DNA of 64,000 bases from Longimicrobiales bacterium (lineage in GTDB: Bacteria > Gemmatimonadota > Gemmatimonadetes > Longimicrobiales > Gaopeijiaceae), in NCBI GenBank assembly GCA_965219445.1, contig CBDCNQ010000004.1, positions 448,001 to 512,000 of the forward strand. Direction: 5' to 3'. Both the position numbers and the translations under genes were made by a program. The notes under the pieces are model-generated. The model ran no database searches. It saw only the letters and a program-made list of their open reading frames with translations, and was not told the DNA's origin. Shown in pieces: positions 1-64,000 of the stretch (position 1 is the stretch's first letter; every line of letters begins with the position of its first letter).

Positions 1-1582
1 CGGCCCCCCGCTCGACGAGCGGCGCCACTCCTGCCCCGGCGGCAGCCCAGACCGCGAGCGTCAGCCAGCGAGCCCATCCTCGAAGTCCCACAGCCAGGAA
101 GCGCATTCCGATCAGGCCACCGAGGCCACCCACGAGGCTTCCTATCAGAGCGGCGTCCCCCACCCAAACGGAGACCCAGGTGGATGAGGCGCAAAAGCGG
201 GCGAAGGCCTCCAGTGACCGCAGCAGCACGTCCGTGCCCCCGGCAAGGAAATGGGCAAGCGGAGGTGAAATCCATGATATTCCCGTCGCGGCCAAGAGCC
301 CGGGGATCGCGGCACTGACGAGTGGTGTGGCCACCAGCGTCGCCGGCACGCCCACGACAGAAATCCTCCCGAAATGAAACGCCACGAACGGCATCGTGGC
401 CAGTGTGGCCCCCACGCCCGCCGCGACCGCATCCTTCAACGCCGGCGGCACTAGACCGAAGGAGTGGGCGTCCAGACCCCTCCGAAGGGGTGGCCTCAGG
501 ATCACGAGCCCAAGGGCCCCGGCGAAAGACAGCTGAAATCCCGGACGTGAGAGCACGGACGGATCCAGGAGGAACAGAATGATCCCCGCGGACGCAATCG
601 CTCCGAGTGCCCCCGCCGGCCGCGCCCGCAGCCGCGCGGCCGCCACGAACGTGAAGATGAGCGCCGCCCGGGTCGCTGCGTCCGGAAAGCCGATCAGGCC
701 GATGTATAGCCACGTGATGGCGGCGGAGTATGCCGGAGCGCGGCGCGGGCCGGCGCCGACACCGCGAACGATGACACTCACGAGGAGCGCCACGACTCCG
801 ACATGAAAGCCCGAGATCGCGAGTAAATGAGCGATCCCGGCTATAGCGAACGCCTCGCGAACCGTGGGGTCCAAGGCCTCCTTTCGGGCCAAGATCAGGG
901 CGCTAGCCAAGGGCCAGGTTTCGGGCATGAGGTCCCGCATCCGCGATTCGATCCGTCCCCGGAGGCGTGCCCCGGCCCCCGCGAACCTTGAAGGGGAGAC
1001 ACTCTCGTCGGGTCGCACGTCCGTGAGCAGAAGCGTCCCGGCCGACGCAGGCGCCGCCACCACGGCGTGTGCCGCGCGCTGCCAGGAGCCTATCGCACGC
1101 ACCGGAGTCCCGGCGGGAAGCGCGGCATCGCTCCCCCTCTGGAACGCCCGGACGGAGCCCTCGCAGTTCAGGCCGCGGACCAGACGAAAAGGGCGTGCTC
1201 CTGTCCCGGTCGCGCCCTCGAACCAACCCGTGACCGGTCCCGCGGCGCCGTCCGTCAAATGGAGCCTGCAGTCGCTGCCCATCGCTCGACGCTGTGCGTG
1301 AGTCGAGAGGCTCCCGGCGAGCACGGCCAAGGCCAAGGCTGCCGCCATTGCTCCAGTTTGCACGGTGATGGGAAAACGCGGGAATACTTCGACAAGCTCT
1401 TGCGGGTCTGTTGCGGTTCGGAGAGGCCGCAGGAAGCCAGGGCGAAGCCATGGCAGAATGGGAAGGCAAACAAACGCGAGGGATAACGCGGGCGGGAAGA
1501 AAAGGTCCAGAACCGCATACAGGCCGCTCCCCACGATGAGGGCGAAAGCGACCAGGGCCACCGGTGGCGGTCGAGGCCTCAC
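1..1582 (-). CDS. comEC: ComEC/Rec2 competence (DNA uptake) membrane protein, 3'-truncated by the window edge
   Basis: Manual translation of the minus strand gives ...ALILARKEALDPTVREAFAIAGIAHLLAISGFHVGVVA..., the ComEC competence-domain motif G..HLLA.SG.H. In-frame GTG at 1582 precedes a hydrophobic N-terminus. Absent from the ORF track because it runs off the window. Confidence 0.85.
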   Translation of the reverse strand, partial: MRPRPPPVALVAFALIVGSGLYAVLDLFFPPALSLAFVCLPILPWLRPGFLRPLRTATDPQELVEVFPRFPITVQTGAMAAALALAVLAGSLSTHAQRRAMGSDCRLHLTDGAAGPVTGWFEGATGTGARPFRLVRGLNCEGSVRAFQRGSDAALPAGTPVRAIGSWQRAAHAVVAAPASAGTLLLTDVRPDESVSPSRFAGAGARLRGRIESRMRDLMPETWPLASALILARKEALDPTVREAFAIAGIAHLLAISGFHVGVVALLVSVIVRGVGAGPRRAPAYSAAITWLYIGLIGFPDAATRAALIFTFVAAARLRARPAGALGAIASAGIILFLLDPSVLSRPGFQLSFAGALGLVILRPPLRRGLDAHSFGLVPPALKDAVAAGVGATLATMPFVAFHFGRISVVGVPATLVATPLVSAAIPGLLAATGISWISPPLAHFLAGGTDVLLRSLEAFARFCASSTWVSVWVGDAALIGSLVGGLGGLIGMRFLAVGLRGWARWLTLAVWAAAGAGVAPLVERGA

Positions 1583-1621
1583 GGTGGAGCCCGTAACCGC
1601 CGTATGGCATCGGGATTCAGC

Positions 1622-1993
1622 CTACGGCACCTCCTCTCCGTTCCCATCCCATTCTCCAACCCCAGCTTCGCCCCCATCGCTATCACCCTCCACCGGGGGC
1701 GGTGAAAAAAGGTCTTGCTGGGTCCGATCGATGAGGGCGCGCTCCTCGCGATCCTCCTCCTCCAGGCGCTGACGAAGAAGCGCCCGGACCTTGAGATCGC
1801 TGCGGACTCCGGCGACGAGCATGACCACCATTCCCATGAATAGGCCCGTAAACCCCACCACCGTCAGAGGTACGCCGTACAGGACGGTCACCCCGAGGTT
1901 GAGCGTGACCCGCTGCGCCCCATTCAGCACCGCGAAGAGGATCGAGGCCACGAGGACGGAGACAACTCCCAGCGGTCCGATGAACCGAATCAT
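1622..1993 (-). CDS. LapA/DUF1049-like small inner-membrane protein
   Basis: 123 aa, two TM helices with an 'LNG.Q.V.LNLG...VPL' pattern and a charged tail; start overlaps the miaB stop. Confidence 0.65.
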   Translation of the reverse strand: MIRFIGPLGVVSVLVASILFAVLNGAQRVTLNLGVTVLYGVPLTVVGFTGLFMGMVVMLVAGVRSDLKVRALLRQRLEEEDREERALIDRTQQDLFSPPPVEGDSDGGEAGVGEWDGNGEEVP

Positions 1994-3372
1994 GCGGAGC
2001 CTGTCAGGGCCGGAGCGGTCGAAACCGCCCCGACGAACGTCGCTCCCGTCGTGTCCGTGAGACGCACCTCCTGGTAGGTGCCAACGAGCTCCGTCGATCC
2101 GGCGAACGCGACCACCTTGTTCCGTCGAGTCCGTCCGAGAATCTGTCCTGGATCGCGGGCTTCCTTCTCCACGAGAACCTCTTCCATCCGTCCAACTTCG
2201 GCCCTGTTGATTTCCGCCTGGATTCCTCGATGGACTTCGATGAGTCGCTCGAGTCTCTCCTGACCCTCCCGGTCGGAAACGAAGTCCGCGGCCGGAAAAC
2301 GCGTCGCTGGTGTGCCCTCTCGAGGAGAATACCGATAGGTGTAGGCATCATCGAAGCGGACGGTCCGCATCACCTCGAGCGTTTCTTCGAATTCGTCGTA
2401 TGTCTCCCCAGGAAAAGCCACAATAACGTCGGTCGAAAGCCCGACATCGGGTATCACTGTGCGGGCCATCTCCACCTTCTCGAAAAAGCCCTCGACCGTG
2501 TACCGCCGGAGCATCCGTCGAAGCGTCCGATCACTTCCCGCCTGAAGCGGCAGATGGAGATGCTCACACACCGCAGTTTCCTCCGCCATGACATCCAGCA
2601 GATGCTTCGTCACGTCGCTGGGATGCGGCGACGTGAATCGTACCCGTCGGATTCCCGGAACCCGGGCCACCGACCTTAGAAGATCGGGAAAAGACTGACC
2701 CTCGGCCTCATACGAGTTCACGGTCTGGCCCAGCAGTGTGACCTCCGTCACGCCGGAGTCGGCGATTTCCTCTATTTCACCTAACACGTCCCCCGGTCTC
2801 CGGTTCTTCTCAGGACCCCGCACGTACGGAACGATGCAGAACGTGCAACGGTGGTCGCAGCCTCGTTGGACTGGTACCCATGCGGAAATCCCGGACGAGC
2901 GGCGCTGCTCCAGCCCCTCGTAATTCTCTCCAAGGTGGAGGTCGAGCACTACGAGCTGCGGCCCACGTCTCTTGGCCGACCGCGACGGCCGAATCTTACG
3001 ACCCTCCTCGAGCGCCGCGAGCCGTTCCGGCAGAGACCGGTACCCGTCGGGGCCCATGACCAAATCCACATGAGGCGCCCTCTCCAATAGCGTCTCACCC
3101 ATCCGCTGCGCCATGCAGCCAGTGACACCGATGATCAGGTCCGGACGGTCACGCTTGAGCCCGTAGAGCTGGCCCACCCTGCCGAGCACACGCTTCTCCG
3201 CATGCTCCCGGATGGCGCACGTATTCACTAGGATGACGTCGGCGGCCTCCGGGTCAGCAGAAATCTCGTATCCATGCGCCTCCAGAACGCCCTCCATCAG
3301 CTCTCCATCACTGATGTTCATTTGGCAACCATACGTCTCAACGTATGCGCGCTTTTTAGACCGCTGAATCAT
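1990..3372 (-). CDS. miaB: tRNA-2-methylthio-N6-dimethylallyladenosine synthase MiaB
   Basis: N-terminal ETYGCQMN, NTCAIRE and GCMAQ; radical SAM CDHRCTFCIVPYVRG; C-terminal TRAM domain (GRTRRNKVV). Confidence 0.96.
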   Translation of the reverse strand: MIQRSKKRAYVETYGCQMNISDGELMEGVLEAHGYEISADPEAADVILVNTCAIREHAEKRVLGRVGQLYGLKRDRPDLIIGVTGCMAQRMGETLLERAPHVDLVMGPDGYRSLPERLAALEEGRKIRPSRSAKRRGPQLVVLDLHLGENYEGLEQRRSSGISAWVPVQRGCDHRCTFCIVPYVRGPEKNRRPGDVLGEIEEIADSGVTEVTLLGQTVNSYEAEGQSFPDLLRSVARVPGIRRVRFTSPHPSDVTKHLLDVMAEETAVCEHLHLPLQAGSDRTLRRMLRRYTVEGFFEKVEMARTVIPDVGLSTDVIVAFPGETYDEFEETLEVMRTVRFDDAYTYRYSPREGTPATRFPAADFVSDREGQERLERLIEVHRGIQAEINRAEVGRMEEVLVEKEARDPGQILGRTRRNKVVAFAGSTELVGTYQEVRLTDTTGATFVGAVSTAPALTGSA

Positions 3373-4736
3373 GACGAACTCACGTGGGAAGGCAGGGGCG
3401 ACTCAATACCAGAAGCGGCACACCGGTTCGAGCTGGCCGCGTCGAGTTCAATATAAAGGTCATCCCCACTACCCCGCAGGACGCCCGAGTGGAGACGTCC
3501 ACAATCCTCCACTCCCGCCCCCTCCACGTCCACCCGGAGGTAATCGCCGGTGAGAGCTCGACGGCCCTGGGCCTCCAAGGTGACCAGCGAGGATTCCCCG
3601 GAGCGTGACGCCCGATGGCTGCGATGCTTCTCCTGCGCCAGCGTTCGCAATTCACGGCTGCGCTCCCCTGCGATCCTCTGGGGTACCGGATCCGGAAGCG
3701 CGCTCGCCGCGGTCCCGTCCTTGGGCGAGAACGGAAAGACGTGGAGGTACGTGAAGGGAAGCTCCTCGACGAGTCGCATCGTATCTTCATGGTCCACGTC
3801 GGTCTCGCCCGGAAAGCCCGTGATGATGTCCGCACCCAATCCGATTGGGCGCACAGCGTTCGCGACCTGGAGCGCCCGGGCCCGATACGCCTCCCTGGAA
3901 TGCCATCGCTTCATACGGCGCAAGACCGGATCGGAGCCACTCTGCAAAGGCATGTGCAGATGCGGAGCGACGCGGCCACGCGAAGAGACAATGAGTTCGA
4001 GGAGCAGCTCATCGATTTCCGTCGCCTCGATGCTCCCGAGGCGGAACCGAACTTCTGGGACCGCGTCCAAAAGGCGGGCCAAGAGCACGGAAAGCGTAAT
4101 AGGACTCTCCAGATCCCGGCCGTAATGTCCAATGTGGATCCCCGTCAACACGAGCTCGGGATGGTGGCGCGCCAGCATGCGGGCCTCGAGGATGAGGTCC
4201 CCGGGGGAGCGAGAGCGACTTGCACCGCGCGCAAGCCGTGTAGCGCAGAAGGCGCACTTCCGGTCACAACCATCCTGTACCTTCAGCCAACCCCTCGTCG
4301 CGCCCTCACGTCTCTCCAGGATGGCCCCGCCGATCGGTTCCAGATGCGATCCATCTAGCCCGCGATCCATGCCGAGCTGTACGAGGGATCCACGAGGTGC
4401 GACCGCGCTGGCCACCGCAGCGGTTACCTGAAGGGGGTCGTGTCCCGGTACGACGGAGGAGACACCCTCCATCTCGGCATACTCCCGCGCCCGAAGCACC
4501 GCCGAGCACCCGGCGACGACGATGTGGGTCTGTGGGTTTTCCCTCTTGATGCGCCGAACAAAACGCCTCGCCTCGGCGTCAGCCGCGTTCGTCACGGTAC
4601 AGGTGTTCACCACACAAACGTCGGCGGAGCCCAGGTCGTTCGTAGCAACCACACCTCTGGCTTGCGACTCCTGTCGCATACGCTCTGTATCGTACTGGTT
4701 GGCCTTGCACCCAAAGGTGTGGAAAAGAACCCGCAC
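3369..4736 (-). CDS. mtaB: MiaB/RimO-family methylthiotransferase, most likely tRNA t6A methylthiotransferase MtaB
   Basis: TFGCKANQYDT, NTCTVT, LKVQDGCDRKCAFC, VLTGIHIG and HVFPFSPKDGT are MtaB-type signatures. Confidence 0.85.
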   Translation of the reverse strand: MRVLFHTFGCKANQYDTERMRQESQARGVVATNDLGSADVCVVNTCTVTNAADAEARRFVRRIKRENPQTHIVVAGCSAVLRAREYAEMEGVSSVVPGHDPLQVTAAVASAVAPRGSLVQLGMDRGLDGSHLEPIGGAILERREGATRGWLKVQDGCDRKCAFCATRLARGASRSRSPGDLILEARMLARHHPELVLTGIHIGHYGRDLESPITLSVLLARLLDAVPEVRFRLGSIEATEIDELLLELIVSSRGRVAPHLHMPLQSGSDPVLRRMKRWHSREAYRARALQVANAVRPIGLGADIITGFPGETDVDHEDTMRLVEELPFTYLHVFPFSPKDGTAASALPDPVPQRIAGERSRELRTLAQEKHRSHRASRSGESSLVTLEAQGRRALTGDYLRVDVEGAGVEDCGRLHSGVLRGSGDDLYIELDAASSNRCAASGIESPLPSHVSSS

Positions 4737-4750
4737 GTCGCGCGGCCGCC

Positions 4751-5932
4751 TCAGCGGCCCCCCACCCGAGTTGTCACCGTGAGCCGGCGAAAACTCTCCT
4801 CGAAATTCCCGGAGTTCCGGTTACCCACCTCGATCGCAAGATCCAGCGCCGCCAACGGGAGATCCAAGGCCTGGGACACGACGACTGAGAATCCGAAAGA
4901 GATCGCGCTCTCTCTTACCTTCTTATCCAAGAATCGGAACGGAAGCTCCGAGCGACGATAACCAAACCGCAGAGGGAAGCCGCCCGCCCAAAAGCTCGTC
5001 GCCTCCCACTCAATCCCCGCACCGTACGACAACACTCTGCCACCGCCCGCGGCGTCGACACTCGGATCACCCAAATCAGTCCAGTTCGAAGAAGCAATTC
5101 CCGCATTCACGGCCAACGCCGAGCTGAGCAACGCGGTGGTGGACAGCTTGAACTCCAAAGGTACCGACACTTCCCGATCAACATCCCCAGACCCTTCTGC
5201 CGGATTGACCTTGATCGCCCCCCCCCAACCCAACGTCGCGCCCACCTGAAGGGCAGCACTCGGATCCCAGGAAACATTCAAAGAAGCCAGAGGGCCCGAA
5301 TGATCCCATTGTCCCGAGTCCAAGGACGGACTGATGGGGTCTACCATCGCAAGCGTATCGGCCTGCCCCGGGTCGAACGTCCTACTGAAGCTCCGGGTCA
5401 GCCCCCCCCTGTAGATGCCAACGGTTGCGCCCAATGCAAGGTTGGCCGACAAGCGACGGGCCACGCCCGCCTGGACCGCCACGATTGCCCCATCCGAAAC
5501 AAAGGTGTCGGTGACTCCGAGGCTCCCCCCCGCGATATCAACGGAATCCTCAGACTCGACGGACCAGTTCTGGTCGAATTGGCTTCCCGCCGTGAGTGTG
5601 AACACGCCCAGCGTTCCCAATGGATAGGCGAAACCGATCACGGGAAACCGGGTCCCAAAGAAGTCCCCCTTGTCCGATCCCACGGTGTATTCGCCCCAGT
5701 GCGGCTGGACGGTAAACGCTATCGTAGGCGCCAGAATGTCCAGAGACGCCACAGGATTTCCGGGAATCACTATAGCCGCACGCGTTGTGACTCCTACCCC
5801 GCCGAGCGCCCGCTGCGTGGCATCGAGAGGCTCCAACCTCATCCCCAACCCACTCGATCCCAGCACGGACTGGCCCGCTACGCTGCTCGGCAAAATCAGC
5901 GCGATCAACCAAAATGATCTCGGGTATCTCAT
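4751..5932 (-). CDS. Putative outer-membrane beta-barrel protein (FadL/PorV-like hatch motif)
   Basis: Signal peptide, 'GLG...LDATQRALGG' N-terminal motif, many amphipathic beta-strand segments. Confidence 0.55.
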   Translation of the reverse strand: MRYPRSFWLIALILPSSVAGQSVLGSSGLGMRLEPLDATQRALGGVGVTTRAAIVIPGNPVASLDILAPTIAFTVQPHWGEYTVGSDKGDFFGTRFPVIGFAYPLGTLGVFTLTAGSQFDQNWSVESEDSVDIAGGSLGVTDTFVSDGAIVAVQAGVARRLSANLALGATVGIYRGGLTRSFSRTFDPGQADTLAMVDPISPSLDSGQWDHSGPLASLNVSWDPSAALQVGATLGWGGAIKVNPAEGSGDVDREVSVPLEFKLSTTALLSSALAVNAGIASSNWTDLGDPSVDAAGGGRVLSYGAGIEWEATSFWAGGFPLRFGYRRSELPFRFLDKKVRESAISFGFSVVVSQALDLPLAALDLAIEVGNRNSGNFEESFRRLTVTTRVGGR

Positions 5933-7233
5933 GGCAAGCCCACGTCGTTGGCGATCGTGTACAACAGTCGCAGTGCCGGAGCGCCCGCACCCCCGCCTCC
6001 TTCGAAGGACGCGAACCCGACCGAAAGCGGTTCGATGGCGCTCAACAGAGCCAATGAGACAACTGGCACCGTATCCGTCTCGGCGGTCTCGGAAAGAATC
6101 CCTGCCACGAGCCCGGTCAACAAGAGCGACACCGGCGTGCCAGCCTGTACGGAAAAGAGCTCAGACCCAATGGCCTCAACAACGGGCGCTAGCGGCACTC
6201 CGAGAGGGGATTTGGGGAGCAACTCCGCGACAAGGACGCTGCGGACGTCCAACCTCGTCGTATCCTGGGGCTGGAACGCGGACTCGGTCTGGCGGGTCGT
6301 CAGCACCAACTCCGCGAGGTTGAGGTCGACCTCTGCCAGATCGACCTGACAGCCCACCGTGCCACAAAGCTCGGCCGTGCCGTCGACCATGCGGGGGATC
6401 GACACCGTGATTACCGAGCGCCACGAAGGCACCCCCCCCACGCGGAGCCACCCCGCCGGTGCAGCAGGCTCCGGGTCGATCATGAAACTCAGATCTCGCC
6501 TTCGGACCGTCACTTCCTGGATGGTCTCGGGATCCGTGTCCTGCACTGCCGAGATCTCGAGCCTCATGTCTAGCAAGCGGAGAAAGACCCCGGGCTCGCC
6601 GGCCGCAACAAGGAGCCCTGTCACCCCCGTGGCCGGATCTCCCAGCGCGGCCACCGTCGCCGAGTCGACCGGAATGCTAACGGTATCCACGAGGGCCAAG
6701 GTATCACCCGGTTGTTCGATAAAGGGGTCGAAGGTCCCCCCTCCGAGCAATGTCGTGGGGCCACCTCCGGGTTGGGTCCATAACCGCCGATCTCCAACCG
6801 TGTCGACCGTCACCTCCCACGTCACGGTGGGCGCGTGCCAATCCTCTCTTACATCGAACAGTTCCACATCCACCGGAGCACCTAGGGTGCCGTTCAGCGT
6901 GTCGAAGACGAGCACGACACGTCCTCCCGAGAATCTGGTGGACGCCACTACCTCCTCCACCGTGGGTAGGTCGGCGAAATGTACGAGTGCCCGTGCCTCC
7001 AGCCCGCCAAAGTCAAACGCGACCGCTCCATAACCGAGATCCTGAGCGGATCCGTACCCCCCGAAGACCTGCACGTCATCGATGAAGTCCTCAAAAGGGA
7101 TGACAACCTCTGCGGTACGTGCATCGATCTGGAGGAAACCCAGGTCAGGAGCCGTCGCGTCTTTCTCTGTACAGCTCGACACCGTCCCGGCACAGATCAT
7201 CAATGTCGCCAACAAATATCGCTTCAAACCCAC
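5929..7233 (-). CDS. Hypothetical secreted protein or lipoprotein
   Basis: 434 aa; signal peptide ending ...VSSC (lipobox-like); acidic beta-rich body; stop overlaps the next gene. Confidence 0.7.
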   Translation of the reverse strand: MGLKRYLLATLMICAGTVSSCTEKDATAPDLGFLQIDARTAEVVIPFEDFIDDVQVFGGYGSAQDLGYGAVAFDFGGLEARALVHFADLPTVEEVVASTRFSGGRVVLVFDTLNGTLGAPVDVELFDVREDWHAPTVTWEVTVDTVGDRRLWTQPGGGPTTLLGGGTFDPFIEQPGDTLALVDTVSIPVDSATVAALGDPATGVTGLLVAAGEPGVFLRLLDMRLEISAVQDTDPETIQEVTVRRRDLSFMIDPEPAAPAGWLRVGGVPSWRSVITVSIPRMVDGTAELCGTVGCQVDLAEVDLNLAELVLTTRQTESAFQPQDTTRLDVRSVLVAELLPKSPLGVPLAPVVEAIGSELFSVQAGTPVSLLLTGLVAGILSETAETDTVPVVSLALLSAIEPLSVGFASFEGGGGAGAPALRLLYTIANDVGLP

Positions 7234-7242
7234 TTCCTTCGA

Positions 7243-8364
7243 TTATTCAGTCGTCCAAACCCTGGGCATCCGCGCCGTGAAGTCCGTGAGGATCTCGTAA
7301 CTGATCGTTCCTGCCAAGTCCGCAACCTCGTCCAGGGGGAGGACGAGATCCCCGTCCGTGCCGATCAGCGTCGCCGTATCTCCCACATCCACTCCATCCA
7401 CGCCGGTAATGTCTACCACGGTCATGTCCATCGAGATCCGTCCGATAATCGGAACCCTCCGGCGGGAGAGCAGCACACTTCCCCGATTCCCGAGGACCCT
7501 TGGAAAACCATCTCCATAGCCGATGCCGAGCGTGGCCCACCGTTCGTCCCCGGACGAACGATAGGTGGCTCCGTACCCGAGCGTGGTCGCCTCGGGCACC
7601 TCGCGGATGAGCGTGACGCGGGCGCGGACCCGAACCACCTCTTCGGGCGCGGCCACACCTGCACCTATGCTGCCCCCATAGAGAAAAATTCCGGGCCGGA
7701 CCGCGTCCGCGGCGAACGCGGGATATCGCATCGCAGCAGCAGCATTACAGGCGTGGACAAAACTTCCCGCTTCGGGCTTCAGCTGCTCAAGGGCCCCAAT
7801 GAATCTCTCCCATTGGTCTCGAGTCGGCGCCTCGTCCGCCAGATCCGCCGAATGGAAGTGAGTATAGCTTCCCTCCCAAATCGCCGTAGCGGAGGCTGCG
7901 TCCGCCAAGGCGGCTCCCCAGTCGCCTACCCGGCGCCAGTCGAATCCGGATCGGCCCATCCCCGTATCGACCTCTATATGAAATCGACCGACGAGTCCCG
8001 TTTGCGCCGCGGCGGCCGCGACTCGCTCGACGGAATCCAGATCCGACACTGTGAGGGTGAGGTCGTGCGCTACAGCCGAGTCGTATGAGTCGGGCGGCAC
8101 AGGGCTGAAGATGATCACGGCAGCCGTAACGCCTGCACTGCGCAACCTCATGCCCTCCTCCACTGTTGCCACGCCGAACCCCCATGGATCTTCAGGCTCC
8201 AACGTTCGTACGACGTCCTCCATACCCAATCCATATCCATCTGCTTTGACCATGGGGATTACGGAGGTCGCATCTCCGATGGATTCACGGATTCGATGGA
8301 GATTCCGGCGGAGCGCTCCGGGCCGCACTTCCACCCAGGCCCGAGCTTGAGGGTCCGTTGACAT
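7243..8364 (-). CDS. alr: Alanine racemase
   Basis: VKADGYGLG PLP-lysine motif, VDTGMGRSG, VRPGIFLYG, GYGDG, GRISMD, GTISYE. Confidence 0.97.
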   Translation of the reverse strand: MSTDPQARAWVEVRPGALRRNLHRIRESIGDATSVIPMVKADGYGLGMEDVVRTLEPEDPWGFGVATVEEGMRLRSAGVTAAVIIFSPVPPDSYDSAVAHDLTLTVSDLDSVERVAAAAAQTGLVGRFHIEVDTGMGRSGFDWRRVGDWGAALADAASATAIWEGSYTHFHSADLADEAPTRDQWERFIGALEQLKPEAGSFVHACNAAAAMRYPAFAADAVRPGIFLYGGSIGAGVAAPEEVVRVRARVTLIREVPEATTLGYGATYRSSGDERWATLGIGYGDGFPRVLGNRGSVLLSRRRVPIIGRISMDMTVVDITGVDGVDVGDTATLIGTDGDLVLPLDEVADLAGTISYEILTDFTARMPRVWTTE

Positions 8365-8440
8365 ATCCGTTGAAAGAAGCGAAAAGGTATTCCCTGATCA
8401 AGTTCCGTTTCTCCACATAAGAAGATCGAGGAAGACCGGC

Positions 8441-9241
8441 ATGGGCTCCCATGACAGCAATCCCAATCCACCGGACCTGGGCACGGGTCACCTGGATCGG
8501 GCCGTAGAACTCGTGCGCTTTCTCAGGGTCGAATGCCCCTGGGACCGCGAGCAGACCCCCCAAAGCTTGGTCCCGCATCTTCTCGAGGAGGCCCACGAGG
8601 TCGTGGACGCCATTCGGGAGAGTCATGACGACGACCTGGAGGGTGAGTTGGGCGATCTGCTTCTCAACCTCTCGTTTCAGGTCGTGCTCGGCGAAGAGCG
8701 CGGGGCTTTCACGGCCGCCTCGGTTATGGAGCGGCTGGAGAAGAAAATGTGGGACCGACACCCACACCTTTTCGGCCTCGGAGAGAGGGAGGACTGGGAG
8801 GTCCTAAAAGCTAGAGAGCGGCAGGAAGAATTTGGAGAGGAGAGTCCCTCCGTCCTCGCCGGCATACCCGCGGGCCTAGATCCCCTACACAAGGCGCACC
8901 GCATCCAGGACAGAGTCAGTGGAGTGGGGTTCGACTGGGCCGACGCGATAGGAGCTCTCGAGAAGGTCCATGAGGAAGTCGGGGAAGTTCGGGAGGCCCT
9001 CGCTCACGACGGTTCCCAACATCTCGAGGAGGAACTCGGGGACCTCCTCTTCGCGGTCGTGAACCTCGTGAGGCTGGCGGGAAGCCACTGCGCGACTGCG
9101 CTCGAGCACGCGAATCATAAGTTCTCCCGCCGATTCGAACGCCTCGAGACGATGGCCGCCGAACTCGACATTTCGATCCAAGACGCCACGCTCGATGTGC
9201 TCGACGCCATCTGGGACGAAGTGAAGATCGAGGAGGGTTGA
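8441..9241 (+). CDS. mazG: Nucleoside triphosphate pyrophosphohydrolase MazG
   Basis: CPWDREQT, two EELGDLL-type MazG domains, GFDW. Confidence 0.95.
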   Translation: MGSHDSNPNPPDLGTGHLDRAVELVRFLRVECPWDREQTPQSLVPHLLEEAHEVVDAIRESHDDDLEGELGDLLLNLSFQVVLGEERGAFTAASVMERLEKKMWDRHPHLFGLGEREDWEVLKARERQEEFGEESPSVLAGIPAGLDPLHKAHRIQDRVSGVGFDWADAIGALEKVHEEVGEVREALAHDGSQHLEEELGDLLFAVVNLVRLAGSHCATALEHANHKFSRRFERLETMAAELDISIQDATLDVLDAIWDEVKIEEG

Positions 9242-9480
9242 ACACGATGCGTACGCGGTGCTGCTGGTCGTCGTATCGCTCAGCCGAGGATCGATCCCCT
9301 CAAGCTCACTCAGGAGCGCGTCGCTCCGGTCCCTTTCGTTCACGATGTCCTGGCTCGTCGGGGGATTGGTCGCCTCCATTCGATAGAGTGTGTCCCATCT
9401 TTAGTTGAAATTGAAGCGGCCTCCGACCTTAGGTAACGTGAGTGTGCGAGCACGCCACGGGACCACAGAAGAGGAAGGAA

Positions 9481-9520
9481 GCCACCGATGGGAAGGATGC
9501 CACCGATGGGAAGGATGCCA
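9481..9520. repeat. Tandem duplication of an 18-bp unit (GCCACCGATGGGAAGGAT x2 + GCCA)
   Basis: Read directly: 9481-9498 and 9499-9516 are identical. Confidence 0.9.
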
Positions 9521-9690
9521 AGGCTCGTCGAGCACTCTCGCCCTTTCCGGACATTAGTGTCCCACGTATCTTGTCATCGATACTCACCATCGGTATCGCG
9601 ACCTGGCCACTGGAAGCCCGGCTCAGGGAGTGACGATCCCAGGCGCAGATCAGGTGAGCGTTTTCCACGTCGTCTTATGCAGGAGGCAGA

Positions 9691-11784
9691 ATGACAACTC
9701 GACATCGGAGCACTTCAGGCGTCCTTGCTCTCGCGATCGCACTCGGCGTCGCGATGCCGGGATCCGCGCAGCTCACGGGCCTCGAGAACGGAGAGTGGCG
9801 TTACCTAATCGGCGACGCTGGCGCCACCCGGTCCAATCCACAGCTGACCCAGATCAATGCCTCCAACTTCGATGACCTGGAGGTGACTTGGATCTGGCGG
9901 GGCGACAACGCCGGGCCGTCACCCGCGTACACGTCGCGGGCGGTCCCGATCTACGTAGACGGGATTCTGTACACCGTGTCGGGCAGCCGCCGCCAGGTCG
10001 TTGCGATCGATCCGGCGACGGGAGAGACGGTCTGGATGTTCCGTGAGCCCAACACCACGAGGTTCATGCGGTCGCCCAGGGCGGCGCACGGAAAGGGCGT
10101 CGCTTATGGGGAAATAGACGGACGAGGCGTGATCTACATCACGACGCCTGCGTTCTTCATGTGGGCCCTGGACGCCAAGACGGGGCTGCCCCTGGAGAAC
10201 TGGGGCTCGCCCGTACCGCTCGATGACTTCGCGCAAACGGGGGTCGTCGACCTGATCCCGGACCTCATCGGGGATTGGGGGCCGTGGCAGGACTACGTGG
10301 CCGCGGGGGGGACCTACGACCCGGACTATGGGATTCCCAGGGAGCTGGGGATGGTCACGAGCTCCTCGCCCCCGATCATCGTGAACGACGTCATCGTGGC
10401 GCAGACCGCCCACGAGCCCGCTTACAGCCAACGCCGGATCGAGAACGTCCCGGGCGACCTCTCGGGTTACGACGCCAGGACCGGACAGCAGCTTTGGAAG
10501 TTCCACGTCGCGCCGCGGCCCGGTGAGTTCGGCAACGACACCTGGGAGAACGACGCCTGGCGGTGGTCGGGGAACATGGGCCAGTGGGCTCCCGCGTCCG
10601 CCGATCCGGAGCTCGGGCTCGTATACTTCGTCACGAACGCCTCGACGATCCAGTCCTACACGGGCCATCGCCCGGGGGACAACCTCTTTGGCGGGAGCGT
10701 CATCGCGCTGGATGTCCAGACAGGGGAGCGTAGGTGGCACTTCCAGATCCACCACAGCGACCGCTGGAATTACGACCTTCCGGCCGCGCCGATCCTGCTG
10801 GACCTCACGGTGGACGGGCAGGAGATCCCGGCGCTGATCCAGAACACCAAGCAGGGGCTCGTCTTCGCGTTCAACCGGGAGACCGGGGAGCCGATCTGGC
10901 CCATCGAGGAGCGACCGGTTCCTCAGACGCAGGTCCCGGGCGACTGGACGTCACCGACGCAGCCCTATCCGACCCTTCCGTCGCCCCTGGATTCGATTGT
11001 CATCGACGGTCTGACTGACAAGTACATCATGGACTACACCCCGGATCTGGAGGCGCAGGCGCAGATCATCCGGAGTCAGTACCATATAGGTGGAACCTAC
11101 GCGCCGCCGCTCCCCTTCGATCACACGAACGATTACCGAGCCATGATCAACTGCGGCATGGGGGGCCTCAACATTCCCACCCCGGCAGTCGCGGATCCCA
11201 CGACGGGAATCATGTACGCCTCGCACTCCCGGAGGTGCGGAACCTCGGGTTTCCTGAGGCCCACGGAGGAGGAGGACCTCAGGGATTTCACCGCATTGCT
11301 GCCCGGCGCGAGATCCACGCCCACTACGGGCGTTAGGCCGGTTCCCTGGCTGCCCGGCGACGGCCCCCGCTTAGAGACCATAGATGGTCTGCCGATCTAC
11401 AAGCCCTACAGCGGGATCGTCGCTATCGACATGAACACGGGCACAAAGCTCTGGGACGTCCCCGTCGGCGAGACACCTGACAACATCCTCAACCACCCCC
11501 TCCTGGCAGGAGTGGACGTTCCCCGTACGGGAGCGGGAGGGGGCGGCATCCAGATGGTCATGGGCGATCTCCTGCTCCAGACCGCCCGGGGAGGCGGCGC
11601 CGGACCTGGCTCGGTCCTGAACGCCCGCGACAAGCGGACGGGTCAGGTCGTCGCCATGACCGAGCTCCCGACGCCCGGCCAGTACGGGATGATGTCGTTC
11701 ATGCACGAAGGCAAGCAGTACATCGTAGTGAACGTGAGCAGCGGAGACGTGCCAGGCGGCTATGTCGCGCTGACGCTTCCCTGA
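9691..11784 (+). CDS. PQQ-dependent dehydrogenase (soluble quinoprotein glucose dehydrogenase-like beta-propeller)
   Basis: Signal peptide; QINASN..DLEV.W, SSSPP, DPELGLVY, RPGDNLF, WHFQ..H.D.WNYD, GEPIWPIEERPVP; AGGAGG RBS. Confidence 0.9.
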   Translation: MTTRHRSTSGVLALAIALGVAMPGSAQLTGLENGEWRYLIGDAGATRSNPQLTQINASNFDDLEVTWIWRGDNAGPSPAYTSRAVPIYVDGILYTVSGSRRQVVAIDPATGETVWMFREPNTTRFMRSPRAAHGKGVAYGEIDGRGVIYITTPAFFMWALDAKTGLPLENWGSPVPLDDFAQTGVVDLIPDLIGDWGPWQDYVAAGGTYDPDYGIPRELGMVTSSSPPIIVNDVIVAQTAHEPAYSQRRIENVPGDLSGYDARTGQQLWKFHVAPRPGEFGNDTWENDAWRWSGNMGQWAPASADPELGLVYFVTNASTIQSYTGHRPGDNLFGGSVIALDVQTGERRWHFQIHHSDRWNYDLPAAPILLDLTVDGQEIPALIQNTKQGLVFAFNRETGEPIWPIEERPVPQTQVPGDWTSPTQPYPTLPSPLDSIVIDGLTDKYIMDYTPDLEAQAQIIRSQYHIGGTYAPPLPFDHTNDYRAMINCGMGGLNIPTPAVADPTTGIMYASHSRRCGTSGFLRPTEEEDLRDFTALLPGARSTPTTGVRPVPWLPGDGPRLETIDGLPIYKPYSGIVAIDMNTGTKLWDVPVGETPDNILNHPLLAGVDVPRTGAGGGGIQMVMGDLLLQTARGGGAGPGSVLNARDKRTGQVVAMTELPTPGQYGMMSFMHEGKQYIVVNVSSGDVPGGYVALTLP

Positions 11785-11858
11785 GCCCAGATCGTCCGAA
11801 CTCCGGCGGCGAGGTCGCCGGGGAGGCCATGCGTACCTGAGCGTCTCAAATGTGAGAC

Positions 11859-11900
11859 GCGCCGGGCTCCGGGATTCATACCCGGGGCCCGGCGCTTTTT
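11859..11900 (+). terminator. Rho-independent terminator after the PQQ dehydrogenase gene
   Basis: 15-bp GC stem (11859-11873 / 11881-11895), 7-nt loop, followed by TTTTT. Confidence 0.8.
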
Positions 11901-12849
11901 ATGGCCCCGCAGGCGAGGGTCGGCTGATTGCCAGCCGGAAACCGATGAATGAGCGCCGGGCACCTGGATCGGCGCCTCCGCGGATTGCTGCGCGCACGTT
12001 CCGCTCGCGATCGGCGAACGACCCGCCCCGCATGACCCAGAGGGCGTCCTCCCTCAGGTCGGTGGGACTCGCGCCCCCGTTGTAGGGAGCAGCCCGGAAG
12101 GGAGTGCGGGTCCATTCCCACACATTCCCCGCCATGTCGGCGAGGCCGTGGGGGCATTCCGGACAGGGAAGACTTCCAACCGGCTGGGTGCCCCCGCTCA
12201 TGAAATTGGCTCGGTCCCGCCGCGGCTCATCTCCCCAGGTATAGATCCGTCCGTCGGTGCCCCGAGCCGCCTTCTCCCATTCGGCCTCCGTGGGAAGGGT
12301 GACCCGCCAGCCTTCCCCGAGGAGACGGGCCAACTCGGCGGGCGTTTCCCGAGACTCCCGCAGCTGCCCCTCGAGCCAGCGCACGTAGCTCAAGGCGTCA
12401 GTCCACGAGACGGCGACCACCGGATGGTCCGCGAGTCCGGCGACGGCCGCGGGGTCGGCGCGGTACCCAGTCGCTTCCACGAACGCACGGAACTGCGCTA
12501 CGGTCACCTCGTACCGGCCGACGTAGAGGGTGGGAAGCTCCACCGTCGCTCGGCCCCCGGTGTCCAGCCAATGCTCGTTGTCGAAAGCGAGGGGATCGAG
12601 ACCCGGGTCGCTCCCCATGAGGAACGGGCCAGCGGGGATCTCCACGAACCCCAGGAGTTCCTCGGCCGCCAGGAACCATGCGTCGGCTCGGAACCGCGAA
12701 AGATCACTGGTGCCCGCCATCGGAGGCAGGGGCGGCTCGTCTGAGGTGGGCCGGAACGTCCAGACGGCGCCCACCAGCGTCAGCACCGCCAGGAAGATCG
12801 CACCTCCGCCCTGCCAGGCCGGACGAGCGGAGGAGCGCGCCTCGATCAT
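11899..12849 (-). CDS. FGE-sulfatase (SUMF1/EgtB/PvdO-fold) domain protein with an N-terminal TM anchor
   Basis: IPAGPFLMGS, GRYEVTVAQF, HPVV.VSW, LPTEAEWEKAARG, DMAGNVWEW, RGGS...GFRL. The catalytic Cys pair of true FGE after RGGS is absent. ATG 12849 chosen; the ORF track extends to 12906. Confidence 0.88.
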   Translation of the reverse strand: MIEARSSARPAWQGGGAIFLAVLTLVGAVWTFRPTSDEPPLPPMAGTSDLSRFRADAWFLAAEELLGFVEIPAGPFLMGSDPGLDPLAFDNEHWLDTGGRATVELPTLYVGRYEVTVAQFRAFVEATGYRADPAAVAGLADHPVVAVSWTDALSYVRWLEGQLRESRETPAELARLLGEGWRVTLPTEAEWEKAARGTDGRIYTWGDEPRRDRANFMSGGTQPVGSLPCPECPHGLADMAGNVWEWTRTPFRAAPYNGGASPTDLREDALWVMRGGSFADRERNVRAAIRGGADPGARRSFIGFRLAISRPSPAGP

Positions 12850-12863
12850 CGCTCTGTCATGGG

Positions 12864-14489
12864 TCAGAGCGACCGGAGCGCTAGGGCTGCGCACGCGAAG
12901 TCCCACTGATGATCGCAGGCCCGCGCGTAGAGCTCCGGCTCCGGCATGTCCAGAAGAGTGGCTTTGCCTTCACGCACCAACAGCCTCAAGTCCAGGGTCC
13001 GAGGGGGGGCGACGGCGAGGCCTTCCGGCTCCAGGAGGTTCAGGCAACCAGGTTGGAAGCGGGCCTCGCAGGCGCGGGTGAAATACCCCCGCGACAGCTC
13101 CGGATCAGGATCCGCGATCCGCCCTTCCGCAAGATGCCGCCCCAGCTCGTTGCAGGCCCAGCCGGAGTTGTCAACGCAGTAGGAGTACTCGACGTCAAGC
13201 AATCGGTCGCACGCCTTGCGCCGGCCCTCCTCGCAGGCCTGCTCCCAGAAGGGCACGCTGTGTCCCGTGTGGCGGCCGTCCGTTCGTCCGGTCGCGGTCA
13301 TCAGGATGAAGAACGGGATCCAGAGGGCCATATGGGCCAGGTTCAGCCGGGCGGGAGGCCACACGGGACGCATGCCGCCCCACCACGCCGTGCCCTGGAT
13401 CGTGCGTGCGAGGCGGTCGATCTGTTGGACGCTCAAGTTCAGGAGAGGGACGGCCAGCAGCTTGTCGTAGAACCTTGGGGCACCGATCACGTCCAGCCCG
13501 GCGAAAAGAGCGAAGACGCTGACCCCGTACAGGAGCCCAAAGACCGCCTTTCCGAGAGGGGTGCGGGGCGAGGTGGAGGGGTCCGTCACCAGTAGATAGA
13601 GCCCGAGGAAGACCGCGCTGGGGATCTCCGAATCGATGAAGTAAGGAACTCCGGTCACCGTGAAGTACCCTGCGCTCCAACCGAAGAGCACCACGGCGGC
13701 GAGTCCGGAGACGAGAGTGATCGAGAAGTTGTACATCGCGATCAGGCCGATCACGAAGAGAAACGTGTAGATGCCCGGCGCCATGCTCAGCGTGGACGCG
13801 ATCTCCTGGCCCCAGGTGAGATCCGTCGCGTTCATGGCGATCAATACCACCGAGAAGAGCCCCAACGAAAAGGCGGAGGGGTTGAAGATGTGCACCCGCC
13901 GGCCCTCCCGCGTCCAGCGCACGAACTCCTTGCCCAGGAACCCTACCGCGATCATCAGGAACTGCAGGTAAAACCAGTCGTCATGGAACCAGAGGAAGAG
14001 GTTCGTGCTGAGCACGATCGGGAAGACGCCGAACCCCAGGGCGTACGGCTGACGGCGGGACCACGCGAGGAGAATCCCGAAGGCGTAGGCGAAGAGGAGC
14101 TGTGCGAGCAGGAGCCACGCGTGCTCGTAGACCGGCCTCCAGTACCACCCCCAGTATCCGAACACGGAGAGCTGGAGGCATGCCTGAAGGTAATGCTGTG
14201 CTCGCAGGACAATCGAAAAGGCTGGGGTAGTGCGCTCCTCCTTCATCCCGAGGAAGAGCCATGCCTGCCAAGCCAGGAGCGCGCCCACTGAGGCGAAGAC
14301 CGACCCCACCAGGACGGGATGGTCTCGAACCCGCTCCACGAACGCGATAGGGACGAGGGCGAGGGTGAAGGACAGCGGAACCCAGAAGTGTCGACTCGGA
14401 GGTGCCGCCAGCGCAGGGGCTGCCTCGGCTGCTCGCTGCTTCTCTTGTCGGCGCTCCTTCCCAGGGGGCCGGGAACTTGTGGGCACCAT
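12864..14489 (-). CDS. RnfD/NqrB-like (UnbU-like) polytopic membrane protein with C-terminal Cys-rich Sel1-like repeats
   Basis: HIFNPSAF and LVTDPSTSP motifs resemble RnfD/NqrB/UnbU; about 12 TM segments; C-terminal repeated 'RAC..G...AC..L' units. Confidence 0.7.
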   Translation of the reverse strand: MVPTSSRPPGKERRQEKQRAAEAAPALAAPPSRHFWVPLSFTLALVPIAFVERVRDHPVLVGSVFASVGALLAWQAWLFLGMKEERTTPAFSIVLRAQHYLQACLQLSVFGYWGWYWRPVYEHAWLLLAQLLFAYAFGILLAWSRRQPYALGFGVFPIVLSTNLFLWFHDDWFYLQFLMIAVGFLGKEFVRWTREGRRVHIFNPSAFSLGLFSVVLIAMNATDLTWGQEIASTLSMAPGIYTFLFVIGLIAMYNFSITLVSGLAAVVLFGWSAGYFTVTGVPYFIDSEIPSAVFLGLYLLVTDPSTSPRTPLGKAVFGLLYGVSVFALFAGLDVIGAPRFYDKLLAVPLLNLSVQQIDRLARTIQGTAWWGGMRPVWPPARLNLAHMALWIPFFILMTATGRTDGRHTGHSVPFWEQACEEGRRKACDRLLDVEYSYCVDNSGWACNELGRHLAEGRIADPDPELSRGYFTRACEARFQPGCLNLLEPEGLAVAPPRTLDLRLLVREGKATLLDMPEPELYARACDHQWDFACAALALRSL

Positions 14490-14694
14490 CAGTCCTCAAC
14501 GGGCTGGAGATTCCCCCTCGGTGCTCTAGTAGCGTGCACTGAAGGCGTTCTGGTGAACCGTTTCACGCTAGTCGACGGAAGGCGAGGGAGCAAACCCGAC
14601 CGTTGCTAGCACCTATGCCTCGCTAGAAGAACCCCGATGAACGATGCGATGATAGAAGAACGTGACCGGGCGATGCTCGTCCGAGCGGAGTGGG

Positions 14695-14991
14695 TCACCA
14701 TGGAGGGCCGCTGGAACGGGGGGAAGCGGGAGGAGCGAAGCCGTGCGCCAGAATACCGCAACACAGGTAGGCCCGGAAGTCTCGCTCAACCCATGAGGGG
14801 ACGCCGTCCCCCATGGGGTCCGCCTCGGCGGCCTGCGCGAGGAAGGTCTCAAGGTGATGTTGCACCAGCGGGTAGAGCGGCTTCTGGGTAGGGCGGAGGA
14901 GGAGGAAGACGGACCCACGGCTCGGCGCCGTGGGCGGATGGGGTGGGTGTGATCGAGGGCTGACTCGTACACGGCGTGGCGTGGGGTGCAT
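14695..14991 (-). mobile_element. Remnant of an IS91/ISCR-like (Y2 HUH) transposase N-terminus
   Basis: Translation PTQKPLYPLVQHHLETFLAQ...GVPSWVERDFRAYLCCGILAHGFA matches the segment preceding the zinc-binding region of IS91-family transposases; it breaks off right after GILAHGFA. Confidence 0.75.
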
Positions 14992-15142
14992 CCCGGACCG
15001 TGAGGCGAGTGCGGTGGCATCAACATGGCTGGACCGGACGAATGCTCGGCAGCCCGAGGGATCGCCTCCCCTCGCCGCGCCGGAAAAAAGACCGCTTTAG
15101 CGCAAGGGGGGGCAGCTTCCAAAAGCCCGACATGATGGTTCT

Positions 15143-15247
15143 GGAGCGCTGTCTCACTCCGTCGAGCGGGCGTCTGGGAGCGCAGGGTGGGGGCGAGGGG
15201 GCCGGGACCGCGGACAGCAGCCCCGAGACGGAGTGAGACGGCGCTCC
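15143..15247. repeat. 105-bp element bounded by 21-bp inverted repeats
   Basis: GGAGCGCTGTCTCACTCCGTC (15143-15163) versus GACGGAGTGAGACGGCGCTCC (15227-15247): 20/21 complementary. Confidence 0.8.
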
Positions 15248-15258
15248 CACCACGCGTG

Positions 15259-16557
15259 TCAGGGCACCAACCGGTTCACGAGCCGCGGAAACGGAATCAA
15301 CTCCCGCACGTGAGGGCGCCCCGTGAGCCAAGCCACGGTCCGTTCCAGCCCGAGCCCGAAGCCTGAGTGGGTGAAGGTTCCATATCGCCTCAGGTCCAAA
15401 TACCAGGAATACGTCTCCTCTGGAAGCTTTTCCTCCCGGATCCGGGCCAACAGCTTGTCGGGATCGTCTTCACGCTGACTCCCTCCGATGAGCTCACCGT
15501 ATCCGCGCACGAGCAGGTCGTTACATCGAACCGTTCTCGGGTCGTCCGGATTTTCCTTCATGTAGAAGGCTTTCACGGCCTTGGGGTAGTCATGGACGAA
15601 GACAGGCTGATCAAACTGCTCGGTCAGCAACATTTCGTCAGGCGCCCCCAGATCGCGACCCCACTCGATCTCGCTTCCCTTCTCCCGTAGAAGGTCCACG
15701 GCATCCGTGTAGGAGATGCGCGCGAAGGGGGAGGCGATCGTCTCCAACTCCGATGTGTCGCGCTCCAGCACCGCGAGCTCATGGCTGCACCGATCGAGCA
15801 CCCACTCCACGAGGTAGCAGGTCAAGTCCTCTTGGAGGCGCATGTTGTCATCGGAGTCGGCGAACGCAACCTCCGGCTCGAGCATCCAGAATTCGGTCAG
15901 GTGTCGCCGTGTCTTGGATTTTTCAGCCCGGAACGTAGGGCCGAAGCAGTACACCTTCCGGAAAGCGGGGCATGCCGTCTCGACGTACAGCTGACCGGTC
16001 TGTGCCAAGAAGGCTGGCTCACCGAAGTAGTCGGCCTCGAACAGCGTGCCTGCGGACTCGCCGATCGAGCCGGTAAGGATAGGGGTGTCGATGCGGACGA
16101 AGTCCCGATCATAGAAGAAGTCGTTTATGGCCTGCTCGACTTCGTGACGGACGCGTAGACCCGCGCGCTGGAGGGTCGACCGGAGCCAGAGGTGCCGGTG
16201 GTCCAGGAGGAACTCGACGCCGTGCTCCTTGGGCTGGATCGGGTACTCCTCCGAAGCTCCGAGCAACTCCATACCCGTCACGCCGACCTCATACCCGCCC
16301 GGTGCGCGCGCTTCCTCGCGTACCTCTCCGGTGAGCGCCACAGAGCATTCCTGGGTGAGTGTGTCCAACAGGGCCCAGGTGTCCTCCTGAAGCTCCTTCT
16401 TGAGGAGCACGCCCTGCACCAGTCCCGTGCCGTCCCGTAGAATGACGAAGCCGACCTTCCCATGGCTGCGGGTACTTTCGACCCATCCGAGAAGGGTGAC
16501 CGACGTCCCTACATGGTCGCCGAGGGACCCGACTTCCGTGATGTCTTCCTGACTCAT
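15259..16557 (-). CDS. asnS: Asparagine--tRNA ligase
   Basis: OB-fold GWV...LRDGTG; RHLWLRS; LAQTGQLY; FGPTFRAEKSKTRRHLTEFWMLEPE; GELIGGSQRE; HSGFGLGLER. Confidence 0.96.
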   Translation of the reverse strand: MSQEDITEVGSLGDHVGTSVTLLGWVESTRSHGKVGFVILRDGTGLVQGVLLKKELQEDTWALLDTLTQECSVALTGEVREEARAPGGYEVGVTGMELLGASEEYPIQPKEHGVEFLLDHRHLWLRSTLQRAGLRVRHEVEQAINDFFYDRDFVRIDTPILTGSIGESAGTLFEADYFGEPAFLAQTGQLYVETACPAFRKVYCFGPTFRAEKSKTRRHLTEFWMLEPEVAFADSDDNMRLQEDLTCYLVEWVLDRCSHELAVLERDTSELETIASPFARISYTDAVDLLREKGSEIEWGRDLGAPDEMLLTEQFDQPVFVHDYPKAVKAFYMKENPDDPRTVRCNDLLVRGYGELIGGSQREDDPDKLLARIREEKLPEETYSWYLDLRRYGTFTHSGFGLGLERTVAWLTGRPHVRELIPFPRLVNRLVP

Positions 16558-16647
16558 ATCGCTCGATCACTAGAAGGCTGTTGGAGCAATGCAGTCGCTC
16601 GACTCATTGAACGTTGAGTGTTCGCGACCGGCCGGAGAGTAGTCGGG

Positions 16648-18738
16648 TTACCCAACCGAGAAAAGCTTCAGACGTTCAGAGTACCGATGATCCATCAATT
16701 CCCTGATCCGAGTGACCCCCTCGCCCCTCAACTCCGGGTCGGTCTCGACCAGGGCACGTGCCCGGTCTTGGGCCTCCACGAGCAAGCCCTCATCCCTCGA
16801 CAGGTCGGCGAACCGTAGAATAGGATCCCGTCCGTGCTGTTGTGCGCCGAAGAGGTCTCCCTGCCCTCGTATACGCAGGTCGGCGTGTGCCACGGCAAAG
16901 CCGTCGGACGTGTCTCTGAAAATCTTCAGTCGCTCGGCTGCTGCCTCGCCCGGTTCGGCGATGAGCACGCAGTAGCTCCTTGCGGCCCCACGCCCCACTC
17001 GGCCCCTCAGCTGGTGAAGTTGTGACAGTCCGAAGCGCTCGGCGTGCTCCACCACCATGACCGACGCGTTGGGCACATCGATACCGACCTCGATCACGGT
17101 CGTCGCGACCAGAACGTCCAGATGCCCGGCAAGAAACGCCCGCATCACTTGATCCTTCTCCGCGCTGGACCGTTGTCCGTGAATCAGCCCTACCCGTCGG
17201 TGCTGGAAGGCCTCGGCCGAGAGCCGCTCGTACTCTTCGGTGGCGGACCGCAGGTCCATCTTCTCCGACTCCTCCACCAGCGGATAAACGATGTAGGCCT
17301 GGCGCCCCGCCTCGATTTCCTCGTCCACGAAGCGGTGGACTTCTTTTCGCTGGCTAGGATACCGGAGTAACGTCTTCACGGGCTTCCGACCCGGGGGCAT
17401 CTCGTCGAGAAGGGAAAGATCGAGATCCCCGTATAGCGTCATCGCCAGTGACCTGGGGATCGGCGTCGCCGACATGATGAGGGTATCCGGCGGGGTTTTG
17501 CGGTCTCCCAAGGCCATCCGCTGTCTGACACCGAAGCGATGTTGTTCGTCGACCACCACCAAACCGAGGTTCCGAAACTCGACCCCCTCTTGGATGAGGG
17601 CGTGCGTGCCCACGGTGAGCGACGCGGTACCATCGCGCAGTGCCTCCAGCGCCTTCTTGCGCTCCGAGGTCTGGAGCTGGCCCGTGAGTATTTGGACGTT
17701 CAAGCCGAGAGGCGCAACCAACTCGCTCATCCGGCTCAAGTGCTGCTCCGCGAGCAACTCCGTCGGTGCCATGAGGACAGCCTGGCGTCCACTCTCCACG
17801 GCCAGGAGCATGGCAAAGAGAGCCACGATCGTTTTGCCTGATCCCACATCCCCTTGCACGAGCCGGTTCATCCTCCGGCTCGAGCCCATATCTGCGTAGA
17901 TCTCGCGGAGTACCCTCGCCTGTGCGGCTGTCAACTTGAAGGGCAACGCCTCGTGCAGGGGCCGGATGAGCTCGTTGGTCCGCTCGAACACGAGTCCCGG
18001 TTTCTTGGCAGTTTCTTGGTAACGAACTTGGGCCTGCACGAGCTGGAGGAAGAACAACTCGTCGAAAGCGAGGCGCCGCCGGGCAGCCTCCACGGCCCCC
18101 AACGAGGATGGCCGGTGAAGCGCCCCAAGGGCCTCACGGAGGCCCGGCAGGGAAAGCTTCATCCGCTCCTCTCCGCCTAGATACTCTTCCTCGCTCACCT
18201 CCTTGAGGAGCACGTCGAGGTTCTTCTCAAACAGACCCCTGAGGATCCACTGCGGAACCTCCTCACTCGCCGGATACGTCGAAAAGACATGCCCCTGGGC
18301 CACCGCAGCCGGTGCATCGTCCGAGGCCCGGGCCAACACCGTGAATTCTCGGGGCTGAAGCTGCCTCCCGTGGAAGAACTTCACGGGCCCTGTCACCAAC
18401 AGGAGATCCCCTTCCTGAAGCTTCCGCTCCAGCCAGGGCTGCCCGGGCCAAGCACACGTGATCAGGCCCGACTCGTCCTCCAAGACGGCTTGAAAGATAC
18501 GGAGGCCCTTTCTCGTGGGGATGACGCCCTTCGAGCGCACCCGCCCGACAGCCGTGACGTCCGTACCGACCTGCAGTCGCTCGATCGGCTCGATCGTGGA
18601 GGCGTCGTCGTAGCGCCGCGGCACGTGGTAGAGGAGGTCGCGGGCAGTCACGATTCCCATCCGCCCCAGCGCTCCGGCGCGAACCGGCCCCACCCCCTTC
18701 AGAAACTGGACCGGTCTGTCCAGCCTGAAAAAGCTCAC
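16648..18738 (-). CDS. recG: ATP-dependent DNA helicase RecG
   Basis: LKGVGP, RRLAFDE, MNRLVQGDVGSGKT, DEQHRFGV, MSATPIPRSL, QLHQLRGRVGRG. Confidence 0.97.
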   Translation of the reverse strand: MSFFRLDRPVQFLKGVGPVRAGALGRMGIVTARDLLYHVPRRYDDASTIEPIERLQVGTDVTAVGRVRSKGVIPTRKGLRIFQAVLEDESGLITCAWPGQPWLERKLQEGDLLLVTGPVKFFHGRQLQPREFTVLARASDDAPAAVAQGHVFSTYPASEEVPQWILRGLFEKNLDVLLKEVSEEEYLGGEERMKLSLPGLREALGALHRPSSLGAVEAARRRLAFDELFFLQLVQAQVRYQETAKKPGLVFERTNELIRPLHEALPFKLTAAQARVLREIYADMGSSRRMNRLVQGDVGSGKTIVALFAMLLAVESGRQAVLMAPTELLAEQHLSRMSELVAPLGLNVQILTGQLQTSERKKALEALRDGTASLTVGTHALIQEGVEFRNLGLVVVDEQHRFGVRQRMALGDRKTPPDTLIMSATPIPRSLAMTLYGDLDLSLLDEMPPGRKPVKTLLRYPSQRKEVHRFVDEEIEAGRQAYIVYPLVEESEKMDLRSATEEYERLSAEAFQHRRVGLIHGQRSSAEKDQVMRAFLAGHLDVLVATTVIEVGIDVPNASVMVVEHAERFGLSQLHQLRGRVGRGAARSYCVLIAEPGEAAAERLKIFRDTSDGFAVAHADLRIRGQGDLFGAQQHGRDPILRFADLSRDEGLLVEAQDRARALVETDPELRGEGVTRIRELMDHRYSERLKLFSVG

Positions 18739-19658
18739 TCCTCGAAGACCCCCTCCACGAAGTCGTCGGGATCGAAGTCGGACAGATCCTCGATTCCCTC
18801 TCCGGATCCTACGAGCTTGACCGGCAGCCCGAACTCTTGCTGAAGACCCACCACGATACCGCCCCTCGCCGTGCCATCCAACTTGGTCAGGATGATCCCG
18901 GAGAGATCAACCGCCTCGCTGAACGAGCGCACCTGGGCCACCGAGTTCTGGCCGACCGTCGCATCCAAAACGATCAAGCTTTCCTGGGGAGCTCCCTCGC
19001 ATTGCCGGCGAATCACTCGATCGACCTTCTGGAGTTCCTCCATGAGGTTGCGCTGGGTGTGAAGGCGTCCAGCGGTATCCACCAGAACGACGTCCACCCC
19101 GCGGGCGGTGGCAGCCGCGATTGCGTCGAACACCACCGCGGCCGCGTCGCCACCCTGTTGACCTGCCACGAACTCCGCCCCCACCCGCTCCGCCCAAACA
19201 CGAAGCTGCTCCACAGCGCCCGCCCTGAACGTGTCGGCTGCGGCGATCATCACGCTGCGGCCCTGACCCCGGATACGGTGTGCCAGCTTGGCCACGGAGG
19301 TCGTCTTGCCTACCCCGTTCACGCCAATGATCAGGTAGACGGTCGTGCCGGTATCCGCCAGCTGAAGATAGGAAGAAGCGGCCGGCTCCAGGATCCGGCC
19401 GATCTCGTCCGTCAGGGCACACCTCAATTCCGGACCGCCCGACACTCTACCCCTGCGTGCGAGCGAATCGACATGATCGACGAGCCTCATCGTGGCGTTC
19501 ACGCCGAAATCAGCCGCGAGAAGGCGCTCCTCCAGTGATTCCAATGTCTCGTGGTCGACTCCCCCCACGGCGACCCGGACATCGGTCAGGGCCAGGTCGA
19601 CCGCCCGTCTCCAGAGGCCCTTCTTCTTCTCGCTGCCTCGTTTGAACAATCGAGCCAT
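18735..19658 (-). CDS. ftsY: Signal recognition particle receptor FtsY
   Basis: GVNGVGKTT, DTFRAGAVEQL, DTAGRLHT, TKLDGTARGG. Confidence 0.96.
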   Translation of the reverse strand: MARLFKRGSEKKKGLWRRAVDLALTDVRVAVGGVDHETLESLEERLLAADFGVNATMRLVDHVDSLARRGRVSGGPELRCALTDEIGRILEPAASSYLQLADTGTTVYLIIGVNGVGKTTSVAKLAHRIRGQGRSVMIAAADTFRAGAVEQLRVWAERVGAEFVAGQQGGDAAAVVFDAIAAATARGVDVVLVDTAGRLHTQRNLMEELQKVDRVIRRQCEGAPQESLIVLDATVGQNSVAQVRSFSEAVDLSGIILTKLDGTARGGIVVGLQQEFGLPVKLVGSGEGIEDLSDFDPDDFVEGVFEE

Positions 19659-19679
19659 CGTTTTCCCGGCTCCAGCGGC

Positions 19680-21650
19680 CTATCTTAGCCCGCCCCGCCG
19701 GCGACCGATCCACTCGGCGGAAAGAAGCACGAGGATGAGAAGATACGGACCGGGGTGGGTCCGGATCGGCGGGCCGAGCGCTCCCCTCGTCTGGCGCCCC
19801 TCGTCCTCATCTGACTCCCCCATGGAGATGTCCACGGGCCGGTGTAGAAGCTCGAGGCTGTGGCCCTCGCTTTCGATCCGGCCGCTCCCGATCGCGTTCT
19901 CCTCTCCGGGGCGTGTGATCCGGTACGAGTATTCGGCGACGGGAAGCGGCCTGGTCCGCGCCATCCCGGCGCCATCCACTACCACTGTGGTATCAAGCAC
20001 CACAGAGTCGCCCATGGCGAGGGTGAGTCCGACATCTTCCCCAATCGAGCCGGGTGCTTGCCACTCCATTGGCTCACGGGAGCTCCATACGCGCTTCGCC
20101 GGCCGCGCACCCGTCGTCCCGTCCTGTGGCGCAGAGGCGAGCAGCCATCCCGCGACACCAGCCCACAGCCGACGGTACGCCTCTCGATCCGGACCTTCAC
20201 GAAATGCCCATCGCCAAAAACCCGATGCCAAAACCACCACGCGACGACGGCCTAGATTCGTGTTCAGCACGAGCCCAGCCTCCGCCGGCCCAAACCCCTG
20301 CCGCTGTAGCGGAAGTGGGGCCGGCACGGCCCCCGATGACTGCGTGGGAAGGATATCGGTCAGTGGCGGGAGCCCCGTCAGATCTGCACCGGAAAGGCTG
20401 GCCGCGAGGGCAGAGGGAGGCAGATCCGGCGTCGCATACCACTCTCCATCCAAATGTGGGCGGGCCTCCACGCCCGAAGCGAGGGCTCCTGCCGGGTCGG
20501 ACGGAAAGACGATCGATCGCGGGGCCTCCCCGAGCGTCGTGCCTACCCAATCCGGAGCTCCCGAACCGAGGCCGTGAAGCACCACGAAGTCCGCCCCGGA
20601 AAGGGCCTCTTGCACCTCGGCTTCATCGACCGGGGGTCCGACCTGGGCGCCCGAGCCCAGGCGAAGAAATCGGCCTCCGCTCATGCCGAGGAACCCGCTG
20701 GCATCGAGCCCAGTGACCTGAGAGAGTACCGGAAGCAGAAAGCGTGGCTCCCAGTCGGGCTGAAGGGAAAGAAGTACTAGACCGCCCTCCTCGGGGTCGA
20801 CCTCCATGTAGGCGGACTTGGCGTCGTCGGCTTCGAATCGGTCGCCCGGCAAGCTCACCAGCAAGCGATAACGAAGCCAGCCTATGTCGCCAGGAGCGGG
20901 TAGGCGGATCGTGGCTGTGGCTAGAAGGCCGGGCTCAGCGGGCAGGACCCCCGCCGAGGCAACGAGACGATCCTCCTCCCACACCTCGACGCGGATCGTA
21001 TCTCCCGGGTCGGTCCCCTCGGAGAACAGGGCGATCCCAACGGAGAGAGGCTCCCCCGATTCCGCCCGGGAGGGAAGTTCGAAGCGGGCGACGCCCGCGT
21101 TACGGACAAGCTCCCCCCTTCGCTCGATCTCAACGCCGAAGGGGGATCGACCACTGCTGAGCTCGGCTTCCACCGGATCGTCCAGTCTGAGATCCGAGAG
21201 AACCGTGACGTTCGTGGCTCCGGCCTCTGCCGCCCGAGCGAAGGCAGGTGCCAGTCTCGAGGTAGACGCCACGGGAAGCAACGCAACTAGAGAGTCGAGG
21301 GGGACGACTCGAGGAGTTTCACCGAAGAGCAGGACCTGGGCGCCCGCTCCCGCAAGTTCACCAGCCCGCTCCAACGTCGACTCCCAGCTGGCGCCGTCTT
21401 CCGATCCGGCGGCCGACATGCTAGCGGATGCGTCCAGCAGGACCCATCTGCCCTCGGCCGTACCGCCCTGAGGGCCACCGGGCAACCGGGGATCCCAGAG
21501 CAAGAGAAGCACCAGCGCGAGAACCAACGCACGGAGCGTGCCGAGGAGCTTCTGGCCGGGGATCGGGAGTTCGCGGCGAGCATAAATCCACGCAGCGAAT
21601 CCCCCCGCACCGGCCAACAGAATTCCAAAGGCCAGCCAAGAAAGGGTCAC
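19680..21650 (-). CDS. Membrane-anchored vWA-like domain protein
   Basis: Two N-terminal TM helices, MIDAS-like LLDASASM and VLSD, Ig-like middle, 'FWRW' motif, C-terminal TM ending EWIGRRRGGLR. Confidence 0.7.
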   Translation of the reverse strand: MTLSWLAFGILLAGAGGFAAWIYARRELPIPGQKLLGTLRALVLALVLLLLWDPRLPGGPQGGTAEGRWVLLDASASMSAAGSEDGASWESTLERAGELAGAGAQVLLFGETPRVVPLDSLVALLPVASTSRLAPAFARAAEAGATNVTVLSDLRLDDPVEAELSSGRSPFGVEIERRGELVRNAGVARFELPSRAESGEPLSVGIALFSEGTDPGDTIRVEVWEEDRLVASAGVLPAEPGLLATATIRLPAPGDIGWLRYRLLVSLPGDRFEADDAKSAYMEVDPEEGGLVLLSLQPDWEPRFLLPVLSQVTGLDASGFLGMSGGRFLRLGSGAQVGPPVDEAEVQEALSGADFVVLHGLGSGAPDWVGTTLGEAPRSIVFPSDPAGALASGVEARPHLDGEWYATPDLPPSALAASLSGADLTGLPPLTDILPTQSSGAVPAPLPLQRQGFGPAEAGLVLNTNLGRRRVVVLASGFWRWAFREGPDREAYRRLWAGVAGWLLASAPQDGTTGARPAKRVWSSREPMEWQAPGSIGEDVGLTLAMGDSVVLDTTVVVDGAGMARTRPLPVAEYSYRITRPGEENAIGSGRIESEGHSLELLHRPVDISMGESDEDEGRQTRGALGPPIRTHPGPYLLILVLLSAEWIGRRRGGLR

Positions 21651-22966
21651 CGCACTCCTGCGTCCGGCGCACCACCTTCGCCGAGAACGTTCATCGCCAG
21701 CTCAACGTCCCAGGGGAGGGGAAGCCGATCGAGAAGGGCCAGACGCACGCCGCTCTGAGCCTCCCACATTTCCCACTGCTCTGTTGGAACGGGGTCGCCC
21801 GCCGGCAGATCGATGGAGAGTGGATCTGCAGGCGTTCCGCGAACACTCATCTCATAGTGGAGGTGGGGACCGGTGGCCAGGCCGGTCATTCCCACGTACC
21901 CGATGATGTCACCCTGGTCGACCTGGCTGCCCACCCTCACCCCACTGGCAAAGCGATTCATGTGGGCATACCGCGTAGTCCATCCGTTGGAATGCCGAAC
22001 TACGATGGTGTTGCCGTAGGTGTTCTCCGTGGCACGCTCGATCACGACACCGTTTCCGGTCGCCTGCACGGGTGTTCCGGCGGCCGCCGCGAAGTCCACA
22101 CCCCGATGTGCCCGCCATATTCGCAACACGGGATGAAACCGGCTGTTCGTGAAGCGGCTGGAGATCCGGTAACGGAGCGCAATCGGGCTGAGAAGGAACG
22201 CGAGTCTCACGGAGTTCCCCTCCTCGTCGTAGTAGGTGCCGGCCCCGTCTCCGTTGGGGTCGAACCAGACGGCCGCATGGGGGCGTCCTTGGTTCACCAA
22301 CTCCGCCGAGAGGACGTGCCCGACGCGCATGGTCCCGTCGGGGCGAACCGCCCGTTCGTATGAGAACCGGTAGAAGTCGCCCGGCCGGATCTGCCGGACA
22401 AAGTCCACCTGCCACTGGAAGATATCGCTGAGATCCAGGAAGAGCCTGGCCTGGTCCCGAGGATCCACTTCTGCCAGGCCCTCGCTCCCGATGATGGCAT
22501 CCCAAAGAGACGACTCGGGCTCGATCTCGCCCGACGCCCACACTGTATCGGTAACCACCGGCGTGGTCATCACGTGTGAGTCCCAGCCTCCAGGGGATGG
22601 CGTCATCCGGACGGTCAGGTCCGCGTCGAGCGTGATATCGACCGACCTCAACTCGGGAGTCGCGGCGGTGAGCCAGCGGAAGGCCACTTCGGTACCAGGC
22701 CGTAGACGGCGAGGATTGGCCTGCTCCCTCAGCGCGAGGACGAAGCTGTATTGGTCGTTTGCGTCCAGCACGCCTGCCAGGAGATCGCCAAGTGTCTCAT
22801 CCCGGTCCAGTGCGCGAAGCTCGACCCGCTCAGGTGCCGCCGCGAATACCGGCGCCACGAGGCCCACCGTGGGCACCTCTTTCCCCGCGAACAGGATGAA
22901 CGCCAGGCTGGAGCCCATCACCCCGAGGACACCGATGAATCCCAATATCTTGGAACCCGAGTTCAC
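21647..22966 (-). CDS. M23-family peptidoglycan endopeptidase (MepM-like)
   Basis: HRGVDFAA (HxxxD), YAHM, TGLATGPHLHYE (HxH); N-terminal TM. GTG 22966 follows GAAGGAGG; the ORF track starts at 23020. Confidence 0.92.
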   Translation of the reverse strand: MNSGSKILGFIGVLGVMGSSLAFILFAGKEVPTVGLVAPVFAAAPERVELRALDRDETLGDLLAGVLDANDQYSFVLALREQANPRRLRPGTEVAFRWLTAATPELRSVDITLDADLTVRMTPSPGGWDSHVMTTPVVTDTVWASGEIEPESSLWDAIIGSEGLAEVDPRDQARLFLDLSDIFQWQVDFVRQIRPGDFYRFSYERAVRPDGTMRVGHVLSAELVNQGRPHAAVWFDPNGDGAGTYYDEEGNSVRLAFLLSPIALRYRISSRFTNSRFHPVLRIWRAHRGVDFAAAAGTPVQATGNGVVIERATENTYGNTIVVRHSNGWTTRYAHMNRFASGVRVGSQVDQGDIIGYVGMTGLATGPHLHYEMSVRGTPADPLSIDLPAGDPVPTEQWEMWEAQSGVRLALLDRLPLPWDVELAMNVLGEGGAPDAGVR

Positions 22967-23065
22967 CCCGCCTCCTTCAACAATCGTTACTGCCGGGAGC
23001 CCGCGTCCATACGGACCCACGTCGTTGCCGCGCTCGTTCCGTTTCCGCCGTCAACCGGCGGCGCG

Positions 23066-24223
23066 TCAGTCCATCTGCCGCCGAATGAACGTAGGAACGT
23101 CCAGCTCGCCGATCTGCTCCCGCGTCACAACCCGCTCTGGCGGTCGAGGCAGAGGGACCACGTTGGCCGATTCTCCACCGACGGCCGCCGCCTGAGGGCG
23201 CGGCTGCGCCTGACGCCGAGGCAATGGGGCCGGCGTTTCCCTTCCGAAGTCCGGCCGAATCACATCGTCGAAGCCGGTGGCGATCACCGTGACCCGAATC
23301 TGTCCTTCCAGCTCCGGATCATGGACCGCGCCAAAAATGATCTCCGCCTCATTTCCGGCCTCCTCTTGAATAATAGTTGATATCTGGTGCACTTCGTCAA
23401 TGGCGAGGTCCATTCCCCCGGTGATGTTGATCAACACACCCTGCGCACCATGGATCGATACGTCGTCGAGCAACGGCGAAGAAACAGCCTCTTGAGCCGC
23501 CTCCTGCGCCCGGTTGTCTCCCTCCCCGAACCCGGAACCCATGAGGGCCGGCCCGCGGCAGGCCATGATGGTTCGAACGTCCGCGAAGTCCACGTTCACC
23601 TCGCCCGACACCCGGATCAGATCGCTGATGCCTTGTGTCGCATGTAGGAGCACTTCGTCGGCCTTTTTCAAGGCGTTCCGGAAGGAAGTCCCCCGCGGCA
23701 CCACAGACAGGAGGCGGTCGTTCGGTACCACGATCATCGTGTCGACCGTCCTGCGAAGCTCCGTGAGTCCCTGCTCGGCCTGTCGCTCCCGTTTCTTCCC
23801 CTCGAAGGAGAACGGCTTCGTGACGATACCGATGGTTAGGGCGCCCATCTCTCGGGCGATTTCGCCAATGATTGGGGCGGCCCCGGTACCGGTTCCGCCG
23901 CCCATACCGGCCGTGATGAAGACCAGGTCGGCGCCCTCCAACACCCTGCGGACCTCGTCCTGACTCTCCGCAACGGCCTGCCGGCCAACCTCGGGCCGGG
24001 CGCCCGCGCCCAGCCCGCGTGTCAATTTCTTGCCGACCTGGAGCGTGACCTGCGCGCGCGAGCCCTTCAGCGCCTGGGCATCCGTATTCGCCGTGATGAA
24101 CTCGACGCCTTCTAAATCCTCGTCGACCATTCGGTTGACGGCGTTCCCACCGGCTCCGCCAACTCCGACCACCTTCATCCGGGCCGTCAGGATCGGAGTG
24201 TCCTCGAATTCGAAAATCATCAT
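23066..24223 (-). CDS. ftsZ: Cell division protein FtsZ
   Basis: VGVGGAGGNAVNRM, GMGGGTGTG tubulin signature, NVDFADV, C-terminal LDVPTFIRRQ. Start at ATG 24223 after GGGAG. Confidence 0.98.
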   Translation of the reverse strand: MMIFEFEDTPILTARMKVVGVGGAGGNAVNRMVDEDLEGVEFITANTDAQALKGSRAQVTLQVGKKLTRGLGAGARPEVGRQAVAESQDEVRRVLEGADLVFITAGMGGGTGTGAAPIIGEIAREMGALTIGIVTKPFSFEGKKRERQAEQGLTELRRTVDTMIVVPNDRLLSVVPRGTSFRNALKKADEVLLHATQGISDLIRVSGEVNVDFADVRTIMACRGPALMGSGFGEGDNRAQEAAQEAVSSPLLDDVSIHGAQGVLINITGGMDLAIDEVHQISTIIQEEAGNEAEIIFGAVHDPELEGQIRVTVIATGFDDVIRPDFGRETPAPLPRRQAQPRPQAAAVGGESANVVPLPRPPERVVTREQIGELDVPTFIRRQMD

Positions 24224-24308
24224 TAGTTGGCTCCCATGGATGGGTGGTTCGGTTTGATTCACGGTCGATGTCCCGAGTCGGTCGTTCGTCGGAGCACTTG
24301 GAAGGCTT

Positions 24309-25538
24309 CTAAAAAAATTCCTTCAGCCAGGACCCGACCTTGGACACCAGGCCGGATGTGAGCGTCGAGACGCCATCCCCAGTTTCTTCGTACCGGTCGG
24401 CGCCATACAGCACGAGTCCCGCAGCCGTCGCGAACTTTGGCCTTCCAACGGAGTCGGACAGACCCGACAGGCCCTCGCCCGGAAAGCCGCTGCGCACCGG
24501 GGCGGCGAACACCTGCTGGGCCAACTCCACGGTCCCGAACAGCGTTGACGCCCCTCCGGTGAGCACGATGCCCGCACCGAGCTTGTTCAGCACGCCCTCG
24601 CGCTCCAACTCGGCGTGGACGAGTCCGAACATCTCGTCGAGACGCTGCTCCACCACATGGGCGATTAGCTCCCGAGCGACATGGCGCGTCTGGCCCGGAC
24701 TCGGTCCGGGCAGCTCGACCGCCTCCTGTGGATCCACGAGTTGGGTAAAAGCCACACCGAAGTGCTCCTTCGCCCGCTTCGCCTCGGCAAAAGGGACCGA
24801 CAAGCCCCTCACGAGATCGTTTGTGACCGTGGCCCCTCCAAAGGGGAGGACCGCTATATGTCGGAGGTCGCCGTCGCAATAGACGGCTAGGTTGGTCGTG
24901 CAGGCGCCGAGCTCGATCATCGCGACGCCCACTTCCTTCTCGTCCTGTGTAAGGACCGACCGGGCCGCCGCAAGGGATTCGAGGACCAATTCCTGAACTC
25001 GGTAACCCGCCCTCTGGACCGCCTTCCGGACGTTCTCGGCGGCGGCAGAGGAGCACGTCACTAGATAGAGCTCGGCCTCGAGCCTCGTACCCACCATCCC
25101 TAGCGGATCCTTGATCCCGGCATGGTGATCCACGATGTAGTCCTGGGGGATCGCGTGCACGAGTTCACGATCGGGCGGGTGGGCGACGGCACGGGCCACC
25201 TCGTGAACGCGTCGGAGATCGAACGAGGAAATATCGTCGTCCATAACAGCCACGACGCCCGGAGAGGTGGCTGCTCGCATATGCTCGCCGCTGATTCCCA
25301 CATATACGCGATCCACTTTCGCGCCGGCCATGAGCTCGGCCTCTTGCATGGCCGCCTTCACGGATTCGGTGGCTTCGTCGATATGCGTGACGATGTGTCG
25401 CATGCCCGTACTCCGGGCCTGCCCCACCCCAAGGATCTTGAGATCCCTTCGGAGGAACGGATCCTCGTGGATCTCAGCGATGACCACGCAGGTTTTGGTC
25501 GTGCCGAGATCGACACCAGCGACCAAAATCGAGTGCAT
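24309..25538 (-). CDS. ftsA: Cell division protein FtsA
   Basis: GVDLGTTK, DPLGMVGTRLE, VLTQDEKEVGV, GIVLTGG, C-terminal amphipathic WLKEFF. Confidence 0.96.
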   Translation of the reverse strand: MHSILVAGVDLGTTKTCVVIAEIHEDPFLRRDLKILGVGQARSTGMRHIVTHIDEATESVKAAMQEAELMAGAKVDRVYVGISGEHMRAATSPGVVAVMDDDISSFDLRRVHEVARAVAHPPDRELVHAIPQDYIVDHHAGIKDPLGMVGTRLEAELYLVTCSSAAAENVRKAVQRAGYRVQELVLESLAAARSVLTQDEKEVGVAMIELGACTTNLAVYCDGDLRHIAVLPFGGATVTNDLVRGLSVPFAEAKRAKEHFGVAFTQLVDPQEAVELPGPSPGQTRHVARELIAHVVEQRLDEMFGLVHAELEREGVLNKLGAGIVLTGGASTLFGTVELAQQVFAAPVRSGFPGEGLSGLSDSVGRPKFATAAGLVLYGADRYEETGDGVSTLTSGLVSKVGSWLKEFF

Positions 25539-26294
25539 CTACCGATCCCTCATTTGACCCACCGCCTTGGTTCGCTGGTCGGTATACTCGACGACCACCT
25601 GGTCTTCGAACCGAAGATCAAGGACGGCGGCGGTCCTATCAGGTTGGCGTAAAACCGCATCCTCCAGCGCGGCGAGACCGTCCCGCAGCCGCAGATGCGA
25701 GAGGGGTGGACGAAATCGAAGGAGAAGGTTTCCGCTCACCACGGCCGTCGCGTCGCCACGATCGTCGATGGCCATCTCCGAGACGGCGGCCAGGAACGTG
25801 GGGTCATCCGCCGCGAGGCGGTCCACTTCCATCGCCAGAACTCGCAACTGGGAAGACGACAGGGCAGCACGCCCTCCGGCCCCGATCAGGAGTGGGAGAT
25901 CCAGTTGGTGCTCGACGGGGTCCAACGGGAGAACTTGGCCATCCCGATCCACCGGCTCGAGCACCGGACCCGCCACGAATCCGACCGGAATGCGCTCTTC
26001 GATCGTGACCACCAGGGTTCCGGGGAGCTCAGCGGTTACGTTTGCTCGCCGAATCATCGGGTGGTTCTCGAGACGCAATTCTATCGACGTCAAATCGTCG
26101 AATACGCTGACGAACGGTGAAATGGCCGCTACGTCCAAGACCTGCTTCTCCTCGAGAAGACGGACTCCGTCCACCCTGTATTCGCGGGCTCGGAAGAACT
26201 GGAGCTCGGCGAGAGCGTCCGGAAGCCAATCGGCTGCCAGCGCAACGCCTCCTGCAAACATTCCCCACAGGGGGATGCGGAGCAGCTTACGCAT
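25539..26294 (-). CDS. ftsQ: Cell division protein FtsQ/DivIB
   Basis: TM plus POTRA domain (HPMIRRANV..LPGTLVVTIEER), C-terminal LDLRFEDQVVV; position before ftsA. Confidence 0.9.
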   Translation of the reverse strand: MRKLLRIPLWGMFAGGVALAADWLPDALAELQFFRAREYRVDGVRLLEEKQVLDVAAISPFVSVFDDLTSIELRLENHPMIRRANVTAELPGTLVVTIEERIPVGFVAGPVLEPVDRDGQVLPLDPVEHQLDLPLLIGAGGRAALSSSQLRVLAMEVDRLAADDPTFLAAVSEMAIDDRGDATAVVSGNLLLRFRPPLSHLRLRDGLAALEDAVLRQPDRTAAVLDLRFEDQVVVEYTDQRTKAVGQMRDR

Positions 26295-28860
26295 GAGAGG
26301 TCTCCTTGAGGCGTGCCATGACCTGATGTGCCACGTGGTCTACAGACCCTGCGCCCATGGTCAGGAGGAGGTCACCCGAGGTGAGTTCCGTCACGACGGT
26401 GTCCGCCATCGTGTCCACGTCGGCGTGATAGTGCACGTCGCCACCCGCTCGCCCGGCTGCGCGTGCAACCATTTCGCCCGTCACGCCCTCGATCGGAGCC
26501 TCACGAGCCGGGAACACGTCGGTGACCCAGATCGTGTCGGCTTCGGCAAGCGCCTGCCCGAACTCCTCGGCAAAATCCCGTGTGCGCGTGAACAAGTGCG
26601 GTTGAAACACGGCCACGATCCGGCGGTCCGGATGGGCGCCCCGCGCGGCCGCGAGTGTAGCCTGTATCTCGGAGGGGTGATGCGCGTAATCGTCCACGAC
26701 CAGGACCCCCCGTTCCAGCCCGACCGTGTCGAATCTCCTCTCGACGCCCCGATACGCCATGAGGCCCTGTCGGACAGAATCCCAGTCCACCCTGAAGCAG
26801 CGAGCGGCAGTCGCGGCACCCAACGCATTTCGCAGATTGTGAACGCCAGGGGCAGGAAGTCGGAAGGTCCCGCGGTCGAAGCCGTCTTCGATCACGCGGA
26901 AGTCCATGCCAACTGCGCTCGCCTCGACGTCCACCGCGCGTACGTCCACGTCCGACTCCAATCCATAGGTACGCACCCGAGATGCCAGGTCCGGGACGAG
27001 CCTGCTCGCCTCGGGATCGTCCGTGCAGATTACGGCCCATCCGTCCGGCAAGAGCTCATCAAGGAACGCCTTGAAGGCGTCCACGACACCTTCGAGCGCG
27101 CCGTAGGTATCGAGGTGATCCGCTTCGACATTGGTCACCACCGCCACCTCGGGCCTCAGCTCCAGGAACGATCGGTCGTATTCGTCCGCCTCGACGACAA
27201 AGAGATCGCCTCCGCTACGCAGGTTTCCGCCCCAAGCGGGCACACGGCCGCCCACGAAGCCGGTTGGATCCATCCCTGCCGCGGTGAGAATCTCCGTCGT
27301 CATTGCCGTGGTGGACGTCTTGCCGTGTGTGCCCGCGACCGCAAGCACCCGTCCCTGATTGACCCACTGGCCGAGGGCCTCCGCTCGTTTGAAGACCGGA
27401 ATCCCCCGTTCGAGCGCCTCCTGAACTTCCGGGTGGTCCCTCGGGACCGCCGCGCTCACTACGAGGGCGGCCACCCCTTCAACGTGGTTCGCCCTGTGCC
27501 CCTCGTGTATCTGAACGTCCATGGTCCGAAGCCGGTCGGTGGTCGATCCCGGGCGAAGGTCACAGCCCGAGACGCTTCCTCCGCGCTTCACAAAGAGCTC
27601 GGCCAGCGCACACATCCCGGCGCCCCCCACCCCCATGAAGTGAATCAGCCCCTCGTTCGAGAGCCGGCGCAGATCCCGTTCGCTCACAGGGCTCGAACCC
27701 GGATCGATTGTTCCTATGCCCTCAGACCGGGGACCCGGGAGAAGGCCCACCATCTCGCGGACGATGAGGGACGTAGCGTCCGGCCGGCTGCGTTCCCGTG
27801 CGAGCTCACTCATCGTGGCGAGCCTGTGACGGTCTCTCGTCAAGCTGGCGATCGTCTCCCACAGTGCGCCTGCTGTCAGTCCCTCCTGCTCCAGGTGTAT
27901 GGCAGCCCCCGCCTCCTGTAATGCGCGGCCGTTCAGTTCCTGGTGGTTGGCAGCAGCGGTGGGGAGCGGTACCAGGATGGCCGGCACTCCCCATGCCAAG
28001 ATTTCGGCCGTCGTCATGGCGCCCGCCCGCGATAGCGCCAGATCCGTAACCCCCAGGACCAGCGGCACGTCCTCGATGTAGGGGACCGCTCGGATCCATG
28101 CCGGATCGCCGAGGGCGGAGAGCTCGGCGACGATCGACGCGTGATGGGCCGGACCTGTCATCCAGAGGAGCTGCCACCCATCCAGAGGGTTTCCCGGGGC
28201 TGCGGACCGGACGGCTTCGAGCATCAACTCGTTCAGGGCCAGGGATCCCTGGCTTCCGCCGATCAACAGCAGGAGCCTCCGCTGTGGATCGAGACCCAGG
28301 CCGACAAGAGCATCGTGGCGGTCAGGCACAGCGTCCGGAAGGGCCCGGATCGGACACCCTGAGACCTGTGCCACCTTCCGCGCACGGGGGGGCAATTCAT
28401 CCAGAGCTTCCGGGAACGCGAGGTGTACCTGCGTCGCCCAACGCGACAAGAAGCGAGTCGTGACTCCGGGCCACGCGTTCTGCTCCTGGAGCACCAGCGG
28501 TGTCCCCAGTCCCGCCGCCACCAACCCCGCTGGCGCCCCGGCGTACCCACCCGTCACCACGACCAGCTCCGGCCGGAGACGGCGGTGGACCTTGAGCGTG
28601 CTCGTAAGCGAGGACACGAGAGCGAATGGAACTCCGAGATTCGACCACCATTCCCCACGCTCAACCCCTCGCACCGGAAGGAGCCGATGCTCCAATCCTT
28701 TCTCGGGGAGCACTCGAGCCTCGATCCCTCTACTCGCACCGACGAAGAACGGCCGCACGTCGGGACGTTGCCGTACGAGTTCCTCCGCCAGCGCCAGCGC
28801 TGGGTAGAGGTGGCCCCCGGTGCCGCCTCCGGCGAAGACCACGACTGGACCCTCATGCAC
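26287..28860 (-). CDS. murG-murC: Fused MurG (lipid I GlcNAc transferase) - MurC (UDP-MurNAc--L-alanine ligase), 857 aa
   Basis: N-half: AGGGTGGHLYP, EQN..PG, GGSQGS, RAGAMT, HQELN. C-half: HFMGVGGAGM, VAGTHGKTSTT, EADEYD, DDYAHHPSE, FQPH. No stop between the halves. Confidence 0.9.
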   Translation of the reverse strand: MHEGPVVVFAGGGTGGHLYPALALAEELVRQRPDVRPFFVGASRGIEARVLPEKGLEHRLLPVRGVERGEWWSNLGVPFALVSSLTSTLKVHRRLRPELVVVTGGYAGAPAGLVAAGLGTPLVLQEQNAWPGVTTRFLSRWATQVHLAFPEALDELPPRARKVAQVSGCPIRALPDAVPDRHDALVGLGLDPQRRLLLLIGGSQGSLALNELMLEAVRSAAPGNPLDGWQLLWMTGPAHHASIVAELSALGDPAWIRAVPYIEDVPLVLGVTDLALSRAGAMTTAEILAWGVPAILVPLPTAAANHQELNGRALQEAGAAIHLEQEGLTAGALWETIASLTRDRHRLATMSELARERSRPDATSLIVREMVGLLPGPRSEGIGTIDPGSSPVSERDLRRLSNEGLIHFMGVGGAGMCALAELFVKRGGSVSGCDLRPGSTTDRLRTMDVQIHEGHRANHVEGVAALVVSAAVPRDHPEVQEALERGIPVFKRAEALGQWVNQGRVLAVAGTHGKTSTTAMTTEILTAAGMDPTGFVGGRVPAWGGNLRSGGDLFVVEADEYDRSFLELRPEVAVVTNVEADHLDTYGALEGVVDAFKAFLDELLPDGWAVICTDDPEASRLVPDLASRVRTYGLESDVDVRAVDVEASAVGMDFRVIEDGFDRGTFRLPAPGVHNLRNALGAATAARCFRVDWDSVRQGLMAYRGVERRFDTVGLERGVLVVDDYAHHPSEIQATLAAARGAHPDRRIVAVFQPHLFTRTRDFAEEFGQALAEADTIWVTDVFPAREAPIEGVTGEMVARAAGRAGGDVHYHADVDTMADTVVTELTSGDLLLTMGAGSVDHVAHQVMARLKETSHA

Positions 28861-30037
28861 GGGCCCTCCTTCCCACGGCAAGGGGCCTCATGCTGGCCCG
28901 GGAGATGCTCATGAGAATCCCCAGGGACGCCAGCGTGACCAACAGGTTTGAGCGTCCGTAAGAGATCAGGGGCAGCGCCAAGCCCGTGGCCGGCACCAAG
29001 CCCAATCCCACGGCCATATGAAGGATCGCGTGCATGGCGATCATGCTGGTCAACCCAACGGCCACCAACTGCCCGAAAAGATCGGGAGCACGTGACGCGA
29101 TCCGAAAGCCGATCAGGATCAGGAGCAAATAGAGAAGTACCACCATCGTGACGCCGACCAGCCCCCACTCCTCACCGATCATCGCGAAGATGAAGTCGTT
29201 GTGGGCCTCCGGCAGAAATCCGAACTTCTGCCGCCCCTGTCCAAACCCCACCCCGGCGACCCCACCCGAGCCGAACGCGAGAAGTGACTGGTGCACCTGG
29301 AAGCCGGCGCCGGACGGATCGGCCGAAGGATCCAGATACGAGACCATGCGGCGAGCCCGGAAGGCAACCTCCAACTGCGCGTATAGAGCTGGAAGGGCGA
29401 GGAGACCCAGGAACAGGAAGTGGGTCAGGCGAGCACCCGCCACGTAGACGACCAGGCATCCCATCACTCCCACGAGCAACGCCGTGGACAGATCAGGCTC
29501 GAGCGCGATCGGGACCATGAGAGCGGCCCACACGAGGAGGAACGGCGTGAGGCCTCGCCTCAGGCTCGAGAACTCCTCTTGCTTACGAATCGCAAGCGCC
29601 GCCGTCCAGACAACCACCGCGACCTTGGCCAACTCCGAGGGCTGGAGGGTCGGGCCGACACGCAGCCACCTGCGTGCCCCGTTGATCGAGGGCGCGATGG
29701 ACTCGGTACCCGGAGCGATCACGATCACGAGCAAGAACCACGCAACAACGACCATCGGCCATGCGAGTCGCCGCCAAACGTCATGCGGAATCCATGCACA
29801 GACACCGAGAATCGCCAAACCGGCCGCCACGCCGGTCGCCTGTCGGAGAACGTAGTAGTAATCTGGCAAGGCCTGTCGTTGAGCGAGAAACGCACTGGCG
29901 GAATAGAGCGTGACCAGTCCGAAAGAGAGGAGCAGGAGGGTGAGTACCATGATCGCGGCACCCTCCCACCCTCTCCCGATGCCCGTGATGGGCAGGGCCA
30001 GCGGTCCGGACGGAGCAAGGTTGACGGCTCGGGCCAT
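28853..30037 (-). CDS. ftsW: Peptidoglycan glycosyltransferase FtsW (SEDS)
   Basis: NGARRW, QPSELAK, EPDLST, LPEAHNDFIFA, GEEWG, LPLISYG. Confidence 0.96.
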   Translation of the reverse strand: MARAVNLAPSGPLALPITGIGRGWEGAAIMVLTLLLLSFGLVTLYSASAFLAQRQALPDYYYVLRQATGVAAGLAILGVCAWIPHDVWRRLAWPMVVVAWFLLVIVIAPGTESIAPSINGARRWLRVGPTLQPSELAKVAVVVWTAALAIRKQEEFSSLRRGLTPFLLVWAALMVPIALEPDLSTALLVGVMGCLVVYVAGARLTHFLFLGLLALPALYAQLEVAFRARRMVSYLDPSADPSGAGFQVHQSLLAFGSGGVAGVGFGQGRQKFGFLPEAHNDFIFAMIGEEWGLVGVTMVVLLYLLLILIGFRIASRAPDLFGQLVAVGLTSMIAMHAILHMAVGLGLVPATGLALPLISYGRSNLLVTLASLGILMSISRASMRPLAVGRRARA

Positions 30038-31419
30038 CAGCGCTCCGTATCCTCTGATATGGCTTTGGCCAACGCCGTGAAGCGGGAACCACGCTCCTCG
30101 TAACTCGCGAACATGTCATAGCTGGAGCATGCCGGTGATAGCAGGACGGTGGTCCCTGGGGCCGCACGTTGGGCAGCGGCCTCCATGACCTCGTCAAATC
30201 CCTCGTGCAGCAACTCCACTGGCACATGACCGTCCAGAGCTTGGAAGATGCGCCGCCCGGCCTGGCCGTAGGTCAGCACATGGGCATCGGCCTTCGAGAG
30301 CGCCTCAACAAGCGCCGAGAAATCCTCGCCCTTGTCCTTTCCGCCGAGCAGAACGAGCAGCGTCCCCTCCAGACTGGAAATGGCGGAGCGGGCCGCGGCC
30401 ACGTTCGTGGCCTTGGAATCGTTGACCCACCGAACACCCTTTGCCTCGGCCACCTTCTCGGTACGGTGCGGCAGCGGCTCGGCCGTCGCCAAACCCCGTC
30501 GAATGGATTCTGTGGAGGCGCCTGCCAGCCCAGCGGTCGCCGCCGCGGCTAAGGCGTTTTCCACATTGTGAGCTCCGAGGAGGGCGATGTCGTCGACGGG
30601 GCCCAGCGACTCCCCAGCCCCGGATAGGTCGAGCATCACCATATCACCGTCGAGGTAGGCGCCCCGACGGCCGCTGCTCGTCCTGCTGAAATAGAAACAA
30701 CGGCCGGAAACGCCCTCCGCGAGAGCGGTGACGTTCGCGTCATCCCCGTTCAGAACCCACCGGCTGTTCTCGTCGGCGTTACGGAAGAGGTTGGATTTAT
30801 CGGCGTAGTAAGCGTCCACGGACGAATACCAGTCGAGATGATCCGGAGCCAGATTCGTCACCACGCCGATGTCCGGCTTGAATCGATCGATCGCCCCCAA
30901 CTGGAACGAGCTCATCTCCACGACATACCAAGCGGGGCTGCGCTCCCGGAGTGCGAGCTCGGAGGCGGGAGGGCCGAACGCGGCACCGATGTTCCCGCCA
31001 AGAGCCACGTCGAGCCCGTCCTCTTCGAGCAGATGCGCCAGCAAGGCTGCCGTGGTCGTCTTGCCGTTCGTTCCGGTCACAGCGATCAGTGGACCATCGA
31101 AGAACCGAAAGGCGAACTCAGGCTCCGAGATCCAACGTACGCCCCGGTCGCCGAGCTCACTGAGCACCGGAGCGTCTGGACGGATGCCTGGACTGACCAC
31201 GACCGTGGCGGCGGCCGCGATGCGATCGATCGGGTGTTCTCCCAGGTCGATCTCGGCTCCGAGCTCTCGGAGCTCGGCTCCACGAGCATGAGTTGAGGCG
31301 TCAGTGCGCAGATCCGACACATGGACTTCTCCTCCCGTTTCGAGTGCTAATCGCGCCGCAGCCCGTCCGGACTCGGCCAAGCCGACGACGGCAACCGTTT
31401 CGCCTTCCGGCGTGTTCAC
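30037..31419 (-). CDS. murD: UDP-MurNAc-L-Ala--D-glutamate ligase
   Basis: VTGTNGKTTT, GGNIG, EMSSFQL, NDSKATN, LLSPACSSYDMF. Confidence 0.96.
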   Translation of the reverse strand: MNTPEGETVAVVGLAESGRAAARLALETGGEVHVSDLRTDASTHARGAELRELGAEIDLGEHPIDRIAAAATVVVSPGIRPDAPVLSELGDRGVRWISEPEFAFRFFDGPLIAVTGTNGKTTTAALLAHLLEEDGLDVALGGNIGAAFGPPASELALRERSPAWYVVEMSSFQLGAIDRFKPDIGVVTNLAPDHLDWYSSVDAYYADKSNLFRNADENSRWVLNGDDANVTALAEGVSGRCFYFSRTSSGRRGAYLDGDMVMLDLSGAGESLGPVDDIALLGAHNVENALAAAATAGLAGASTESIRRGLATAEPLPHRTEKVAEAKGVRWVNDSKATNVAAARSAISSLEGTLLVLLGGKDKGEDFSALVEALSKADAHVLTYGQAGRRIFQALDGHVPVELLHEGFDEVMEAAAQRAAPGTTVLLSPACSSYDMFASYEERGSRFTALAKAISEDTER

Positions 31420-31431
31420 AACGCGTGTTCC

Positions 31432-32538
31432 TCAACGGATCTTGAGCGCGCTGAACGCCAACATCGCGCACAGAATTCCCATGATCCAAAAACGGACGAC
31501 GACCTTGCTCTCCGGCCATCCCGCCTGCTCGAAGTGGTGATGGATCGGAGCCATTCTGAAGAGCTTTCGAGGGGTGCCGTACTTGGCCCTCGTATATCGG
31601 AAGTAGCCGACCTGGAGGACCACCGAGAGCACCTCCATGACGAAGACACCCCCGACGATCACCAGGAGAAACTCCGCCTTGAGCAGGATGGCCATGACCC
31701 CGACGGCGCCTCCCAGAGCAAGCGAACCCGTGTCGCCCATGAAGACCTCGGCGGGATGCGCATTGAACCAAAGGAAACCGAGGCAGCCGCCGGCTAGGCC
31801 GAGAGCGAGCACCGACAGTTCCCCCGCGCCAGGCAAGTAGAAGAGCCCCAGGTACGCGGAGCTATCCACGCGGCCCAGCAGATAAGCAAAGATCCCGAAC
31901 GTGGCCGCCGCGATCGCCGTCAGGCCGGCCGCCAGCCCGTCGAGCCCATCCGTGAGGTTCACCCCGTTGGAGCTGGCGGAAATCACCAGCGCCACGAACG
32001 GCACATAGACCCACGGGTGGAAAACCAACGCGATGTCGGAAAAGAACGGCACCATGGTGTGGTTCGGGGGCACGGGAGAGATCGGACGGAGGACCAGGAA
32101 GAGCCCCAAGCCCAGTCCGAACGTCAACTGCCCCAACATCTTATAGCGGGCGATCAGGCCCGCCGTCCGCCCCTGAACGACTTTGAGGTAGTCGTCCATG
32201 AAGCCGAGAGCCCCCATCATCACGAGGCTCAGAAGCGCCAGCACCGTATACCAGTTGGTCAACTCGGCCCATAGAAGCGTGGAAACGCTCGCCGACATGA
32301 CGATCAGGGCCCCGCCCATCGTCGGTGTCCCGGCTTTGGGAAGATGTGTCTCCGGCCCCTCCTCACGAACGACTTCACCAATGTGGAACTGCCTGAGGAA
32401 GCGGATGGTCATCGGCCCCAGTACGAAGGCGAGCACCAGCGACGTCACGAGCGCGCCGGCGGCCCGGAACGTGATGAAGCGGAAGAGGTTGAACACGATA
32501 TGGACGTCGGCCAAGCCAGGGAGCAGGTGATACAGCAT
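31432..32538 (-). CDS. mraY: Phospho-N-acetylmuramoyl-pentapeptide transferase
   Basis: KAGTPTMGG, GFMDDYLK, NLTDGLDGLA, FMGDTGSL, MAPIHHHFE. Confidence 0.97.
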   Translation of the reverse strand: MLYHLLPGLADVHIVFNLFRFITFRAAGALVTSLVLAFVLGPMTIRFLRQFHIGEVVREEGPETHLPKAGTPTMGGALIVMSASVSTLLWAELTNWYTVLALLSLVMMGALGFMDDYLKVVQGRTAGLIARYKMLGQLTFGLGLGLFLVLRPISPVPPNHTMVPFFSDIALVFHPWVYVPFVALVISASSNGVNLTDGLDGLAAGLTAIAAATFGIFAYLLGRVDSSAYLGLFYLPGAGELSVLALGLAGGCLGFLWFNAHPAEVFMGDTGSLALGGAVGVMAILLKAEFLLVIVGGVFVMEVLSVVLQVGYFRYTRAKYGTPRKLFRMAPIHHHFEQAGWPESKVVVRFWIMGILCAMLAFSALKIR

Positions 32539-33926
32539 CAGGCCTCGACCCCCCCGGAGCCTTGCGTCGATCCACCGAAGTCGTCCTCGAACAGAGGAAT
32601 CAGTCGTTCCAATGCCACGCCTCGCGACGCCTTCATCAGTAGGACTTCGTCACCAGCTAGCCTTCCGCGGAGCTTGTCATACGCTTCGAGCGGATCCGCT
32701 ACGGAAAGGATCGTCGACCCGCCCACAGCGGCCCCGGCGAACTCGCCGGTGGCGACGAGCAGGTCCAACCCGAGTGCGGACGCTTCGCGCAGGAGCACCG
32801 TGTGGAGGTCCTCGTTACGGGCTCCGAGCTCGAGCATGCTGCCGAGAACCGCCACTTTGGGCCGGCCAGGCTCGATATCGACGAGCAGGTCCAACGCAGC
32901 GCGCAAACTCTGCGGGTTCGCGTTGTAGCAGTCGAGGATCAGCGTGAGTCCGCCGATCTGCCTGATCTCTCCGCGCATGGGACCGGCCTCGACGCGTCCG
33001 ACGCCGCGGGTGGCCTCGGCAGCGGGGACGTCCAGCAGTTCGGCTACGGTGAGCGCGAGAAGGGCGTTCTGGACCGAGTGGCGTCCCGGAACTCGCAGAT
33101 GCACCGGCTCCCCTCGCCAGATGAAGCTCCAGCATCCCTGCTCGTCCATCGAGGACTCGCCCGGGCGATACCCGGCGTCCGCACCCGCACCAAGGCCAAC
33201 GACCAGGACGTCATGGCGAATGTGGCCTGCCTGACCGGAGAGGGCAGCGGGCTCATCGCCCACGATCGCGGTACCGTCATCCGGGAGTCCCCGTAGGAGG
33301 TCGAGTTTCTCTTCGAGCACGCCCTCGAGGGACCCCAGCTTCTCGATGTGGGTCTCGGAGACGGTCGTCACGACGCCGATCTGCGGTTCGGCGATCCGTG
33401 TGAGAGCAGCGATCTCCCCCGGCTCGTTCGTCCCCATTTCGAGCACGACGACCTCGACATCATCGGGAGCGTCGAGCAGCGTCAAGGGCAGGCCGATACG
33501 GTTGTTGAGGTTTTCCGATGTGGCGTGGACCCGGCGCGATCCCTCGATGGCTGCCCGGGTCAGCTCCTTGGTTCCTGTCTTTCCGGAGGATCCAGTGATG
33601 CCCACCACGACGGCATCGAGGCTCCTCCGGCGATGTCCGGCGAGTTGCCCGAGCGCCAGCAGCGTGTCTTCCACGGAGTAGACGCGGGCGCCATCCGCCT
33701 CTACAGGTCGCGCCACCACCGCGCCCCGTGCTCCCCGGCCGAAGGCGTCGGACACATAGTTGTGTCCGTCGAAGTTGTCCCCGCTCAGGGCAACGAACAG
33801 GTTCCCCTCACGAATCGTACGACTGTCCGTCGAGATGCCTGTGAAGACGAGGCTGCAGTCGTCCTGAGGTGCGACGTCCAGGGCAGATCTCACCTGCTCG
33901 TCCGTCCATACGAAGGGAGGGTTCAT
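32538..33926 (-). CDS. murF: UDP-MurNAc-tripeptide--D-Ala-D-Ala ligase
   Basis: TDSR, FDGH, ITGSSGKT, NNRIGLP, DCYNANP, KASRG. Confidence 0.96.
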   Translation of the reverse strand: MNPPFVWTDEQVRSALDVAPQDDCSLVFTGISTDSRTIREGNLFVALSGDNFDGHNYVSDAFGRGARGAVVARPVEADGARVYSVEDTLLALGQLAGHRRRSLDAVVVGITGSSGKTGTKELTRAAIEGSRRVHATSENLNNRIGLPLTLLDAPDDVEVVVLEMGTNEPGEIAALTRIAEPQIGVVTTVSETHIEKLGSLEGVLEEKLDLLRGLPDDGTAIVGDEPAALSGQAGHIRHDVLVVGLGAGADAGYRPGESSMDEQGCWSFIWRGEPVHLRVPGRHSVQNALLALTVAELLDVPAAEATRGVGRVEAGPMRGEIRQIGGLTLILDCYNANPQSLRAALDLLVDIEPGRPKVAVLGSMLELGARNEDLHTVLLREASALGLDLLVATGEFAGAAVGGSTILSVADPLEAYDKLRGRLAGDEVLLMKASRGVALERLIPLFEDDFGGSTQGSGGVEA

Positions 33927-35407
33927 GCCATGTCCCCCATCCGGCCGAGGTGCTCCTCGACGATCAGTCTCTCGTCGAACGGCTCGCGCTCGGTGCCAAT
34001 GACCTGATATCGCTCGTGTCCCTTGCCGGCGAGCAGCACTAGGTCCTCGGAGCCGGCTTGCGCGAGCGCGTAGCCGATGGCTTCACGGCGGTCGGCCAAC
34101 CGCTCGAATGGGGAGCCGTTCATTCCCGGTACGATGTCATCGATGATGGCTTCCGGATCCTCCGTCCGGGGATTGTCGGACGTGATCACCACCAAATCCG
34201 CCACTCGAGCGACGGCCCGTGCCATGTCGGGCCTCTTTCCGCGGTCACGGTCACCGCCCGCGCCGAATACGACGATCAGGCGCCCCGACGTGAGCGGGCG
34301 CATCGTGGTGAGGACACGACGAAGTGCGTCGGGGGTGTGCGCGAAATCGATCACCACCACGAAAGGCTTTCGGGCGACCACCTCGAGTCGGCCCGGAATC
34401 TGCGGTGTGCTGGCGAGACGGTCGGCCACGGCCTCGAGGGACATGCCGGCCACCGCACCTACACTCGCCGCCGCCAAGCAATTTTCGACATTGAAAAGGC
34501 CGATGAGCGGAAGATCGACGTCGACCTCTCCCGCTTCGCCCCCCATGCGGAACTTGGTTCCGGACAGATCCGACTCGGTCCCGCCCGCACGAAGGTCAGC
34601 CGGTTCGTCGATGCCGTAGGTGACCGTGCGGATCCCTTGGATGGGCAGATCCTTCCAGTGCGCGTCGTCAGCGTTGACGACCACGCACCCCTCCTTCTTC
34701 ATGAGATTGAGAAGGTGGGCCTTGGCCCTGAAATACGCCGCCATATCAGCGTGATAATCCAGGTGGTCCTGGGACAAATTGGTGAAGACCACTGCATCGA
34801 AACGCATCCCGTCGAGACGCTTCTGCTCGAGTGCGTGGGAGGACGCCTCCACGGTCACTGAGCCAACGCCCCCGTCGGCCAGATCCGCCAACCAGGTGGA
34901 GACCGCCACGGGGCCCGGCGTCGTGAGGCCTTCGGTTCCTTCCCTCACCGAACCGTCGGGCTCGACGAGCCCAAGTGTGCCCAGCGCCGCCGACGCACCC
35001 TGGGAGCCGAGGAGGTGTTGCGCCAGAAGGGCCGTGGTCGTCTTGCCGTTCGTGCCGGTCACCCCGACGGTGTACAAGCTGGCCCACGGAGAGCCGAGGA
35101 CGGTGTCCGCGGCCAGGGCGGCGGCCAAACGGCCATCCGACACCTCTACCTGCGGAATCTCGGCCTCGGGAACATACCGCTCCACCACGGCTGCAGCCGC
35201 ACCCATCTCGGCGGCCTGAGCTACGAAGCCATGGGCGTCCCAAGCGGATCCGCTCCAAGCCAGAAAGAGGTTTCCGGGCTCGACCGTGCGCGAATCCTGT
35301 GTCACACCAGAAATTTCCACGTCAGTCGAACCGTGAATCTTTTCGGTCAGGCCGGCCGCCCCGAGCGCGGCGGTGACGACCTCAAGAGCGGACGACGACC
35401 TAGTCAT
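33923..35407 (-). CDS. murE: UDP-MurNAc-L-Ala-D-Glu--meso-diaminopimelate ligase
   Basis: VTGTNGKTTT, EASSH, DFAHTPD, SDNPR (DAP-specific DNPR motif), AGKGHE. Confidence 0.96.
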   Translation of the reverse strand: MTRSSSALEVVTAALGAAGLTEKIHGSTDVEISGVTQDSRTVEPGNLFLAWSGSAWDAHGFVAQAAEMGAAAAVVERYVPEAEIPQVEVSDGRLAAALAADTVLGSPWASLYTVGVTGTNGKTTTALLAQHLLGSQGASAALGTLGLVEPDGSVREGTEGLTTPGPVAVSTWLADLADGGVGSVTVEASSHALEQKRLDGMRFDAVVFTNLSQDHLDYHADMAAYFRAKAHLLNLMKKEGCVVVNADDAHWKDLPIQGIRTVTYGIDEPADLRAGGTESDLSGTKFRMGGEAGEVDVDLPLIGLFNVENCLAAASVGAVAGMSLEAVADRLASTPQIPGRLEVVARKPFVVVIDFAHTPDALRRVLTTMRPLTSGRLIVVFGAGGDRDRGKRPDMARAVARVADLVVITSDNPRTEDPEAIIDDIVPGMNGSPFERLADRREAIGYALAQAGSEDLVLLAGKGHERYQVIGTEREPFDERLIVEEHLGRMGDMA

Positions 35408-37451
35408 CGCTGCTCCGTCCCACCGACGCCACCCGCACGGTGTCGCCCGGCATCAAGATCGAGCCGGCCTCGGGCGCCATGTGTCGTGCCACGCCGGATC
35501 CATCCCACTCAACCCGCAGCCCCGCTTCGTGGATGCGGCGAGCCGCCGCCCGAGCGGAGAGTCCCAAAACGTTCGGAACCCTTACAGTAGCTCTCTCCTC
35601 GTGCAGCCCCGGTGCGCGCCATGTCGACACGCTCAACTCTCGCGTCGCGGTCGATCCTGGACTCGCAGCCAGCTGGAGTGCGGCGAATCGCGCTACGAGA
35701 GGCGCCTCACCACCGTCACCCTCTCCTGAGGAAGCGTCGGGCTGTGAAGGGGTGCCTAACTCCCCAGCCCTGGCAATCTCCGCGAGAGCCCGACGATCGA
35801 TGGGTGTCTGCTGAGCAGCCAGAACGGCTTCCATCGTGGCCCGAGTTACCGGGGCCGCCGCCGATCCCCCGTAGTACTCCCCTTGAGGTCGGTCCAACTT
35901 GACCATGACCACGAGCTGCGGGTCTTCCGCGGGGAAGAATCCGACGAACGAAGAGAAGTAATCCCCTGTCTGATAGGCCCCGTCCAACCAAGCGCGTGTC
36001 GTGCCGCTCTTGCCAGCCACCTTGAAGGTTGCGAGGCGGGCACGCGTTCCCGTTCCGACCTCGACTGCGTCGACGAGCACATCGGCCACATCGCGCGCCA
36101 CGCCCGTTGAGACGACCCTCCGCACCATGCGGGGTCGGAAGCGAGCGGTCACCTTGCCGTTCGAGTCCCGGAACTCCCGCACGAGCCGTGGCTCCATGAG
36201 CAGGCCTCCGTTGGCCAGGGCTCCGTAGGCCATGGCCATCTGGAGAGGGGTCACGGCAACTTCATATCCGATGGCGAGAGACGCCGAGGATTGCCCGCTC
36301 CAACGCTCTGGACGGCGCAGGGTGCCTCTTCCCTCCCCGGGCAGGCCGATACCCGTTGGCGCTCCGAGCCCGAAATCGCGGAGTGTCTGGTACTGGGCCG
36401 CGGGGCTCATGACCTGAGCGGCCTTCGCCACACCGACGTTCGAGGACACCTGCAGCGCCCGTGCTAGCGTCATGGGACCGTGGTCGATATTCACGTCCCG
36501 AATCGTCCGGCCCGCCACGGTCCACGAACCGGACTCCGTGTCGATCACGTCGTCGAGCGACGCCGACCCGGTCTGTAAGAGGCCCGCCACCGTGAGTGGC
36601 TTGAGCGTGGAGCCAGGCTCGTAGGGCGTGTTGATCGCCGACAGGCCGCTCGTGGACCCATCACGAAGCGAAACCATCGCCAGAATATCTCCGCTGCGCG
36701 GATCCGTGATGAGGAGGTCTCCACCCCGGGCCTCGGTCTCTCGAATCGCCTCCGTCAGCGCCTGCTGACCAATCTCCTGCAGGTCCACATCCAGTGTGAG
36801 AACGACCTGGCCGCCCTCCCGCGGTCCCTCCACGACGACGCTCTCCCCCGGGATCGGCTTGCCGGTGGGGTCTCGCGCCAGTACGGCCTGGCCAACGGCG
36901 CCCCGGAGGACCTTGTCGTACGCCTGTTCGACTCCCCCGGACGCCTCTCCGGACCGCACCACACCGAGAAGACCCCTGGCCAGGTCACCCTGGGGATAAA
37001 ATCGGCGGTGCTCACGCTCGAGGTACACGCCGGGAATGCCGTCGAGCGCTTCGCGAACAGAAGGCGGAAAGGTGTTCGGGAGGACCCGCCAAGACTTCGG
37101 TGATGTCGTAGCCCCACGTACGACGCGCTCATCCAGCCCCAGCGTCTCGACCAAGAGGTGCGTCACTGCATCGACGTCGCGGATCTCTTTGGGTGCGACG
37201 CTCACTCTGAAAGTCTCACGACTGGTGGCCAACTCGACCTCTGAGCGGTCGAGTACCGATCCCCGCACCGCGGCGATCTCCACGCTCGTGCGGTGCTGGC
37301 CTGCCGCCTGCTCCTTCCACAAGGGACCTTGGGCGACCTGGATCTGTCCGGCTCTGATGACGATCAGGCTTCCACTCAACAGCCAGCACGTGAGAAGCAC
37401 CCTGCGACGCACCCTCACCTTGGTCTCCATCGCACGCTTCCGGCGCCTCAC
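35400..37451 (-). CDS. ftsI: Class B penicillin-binding protein FtsI (PBP3) with a C-terminal PASTA domain
   Basis: YEPGSTLK (SxxK), SSNVG (SxN), GKSGT (KTG-like), C-terminal VPNVLGLS. Confidence 0.93.
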   Translation of the reverse strand: MRRRKRAMETKVRVRRRVLLTCWLLSGSLIVIRAGQIQVAQGPLWKEQAAGQHRTSVEIAAVRGSVLDRSEVELATSRETFRVSVAPKEIRDVDAVTHLLVETLGLDERVVRGATTSPKSWRVLPNTFPPSVREALDGIPGVYLEREHRRFYPQGDLARGLLGVVRSGEASGGVEQAYDKVLRGAVGQAVLARDPTGKPIPGESVVVEGPREGGQVVLTLDVDLQEIGQQALTEAIRETEARGGDLLITDPRSGDILAMVSLRDGSTSGLSAINTPYEPGSTLKPLTVAGLLQTGSASLDDVIDTESGSWTVAGRTIRDVNIDHGPMTLARALQVSSNVGVAKAAQVMSPAAQYQTLRDFGLGAPTGIGLPGEGRGTLRRPERWSGQSSASLAIGYEVAVTPLQMAMAYGALANGGLLMEPRLVREFRDSNGKVTARFRPRMVRRVVSTGVARDVADVLVDAVEVGTGTRARLATFKVAGKSGTTRAWLDGAYQTGDYFSSFVGFFPAEDPQLVVMVKLDRPQGEYYGGSAAAPVTRATMEAVLAAQQTPIDRRALAEIARAGELGTPSQPDASSGEGDGGEAPLVARFAALQLAASPGSTATRELSVSTWRAPGLHEERATVRVPNVLGLSARAAARRIHEAGLRVEWDGSGVARHMAPEAGSILMPGDTVRVASVGRSSDD

Positions 37452-37750
37452 CGGGCACCCCCCGACAGCAGCACCATCTCAGAGGCCTCCGGACGGTGCA
37501 TGCCGAGGTGTTCCTGAGCGACGGACGAGATTCGAGTCCGGCTGTCCAGGCCCTCTATCCGCCGAAGGAGCTCCGCCCGCTCCGATTCAGCGAGGGAAAG
37601 CGACCGCTCGACCTCGTCCAGCTCCGCCAGCGCTTCAAAGGCACGGCTCTGGCGCCACGTGACAAGACTCAAAGCCGAGAGAAGGCCTGAGAAGCCGAGA
37701 GCGAGTAGGCTCGGTGTGGCCCAAGAGCGTCCGGGACGGTGGCGCCTCAT
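37448..37750 (-). CDS. ftsL: Cell division protein FtsL
   Basis: Short TM plus coiled coil ending RI..VAQEHLGM; lies between rsmH and ftsI; ATGA overlap with the rsmH stop. Confidence 0.85.
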   Translation of the reverse strand: MRRHRPGRSWATPSLLALGFSGLLSALSLVTWRQSRAFEALAELDEVERSLSLAESERAELLRRIEGLDSRTRISSVAQEHLGMHRPEASEMVLLSGGAR

Positions 37751-38724
37751 CCCTTCCTCCAAACCCGAAGCCGGGCGCTACGGGCTCGAGGGTTTCGGCG
37801 CAACTCGATCTCACTCGGACGTACCGCCTTTCGGGTCAGCGCGCTCCCCAGCGGCCTGCCCCGACACGTGCACACCGGCATCCCGGGGGGGCAGACACAG
37901 GAGCGGCTCCAATCTCGAAAGGCGTTCTTTACAAGCCGATCCTCGAGCGAGTGGTAGGAGATCACCGCGAGCCGAGCATTCGGCGCCATCGCGTCACTAA
38001 ATGCACTGAGGCCACGTTCCAAGCATATGAGTTCGTCGTTTACAGCAATTCTCAGTGACTGGAAGATCCGTGCCTTTTCCTTGGCGCTCGGGACCCTGCC
38101 GAGCGTCCGGTAGAGGACACCGACCAAGTCGTCACTCGTCCGGAACAGTGTGGTGGCCCTACGGCCGGCGACGGCCCGTGCGAGCGCCCGGGAACGGGGC
38201 TCCTCCCCATACTCGTGGAAGATCCGTGCTAAAGCCTCTTCCGACTCGTAGTTCAGGATGTGGGCCGCGCTTGGTTCGTCCGCTTGCGTAGCGTCCATGC
38301 GCATGTCCAATTCGACACCGGCCCTGAAAGCGAAACCTCGCCGATCCGAGTCGAGTTGATGTGAGCTCACCCCCAGATCGAGGAGGACTCCCGCTAGGGG
38401 CTCCGAGAGGTCGGCGGCACGAAGCGCTTCGTCGAATCGGGCCTGGATGAATCCGACTCGATTTCCGAACGGGGCCAAGGTGGCCTTCGCCGCCTCCAGA
38501 GCCTCCGGGTCGCGGTCGACCGCGATGACCCTGCAGCTCGCGCATTCCGTCAGTAGTATGGCGGAGTGGCCTCCGCCTCCCACCGTACCGTCCAGATAAA
38601 CTCGGTCGCCGGAGGGAGCGATCGAGTCTATCACCTCTCTCACGAGCACGGGGTCGTGAAAACCCGCCGGCGACTCCGTCCACTCGCTCACAGGAGCCTC
38701 AGCCACTCGGAGAGGTAAAGACAT
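37747..38724 (-). CDS. rsmH: 16S rRNA m4C1402 methyltransferase RsmH (MraW)
   Basis: H.PVL, DGTVGGGGHS, DLGVSSHQLD, LDMRMD, ISYHSLEDR, NPRARSARLR. Confidence 0.97.
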   Translation of the reverse strand: MSLPLRVAEAPVSEWTESPAGFHDPVLVREVIDSIAPSGDRVYLDGTVGGGGHSAILLTECASCRVIAVDRDPEALEAAKATLAPFGNRVGFIQARFDEALRAADLSEPLAGVLLDLGVSSHQLDSDRRGFAFRAGVELDMRMDATQADEPSAAHILNYESEEALARIFHEYGEEPRSRALARAVAGRRATTLFRTSDDLVGVLYRTLGRVPSAKEKARIFQSLRIAVNDELICLERGLSAFSDAMAPNARLAVISYHSLEDRLVKNAFRDWSRSCVCPPGMPVCTCRGRPLGSALTRKAVRPSEIELRRNPRARSARLRVWRKG

Positions 38725-38727
38725 GGG

Positions 38728-39159
38728 TCACCCGAAGATTTGGTTGGAGAATTTCTCGAACTCGCCAGAACTGGTGCGCGCCACCCTCTCGAACTCATCG
38801 GGATGCCACAACTCGATTCGATCGATGTTCCCGACGAGTAGGACCCTTCCATCGAGTCCGGCCGCCTCCTGCAGCCAGGCGGGGATTAGAATCCGACCCT
38901 GCTTATCGGGCGAGACCTCGACCGCGCTCGACGTAATGGCCAGTATGTCCCCCCAGGCCTCGGGTTGATTTCTCCGGAACGTCAAGAGGCGCTCCTGCGC
39001 GGCAGCCCAGGATTCCACCGGAAAGAGCGTGAGGGCCGGCGCTCTCCACTGCAGTAAGACGAAGCGGTCACCGTCGGCCTCTCGACGAAACGCCGAGGGC
39101 AGACTGACCCGCCCCTTCTCATCCATCTGGAATTCATACCTGCCCAGAAAACTTGTCAC
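38728..39159 (-). CDS. mraZ: Transcriptional regulator MraZ
   Basis: FLG.Y...MDEKGRVSLP and DKQGRILIP (two DxxGR repeats), IELW; first gene of the dcw cluster. Confidence 0.96.
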   Translation of the reverse strand: MTSFLGRYEFQMDEKGRVSLPSAFRREADGDRFVLLQWRAPALTLFPVESWAAAQERLLTFRRNQPEAWGDILAITSSAVEVSPDKQGRILIPAWLQEAAGLDGRVLLVGNIDRIELWHPDEFERVARTSSGEFEKFSNQIFG

Positions 39160-39162
39160 GTC

Positions 39163-39196
39163 GTGGCATTCTGTGGGTTAAAGTGGTGCAAAGTAG
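39163..39196 (+). promoter_or_regulatory. Putative MraZ-binding direct repeats (GTGG-N6), directly upstream of mraZ
   Basis: GTGG at 39163, 39173 and 39183 and GTAG at 39193, an exact 10-bp period. MraZ is known to bind GTGG/TGGG repeats with 10-bp periodicity upstream of its own gene. Confidence 0.7.
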
Positions 39197-39452
39197 TACG
39201 ACAGGGACCAAGATACGCCTTTACTTCAAGAGACGTCAAGCTTTTCGACACCGATAGTTTTCGGGTTTTGTTTGGGTGTCCGAAGAAAGCCAGAATCGTA
39301 CAACTCACTGCACGTAATGGAGTTACGGGGTACTGACTCCACGATCGGACACGACGGATTCGGAAAAAATTGCAGTGAATGACGACCCGTAGGCCTTACC
39401 CACTCTCCTCCACTGGCACGGATCCGGAAGGCAGGCGTTGGCTGTCTACCCC

Positions 39453-39494
39453 AAAAAAAAAGGCGCCGCGGGAGAAAATCCCCCGCGGCGCCTT
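39453..39494 (-). terminator. Rho-independent terminator after the TPR gene
   Basis: Minus strand reads AAGGCGCCGCGGG-loop-CCCGCGGCGCC followed by a run of about 10 T. Confidence 0.85.
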
Positions 39495-39514
39495 CGGTGC
39501 TCGTCAGGTAGGAA

Positions 39515-41269
39515 CTACCGACGGTTGGCGCGTGCGATGATCGCGTCTTGGATCTCGATATACGTGCCGGTCGCGTCTATGAACTGCTGGAGATTGATGG
39601 AGGCGGTCCGGTCTGCATAACCCTTGCCCCGTTGGAAGAGTGCGAGGGCCTGGTTGAACATCGGCAGCGTCCGATTGGCGGCTTCGACCGTCTCAGGCGC
39701 TTGCAGCACGATTCCATGCGAATAGAGACTGAACCCATGCCAGAAATCGTATGTCTCCCGCGCTTGCGCACTGACATCGAAACCCTTCGCCAATTGAATC
39801 AACTCGATGAAGCGCGGGTAATTCTTCGTGGTCGGCTGAACATGCGCCGCGTAAGCCTGTTGAAAGATCATGTTCCCGGCTTGGTCTGGCGAAGACCCGC
39901 TCGCAACCGCCTTCTGCAGTACCGGCACCGCCTCCTCGACCATCGCTGCCTCGATCAACCAGCTACCCATACGAAGGTGCAGGTTGGGCCAGCTAGGATC
40001 GATCTCCTCGATGGACGCGAGGGCCGCAACCGCTTCGGTGATCTGACCGGACTCCATCAGCGCCTCAGCATGAATGGCCCGCAGACTGGGCTCCGCCGGG
40101 TGCGACTCGATGGCACGCTGAGCGAACGTGATCGCTTCGTCCACGTTGTCCAGTTGGAGCTGTGCCGCGGATACATTACGGAGTTGGGAAACCAACGTCT
40201 CTGCGCCCTTCTCGACAAAAACCCTCTCGTACGCCGCAATCGCCTTACCGTAGAGCTCGCGGACCTCAGGCGTCATGCCGTCGCCGCCGTTGTCCTCCGC
40301 CTCTCTCCTTACCTGCTCGGCTCCGGCGAACGCGAAGTTCCCCAACTGCTCATAGAAATCGATGTTCTCCGGATCGACGGCAACTCCGGCCTCGATGATC
40401 TGCATCCCTCCCAGCGGATCGCCTTCTTGGGCCAGATCGTAGGCGACGGTCATCCGCACGGAGGCGTTCGAAGGGTCGAGGTCGAGGTACCGGTTATAGA
40501 AACCGCGGGCCAGATCCTCGTTGCCGAGGTTGATGGCCAAGAAACCACCAAGCAACAGCGCGTTCTCGTGGAACGCATCACGTTCGAGGAGCCGCTGGGT
40601 CTCCGCCAGGGACTCTTCAAAACGGTCCATCTGCCGGAGTACGCTAGCTCGAGTATACCGGCTCGTATTCGCGTTCGGGTTCAGCTCGATCGCACGGTCG
40701 CAGTTCTCGAGCGAGTTTTCCCATTGCTGGCTCGCAGCATAATCACCGCAAAAGATCGCTACTCTCGTCTGCTCGACGAAGAGCTCGAAGCTCTCGACGA
40801 TCTGCGCGGCCGCTTGCTCCTCCATATCCCGGGCGGACATGATCGGATTGACCTCAAACGTTTCTCCCGTCCCAGTATCGACAAAACGGATGCCTTGGAT
40901 CTCCCACGCCTCCTCGGTCCCTGTGTACTGAGCGCAGAGTACGACCTGATAGTTGTTCTGCTGGGCAAGCTGACGAGAGAGGATGCAATTCAGGTCCTCC
41001 CAGTCCAAGTCGAACTGATCGAGCGCGTCTTCGATATCGTCCTCGTCCACGGCACTATGGGTAAGCATCTCGTCGATTTGGTCCCGTAGCGCCTCCGCCA
41101 GATCCTCGCCGAAGTCGTCATTCTCGTCGTTCATGGGTTGGAATCGCGGTATGAGCACTTGGAAGCGGCTGCTTACAGTCTCTTGGGCTTGGAGCTCCAT
41201 GCTGCCCGAAACAGCCAGCGCGAACAGCATGGCTCCGCAAACACCTACGGGGCGGTGTCCAATCATCAT
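39515..41269 (-). CDS. Secreted/periplasmic tetratricopeptide-repeat protein
   Basis: Signal peptide (...ELQAQ); repeated TPR-like helices (CDRAIELNP, YLDLDP, GVAVDP, AIESHP, EEIDP). Confidence 0.8.
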   Translation of the reverse strand: MMIGHRPVGVCGAMLFALAVSGSMELQAQETVSSRFQVLIPRFQPMNDENDDFGEDLAEALRDQIDEMLTHSAVDEDDIEDALDQFDLDWEDLNCILSRQLAQQNNYQVVLCAQYTGTEEAWEIQGIRFVDTGTGETFEVNPIMSARDMEEQAAAQIVESFELFVEQTRVAIFCGDYAASQQWENSLENCDRAIELNPNANTSRYTRASVLRQMDRFEESLAETQRLLERDAFHENALLLGGFLAINLGNEDLARGFYNRYLDLDPSNASVRMTVAYDLAQEGDPLGGMQIIEAGVAVDPENIDFYEQLGNFAFAGAEQVRREAEDNGGDGMTPEVRELYGKAIAAYERVFVEKGAETLVSQLRNVSAAQLQLDNVDEAITFAQRAIESHPAEPSLRAIHAEALMESGQITEAVAALASIEEIDPSWPNLHLRMGSWLIEAAMVEEAVPVLQKAVASGSSPDQAGNMIFQQAYAAHVQPTTKNYPRFIELIQLAKGFDVSAQARETYDFWHGFSLYSHGIVLQAPETVEAANRTLPMFNQALALFQRGKGYADRTASINLQQFIDATGTYIEIQDAIIARANRR

Positions 41270-41848
41270 CCCTACTCCTGGATGGGTTCCTGAAATGTCT
41301 TATCCCAAAGGCCTTCTTTCGGGTACCGTTAATCCGGCGGACCAGCGTGTCGCGCCCGATTCGTCAGCCGAGCAAAATCACTCATGGAAAGCCGCGGGTC
41401 AACCGCAGCGTTCAAAACGACTTACAGAATTGGCAAAGGTCATACCCTACTACGAGTTTTTTTGTTACACAAGTGGAATGACGCGACGGCGTCCAGAGGG
41501 TGGCGCCCGCAGGCCCTGTGCTACCGGACCGGGGTGACTGATCGGCGACTGCAGTGCCGGAGCCGGCCCCACATGGTCGTGTGGGTCAAGCACCGGCCCC
41601 AGCAATGGGGATTATGGACTGCCCGCGAGACGGGCGAGGGATGTCCCCGAAAAAGTTTTGATCGCGGTACTGCGAGGTTTGACGACCGGACTCGCTCGAA
41701 GGTTGCAATGCGAGCACGCCTTGCGCGTGCGTGCCCGACCCCATCCATTCGGCACTCGCCGCCAAGAAGCCGCCGGCCGGAGTCCTGGAATGTCACTCGC
41801 CACGCTCGCCGTCGCACAGGCGCTCCTTACTTAGGACGAGTAAGCCAT

Positions 41849-42592
41849 TTGGGCGACATCGAGATCATCGGACACCGCGGATACACGGCACGCGCTCCCG
41901 AAAACACCATCGCGTCCATCGAGGCTGCGCTGGCAGCCGGCGCGCGTGCAGTGGAGTTCGATGTCCAAGTGGCCTCCTGTGGCACGCCCGTGGTCATTCA
42001 TGACGACACGTTGGATCGCACAACCGACGGCGAGGGGCCGGTCTCGTGGCAAACGGTCGAGCAGTTGCGGAGGCTGGACGGGGGCGCCTGGTTCGATCCA
42101 GAATTCACCGGTGAAAGGATCCCCACCCTGACAGAAGCCCTCGATCATGCGGCCGACAGAGCGCACCACGTCTATCCCGAGGTGAAGGGGATCCGCGAAC
42201 CGTCTGATGTCGACCGTATGGTCCGGATGGTTCAGGACCGGGCGATGTCCGATCGCGCGACGTTCATCAGCATCGACTGGAGCATCCTCGCACGCGTTCG
42301 CGCGCGAGATGCGGCCATCCGTCTCGGGTTCATCGTGGTGTCCGCCGACCTGTTCGACGAAGCACTGTCACTCGCCACGGCTGATCCGGCCGCTATCCTC
42401 GACCTGAATCATGAAATCGTCCTGGATGAACCGTCAGTCGTACGGCGCGCGAAGGACGAGGGCGTCGATGTCGTGACCTGGACCGTCAACGAGCCCGACG
42501 AAGCGACCCAGCTGCGGCGCGCCGGGGTCACTGGCTTCACGACCGACCACGTGCACCGGCTTCTCGCGTGGGCCGGCCAGGAGTTGGAATAG
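41849..42592 (+). CDS. Glycerophosphodiester phosphodiesterase (GlpQ/UgpQ family)
   Basis: IIGHRG...PENT, VEFDVQ, HDDTLDRTT, ERIPTL, WTVN. TTG 41849 chosen; the ORF-track extension to 41384 does not look protein-like. Confidence 0.92.
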   Translation: MGDIEIIGHRGYTARAPENTIASIEAALAAGARAVEFDVQVASCGTPVVIHDDTLDRTTDGEGPVSWQTVEQLRRLDGGAWFDPEFTGERIPTLTEALDHAADRAHHVYPEVKGIREPSDVDRMVRMVQDRAMSDRATFISIDWSILARVRARDAAIRLGFIVVSADLFDEALSLATADPAAILDLNHEIVLDEPSVVRRAKDEGVDVVTWTVNEPDEATQLRRAGVTGFTTDHVHRLLAWAGQELE

Positions 42593-44241
42593 ATGACCCC
42601 TCCCCAGGAATTCAACCGGGCCGGGAGGCGCGATGCGCTCACCCGCCTCGGCCGGGACCACCTGGATTTGCTTATCGTCGGGGGAGGCATCACCGGCTGC
42701 GGCATCGCTCGGGACGCGGCCCTCCGCGGATGGGCGGTGGGGCTGGTGGAAAAAGAGGATTTCGCCTTCGGCACCTCGAGTCGTTCGTCGAAAATCGTGC
42801 ATGGCGGCGTCCGTTATCTAGAGTACGGACACTTTCTGCTGGTGAGGGAAGCGGCACAGGAGCGGGCGGTGTTGCAGACCATCGCCCCTCACCTGGTCCA
42901 TCCGCTCCCATTCGTCTTCCCGGTGTTTGGCGGCGAAAGTCTCCTGAAGATTCGGGCGGGCCTTACGGTCTTCGACTTCCTGGCCGCTTCGGAGGGCCTC
43001 GAGAGGCACGAAAACCTCTCTCCGGAGGAGGTGAGGGAGCAGCTTCCGGGACTTCGAGATCCACTCAAAGGAGCGGTGCGATACCCGGAATACATCACCG
43101 ACGACGCCCGACTCACGCTGGAGAACGCGCAGGCCGCCGCCGAGCACGGCGCGCTCGTCGTCAACCATGCGCGTGCCGAAGACTTGCGGATGAACGATGG
43201 GAGGGTCGCCGGATGCAGTGTGGTGGACCTCATCGAGAACCGGACGGTGGAAGTGTCGACCAGACTGATCGTCAACGCGACGGGTGCGTGGTCGGCCGGG
43301 CTCCTGGCTGAGGCCGGCTTCGACGCCGAGTTCTCGCTGCTCCCGAGCAAGGGGATCCACATCCTGCTCGCTGCGGATCGACTACCCATCAAGGGGGCAA
43401 CCTTTCTGCGTGCAACCAACGGAAAGAGGGGTCTCGCGATGCGGCGCCTCGATTTCGTTTACGTCGGCACTACCGACGATGAATACGACGGATCACTCGA
43501 CCGTCCTCGCGCGACACGCTCCGACGTGGACGAGGTGCTGAACATGGTCAGCGACTGCTTTCCCGAGCAGAGGCTCGGTTACGACGATATTCTCGCTACA
43601 TGGGCCGGTGTGCGTCCTCTGATTCGCGAAGAAGGCAAGAGTGCGCGTGATACGTCCCGCGAGGACGCCGTGTGGCACTCGCCCCCGGGGCTATCACCGT
43701 GGCTGGCGGAAAGCTCACGACGTACCGGCCGATGGCCCACCGGGTTCTCGAGATCGCCGACCCGGACCTCGGACCCGCACCCGGAGCCCCGGAGCGCACC
43801 GCGACCGTACCGCTTCCGGGCGCCGTTGTGGGTCCCGCCGGACTGGAGGCCTTCTATGCCGAGCGATCACGGGATCTCATCGAGGCGGGGGTCGCGCCGT
43901 CAGTCGTCGAACGCCTCTGTTGGCTGTACGGAAAGCAACTCGACGATCTGTTCGAGCTTGCCGCCGACGATCCGTCTTGGCTGGAGCCACTCCATCCTGG
44001 CGTGCCGGCGCTCAGGGGTGAGGTCCAATTGGCTGTGGACCGAGAGATGGCGCTCACACTCGTGGATTTCATGGACCGGCGAGCGGCGCTGCTGTTCTTC
44101 AGTCCGAACTTCGGGCTCGCGGGGGCCGAGGCCGCTGCAGACATCATGTCGGAAGCGTTGGGATGGGACGCGAATCGGAGGGCGCAAGAACTGGCGGAGT
44201 ACCGGGAGCTCGCCGCAGAGCACACTCTGCCCTCGACCTGA
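42593..44241 (+). pseudogene. glpD: FAD-dependent glycerol-3-phosphate dehydrogenase/oxidase, with a 1-nt frameshift near 43692
   Basis: IVGGGITG, GTSSRSSKIVHGGVRYL, DDARL, KGIH, GTTD and WAGVRPL in frame 1; the conserved ITVAGGKLTTYR.MA continues in another frame after GGG CT ATC. Confidence 0.85.
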
Positions 44242-44283
44242 CGCTACACGCATCTCGCCGTAGCCCGCCCTGCCCCATCTTCA

Positions 44284-44339
44284 TTGAAGTCCCGGGGACA
44301 ATCCGCTACCATCGAACACGAGTTGAAAACGATTCTCAA
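44284..44339 (+). promoter_or_regulatory. Putative sigma70 promoter (TTGAAG-N17-TACCAT) followed by a Fur-box-like palindrome
   Basis: -35 at 44284-44289, -10 at 44307-44312. TTGAAAAC-G-ATTCTCAA (44323-44339) resembles the 7-1-7 Fur consensus TGATAAT-N-ATTATCA. Confidence 0.65.
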
Positions 44340-44353
44340 TCGCGTTCGCTGAT

Positions 44354-45454
44354 ATGTCGGTAATCGACCTGGAAAATGTGGGTAAGCGCTATTGGCCCGG
44401 GCCTATTCAGGCCCTGTCCGACGTAACGCTCGACGTCCGTGAGGGTGAGATTCTCACGTTGTTGGGTCCCAGCGGATGTGGGAAGACCACGACCCTGAGA
44501 CTCATCGCCGGGTTCGAGGCTCCGGATGAGGGGACGATTCGCGTCCACAACGAGGCGGTTTCGGGCAACGGCGACTGGATTCCACCGGAAGACCGTGGGG
44601 TCGGCATGGTCTTTCAGGACTATGCCCTTTTCCCTCACCTATCGGTGGGAGAAAACGTCATGTTCGGGCTCCATGGGCGGCCAAAAATGACACGCCCCGG
44701 GCGCGCCAACGAGGTACTCGAGCTTCTCGACCTCTCTCACCACTTCGACCGATACCCTCATGAACTCTCCGGCGGGCAGCAGCAACGGGTGGCGCTCGCG
44801 CGAGCGATCGCCCCGGAGCCGGTCGTCGTGCTGATGGATGAGCCGTTCAGCAATCTGGACGCCCACCTCCGCGACAACGTGCGTGACGAGGTGGTCAGAA
44901 GCCTGAGGGCAGCCGGGGTCACCTGTATTCTGGTCAGTCATGACCAGCGGGACGCCCTGGCCGTCTCCGACCGCGTGGCGGTCATGAATCAGGGCAAAAT
45001 CGAACAGGTGGGAACGCCTTTGGAGATCTACAAGCATCCCGAATCGATCTTCGTGGCCACGTTCGTGGGCCGTACCAACCTGCTCCAAGGGCTCATCCAA
45101 GGCGTCGACGGGTGTGTGCTCACCGATTTCGGCACATTCTGCCGAGTGGATCGATCCGGGCTCCCGGACGGCGCACCCGTGATGGTCTCGGTACGGCCCG
45201 AGGGGTTCGCCCCCTCCGATCACGGCTTACTCCGGGGCTCGGTTACGTCCACGACCTATACGGGGAGTGCCGTCGAAGTAGAGGTTCGGCTGCCGACCGA
45301 GGCCGGAGGACACCGGACCATCACCGTGCACCTCCCGACGACCGAGAGCTATGGCCCCGGGGATGAGATTCAGCTTGGCATAGTCCCGGATTATGCCTCG
45401 GTCGTCCGAAATTCCTGCCAGTTGCTGGGATTCAGTCCGCAGTCGTCAGAGTAA
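44354..45454 (+). CDS. ABC transporter ATP-binding subunit, FbpC/PotA-like (probably Fe3+)
   Basis: GPSGCGKTT, GMVFQDYALFPHL, LSGGQQQRVALARA, DEPFSNLD; C-terminal TOBE-like domain. Confidence 0.88.
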   Translation: MSVIDLENVGKRYWPGPIQALSDVTLDVREGEILTLLGPSGCGKTTTLRLIAGFEAPDEGTIRVHNEAVSGNGDWIPPEDRGVGMVFQDYALFPHLSVGENVMFGLHGRPKMTRPGRANEVLELLDLSHHFDRYPHELSGGQQQRVALARAIAPEPVVVLMDEPFSNLDAHLRDNVRDEVVRSLRAAGVTCILVSHDQRDALAVSDRVAVMNQGKIEQVGTPLEIYKHPESIFVATFVGRTNLLQGLIQGVDGCVLTDFGTFCRVDRSGLPDGAPVMVSVRPEGFAPSDHGLLRGSVTSTTYTGSAVEVEVRLPTEAGGHRTITVHLPTTESYGPGDEIQLGIVPDYASVVRNSCQLLGFSPQSSE

Positions 45455-47186
45455 ACGAAAAGGAGCTCCCCCGGCCGACCTCGGTCTCTACGTCGATCTC
45501 GGTGCCGTGGGCGTCAAGAATTCCCTTGACGATTGCGAGGCCCAGCCCAGCGCCCCGCAAGTTGGTCCCCTGTCCTCTCCAGAACCGATCGAACAGGTGC
45601 TCCTTCATTTCGGGCTCAATTCCCGGGCCCGTGTCCGAAACCGTCACCGATACGCCACGGGGAGCCTGCCCGGCGGCGACCGTAACCCGTCCGCCGGACG
45701 GCGTGAACTTCAGAGCATTGCCGATGAGGTTGGACATCACCTGAAGAACCCGATCACGGTCCGCTTCAACCGCCGGTAGTTCCTCCGGAACGCACACAAC
45801 GAGCTCGACCCCCTCCACATCGGCCCCGAGCCTCATCTGTGAACCGACCTCCTCGACCAGCTGGACGAGGTCCACGGGCTTGGTTCTGACCGAAAGCCGC
45901 CCGGCCTCGATCGTGGCTACATCCAAGAGATCCTGGATCAACCTGCCGATGCGATGGGCCGCCCTGCCGATAATCTCGAGATGCTCCTCGTACTTTTCTG
46001 GGGGCATCGGAACATCCCCCAATAGCTCGACCGCGGCCGAGATCGTACCGATGGGATTCCGAAGATCGTGGGATACGACCGCCAGCACCTCGTCCCGTGC
46101 TCTCACCGCCTCGTGAAGCGCCGCCTCGGCCGCGCGAATTTCGGTCATGTCGGTAAAGGTCAGGACGACGCCACGCACCTCCCGCACATCCATCATCGGA
46201 CTGACGATCAGCTGAACGGGGAAGGACGTCCCATCCTTGCGCCACAACACGTCATCCGTCACGCGCACGGTCTCACCGGAGGCCAACGCACCGTGAACCG
46301 GACATTCGCTTTCGGTATGCTCGAGGCCGTTGGCCCTGGTATGGTGGATCCGACGGTGTACGGGCTGCCCCCGGAGTTCGCCCCCGGAGTAACCGAGCAG
46401 TTTCGAGCCGGCTTCATTGAGAAAGGTGCAATTCCCGTCCTGATCAACACCGATCAGGCCGTCGGCCGTGCCCCCCAGAATCGAGCGCAGATCCCGACGC
46501 ACCGCCACGGTCTCGAGCCGCCGTTGCGTCTCACCCCGAGCGAGATTCTGGAGACTCACCCCGACGTACCCCATTCCGAGTGCTCCCAGGACGGCCAAGA
46601 CGATCGCACCCGACGTGACGCCCAGCTGCCACCTTCGTCGGGTCTGCAGCCGGCTGGCCGCCAAGCTCTCCTCGCGGATCAGCCGATCCTCGAAGGCCCG
46701 CACGGCGGACTGAACGGAATCGAAACGGGCACGGTCGTCTTCCATGCTCTCGCGAAACGCTACAGGATCCGTCGATAGGGGACCGGCCTCCATGAGTGGT
46801 GAGTGGAGCACCCGCCAGTCGCTGGCCCGAGACTCTACCTGGCTCAGCTCCACCCGGTAGGTCGGTGGCATGCCGCTGATCACCCGCCTCAGGTCGTCGA
46901 GAAGTTCAGCCTCCCGACTGAGATCCTCCTGATACAGGGCGATGAAACTCGAGTCGCCCGAATTCACGTACTGCTCGATTCGCATCATCTCCCGAGAGTG
47001 GACGAGCTGAATCTCGGGAAACATGGGGCGAGCCTGAGAGAACACGGTGAGTTCCCGCTCGAGCGCAGCCTCCTGCCGCGCGAGAAACGCCGGCACGAGA
47101 GCCAATGCGAGAAGCGCGAGGAAGGAAATGCCCAGGGCAGCGATCCACCGGGACCGCCCGACACGGGGGACAGCGCTGGAGTCCAT
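45432..47186 (-). CDS. Membrane sensor histidine kinase with a PAS domain
   Basis: Two TM helices, PAS (N.AG.KLLGY...WRKDG..FPV), H-box SHDLRNP, N-box NLIGNALKF, DTGPGI, GAGLGLAI. Confidence 0.92.
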   Translation of the reverse strand: MDSSAVPRVGRSRWIAALGISFLALLALALVPAFLARQEAALERELTVFSQARPMFPEIQLVHSREMMRIEQYVNSGDSSFIALYQEDLSREAELLDDLRRVISGMPPTYRVELSQVESRASDWRVLHSPLMEAGPLSTDPVAFRESMEDDRARFDSVQSAVRAFEDRLIREESLAASRLQTRRRWQLGVTSGAIVLAVLGALGMGYVGVSLQNLARGETQRRLETVAVRRDLRSILGGTADGLIGVDQDGNCTFLNEAGSKLLGYSGGELRGQPVHRRIHHTRANGLEHTESECPVHGALASGETVRVTDDVLWRKDGTSFPVQLIVSPMMDVREVRGVVLTFTDMTEIRAAEAALHEAVRARDEVLAVVSHDLRNPIGTISAAVELLGDVPMPPEKYEEHLEIIGRAAHRIGRLIQDLLDVATIEAGRLSVRTKPVDLVQLVEEVGSQMRLGADVEGVELVVCVPEELPAVEADRDRVLQVMSNLIGNALKFTPSGGRVTVAAGQAPRGVSVTVSDTGPGIEPEMKEHLFDRFWRGQGTNLRGAGLGLAIVKGILDAHGTEIDVETEVGRGSSFSFTLTTAD

Positions 47187-47222
47187 GCTCCAAGCTAAGA
47201 AGGAAGCTCCAACTTCACGAGC

Positions 47223-47516
47223 TTAGTCTCCTAGCAGAGGCCTCTTCGCGTCCTTGGCACCGAGCGCAGCGCCGGTCCCGACACCGGTGCCGAAGGCGAT
47301 GGCCGTCCCCACGGTCACCAGTGGAAGCCAAGCCAGCGGAGACGCTACGACGGTCGCCGTGACCCCGGCCGCCACTCCGAGGTACGGCTTCTCCACGATG
47401 CTTGTAAACCGCAGTCGGCGTCCGACGAAACTCCGGGTTTTCGTATGCCCAACAATTCCCGCCGCCGCGGCGATACCCAGTCCAAGCAGCCCGAGCATAA
47501 TTCGCATCCTCACATG
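47223..47516 (-). CDS. Small hypothetical membrane protein
   Basis: Gly/Ala-rich hydrophobic ORF of about 97 aa; start uncertain. Confidence 0.55.
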   Translation of the reverse strand, partial: HVRMRIMLGLLGLGIAAAAGIVGHTKTRSFVGRRLRFTSIVEKPYLGVAAGVTATVVASPLAWLPLVTVGTAIAFGTGVGTGAALGAKDAKRPLLGD

Positions 47517-47712
47517 AGAGTTCTTTTGGGCGCCCCGCCCCGGGGCAGAGCCCGCGCACCCCACGTTATTCTAAACCCTACGACGAGTTCTTTGGGTCCG
47601 TTTCGCGAGCAGGCTTTTTTCGTTGCGCCATACGTTTACCACAAATAGCGTTGAAGGAGAGCTCTCTTGAGCTCCTCAGCACATTTGTGATGACTCTATC
47701 AGGAAGCAAACG

Positions 47713-48351
47713 ATGAAGATTCTTCGTCTTGTGGTCATGATCATGGCCCTCACGGCACTCCCGCTTCAGGGGCAGCTGGAATTCTCCGGCGGGATGAACC
47801 TCTCCGAGTTGAACGGAGCACTGGGCGGCGCGGGTCTCCAAGACGCCGCAAACCGGGCCGGAATGGTCTTCGGCTTCGATGTCGTCCTTCCAGCCGGGGG
47901 TATAGGCCTCGGCCTCGGGGCCGATTGGTCGCAGAAAGGCGTCGAGGACATCATCACGGACCCGGGGACTCAACAGGAGGTCCTGCGACTCATCGACCTC
48001 GAATATATCCAAATACCCCTCCACGTTCGCGTGCCGGTGGTGTCCGCAGGACCCACGACGCTGAACCTCGTGCTCGGACCGACGTTCGGCTTCAGGACCG
48101 GCTGTAACGTCACTGAGGGCGCCGCCGCTATCGAGAAATGTGGCCAGATAGCCAATGGACCCAACTTCAAGAAAACGGACATCGGCGGCACGGCGGGAGT
48201 CGGCCTGAGCTTCGCCTTGGGCGGGATCGTCTACGCCGGGTTCGACGTGCGTTACACGACCGGGATGACTTCCATCAACAAGATCTCGACGGACGCGCTG
48301 AAGAACCGGACTCTCTCCCTCGAGACCCATCTGGGATTCGGGATTTTCTAG
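47713..48351 (+). CDS. Outer-membrane beta-barrel protein (PorT/OmpA-like 8-stranded)
   Basis: Signal peptide, GGMNLS, SQKG, L.YIQIPL, GPTFG, DVRY..G, C-terminal Phe. Confidence 0.8.
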   Translation: MKILRLVVMIMALTALPLQGQLEFSGGMNLSELNGALGGAGLQDAANRAGMVFGFDVVLPAGGIGLGLGADWSQKGVEDIITDPGTQQEVLRLIDLEYIQIPLHVRVPVVSAGPTTLNLVLGPTFGFRTGCNVTEGAAAIEKCGQIANGPNFKKTDIGGTAGVGLSFALGGIVYAGFDVRYTTGMTSINKISTDALKNRTLSLETHLGFGIF

Positions 48352-48356
48352 AGTCG

Positions 48357-50256
48357 ATCGGGATAGGGGAGGACCGGCGTTCCCGGTCCTTCCCCTCCCA
48401 CACCACCAGGCATGCGGGTCCGCACCTGGCGGTTCGGTGAGTTGAGGTCAGTACGGCGTGAGCCGGGGCACACCCAGCTCGTCGAAGTACGCCCCTGGCA
48501 AGGCCGTGTGCAGGGCGTGGTGCGCGGCCACGTGCCACCAGCTTCGCGCGAACCGAGCAGCTCGCCAGGCGAGGTTCTCGCTCACACCGCGAGCCCTCAA
48601 CTCCCGGTACGCTGTCCTTCCCCGTTTCCACTGGCGTAATTGCAACGTACGCAGCCGGCGGTGGATCCATTGGTCCAGGTCTCGGAAAACCCCCGGTGTA
48701 TCCGCTAAGCCGAAGTATGCCTTCCACCCCAGCACGTAGCGCCGTAGCTCTTCTGCCACCTGTTGCAGGCTCCGCCCGCCACTCCGGCTTGTAATCTGCC
48801 GGACTCGCTCCTTGAACTTCGTCAGGGCCTTCTTGCTGACCCGGCGCTTCACGACCTTCCCTGCCGCTACCCAGAAGCTGTAGCCCAGGAACTGTCGATC
48901 CCACACTCGCGCCACCGCGCTCTTTTCCTCGTTGACCTGAAGCCGAAGTTTCCCGTACAAGTGCCTCAGCGCCTGCATCACACGTTGTCCTGCCCGCCTC
49001 GACCGCACGTATACATTGCAGTCATCGGCGTACCGGACAAACGCGTGTCCGCGTAGCTCCAACTCCTTGTCCACTTCGTCCAGGAGCACGTTCGCCAGCA
49101 ACGGCGACAACGGTCCGCCCTGAGGCGTCCCCATGTGCCGCTCCATCACCACCCCGTTCGCCATGACTCCGGCCTGTAGGTAGCGACGGAGGATCCGCAG
49201 CATCGCCTTATCCTCGATCCGCTTTGCCAGCCGCCCCATCAGCACGTCGTGGTTCACCCGGTCGAAAAACTTCTCCAGGTCCACATCCACCACCCATCGT
49301 CTCCCTTCCTGGATGTATTGCTGCGCTTCGCGCACCGCATCGTGTGCTCGGCGCCCAGGCCGGAAGCCGTGGCTGTGCCGACTGAACGTCGGGTCGAACC
49401 TCGGTTGCAGCACCTGCAGGATGGCTTGTTGGATGAACCGGTCCAGCACGGTCGGAATCCCCAACTCCCGGACCCCTCCCCCACTCTTCGGTATCTCCTG
49501 CCTTCGTACCGGCTTCGGTTGGTAGGTCCCCGCCAGCAACCGCTGTCGGATCTCCCCCCAGTGCCTGCGCAAGTACTCTGGCAGCTCCTCCACGTTCATC
49601 CCGTCGATGCCCGGACTGCCCTTATTCTGCCGCACGCGTTTCAACGCTCCTACGAGGTTGGCACGCCCGACCACCTCCTGCATCAGGAGATGCTCGCTTC
49701 CTGAGCGCTCGTCTCCATGGGCCACCGTTCCGGCTTCGCCACTCCCCTCTACCTTCGGGGCTTCACCCCTATCCTCCAGTGGGAGCCCCAGTTGCCTGGA
49801 CTCCTGGCGCATGGCCTTGCCGAGGTCCACGGTCGTCACGCTCTCCTCTCCGTTCGGCCCTTCGTCCGACAAAGCTGGGTCCAAGCGCATCATGCACTTC
49901 GTCGGCCTACTATGGCCTCTGCTGACTTCTCGCTCCGCCGGCAGGCCCAACAGCGCAGTGCCGGCGTCACCCTTTCAGGCGTCAGGCGAGACCTCCCCGG
50001 GTAAGAACGATGACCTTCCCCGCACAATCGCCGGATCTACGCCGCTTCCCCTTGGTCGCAGGAGCTTCGCGGTCAGTGGTCCGCTCGCCCCGGTCCGCAG
50101 CGCCTCGTATCCGGTTCCTGTTCGTCGACTCACGGGTTCGTTTCACGCTTCGTTCAGCGTACGCCTCACGACGAACGCCTTGCGCTTCCCTTCGGTCCCT
50201 GCGACCAGGTTCCGGGAGGACTTTCACCTCCAAGTCATCGCCCATGCCGGGCCCAC
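48357..50256 (-). mobile_element. Group II intron, class IIC (about 1.9 kb, apparently complete)
   Basis: 5' end GTGGGCCCGGCATGGGCG at 50256; TTCTTACCCGGGGAGGTCT at the end of DI; DV GAACCGCC...CCCGCATGCCTGGTGGTGTGGGAGG with CGC triad; DVI ending CCTATCCCGAT at 48357; hairpin just upstream of the 5' splice site. Confidence 0.9.
48448..49812 (-). CDS. ltrA: Group II intron reverse transcriptase/maturase (no endonuclease domain)
   Basis: NKGSPGIDG, RELGIPTVLDR, SHGFRPGR, DLEKFFD, GTPQGGPLSPLLAN, RYADD, FLGY, X domain (GWKAYF). Start uncertain (49950, 49812 or 49684). Confidence 0.95.
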   Translation of the reverse strand: MRQESRQLGLPLEDRGEAPKVEGSGEAGTVAHGDERSGSEHLLMQEVVGRANLVGALKRVRQNKGSPGIDGMNVEELPEYLRRHWGEIRQRLLAGTYQPKPVRRQEIPKSGGGVRELGIPTVLDRFIQQAILQVLQPRFDPTFSRHSHGFRPGRRAHDAVREAQQYIQEGRRWVVDVDLEKFFDRVNHDVLMGRLAKRIEDKAMLRILRRYLQAGVMANGVVMERHMGTPQGGPLSPLLANVLLDEVDKELELRGHAFVRYADDCNVYVRSRRAGQRVMQALRHLYGKLRLQVNEEKSAVARVWDRQFLGYSFWVAAGKVVKRRVSKKALTKFKERVRQITSRSGGRSLQQVAEELRRYVLGWKAYFGLADTPGVFRDLDQWIHRRLRTLQLRQWKRGRTAYRELRARGVSENLAWRAARFARSWWHVAAHHALHTALPGAYFDELGVPRLTPY

Positions 50257-50389
50257 CACCACAGGCGGTCGGCCGGGGCGGGAGCCCCGGACGACCCTGT
50301 CGGCCCTACATTTCCTCCCACCAAATACCGCACGCCGGCTCGAAGTGGCTATATTGAGCAGCCCCCCTCCAGCTGTGGAGGAGCGGTCT

Positions 50390-50605
50390 ATGCGGATGTC
50401 CTTTGACGAACTGTTCCGACAAGACCCTGACGGCATCATCTCTCCGAGACTTCCCGTACACATCAATGGTGTCACCATGCGTCCGGGCGTTGACCTTGGC
50501 GGAGGTGTCAGTTTTGGTGAGGTCGATCTCACACCGTTCGTGGGTAACGACCTCGACGTCGAAATCCAAGACGACGTCCACGTGATAAGGGGAATCTACC
50601 ACTAG
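50390..50605 (+). CDS. Small hypothetical protein (71 aa)
   Basis: GGAGGAG RBS before ATG 50390; MRMSFDELFRQDPDGIISP...IRGIYH looks like a compact beta protein. Confidence 0.7.
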   Translation: MRMSFDELFRQDPDGIISPRLPVHINGVTMRPGVDLGGGVSFGEVDLTPFVGNDLDVEIQDDVHVIRGIYH

Positions 50606-50675
50606 TCCCGCCGCCGAGTTTTGCCTATGCGCTCGTAGGCGGCTACGGAGGAGACGAGATGCTAATGCGGCGAAG

Positions 50676-50969
50676 CTAGGGGTGATGATCGGGATCGGCG
50701 ATGTGACGTTTGGGTCCCACGTCCTCTCCGAGGTCATCCGGATTAGTGACGATCTGTTGGACCTGCTGAACCACTCTACGCGCCCTCAGAAGACGACCGG
50801 CGACACGGTTAACGAAGGCGATCAATCCCATGGCACCGACGACCAAACCGACGAAATTGTTGAGCGCGAATAACAACACGACAGCGACGATCAACCACCG
50901 CCATCGAGCCTCTACCCAATCCACTACGATTGCCTTCCAGTCCCGTGATTCCTCACCTGAGGTTGTCAT
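50676..50969 (-). CDS. Small hypothetical membrane protein
   Basis: 97 aa with a central double hydrophobic segment. Confidence 0.6.
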   Translation of the reverse strand: MTTSGEESRDWKAIVVDWVEARWRWLIVAVVLLFALNNFVGLVVGAMGLIAFVNRVAGRLLRARRVVQQVQQIVTNPDDLGEDVGPKRHIADPDHHP

Positions 50970-51186
50970 GATCTTGGGCTCACTCCCGTATTAGAGCCGA
51001 CGATCACCACGCCTTGCGCGAACCTGTCGCCATGCCGCCCTCGCCCAATTCACACTCGATGGCGTAGCGGCCTTCGAGGGCAGCGTGGAGGCGGGAGACG
51101 GCATCGGACATGGAGGACAAGATGCGTCTATAGTGTGCAAAGCTGCAAGCCGACCACTCCGAGGGGCACCTGACTGGCGCCTCGGC

Positions 51187-51202
51187 TCGAACCTGTGACC
51201 TC
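51187..51202 (-). mobile_element. Putative att-site remnant: 16-bp copy of the tRNA-Val 3' half
   Basis: TCGAACCTGTGACCTC at 51187-51202 is identical to 54037-54052 inside tRNA-Val, in the same orientation and downstream of the tRNA. Confidence 0.6.
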
Positions 51203-51344
51203 TTTCTTAATGGGCGGTGGTCGTCGTGGCGTGAACCACGCAGGCCAACACAGTTGGGGACCAGTGGATTGGAGTTTTTGGGAATTCCGCACGAACGTCT
51301 ACCAGCTATCCAATACCTGTTCCGCGCTGCTGCTTGGGGTCTCG

Positions 51345-51878
51345 ATGTTCGATATCTCCCACGGTCGCACGATCAGCGCGCGCGGGTGGAGATCAGTGAG
51401 CCCGCCGAGCGCCACGCGCCGGGACATCGTGAAGTCCGAGCTTAATGCGATGGCCACCAACCACGGCTTCGCCGTTGAGAAGGTGGAGGTCGCGGACGAC
51501 GAGTCTTTGCTGATATCCCTTCAAGTGAAGGGAGACACGATTACTGAGCAGACGACGGAAATCCTTTCGGGCTTCGGCGGGACGAGGCGGCGCTACCATC
51601 AGACGGTGCGTACGGAGTGGGGGCCGCTCCGCCAACAGGTGTACGGCTTCCTGCAAACGACGCTTGATGCCCACGACGGCTATGTTGTTGTCAGAGTGAC
51701 CGTTGTGGGAAAGGACGGCGAACAGAGCTTGGGAGAACTCGAGGCTCCCCGCGCCGAACGTGAGGCAATGTTCCACGGCGAAGAGGTCGAGTCGATCAGG
51801 GCAAGACTCCCCGTCGACACCCTCTCGGACGAGAGCATTCCTGTCATCCTCAAGGGGCCCATCGTACCTGTCGCGTAG
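51345..51878 (+). CDS. Hypothetical protein
   Basis: Protein-like composition over about 175 aa; start uncertain (51345 or 51396). Confidence 0.55.
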   Translation: MFDISHGRTISARGWRSVSPPSATRRDIVKSELNAMATNHGFAVEKVEVADDESLLISLQVKGDTITEQTTEILSGFGGTRRRYHQTVRTEWGPLRQQVYGFLQTTLDAHDGYVVVRVTVVGKDGEQSLGELEAPRAEREAMFHGEEVESIRARLPVDTLSDESIPVILKGPIVPVA

Positions 51879-52108
51879 CGAAACGATCATCTGCGCGATG
51901 TCGTTCTATGGTCCAAGACGAGTCAGCTTCGGGGCCACAACGCATACGAAAGCGCATTCGTTTGGCTCACTCCGACGGCAGGACAGAACGAGAAGACGGC
52001 CACCTCCGAACGATGGGGGTGGCCGTTGGATCGCGTCCGCGTCCGGGGGAATCCCAACCCTACCGAAGCCCGTCCGGGGTTCAGACAGACGTTCGATCCC
52101 CTCTCTGG

Positions 52109-53296
52109 CTACATTCCTGAGACGTACTTCGTAATTGCCCCGTCGACCACCGGTCGGGACTGCGGCCCCTCCGCCGCGTAAACGTTTCCATCCGCGTCCA
52201 CGGCCACACCCTGCCCGGCCAAGCCAAGGGGGCTGTGATCCGCCGGGTGGGGGGGGATAAACCCGGTAACTCGGTCCTCGAGAGCACTTCCGATACGGAT
52301 GCCGTTTATCCAGCCGGGATGGTTTATCACCCTTGTCTCCGCGTCGATCACGTACAGCCGATCATCGGGGGTAATGAAGATGCCGCTGGGCCGGCTGTAC
52401 TGATAGTAGGAGTCGACGTAGTTCCCTTCCTGGTCGAAGATCTGAATGCGATTGTTGCCCCGGTCCCCGACGAAGAGCCGACCCTGAGAGTCCATCGCGA
52501 TGGAGTGAGGAGTCCGAAACTCACCCGGAGCATTCCCGATCCTTCCCCACTCCATGATGAAGTCGCCGTTAGGCGCAAACTTCATGATTCGCCCGGTGGA
52601 GCCGGGAGGTGGATTCTCGTTCTGGCCACTGTGACCGTCCGCGACGAAGATGTCCCCGTTTGGGGCCGTGACCACATCGCAGGGCTGACTAAAGTGGTTT
52701 GGACCGCTTCCGGGCACGCCGGCCGTGCCTAGCCGCATAACGATCTCACCTTCCGGGCTGAACTTGATCACCTGGTGACCTTTCGTTCCTTCCTCGTTGC
52801 CCGAGGAGTCGGTCACCCACACGTTCCCCACGCTGTCCACGTGAATGCCGTGCGGGCTTATGAACGACCCGCCTCCAAAGCTCGTCAACGGCTCCCCTGT
52901 ATTCCGGTCAAGTTTGACGATCGGGTCGAGAAGGCTGTCCTCGCAACTGAGGCCATAACTTACGTTGCCACATCGGTCATAGGTCCATATGTGTCCGTCC
53001 GGCCCAATGTCGACGTCCGCACTAGACCCCCATTCGCGACCATCCGGCAGGCGTCCCCAGTTCGTGATGACCGCTGGATTGGGGTTCGGCAGGTTGTTTA
53101 GCACGGGGTCGGTGACGTCATCCGCCGGGGTGCCCGTAGTACCGATGGGCGGCAGGTCGAAGGCAGACGCTTCGTCACTCGTCTGTCCGTCTTCACTGGC
53201 GGGCAGTTGATCACTGCCCGGCCCACCGCATCCCACGAACAGCGTCAGGGCGATGCCCAGGAGACTTGTGATTTTCGAGCGACCGGACCGCGGCAT
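52109..53296 (-). CDS. NHL-repeat beta-propeller lipoprotein (peptidyl-alpha-hydroxyglycine lyase-like)
   Basis: Lipobox FVGC; repeats SPHGIHVDS.GNVWVTD, QPCDVV.APNGDIFVADG, TPHSIAMDSQGRLFVGDRGNNRIQIFD. Confidence 0.88.
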   Translation of the reverse strand: MPRSGRSKITSLLGIALTLFVGCGGPGSDQLPASEDGQTSDEASAFDLPPIGTTGTPADDVTDPVLNNLPNPNPAVITNWGRLPDGREWGSSADVDIGPDGHIWTYDRCGNVSYGLSCEDSLLDPIVKLDRNTGEPLTSFGGGSFISPHGIHVDSVGNVWVTDSSGNEEGTKGHQVIKFSPEGEIVMRLGTAGVPGSGPNHFSQPCDVVTAPNGDIFVADGHSGQNENPPPGSTGRIMKFAPNGDFIMEWGRIGNAPGEFRTPHSIAMDSQGRLFVGDRGNNRIQIFDQEGNYVDSYYQYSRPSGIFITPDDRLYVIDAETRVINHPGWINGIRIGSALEDRVTGFIPPHPADHSPLGLAGQGVAVDADGNVYAAEGPQSRPVVDGAITKYVSGM

Positions 53297-53413
53297 GACA
53301 GCCTCCCTTGACGTTCAGAGTTCGGGGGTGCACTCAGGGTCCTGCAGGCCAAACCCACGTGGCGGAACGCGCCAGGCCCTGAGCCGCCCCCAAGAGTGGT
53401 ACCACCTAGAGTG

Positions 53414-53596
53414 TTAGTCCAACCGCCTCATTTTGCCTGGGGTGAGGTCCAGTAGCAAGGGCAGGCCCGCGAAGTTCGGCAAGATGGCAGTCATGATGAA
53501 GACCAGACCGAACGGTATCATAACCGCTTGGTTGTAGTCCTCATTCGCCACGGCCATGACGATCAAGGCGATACCAATCAGTGCAAAGAAGATCAA
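53414..53596 (-). CDS. Small two-TM hypothetical protein, possibly a degraded gene
   Basis: 60 aa hydrophobic ORF; the nearby GGAGG-ATG at about 53628 is out of frame and hits a stop after 11 codons. Confidence 0.35.
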   Translation of the reverse strand: MIFFALIGIALIVMAVANEDYNQAVMIPFGLVFIMTAILPNFAGLPLLLDLTPGKMRRLD

Positions 53597-53987
53597 GCGT
53601 CAAAGCCCCCCAACTGGATGATGACCATGGCAACACCTCCCAGGGTTAATCGTAGAAATACATCGTATCTCTATTGTGAGACAGCGACGAGCGATGGGAT
53701 CGGACATGGAGCGGTCCCCGAAGCGAGAAGAGCGGTGCCCCATCTTATCGGACGACCAGCGTATACGCCAAGGCTACGGTGGGGAAATTCTACCCGCCCC
53801 ACTGACGGGACCCGACTTCTTGACTGCTCAAAAACGCTCTTCGAGAGAGGTGAACAGTGTTGAACGGTGAAATGGAATCGGAAAAATTTCAGGGGGGGGT
53901 ACGGGGGTCGCCGGAATCCGGTATGAGACCCAACCGCAACAACCGTTCTCACGTAGACTATATGTAGACTACGACCAATGACGAGAA

Positions 53988-54017
53988 GCAGCACAAAGCG
54001 GAAAAGCCTTGTGCTGC
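53988..54017 (-). terminator. Hairpin directly 3' of tRNA-Val (terminator-like)
   Basis: GCAGCACAAAG (53988-53998) and CCTTGTGCTGC (54007-54017) form an inverted repeat. Confidence 0.55.
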
Positions 54018-54021
54018 CTAG

Positions 54022-54096
54022 TGGGCGGTACAGGATTCGAACCTGTGACCTCCTGGGTGTAAACCAGGCGCTCTGAACCAACTGAGCTAACCGCCC
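54022..54096 (-). tRNA. tRNA-Val (anticodon TAC); CCA not encoded
   Basis: GGGCGGTTAGCTCAGTTGGTTCAGAGCGCCTGGTTTACACCCAGGAGGTCACAGGTTCGAATCCTGTACCGCCCA folds as a cloverleaf; anticodon arm CCTGG-TT TAC AC-CCAGG; T-loop GTTCGAATC. Confidence 0.97.
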
Positions 54097-54326
54097 GTGC
54101 ATACTCCTTCCTCTGCTTACAGCGCCTCTCTGAGCGTGCCACCTTGCAACACAACTCGGAGCATGGTCTCCTGGTCCGCCTGCTGATAAACCTGGCGAAG
54201 CGTGTTGGAGTTGGTCCACCCCCCAGCGGCAGCCCCGACGATCACAACGGCTTCCACAGAGACAAAGCCAGTCGGAGATCTGCCCTCATTTCGGTCAGCG
54301 TCAGGATATCTCGCCGACAGCTTCGG

Positions 54327-54740
54327 TCATCGGACCCTCACCCACCGATTGAGGGCCTGCAGGTAATTCATGACTTCCAAGCTCTCTCTATTGATACCCA
54401 AGACCGTTCTGGCACTCCGTAGCGCCGACCTCGCCACCTCGCCCGCTAGCTCGCCCCCTTCACCGCCCGAACTCTCCAGCCCGAGGCACGTGACCTCTTC
54501 CGGCGATGAGATCTCGGTCACCTCCACCCGGACGTCGCCTTCCCGGCCACTCCAGAGCTTGCTCACTCGCGCCTTCGTTACCGTCACGATTCGAATGTTC
54601 GAGTCGCTCCTGGTCAAGGTATCGAAAGTCAGATTCCGGTCGAGGGGCTCCTCGGGGAAGGGCGGCAGGGTGATGCTTACGTCGGCAAACTCGCGTCCGA
54701 GGCTCTCGAGTCCCCGGCGTGACGTCCTCAGGATCGGCCG
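54327..54740 (-). pseudogene. Probable 5'-truncated gene fragment
   Basis: An open frame (...LGREFADVSITLPPFPEEPLDRNLTFDTL...NYLQALNRWVRVR*) with no credible start or RBS upstream. Confidence 0.3.
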
Positions 54741-54949
54741 TGGCCTCCGCGGCCCTCTCCACTCCGGAGCCTTGTGGGCTTCCGAACCGCAGTCAAGCCG
54801 TTGTTATGTTTCCCGTTCGCACTACGTTGCTGGTGGCGGCGGCCTGAGGCGCCCGACGGTAGCGACGCCTAGATAGCCAGGAGCAGCCCGCTGCGCCCTG
54901 GGGTACCACTAGATCGGTTACGCAGGCCTCCTCCATGCTTCCGTCAGTC

Positions 54950-56014
54950 ATGCACGCCCAGACTTCATCAACGCGCTTACGTCGCCGATGGCTGCGCGCC
55001 GTTCTCATGCTCGCAGCGGGTGCGTTCTTGCTCCTGGGCGGGATGACCCTATGGTTGCTGCGCGACCCCGCCCCCTGGTTCGCCGAGCAGAGGTCGGCGC
55101 TGGTAGCGGTCGAGGAAGGGCCGGTGGATGTGTCGGCTGGTCATGTCTCGCAGCCCGTTCGACTGCGGGCCTTGAGCGGACTCTCGGTCGACCTCCTTGT
55201 CCGGGCCCCTGACAGCCCGCCAGAGGAGAACCTCGCGCCGGCCGCGGAGGAACCCTCGCCGGTAGGGGATGACCCGGAAGCAGCGGGCACCGGTGCCTCT
55301 TCGCCCCTTAGCGGCGGGAAAGACGGGTCTGGTGGCCGGCCGCTGCTCCTCATCCTCGGCGGGTATCGCACCGGAGAGCAAGCGGCGATGCTCGTCGAAG
55401 ACACCCGGGGCACGGTGGTCGCGGCGATGGCGTACCCGTACGACGGTCCGGTGAACATCGAGGGCCTTGCGGTCCTGAAGTACGTCCCGCGGATCCGGCG
55501 GGCCTTCCTCAATACGCCACTAGCGGTCCAACTCGCTCTCGACCACTTGCTCTCACGTTCGGACGTGGATCCCACGCGCGTCGAGCTCGTCGGCGTGAGC
55601 TTCGGGTCGTTCTTCGCGGCGGTTGCGGCTGCGCTGGACCAGCGAGTCACGAGGCTCTGGCTGATTCACGGCGCGGGGCAACCATATACACTTTTCGAGC
55701 ACAGCCTCAAGCGCTCCGTACCCCACAGGGCACCACGGGCGGCCGTTGCGGCCGTTGCCAACGTCCTGGCGGCCGGGCCGAGGCTCGCTCCGGAGCTGTG
55801 GGTGTCACAGGTCGCGCCCAGACCGGTCATCATGATCAACGCCTTGGACGACGAGCGTCTGCCGCGAGACGCGGTGGAGGCGCTCTACGCCAGCGCCCGC
55901 GAGCCGAAGGAGCAGATCTGGCTCACTGGACAGCACGTCCAACCGAACCGCCAAGAGATCGTTCGACAGTTGGTTGACGTGGTGCTGTCGCGCGCGGCGG
56001 AACCACCCGACTGA
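54950..56014 (+). CDS. Membrane-anchored alpha/beta hydrolase
   Basis: N-terminal TM; VDPTRVELVGVSFG (GxSxG nucleophile elbow); APRPVIMINA.DDER; terminal His region (W..GQH). Confidence 0.8.
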   Translation: MHAQTSSTRLRRRWLRAVLMLAAGAFLLLGGMTLWLLRDPAPWFAEQRSALVAVEEGPVDVSAGHVSQPVRLRALSGLSVDLLVRAPDSPPEENLAPAAEEPSPVGDDPEAAGTGASSPLSGGKDGSGGRPLLLILGGYRTGEQAAMLVEDTRGTVVAAMAYPYDGPVNIEGLAVLKYVPRIRRAFLNTPLAVQLALDHLLSRSDVDPTRVELVGVSFGSFFAAVAAALDQRVTRLWLIHGAGQPYTLFEHSLKRSVPHRAPRAAVAAVANVLAAGPRLAPELWVSQVAPRPVIMINALDDERLPRDAVEALYASAREPKEQIWLTGQHVQPNRQEIVRQLVDVVLSRAAEPPD

Positions 56015-56150
56015 ATGCCGCCCTCGAGGCCACCTCCGAAGCTGGGGGGGTGGCCGTCCTCTTTGTGGCCCCTCGCGCTCAGCCCACAACTCCCTCACGT
56101 TGAGGTGTCCTCAGTTCGTCACGAAAGAACCCCGGCAGGAGGGGAGAGAC

Positions 56151-56525
56151 TTGAAGCGCGGCATCCTGGTCCTGACGCTCATAGCGTTGGCAGGTTGTGG
56201 TGATACTGGGACAGGGGTTCTTCGGACTGCCAACCTGGTGAGGGAAGGCACGGGCGTGTGGACGAACTGTAGCTTCGGGATTTGCGATTTCGTGGGCGAT
56301 GCCCGAAACATAGGCGAAGGCTGCGCCGAAGAGGTTAGGGCCGTGATCAAGTTTTTCGACACCGCCGGCGTACAGCAAGGGCCTTCCGAGGACTGGAGGC
56401 TCCCTTCTTTCCGTGTGATCCGGCCTGGCGAGGCGTTCATCTATGAAGTCGTTTCCTCCGAAACGATCATGGACGCCACCGCGTCGAGCCAAATCGAGTT
56501 TTCGTGGACGGATACCGAGTGCTAG
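56151..56525 (+). CDS. Small lipoprotein (FxLYD-like Ig fold)
   Basis: GGAGG RBS then TTG; MKRGILVLTLIALAGC lipobox; G.ARNIG...V.AVIKFFD..G...IRPGE..F. Confidence 0.7.
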   Translation: MKRGILVLTLIALAGCGDTGTGVLRTANLVREGTGVWTNCSFGICDFVGDARNIGEGCAEEVRAVIKFFDTAGVQQGPSEDWRLPSFRVIRPGEAFIYEVVSSETIMDATASSQIEFSWTDTEC

Positions 56526-56656
56526 TCGGTTGACTGCCCATCCTCTTGGGGGCCGATAATCAACCCGGTTACCCTCGATCGACAATCGATGTTGTTCCTG
56601 TTCAGCGGCCGACTAAACTTGCAAGTAATTACGACGTGCTTACGGGAGGCATGCAA

Positions 56657-56791
56657 ATGAAAACCAAGATCGTTCGAATCGGAAACTCAAGAGGCGTCCG
56701 AATCCCGAAGCCTCTGCTCGAGGAGGCGGGGCTGGAGGACCAGGTGCGATTGAGAGTCGTCGAAGGGTGGTGCTTTCTCCGGACGAACTGA
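56657..56791 (+). pseudogene. MazE/AbrB-family antitoxin, C-terminally truncated
   Basis: MKTKIVRIGNSRGVRIPKPLLEEAGL (AbrB-type N-terminus); similarity ends at about 56766. Confidence 0.8.
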
Positions 56792-57009
56792 ATCGACACC
56801 TCAACACCGTCGTGGTGGCTCCAATGACGACCGGCGGGCACCCGTATCCGTTTCGAATCGCTTGCCGTTTCCAGAAGCGAGACGGATTCGTGGTGCTGGA
56901 TCAATTGAGGGCCGTCGATACACATCGACTGATGCGAAAACTTGGACGCCTCAGCCCCCAGGCGACCGCCAGTTCACTCAGTGTATTGGAGGAGATGTTC
57001 ACCGAATGA
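56767..57009 (+). pseudogene. MazF/PemK-family toxin, N-terminally truncated
   Basis: VVLSPDELNRHLNTVVVAPMTT...VLDQLRAVD..RL..KLG; the N-terminal region with the DP..G.E..K.RP motif is absent. Confidence 0.8.
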
Positions 57010-57031
57010 TTCTAAAGGCTTCGCGCAGGTC

Positions 57032-57295
57032 CTATTCGTCGTCACCGCCCGGGTCGCGCAAGAACTCATCCTGGGCCTCGAGCCACGTCGCGAACTCGCT
57101 GTCCATCCACGGGCGCGTCAATGGCCAGTCTGCACCGAGGACCTTGGCCTGGGAAACCATATTCGCGATCGCGAGCTCCGCAGCATCTTTGACCCTCATG
57201 TTGAGGTAGCCGGAGTATCGCTCCAGCTCGGTGTACAGGTCGGTCGGAATCCTTAGTGTGACCTGTCTTCTGTCACCATTACCCGGTTGTCCCAT
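57032..57295 (-). CDS. Small ribbon-helix-helix-like DNA-binding protein
   Basis: AGGAGG RBS; QVTLRIPTDLYTELERYS..LNM.V..AAELAI fits an RHH/Arc pattern. Confidence 0.55.
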   Translation of the reverse strand: MGQPGNGDRRQVTLRIPTDLYTELERYSGYLNMRVKDAAELAIANMVSQAKVLGADWPLTRPWMDSEFATWLEAQDEFLRDPGGDDE

Positions 57296-57320
57296 ACGGT
57301 CCTCCTAAGCGAAGAGAGCC

Positions 57321-57527
57321 TTACAGGATGATCGCCAGTGGCACCAGGAATACGTAACCCAGAACGAGTAGGATCGGAGCCCACGTGATGGAGCCTATAG
57401 AGAGAAGCCAGTAGCCGAGCGCAATGGTCACGAGGGCTCCGGCCGCGAACGCGAGGTTGATCCTCGAGAACTGTAGCGACGCCTTACCCGCCCCAACCGC
57501 ATCGCCGCGTTCTTTTTTCTTGCTCAT
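57321..57527 (-). CDS. DUF3098-like small membrane protein
   Basis: F...N......G...IALGY.LL..GSIT.APILLVLGY..LVPLAI pattern. Confidence 0.7.
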   Translation of the reverse strand: MSKKKERGDAVGAGKASLQFSRINLAFAAGALVTIALGYWLLSIGSITWAPILLVLGYVFLVPLAIIL

Positions 57528-57581
57528 GGCCCAGATCCTATTTCAGGGGACCTACTCAGGATAAACGACCGAGCCCGGACC

Positions 57582-58949
57582 TCACAGGCCGAGCCGCTCC
57601 ACGTACCGGGTGAGCCGGGACCGAGAGATCCCGAGAAGCGAGGCGGCTTCCGTCTTGTTTCCGTCCGTTTGCTCCAGGACACGCCGGATTTGGCCCTCGA
57701 TCGCTGCGTCCAGCGTCAGATCGCCCTCAGGCACGCGACCCGAGCCCTTCGGCGACACACTCACGTCGGCATGGATCCCGAGCGTGAGATGGTCCGGACC
57801 CACCAACGGCCCCCTCGCCACGATGGCGGCACGGGTCAACGCGTTTTCGAGTTCGCGCACGTTACCGGGCCAATCGTACTCCTCAATACGGGCCATCGCA
57901 TCGTCCGAGATCGCCCCACCGTGGCTCCCGTCTCACGGCGGATGCGCCCGAGAAGATGCTGCGCGAGAAGAGGGATGTCCGCCTTCCTATCACGCAGGCT
58001 CGGGACGTAGATCTCCACGACCCGCAGACGGAAGTAGAGATCCTCACGGAACCCGCCCTCGGACACCAACTCTTCCATGGGCTGATGCGTGGCAGCCACG
58101 ACACGCGCCTCGGTCGTCTTGGGCTGTTCACCGCCAACCGGATTGCCGTTCCTGAAGCACCCGAAGGAGCTTGGACTGAAAGTCCGGGGACGTGTCCCCG
58201 ATCTCGTCGAGGAAGATCGTGCCCCGCCCCGCGAGTTCGAAATACCCCTTTTTCCCTCCTACTGCGCCGGTGAACGCCCCACGTACATGTCCAAAGAGCT
58301 CCGATTCCAGCAGCGTATCGGTGAGCGCGGTACAGTTGACCGCGATAAACGGCTCATCCGAGTGAATCGAGTGGTCGTGCACGGCCCGGGCGATCATCTC
58401 CTTGCCCGTGCCCGTCTCTCCTCTCACCAGGACGGTAGCCCGATTCCGGGAAAGCACTCCGATCATCTTGTAGATCTCGATCATCCGGGGATCCCGGCCA
58501 ACCACTTTTCTGGCCCCCGCGTCGGACTCGGCGCCGTCTGGCTCTTCGCCCTCTGCCTCCCGCTGCTCCACGGCGGCTCGATTGACCTCCTGATCGCTCA
58601 GACAACGATCCACGACCGCCTCTAGTTCTTTGAGCCCCACGGGCTTCACGAGGTAGTCGAAGGCGCCGGACTTCATGGCCTCCACGGCGGACGTCATCGT
58701 GTCGTGTCCCGTCATGACGATCACGTCGACGTACTCCATGGACTCCCGGATTCGGCTCAAGAGCTCGAGCCCCGTCATCTCAGCCATGCGTACATCGGTG
58801 ACGACCAGAGCCGGATCGAAGGCGCTGACCTTGGCGAGGGCGACCTCCGCGCTGTCCGCTTCGTCAATCTCGTGACCCGAATATTCGAGCTTCTCTCGAA
58901 AAAGGGATCGGAGGTCGGCGTCGTCGTCGACCAGAAGAATGCGAGACAC
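57582..58949 (-). pseudogene. Sigma54-dependent response regulator (NtrC/AtoC-like: REC-AAA+-Fis HTH), interrupted by two frameshifts
   Basis: ILLVDDD and VTDVRM receiver; GETGTGKE, ESELFGH..GAFTGA, FLDEIGD; FREDLYFRL in a second frame; WPGNVRELEN and GNKTEAA.LLGISR in a third segment. Breaks near 58142 and 57914-57917. Confidence 0.88.
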
Positions 58950-58982
58950 GTTGGATCCTTTCTAGGAGCGCGTTGCCAACTC

Positions 58983-60020
58983 TTACTCCACCCCGTCCGG
59001 GTCGGGTCCAGCATCACGATCCTGTAAACCTTCATGGGTCAGCCAGAAGCTGGGCCGATCCGGGATATCCACCGCTCTGAGTCGGGCCATCCGCTCCCGC
59101 CCTACCCTCCTCCGAACCCCCACCATGGCAACGAGCAGCAGGCTCAGAAACATCCAAAAGACCGCCGAATGGGAGAGGACGAAGAGCCACCCGTAGCGCT
59201 CTTCAACGTAGCGCCGCCAGTCCTCCTCGAATTGGCCGGTCGTGGTTCCGAACGTGGCTCGAAAGGCCCGCTCGAAGTTTCCATCGTCCTTCCACCGTCG
59301 GAGCAGCACCTCTAGCGCCCGCGGCCCACCTTCCACCACCAAGTATTCCACGGTGGTGGCCGACAGAAGATACGCGATGCGAGCCCTGGACTCATCCCTC
59401 GGCCACGAAAAAGTGAGGGAGTCGAGCGGGCTGCCCCCTCGGGCCAACGCGATCCGAAGTTTCCAGCCCTCGCTCCAGTCCCAGCCGCCGCTCGCCCACT
59501 GAGCGTATCCCTCGGAGAACCAACGGGGCAAGCGGAGTCCCTCCAAGTATTGATGTAGGCCTATGTGCGCCCATTCATGCCGCAGGGTACGGGCGTCACT
59601 CCAGCCCGCGCCCCGCTCCGATGCGAACGCCGGAACGACAATCGTCGACTGGACTGGCAACGCCACACCGGCGCCCCAGTCCGGGGCCGCTCCCCCGGTG
59701 AGGCGAACGAACTGGTCTTCGTCCGGGGCTAGCACGAGAAGGACGCCGCTCGGTACCCCCGGGGGCAGACCTGGTAGTGGGGCCGCGCCATCTAAAGTGC
59801 GGAGCACTCGGACAGCCTTGACCGAATCGGCGGAAACGAAAGCGACGGTGGCCCGCGCCCCGGCCAGGTACCGGCCGTCCGGAAGCCTCAGCCCGGCGTC
59901 GTCCTGCCACCGCACGTCCGCGGCGGCCGCGTCCTGCACGTCAGGGCTCTGCCTACTCCCGTCCAGTCCGACCGTATCCTGCCCGATCGCGAGAATCAGG
60001 GCCAGGACGGTCGGAATCAC
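58983..60020 (-). CDS. Peptidase MA-like (HEXXH) exported protein with a C-terminal membrane anchor
   Basis: PDWGAGVA, LRHEWAH, PRWFSEGYA; signal peptide; TM near the C-terminus. GTGA overlap with the upstream gene. Confidence 0.8.
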   Translation of the reverse strand: MIPTVLALILAIGQDTVGLDGSRQSPDVQDAAAADVRWQDDAGLRLPDGRYLAGARATVAFVSADSVKAVRVLRTLDGAAPLPGLPPGVPSGVLLVLAPDEDQFVRLTGGAAPDWGAGVALPVQSTIVVPAFASERGAGWSDARTLRHEWAHIGLHQYLEGLRLPRWFSEGYAQWASGGWDWSEGWKLRIALARGGSPLDSLTFSWPRDESRARIAYLLSATTVEYLVVEGGPRALEVLLRRWKDDGNFERAFRATFGTTTGQFEEDWRRYVEERYGWLFVLSHSAVFWMFLSLLLVAMVGVRRRVGRERMARLRAVDIPDRPSFWLTHEGLQDRDAGPDPDGVE

Positions 60021-61630
60021 GTCCCCGCCGCGGCTCCGAGTTGGTCGATCTTCGTCCGGAGAGAGGAGTTATCGGGGTTCAATTCCAGGGCTCGACGCCA
60101 CAGCACGGCAGCTTCCTCGGTGTTGGAGTTCTCGAGTTCGATGGCGCCGAGCTTGATCAAGACATCCTCCCCTAGGCGGGGTTCCCACCTCAGGGCCGAC
60201 TCATAGTGTTGCTTGGCCTGAGCCTTGTCTCCGTGGCCCAGGGCTTGGTCCCCGAGGGCCTTGAAGGCCTGGGGAGGAGGAGAATCGGCCTGGATGGCCC
60301 TCTCGTAATAAGCCTTCGCGATCTCGCCGTCCCCCCGATGCTCCAGAACGGCTCCGGTATTCACGAGGATCGCCCCCTCATCCGGATATTGCTTGAGTCC
60401 CTCTTCACCGATCTTCAAGGCGCCACCCATGTCCCCCGCGAGTCCCGCAGCAATAACGCAAAAAGCGTAGAACATTGGCGGCGGCTTCTCCGATCCGAGC
60501 TGATCGCGGTAGGCCTTGAGTGAGCCCATCGCGGCGGCGGCGTCTCCCGATTTCATTTGGACGATGCCTCGCGCAAGGGCTAGACCGGCGTCGCTCCCAT
60601 CGAGCTTCTCCGCCGCATCCAGGGTTGAGAGCGCCTCGGCGTACCTGCCCAGCCGTTCGTACGTGAAGGCACGATTCCGGAGCAGGCCGTACGAAGGCTT
60701 CGCGTCCTCGCCGATCCCGTCGAAGTGAAGGAGAGCCTCCTGCGCCTTGCCCTGTCTCAGACTGATGAGCGCCAGGTGGGCCCGTGCGGCCGTGTGCGTC
60801 GGGTCAGCCTCGAGGACCTTTCGGAACTCACGGGTCGCTTCTTCCATCGACCCGGACTGATATGCGACCAGTCCCGGCCCGAAGTGTTCCTCCACGGATC
60901 CCTTGGCCTCGTCCTCGCGTACGCGCTTACCGACCTGGACCGCAAACCCGGCTTGGATCAAGCCGTACAACGCTTTTCCAGTGTCGAACTCGGCGAGTCC
61001 GGACTCCACGACTAAATCTGTGACCGAACGCTCTCCGTCTATCATAGGGATGATCCGCCTCTGGTCGTCCGTGAGGTCGAGGCCTTCATCCTCGAGGGGA
61101 TTCCGTTCCAACGAGAAGATGAGATCCATGGACGTGATCTTCTTTTCGACCACACTCCACTCGTCCACCCGGCGCGCTCCCTCCATAAGGAGGGCATCGA
61201 TGCTGATCGACACGCGAAATACGCCCTCTTCGGGCATAACGTCCGGCTCGAACTCGAACGTCCCTTCACTCCATTGAAAGATCATGTAGACGGCCTCATG
61301 GATCTGCACGGAGATGTACTCCTCCAGCGTCTCCTGAGTCAGGCTACCCAGCTCGACGAGCACCTCACCCAATCTGGTTCCGGTGACTTTGTGCTGCGCC
61401 ATCGCCACCTCGAGTTGAGCCTTGTCGATGACTTCGTGCGTGACTAGAAGATCTCCGAGCCGGTCCGGCCGGTTCTTGACGGAGGCGAAGATTACGTTTC
61501 CGCCCTCGAAGTAGACGTAGCCCTCGTTCTGCTTGTGCGTGAGACTCAGGCAGCCGGTCTTCCCGCCCATCCCGAGGAGTTGGGAGATGTCGGCGAGACT
61601 GACGTCGGTGAGTGCGCCTTTGATTGCCAT
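60017..61630 (-). CDS. DUF4388 (PatA-N-like) domain protein with TPR repeats
   Basis: MAIKGALTDVSLADISQLL..GGKTGCL, RLGDLL/RLGEVL repeats, W.EGTFEF, LLMEGARRVDEW, IDG.RSV; multiple TPRs follow. Confidence 0.85.
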   Translation of the reverse strand: MAIKGALTDVSLADISQLLGMGGKTGCLSLTHKQNEGYVYFEGGNVIFASVKNRPDRLGDLLVTHEVIDKAQLEVAMAQHKVTGTRLGEVLVELGSLTQETLEEYISVQIHEAVYMIFQWSEGTFEFEPDVMPEEGVFRVSISIDALLMEGARRVDEWSVVEKKITSMDLIFSLERNPLEDEGLDLTDDQRRIIPMIDGERSVTDLVVESGLAEFDTGKALYGLIQAGFAVQVGKRVREDEAKGSVEEHFGPGLVAYQSGSMEEATREFRKVLEADPTHTAARAHLALISLRQGKAQEALLHFDGIGEDAKPSYGLLRNRAFTYERLGRYAEALSTLDAAEKLDGSDAGLALARGIVQMKSGDAAAAMGSLKAYRDQLGSEKPPPMFYAFCVIAAGLAGDMGGALKIGEEGLKQYPDEGAILVNTGAVLEHRGDGEIAKAYYERAIQADSPPPQAFKALGDQALGHGDKAQAKQHYESALRWEPRLGEDVLIKLGAIELENSNTEEAAVLWRRALELNPDNSSLRTKIDQLGAAAGT

Positions 61631-61642
61631 ACCGTGCTATGC

Positions 61643-63637
61643 CTACTCCGTCAATTCGACAATGCGTTCATCAACTGCCGTCCAGTCCCACACCACGTTT
61701 TCCTTTGACGGGTTCCAAACCGAGGCCGTCGCGACCGGGTCCCCCACCTCGGCTCGAGCCGCTTCCGGTGGATCCACTGGTTCTGGGGTTTTCTCCTTCT
61801 CTGCCGGTGTTTCGGCGGCGGCGGGTGCGGTTACCGATTTGTCCGCGGCGGGCGTCAGGACAGGACCATCACCGACCTCGACCTCTTCCTCCGGAGGAAG
61901 AGCGCTTTCGGCCACCTTGGGCCGCATGAATCCAGCCCAGAGATCGTCGTCTTGGATATACTCGGGTGGCGCCTTTTCCAGATTCAACACTCCCGCACCT
62001 TGGGGCAGACCCCGGCCGGGCGCCTCCACCACGAGGCCCATCTCGAAGCGAGTCCGCAGCCTGTCGTCAATGTCTTCAATCCCGGAGGGCGCCCGGTCTG
62101 CCGCGATCATTATCTTCGTGCCGGTGCGCTTCGATGCCTCGAAAAGGTGGAAGAACTCGTCCTTAGCGCGCTCGGTCCCAGAAATCAGTTCGGCGTGGTA
62201 AAGGATCAAGAGGTCCACATCCCACCAGCGTTCCCGCCAGGCCCCAGCCACACCCTCCGACAAAGCCCGAATGTAATCCTCCGCGAATTCCGCAGCCGAA
62301 ATGACGGCGATGTTCGCAAGCTTATGCCCTTCTCGAAAGGATCGTGCTGTCGCCGCCAGCAGCGCCAACGGACCTGTACGATTCCCACTCCATACGTACA
62401 GGGGATTGTACTCCGGACGTTCCTCGGTGATGAGCTTACCGGCTGCCCTGATTACGACTGGCTCGAAGTTGGACTCGAGATCGGCCAGGAGAGGACCCTC
62501 TCCCAAGCGCGAGAAAGGCCGCACTCGCTCCAAAGCCGAAGCGAGCAGCGAATTCGCCTCATCCAAGCGCTCGGGATCCTTGAGCACACCGACAGCGGCC
62601 TCCGGCCAGGGATTACCGGCGGTGGCCAGGGACTTTTCCACCTGACGGAGGCGGGCGATGTCTCTGCGGAATTGGTCCGCCACTTCCTGGGGGTCCTCGG
62701 GAGCCGTGTCGGTTTCGAGGATTCGGCGCAAGCGTGTACCCGAGAATCCTTCCTTCTCAAACATCTCCGCCGTCTCCCGGAGCAGCCTTCTCCAGGGCTC
62801 CTCCTCCCTCTCCACCTTGTGCGTCACCGAGTGGGAAAGCTCCTCCATGAACGAGCCGAACTCATCGAGGAGCTGCTGGCCAGCGATCGATCCTTCGGCC
62901 GGCACCTCTTCCGGTTCCTCAAGGCCCGCCAACTCTTCGATCTCGTCCTCCGCGACCTGGCGGCCTTCCAGTTCCTGGATGGCGAGAATCTTGTTGAGCG
63001 CGCCCCCCAGTTGGCGGACGCTGCCGAAGGGGTGCTTCGCGAGCGCCTCGGCCACGCCCGGCTCTAACGTCTGGTCCCGCTCCTCGGCCTTCTTACGGAG
63101 GATGGCCACCTTGGTCTCATACTCCGGCACGCCGATGTCGACGATCAACCCACCCGAGAACCGAGTGAGCAAGCGCTTGTCCAGCCCGTCGATCTCGGCG
63201 GGCGGGCGGTCACTGGCGAGGACGACCTGACCCCCGGACTTGCTCATTCCATCCAGAAGCCTGAGCAGCATCTCCTGCGCTTCGTTCTGCCCGGTAAAGA
63301 ACTGGACGTCGTCAAGGAGGAGGATATGGAGTTCTTCGTACCGCTGTCGGAGCTCATCCTCAGACCCGGCCTGGACGGCCTGCGTGAGTTCGTTGAGGAA
63401 GCTCTCGACCGTCACGTAAACGGCCCCAAAACCGGGATGTACACGGGCCGAATAGTGCGCGATACCATTGAGGATGTGAGACTTCCCCAGGCCCGATGAA
63501 GAATAGATGAAGAGAGGGTTATAGGAAGTGCCGGGCGCGTCGGCCACGCGCCGTGCCGCCGCCGCCGCGAGCCGGTTCTCGGGCCCCACGATGAACGAAT
63601 CGAACGTAAATCTCGGATCCAGGTCCGTGGCTACCAC
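61643..63637 (-). CDS. DnaA/Hda-family protein with two tandem DnaA-type AAA+ modules and no DNA-binding domain IV
   Basis: Module 1: FTFDSFIVG..N, YNPLFIYSSSGLGKSHIL, LLLDDVQF, SDRPP, RLLTRFSGGL, SVRQL.GAL. Module 2: YNPLYVW, DEFFHLF, ADRAP, RLRTRFEMGL with degenerate Walker A and B. Confidence 0.85.
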   Translation of the reverse strand: MVATDLDPRFTFDSFIVGPENRLAAAAARRVADAPGTSYNPLFIYSSSGLGKSHILNGIAHYSARVHPGFGAVYVTVESFLNELTQAVQAGSEDELRQRYEELHILLLDDVQFFTGQNEAQEMLLRLLDGMSKSGGQVVLASDRPPAEIDGLDKRLLTRFSGGLIVDIGVPEYETKVAILRKKAEERDQTLEPGVAEALAKHPFGSVRQLGGALNKILAIQELEGRQVAEDEIEELAGLEEPEEVPAEGSIAGQQLLDEFGSFMEELSHSVTHKVEREEEPWRRLLRETAEMFEKEGFSGTRLRRILETDTAPEDPQEVADQFRRDIARLRQVEKSLATAGNPWPEAAVGVLKDPERLDEANSLLASALERVRPFSRLGEGPLLADLESNFEPVVIRAAGKLITEERPEYNPLYVWSGNRTGPLALLAATARSFREGHKLANIAVISAAEFAEDYIRALSEGVAGAWRERWWDVDLLILYHAELISGTERAKDEFFHLFEASKRTGTKIMIAADRAPSGIEDIDDRLRTRFEMGLVVEAPGRGLPQGAGVLNLEKAPPEYIQDDDLWAGFMRPKVAESALPPEEEVEVGDGPVLTPAADKSVTAPAAAETPAEKEKTPEPVDPPEAARAEVGDPVATASVWNPSKENVVWDWTAVDERIVELTE

Positions 63638-63656
63638 AGCTCTACCTCAACCTCCG

Positions 63657-64000
63657 TCACTTTACTCCTTCGTTTCGTGCCCACTCGGCGCACGCTTGTA
63701 GGTCCTCCGGGAGAGGCCGCTCGAATCGCATCGCCTCGCCACTCACCGGATGGGCGAAGGAGAGCCTCCACGAGTGGAGGAACTGCCGCTCCACTTTTTG
63801 GCGCAGCGTTTTCGCCCAATTCTGGGCTTTGCCGCCGATCCCGCGCTCCCAGCCCGCGCCATACACGGCGTCCCCGACCACCGGATGTCCGATATGCGCC
63901 AGGTGGACCCGAATCTGATGGGTCCGCCCCGTGCCCAGCGCTACACGTAACAATTCGGCGCCGAGCCAACGCTCCACGACGCGAAGGCGTGTCACGGCGG
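63657..64000 (-). CDS. RluA-family pseudouridine synthase (RluD-like), 5'-truncated by the window edge
   Basis: LGTGRTHQIRVHLAHIGHPVVGD.VYG, RQFLH...L.F.HP. Confidence 0.9.
   Translation of the reverse strand, partial: AVTRLRVVERWLGAELLRVALGTGRTHQIRVHLAHIGHPVVGDAVYGAGWERGIGGKAQNWAKTLRQKVERQFLHSWRLSFAHPVSGEAMRFERPLPEDLQACAEWARNEGVK

Follow-up and report, generated by a model that had tools for sequence, protein, structure and literature searches.

The locus analysed here, part of a window of 64,000 nucleotides from a Longimicrobiales bacterium, encodes what we judge, at about even chances, to be a two-protein signalling unit: a DnaA-fold ATPase with two modules in tandem, its C-terminal tail clamped, by prediction, to a PATAN-MshEN-TPR partner that likely senses c-di-GMP, with a likely output at the type IV pilus motor. 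The established work of AAA+ domains of the DnaA clade is to start replication and to control that step; if our reading is true, reuse of the fold in a motility or second-messenger pathway, conserved class-wide, would broaden its known roles. The original prediction combined four co-oriented, tightly packed genes behind rluA into one module feeding sigma-54 transcription. The arrangement is as it described, all genes lying on the minus strand, but the real unit likely comprises only two of the four, the ATPase and its partner, with the peptidase and the activator as mere neighbours. The features are as follows.

63657 to 64000, minus strand: 3' end of rluA (pseudouridine synthase; Pfam PF00849, E 3.9e-5), the fixed upstream neighbour
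61643 to 63637, minus strand: tandem DnaA-type AAA+ protein, 664 aa, with AAA-1, helical linker, AAA-2, low-complexity tether and C-terminal tail
62933 to 63622, minus strand: AAA-1, residues 6-235 (Walker A K52, Walker B D109/D110, sensor I D143)
62525 to 62869, minus strand: all-helical linker domain, residues 257-371, confidently folded in the model
62015 to 62515, minus strand: AAA-2, residues about 375-541, with no Walker A/B, no lid and no sensor II
61652 to 61723, minus strand: conserved C-terminal tail, residues 639-662, E-x-x-V-x-x-W...E-R-hydrophobic-x-E
60017 to 61630, minus strand: PATAN/DUF4388 - MshEN insert - TPR protein, 537 aa
61304 to 61462, minus strand: predicted MshEN-type c-di-GMP-binding insert, residues 57-109, with two RLG motifs
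60026 to 60895, minus strand: TPR superhelix, residues about 246-535 (conserved groove residues N319, L393, N424, Q454, K457, D489)
58983 to 60020, minus strand: peptidase MA-like protein, 345 aa (PF13485)
57582 to 58949, minus strand: NtrC-type sigma-54 activator gene (Pfam Response_reg and Sigma54_activat), with two frameshifts

A 19-bp gap separates rluA from the ATPase gene, which is followed after 12 bp by the DUF4388-TPR gene; the latter overlaps the peptidase gene by GTGA, and 33 bp further lies the activator. The rluA gene, a full 320-aa ORF in the genome, is not part of the module.

The ATPase had been described as a single DnaA-like protein without a DNA-binding domain. Its DnaA fold and the lack of that domain were borne out by Pfam, with a Bac_DnaA match and no match of the models for DnaA domain I or IV, and the alignment to canonical DnaA spans only DnaA residues 119-360; it possesses, however, two domain-III modules, not one (two Bac_DnaA stretches, halves 26% identical, E 2e-20). 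AAA-1 shares with the DnaA initiator the ATP-site motifs (Walker A/B, sensor I/II, the latter R208) and the Arg finger (R159), and has the same fold as DnaA domain III (PF00308, TIGR00362; PDB 8bv3, 8btg, 2z4r), with an rmsd of 1.6 A over 233 columns to B. subtilis 8bv3. K52 and D109 are present in 66/66 aligned rows (46 window-type and 20 cluster-type). The whole protein just passes the TIGR00362 cut-off (346.1 against 343.9), because both modules add up. It differs from the initiator in having two modules, a helical linker and a C-terminal tail, and no domain I/IV; moreover, the B. subtilis ssDNA-binding residues I190/K222/T225 are replaced in AAA-1 by T85, Q117 and A120, the second position being Q in 45/46 window-type rows versus K/R in 21/21 DnaA controls. 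The genome has a separate canonical dnaA-dnaN pair (C5:1519985-1521364), and the 664-aa gene is not located with dnaN.

AAA-2 retains the Arg finger R530 and R526, both in 66/66 rows. Its GK[ST] motif is found in 0/46 window-type but in 19/20 cluster-type rows, and in a tree built from 76 domain rows (2 modules from each of 25 proteins, 5 single-module forms and 21 DnaA) the ATP-dead AAA-2 domains group in a single old clade (branch 1.05, support 100/100); the same tree, in which long branches meet, does not settle where the duplication arose or in what order. Cluster-type AAA-2 often retains ssDNA-binding residues (I/V in 17/20, K/R in 14/20), so nucleic-acid contact may persist within the family. 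In the structural model the 10-residue pLDDT blocks of the linker are mostly 86-98 from residue 281 onward, and with a pTM of 0.51 the model does not fix how AAA-1 and AAA-2 are oriented to each other. The C-terminal tail is conserved even in single-AAA forms and shows low pLDDT when modelled alone.

In the partner, both the DUF4388 domain (PF14332, 121.2 bits, cut-off 25) and the TPR array named by the original prediction were recovered by Pfam; what had been overlooked is a c-di-GMP motif of the MshEN type. The insert scores 56.6 bits with NF053729 (cut-off 38), the whole sequence matches V. cholerae MshEN 5htl (E 6e-7), and two 24-residue RLG motifs in tandem, spaced by 5 residues, correspond to the c-di-GMP-binding tandem motif described in PMC5013675. 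Among window-type rows the RLG of motif 1 and Q109 are each invariant (46/46), and the Gly of the first half-motif is missing in many (H in 22/46); three loci (L055-L057) carry a degenerate second half. Judging from the motif, the protein likely binds c-di-GMP. It shares the PATAN domain with a helical insert with PATAN/DUF4388 proteins such as the cyanobacterial PatA-type PixE and PixG and M. xanthus SgnC, but where those have a receiver domain it has a TPR array; its insert scores as MshEN, and its companion is a DnaA-type ATPase. The same RLG tandem motif is linked to ATPase function in MshE/PilB/PilF (PDB 5htl, 6f8l), whereas here it resides on a separate scaffold protein, and the ATPase, of the DnaA clade and not a secretion ATPase, is predicted to be joined to it by a tail-TPR tether. 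Of 6 loci that have lost the ATPase, 5 show a clean deletion of the MshEN insert; these five deletions come from 2 genera and may represent one event.

Modelling of the pair, which had been proposed as a check, placed the ATPase tail in the TPR groove with an ipSAE of 0.89 (0.88-0.89 in three runs) versus 0.02 for the best of 3 controls, a mark reached by 116/157 solved complexes and 2/215 mismatched pairs in the benchmark. At least 91% of the contacts recur between runs, the partner pLDDT is at least 73, and the groove residues touching the tail (N319, N424, Q454, K457) are 93-97% conserved. Docking of the tail into the groove is thus predicted, and this predicted binding is new here; since TPR-peptide complexes are frequent in PDB (OGT, PEX5), the fold model may favour the geometry from likeness. 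In the ATPase-less loci the predicted interface is no more decayed than the other TPR positions (conserved positions kept 9-11/20 versus 30-44/77), and N319 and N424 are kept in 6/6. Together with the MshEN motif, the predicted contact allows small direct tests with a 35-residue peptide and a 240-residue domain.

Comparison of gene neighbourhoods supports the pairing, and with the predicted complex it upholds the earlier suggestion that the initiator fold was reused without origin binding beside a DUF4388-TPR partner. Wherever both genes were readable they stand side by side: in 50/50 window-type loci whose contig reaches that far (52 fetched) and in 24/24 cluster-type loci, picked from other Gemmatimonadota families. 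In the latter the pair lies directly behind mglA, between mglA and cheR in a cluster ordered cheWYAC-mglBA-cheRDBW, so that the MglAB and chemotaxis genes suspected nearby are indeed present in relatives. In one locus (L038) a roadblock/MglB gene sits between rluA and the ATPase gene. No mgl/che cluster was found in the genome studied here, only one unlinked, frameshifted mglA paralogue. The pair is a remnant of a cell-polarity and chemosensory gene cluster: deletion of the Mgl/Che genes around it has left the window's lineage with only the core of ATPase and scaffold. The relatives form a natural deletion series: cluster intact; cluster lost and pair kept; ATPase lost with MshEN deleted; everything lost. 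The relatives' cluster resembles the M. xanthus polarity system of MglA/MglB, the TPR effector SgmX and Frz in encoding MglA, roadblock, TPR and Che proteins together, but the parts described in the available portions of PMC11580455 and PMC4316618 include no DnaA-type ATPase, and the present genome lacks the cluster's mglA, mglB and che genes. PATAN genes near mglA/mglB in other bacteria are reported in PMC4316618 and bioRxiv 2021.06.11.447907. We found no description of a tandem DnaA-type ATPase in the literature covered; 'DnaA' occurs 0 times in the main text of PMC4316618, whose supplementary neighbourhood table may show the cluster, as may Makarova 2006.

The pilus motor is a likely target of the pair by analogy: in Synechocystis, PATAN binds PilB1 and PilC (bioRxiv 2021.06.11.447907). 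The genome contains pilB-pilT-pilC and no FlhA. Each of the 17 pair-bearing genomes scanned gives 5 or more GGDEF matches. Of the 15 family genomes that lack the pair, 14 give no match and one gives a single match, so that within the family the pair persists only alongside diguanylate cyclases. Several other pair-less genomes are GGDEF-rich (e.g. G083 with 11, G084 with 10); because the pair-less family genomes are kin and have fewer PilT-family genes too, the co-loss of GGDEF and the pair may reflect few events. In the mechanism we propose, the tail, on a flexible tether of ~90 residues, would bind the asparagine groove of the TPR, and c-di-GMP would bind the MshEN insert and alter the action of the PATAN domain. 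AAA-1 would bind and hydrolyse ATP; AAA-2, in this lineage an ATP-incapable Arg-finger donor, would complete and cap the AAA-1 site, yielding an ATP/ADP switch or timer instead of a DNA-unwinding filament. The output would be at PilB/PilC, at the pilus base. A bolder version, which we offer only tentatively, is that Gemmatimonadota made the duplicated DnaA module into a self-contained nucleotide switch for cell behaviour, one module lending its Arg finger to the other. Leashed by the C-terminal peptide to a c-di-GMP-sensing scaffold and gating the pilus motor, this ATPase-based polarity switch would here, without MglA/MglB or Che, have outlived the GTPase switch.

The same pair with the same input might instead control exopolysaccharide or adhesin production or a Che-like pathway, which we consider fairly unlikely. 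The cluster encodes CheA, CheC, CheD, CheR, CheB and several CheW, and a Che-like output would resemble that of Dif-type systems; most cluster genomes are without flagella (20/30 lack FlhA), and pilT presence is independent of the pair. A PilT-family gene in fact occurs in 75/79 genomes, so its presence does not tell genomes with the pair from those without, and the profile test based on it was discarded. MshEN domains are also fused to glycosyltransferases (PMC5013675). Nevertheless, selection maintains the pair where Che genes are absent (only 5/21 window-type genomes, their completeness mostly not given, yielded a CheA dimer domain), cluster-type loci have mglA as their constant neighbour, and the PATAN partners characterized in bioRxiv 2021.06.11.447907 are PilB and PilC. 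Quite unlikely, in our opinion, is a role of the ATPase as a regulator of true DnaA, in which AAA-2 would offer its finger to DnaA-ATP or cap its filament and tie replication start to c-di-GMP or polarity. AAA-1 and the genome's own DnaA share 41.5% identity, AAA-2 keeps the equivalents of R202, H231, R264 and L269 in 45-46/46 window-type rows, the locus has divIVA/ftsH on one side and the dcw cluster on the other, and Hda (TIGR03420) is likewise a DnaA-derived AAA+ protein without a DNA-binding domain, with AAA-2 resembling an Arg-finger donor. However, the 664-aa protein scores 105.8 with TIGR03420 (cut-off 194.8), a QLxLF-type clamp-binding motif occurs in 0/66 rows, and the tandem architecture and signalling neighbourhood set it apart from Hda; many closed genomes yielded no copy of the gene, in cluster-type loci every tightly linked neighbour is a signalling gene, and the in-chain AAA-1 is a nearer partner for AAA-2.

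That all four genes form one pathway from envelope or polarity cues to sigma-54 transcription we regard as very unlikely, despite their tight spacing, an order intact in 46/46 window-type loci reaching the activator, and a minus strand on which no terminator-like site was found (the promoter/terminator scan gave nothing above chance). The activator is also gone from 8/8 family loci without the pair, and in one genome (G027) its orthologue lies elsewhere, two genes after pilC; this location suggested PilR, a candidate we rejected, since no PilS-like kinase adjoins there. Yet the ftsH-to-rluA housekeeping block is equally syntenic, the activator adjoins the pair only in window-type loci and stands beside 0/24 cluster-type loci, and in another genome (G047) its orthologue accompanies its own HAMP kinase. 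Although Response_reg and Sigma54_activat bear out the foreseen NtrC-type activator, the gene is split here over three frames, with breaks near 58141 and 57916, and the pair is unbroken. Contigs of run X1 agree with the broken form; the missing 5 and 1 bases are present in runs X2, X7 and X8, which belong to three other studies. A continuous receiver, AAA and HTH protein is thus not what this strain encodes, whereas in most related loci the activator is one uninterrupted match (split in L020, L052 and L053). Downstream of it nothing is conserved (largest family 6/32 loci), and it is likely a lineage-specific neighbour. The foreseen HEXXH peptidase-like gene was confirmed as a gluzincin-like Peptidase_MA_2 (PF13485, 45.1 bits, cut-off 32.4), with HEWAH at residue 148, EGYA at residue 170 as the downstream Glu, and a C-terminal hydrophobic segment by hydropathy; its orthologue is kept in 12/15 family genomes without the pair, so it is an old chromosomal neighbour and not an obligatory part of the unit. 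Both genes likely adjoin the pair through chromosomal history, and the four-gene idea is best dropped. Least probable of all is that genome decay has left the pair behind as a functionless remnant, as the loss of its Mgl/Che partners, the frameshifts in the remaining mglA and the activator, the loss of the pair in related genera and partial deletions in L050 and L105 could suggest. Against this, both frames are intact, the dead AAA-2 domains form one old clade, and dN/dS over the folded domains and tail is 0.03-0.31, indicating purifying selection on the pair, the ATP-dead AAA-2 included (0.12-0.19 versus four close relatives; helical linker 0.16-0.26).

The preferred two-protein unit has simpler counterparts in distant classes, where a single-AAA form is accompanied by a homologue of the partner that has only the TPR part (HMM E 1e-50 to 1e-34); a search with the single-module form retrieved 7 further full-length relatives, then tandem forms and ordinary DnaA. 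In one genome of the distant classes (G006) cheR, cheW and a GGDEF gene share the contig with the single-AAA locus. One locus (L005) bears a Planctomycetota label at 72% identity and may be misbinned.

Gene content and spacing match the original description of four genes; a single four-gene module is not supported:

61643..63637, minus strand, tandem DnaA-type ATPase of 664 aa
60017..61630, minus strand, its partner, a PATAN/DUF4388-MshEN-TPR protein of 537 aa
58983..60020, minus strand, Peptidase MA-like protein
57582..58949, minus strand, NtrC-type sigma-54 activator gene
54021..54096, minus strand, tRNA-Val, outside these four genes

The unit is the ATPase with its PATAN protein, left over after deletion of a Mgl/Che cluster, because the peptidase persists without the pair, the activator orthologue is found elsewhere (two genes after pilC in G027, beside a HAMP kinase in G047), and no sigma-54 activator accompanies the pair in any of 24 cluster loci from other Gemmatimonadota families. 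The latter were chosen by hand among the best matches of a search that covered 151 Gemmatimonadota genomes.

Where the contigs reach, 52 close loci retain the DUF4388 gene (50/50), the peptidase (48/48) and the activator (46/46); since rluA (49/49), ileS, divIVA and yggS hold their places equally well, the four-gene order is vertical synteny. The upstream block ftsH-cdaA-like-exbB/tonB-yggS-divIVA-ileS-rluA (genome of the window, G000:C4 515901-526347, L001; names by inspection of translations) is conserved across all loci ordered as in the window (window-type). A gene-neighbourhood survey, as proposed originally, finds the DUF4388-TPR gene consistently beside the ATPase, also in 24/24 other-family loci, and MglAB/roadblock and chemotaxis genes nearby in the latter: in all 24 the ATPase gene sits directly behind mglA, with the DUF4388 gene next. 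In full, the cluster, located between rluA and the mraZ/dcw region, reads cheW-cheY-cheA-cheC-TPR-DUF4388 paralogue-TPR/roadblock-roadblock-mglB-mglA-ATPase-DUF4388/MshEN/TPR-cheR-cheD-cheB-cheW-cheW-TPR-peptidase. G000 gave no match for the che genes, mglB, the cluster mglA or the DUF4388 paralogue; the CheA dimer domain was found in 5/21 window-type genomes, and an MglB-like gene in 1/22. The latter, a lone roadblock/MglB gene between rluA and the ATPase (L038:9546-9980), marks an intermediate stage of cluster loss. Named relatives are from Gemmatimonadota, the closest from Longimicrobiales; a contig labelled Planctomycetota (L005), whose pair is 72-76% identical to that of the window, is probably a misbinned Longimicrobiales contig.

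Loci of the family without the pair have rluA followed by the peptidase, with neither DUF4388 gene nor activator (8/8), and one retains only a 50-residue ATPase remnant (L105:7928-8077). A peptidase orthologue (E<1e-60) is present in 13/16 family genomes, a DUF4388 protein in 1/16. In another locus, L050:10001-10456, a deletion has left the ATPase's initial 116 residues fused to the terminal part of the TPR gene. When six ATPase-less loci were inspected for interface decay, the partner was found to be shortened at the C-terminus in 6/6, but the predicted interface had eroded no further than the rest of the TPR. The MshEN insert is precisely deleted in 5/6 loci that lost the ATPase (two genera). 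Reduced clusters without the ATPase (L089-L093, in G034, G045, G050, G070 and G072) encode a PATAN protein in which the MshEN insert is missing entirely, as are the last TPRs. Two of these genomes, G070 and G072, have kept Che genes and flagella but lost the cluster mglA/mglB.

The DnaA fold of the ATPase had been recognized correctly, but its second module was missed: Pfam identifies two DnaA domain-III stretches, and the two halves align at 26% identity (E 2e-20). In the AlphaFold model (mean pLDDT 84, pTM 0.51), AAA-1 is followed by a helical linker, an AAA-2 without a lid, a disordered tether and, finally, a short tail. Among 77 aligned rows, 66 full-length two-module ones were used, the other 11 being truncated, split or single-module (L034 and L097 are probably one and the same contig). 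AAA-1 carries K52 and D109 in 66/66 rows and R159 in 62/66; R526 and R530 of AAA-2 are likewise invariant (66/66). The GK[ST] P-loop of AAA-2 is present in 19/20 cluster-type rows, but in 0/46 window-type rows, where the lid is missing as well. The dead AAA-2 modules group as a single, long-branched clade (1.05, support 100/100); AAA-2 was therefore inactivated a single time, in the same lineage from which Mgl/Che was lost. dN/dS is 0.03-0.31 for AAA-1, the linker, AAA-2 and the tail, as well as for the domains of the partner, and 0.29-0.62 for the tether.

Residues of B. subtilis DnaA were mapped onto the modules following PMC6669920 and bioRxiv 2022.03.18.484894. AAA-1 has lost the ssDNA residues, and in the window protein it carries equivalents of K222Q and T225A, substitutions that abolish unwinding in B. 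subtilis; cluster-type AAA-2, however, often retains ssDNA residues, which counts against a clean no-DNA reading. In window-type AAA-2 the equivalents of R202, H231, R264 and L269 are kept, while those of F218, G317 and R321 are lost. We take the retained set to form the arginine-finger face, and this pattern suggests that AAA-2 lends a finger to AAA-1 and terminates the chain. The second module is dispensable in some lineages, since one full cluster (L072:7727-8902, G047) contains an ATPase that has a single module plus linker and tail. In distant classes (L100 in G006:C35, L101, L102, L080-L083) the order is dapF, a single-module DnaA-like ATPase and a TPR-only partner, followed in G006 by a receiver domain, a GGDEF domain, cheR and two cheW.

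The last ~25 residues of the ATPase are conserved in all forms, even in the single-module ones of two distant classes, which sit beside a TPR-only protein homologous to the partner. This tail is predicted to be unstructured in the monomer. Folding of the partner (residues 1-535) with the tail (630-664) gave 0.89, 0.88 and 0.89 against 0.02 for the best control, with at least 91% contact agreement and partner pLDDT of at least 73, a mark reached by 116/157 solved complexes and 2/215 mismatched pairs; TPR-peptide complexes are, however, well represented in the PDB. The predicted position is in the TPR groove, touching N319, N424, Q454 and K457, residues whose conservation over 69 rows is 93-97%. 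Binding of the tail to the groove is thus supported as a prediction.

The domains of the partner were as predicted originally, except for an overlooked MshEN-type c-di-GMP motif: residues 57-109 match the solved MshEN domain 5htl and agree with the tandem RLG motif described in PMC5013675. Among 57 genomes scanned, of which kin are not independent, all 17 with the pair have at least five GGDEF matches (G000 12, G114 11), and the 15 family genomes without it have none (14) or one; several pair-less genomes of other families retain many. The 15 family f1 genomes (e.g. G059, G062, G139) are complete or near-complete, of 2-4.6 Mb, with few PilT-family genes.

As to the output, PATAN genes near mglA/mglB are already known (PMC4316618), in Synechocystis PilB1 and PilC are binding partners of PATAN domains (bioRxiv 2021.06.11.447907), and pili of M. 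xanthus are controlled by MglA together with a TPR effector and the polar localisation of PilB (PMC11580455). G000 encodes pilB-pilT-pilC and a second pilT; FlhA was not found there and occurs in only 10/30 cluster genomes. We infer that the pilus is the likely target; pilT, nearly universal here (75/79 genomes), does not discriminate. The pair could instead act on exopolysaccharide or a chemosensory pathway, the che genes being its neighbours in the full cluster, or the ATPase could regulate DnaA, whose gene lies in a normal dnaA-dnaN pair elsewhere in G000. A literature search, with supplements outside its scope, found no description of this tandem DnaA-type ATPase. We regard it as an undescribed DnaA-derived component in a known PATAN/Mgl/Che signalling setting; new here are the tether predicted between tail and TPR, the patterns of joint loss involving MshEN and GGDEF genes, the one-time inactivation of AAA-2 in the cluster-less lineage, and the evidence for a bystander status of the peptidase and sigma-54 gene.

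The activator gene is broken by two indels in the window strain, a point missed originally; sequencing run X1, possibly the source of the assembly itself, has the broken form too, while the missing bases are present in X2, X7 and X8, which come from three further studies. The sole mglA match in G000 (C1:5013-5589, L116:714-1290) is a paralogue in the recR neighbourhood, with a 1-base frameshift in the assembly and X1. Since both genes are broken here and intact in X2, X7 and X8, strain-specific decay of motility regulators is suggested. In relatives the peptidase is closely followed by a 600-aa protein and mraZ; in the window (~39500-57500) ~16 kb of variable genes intervene, and ~56650-57010 looks, by eye, like a candidate remnant of an AbrB/PemK-type toxin-antitoxin system.
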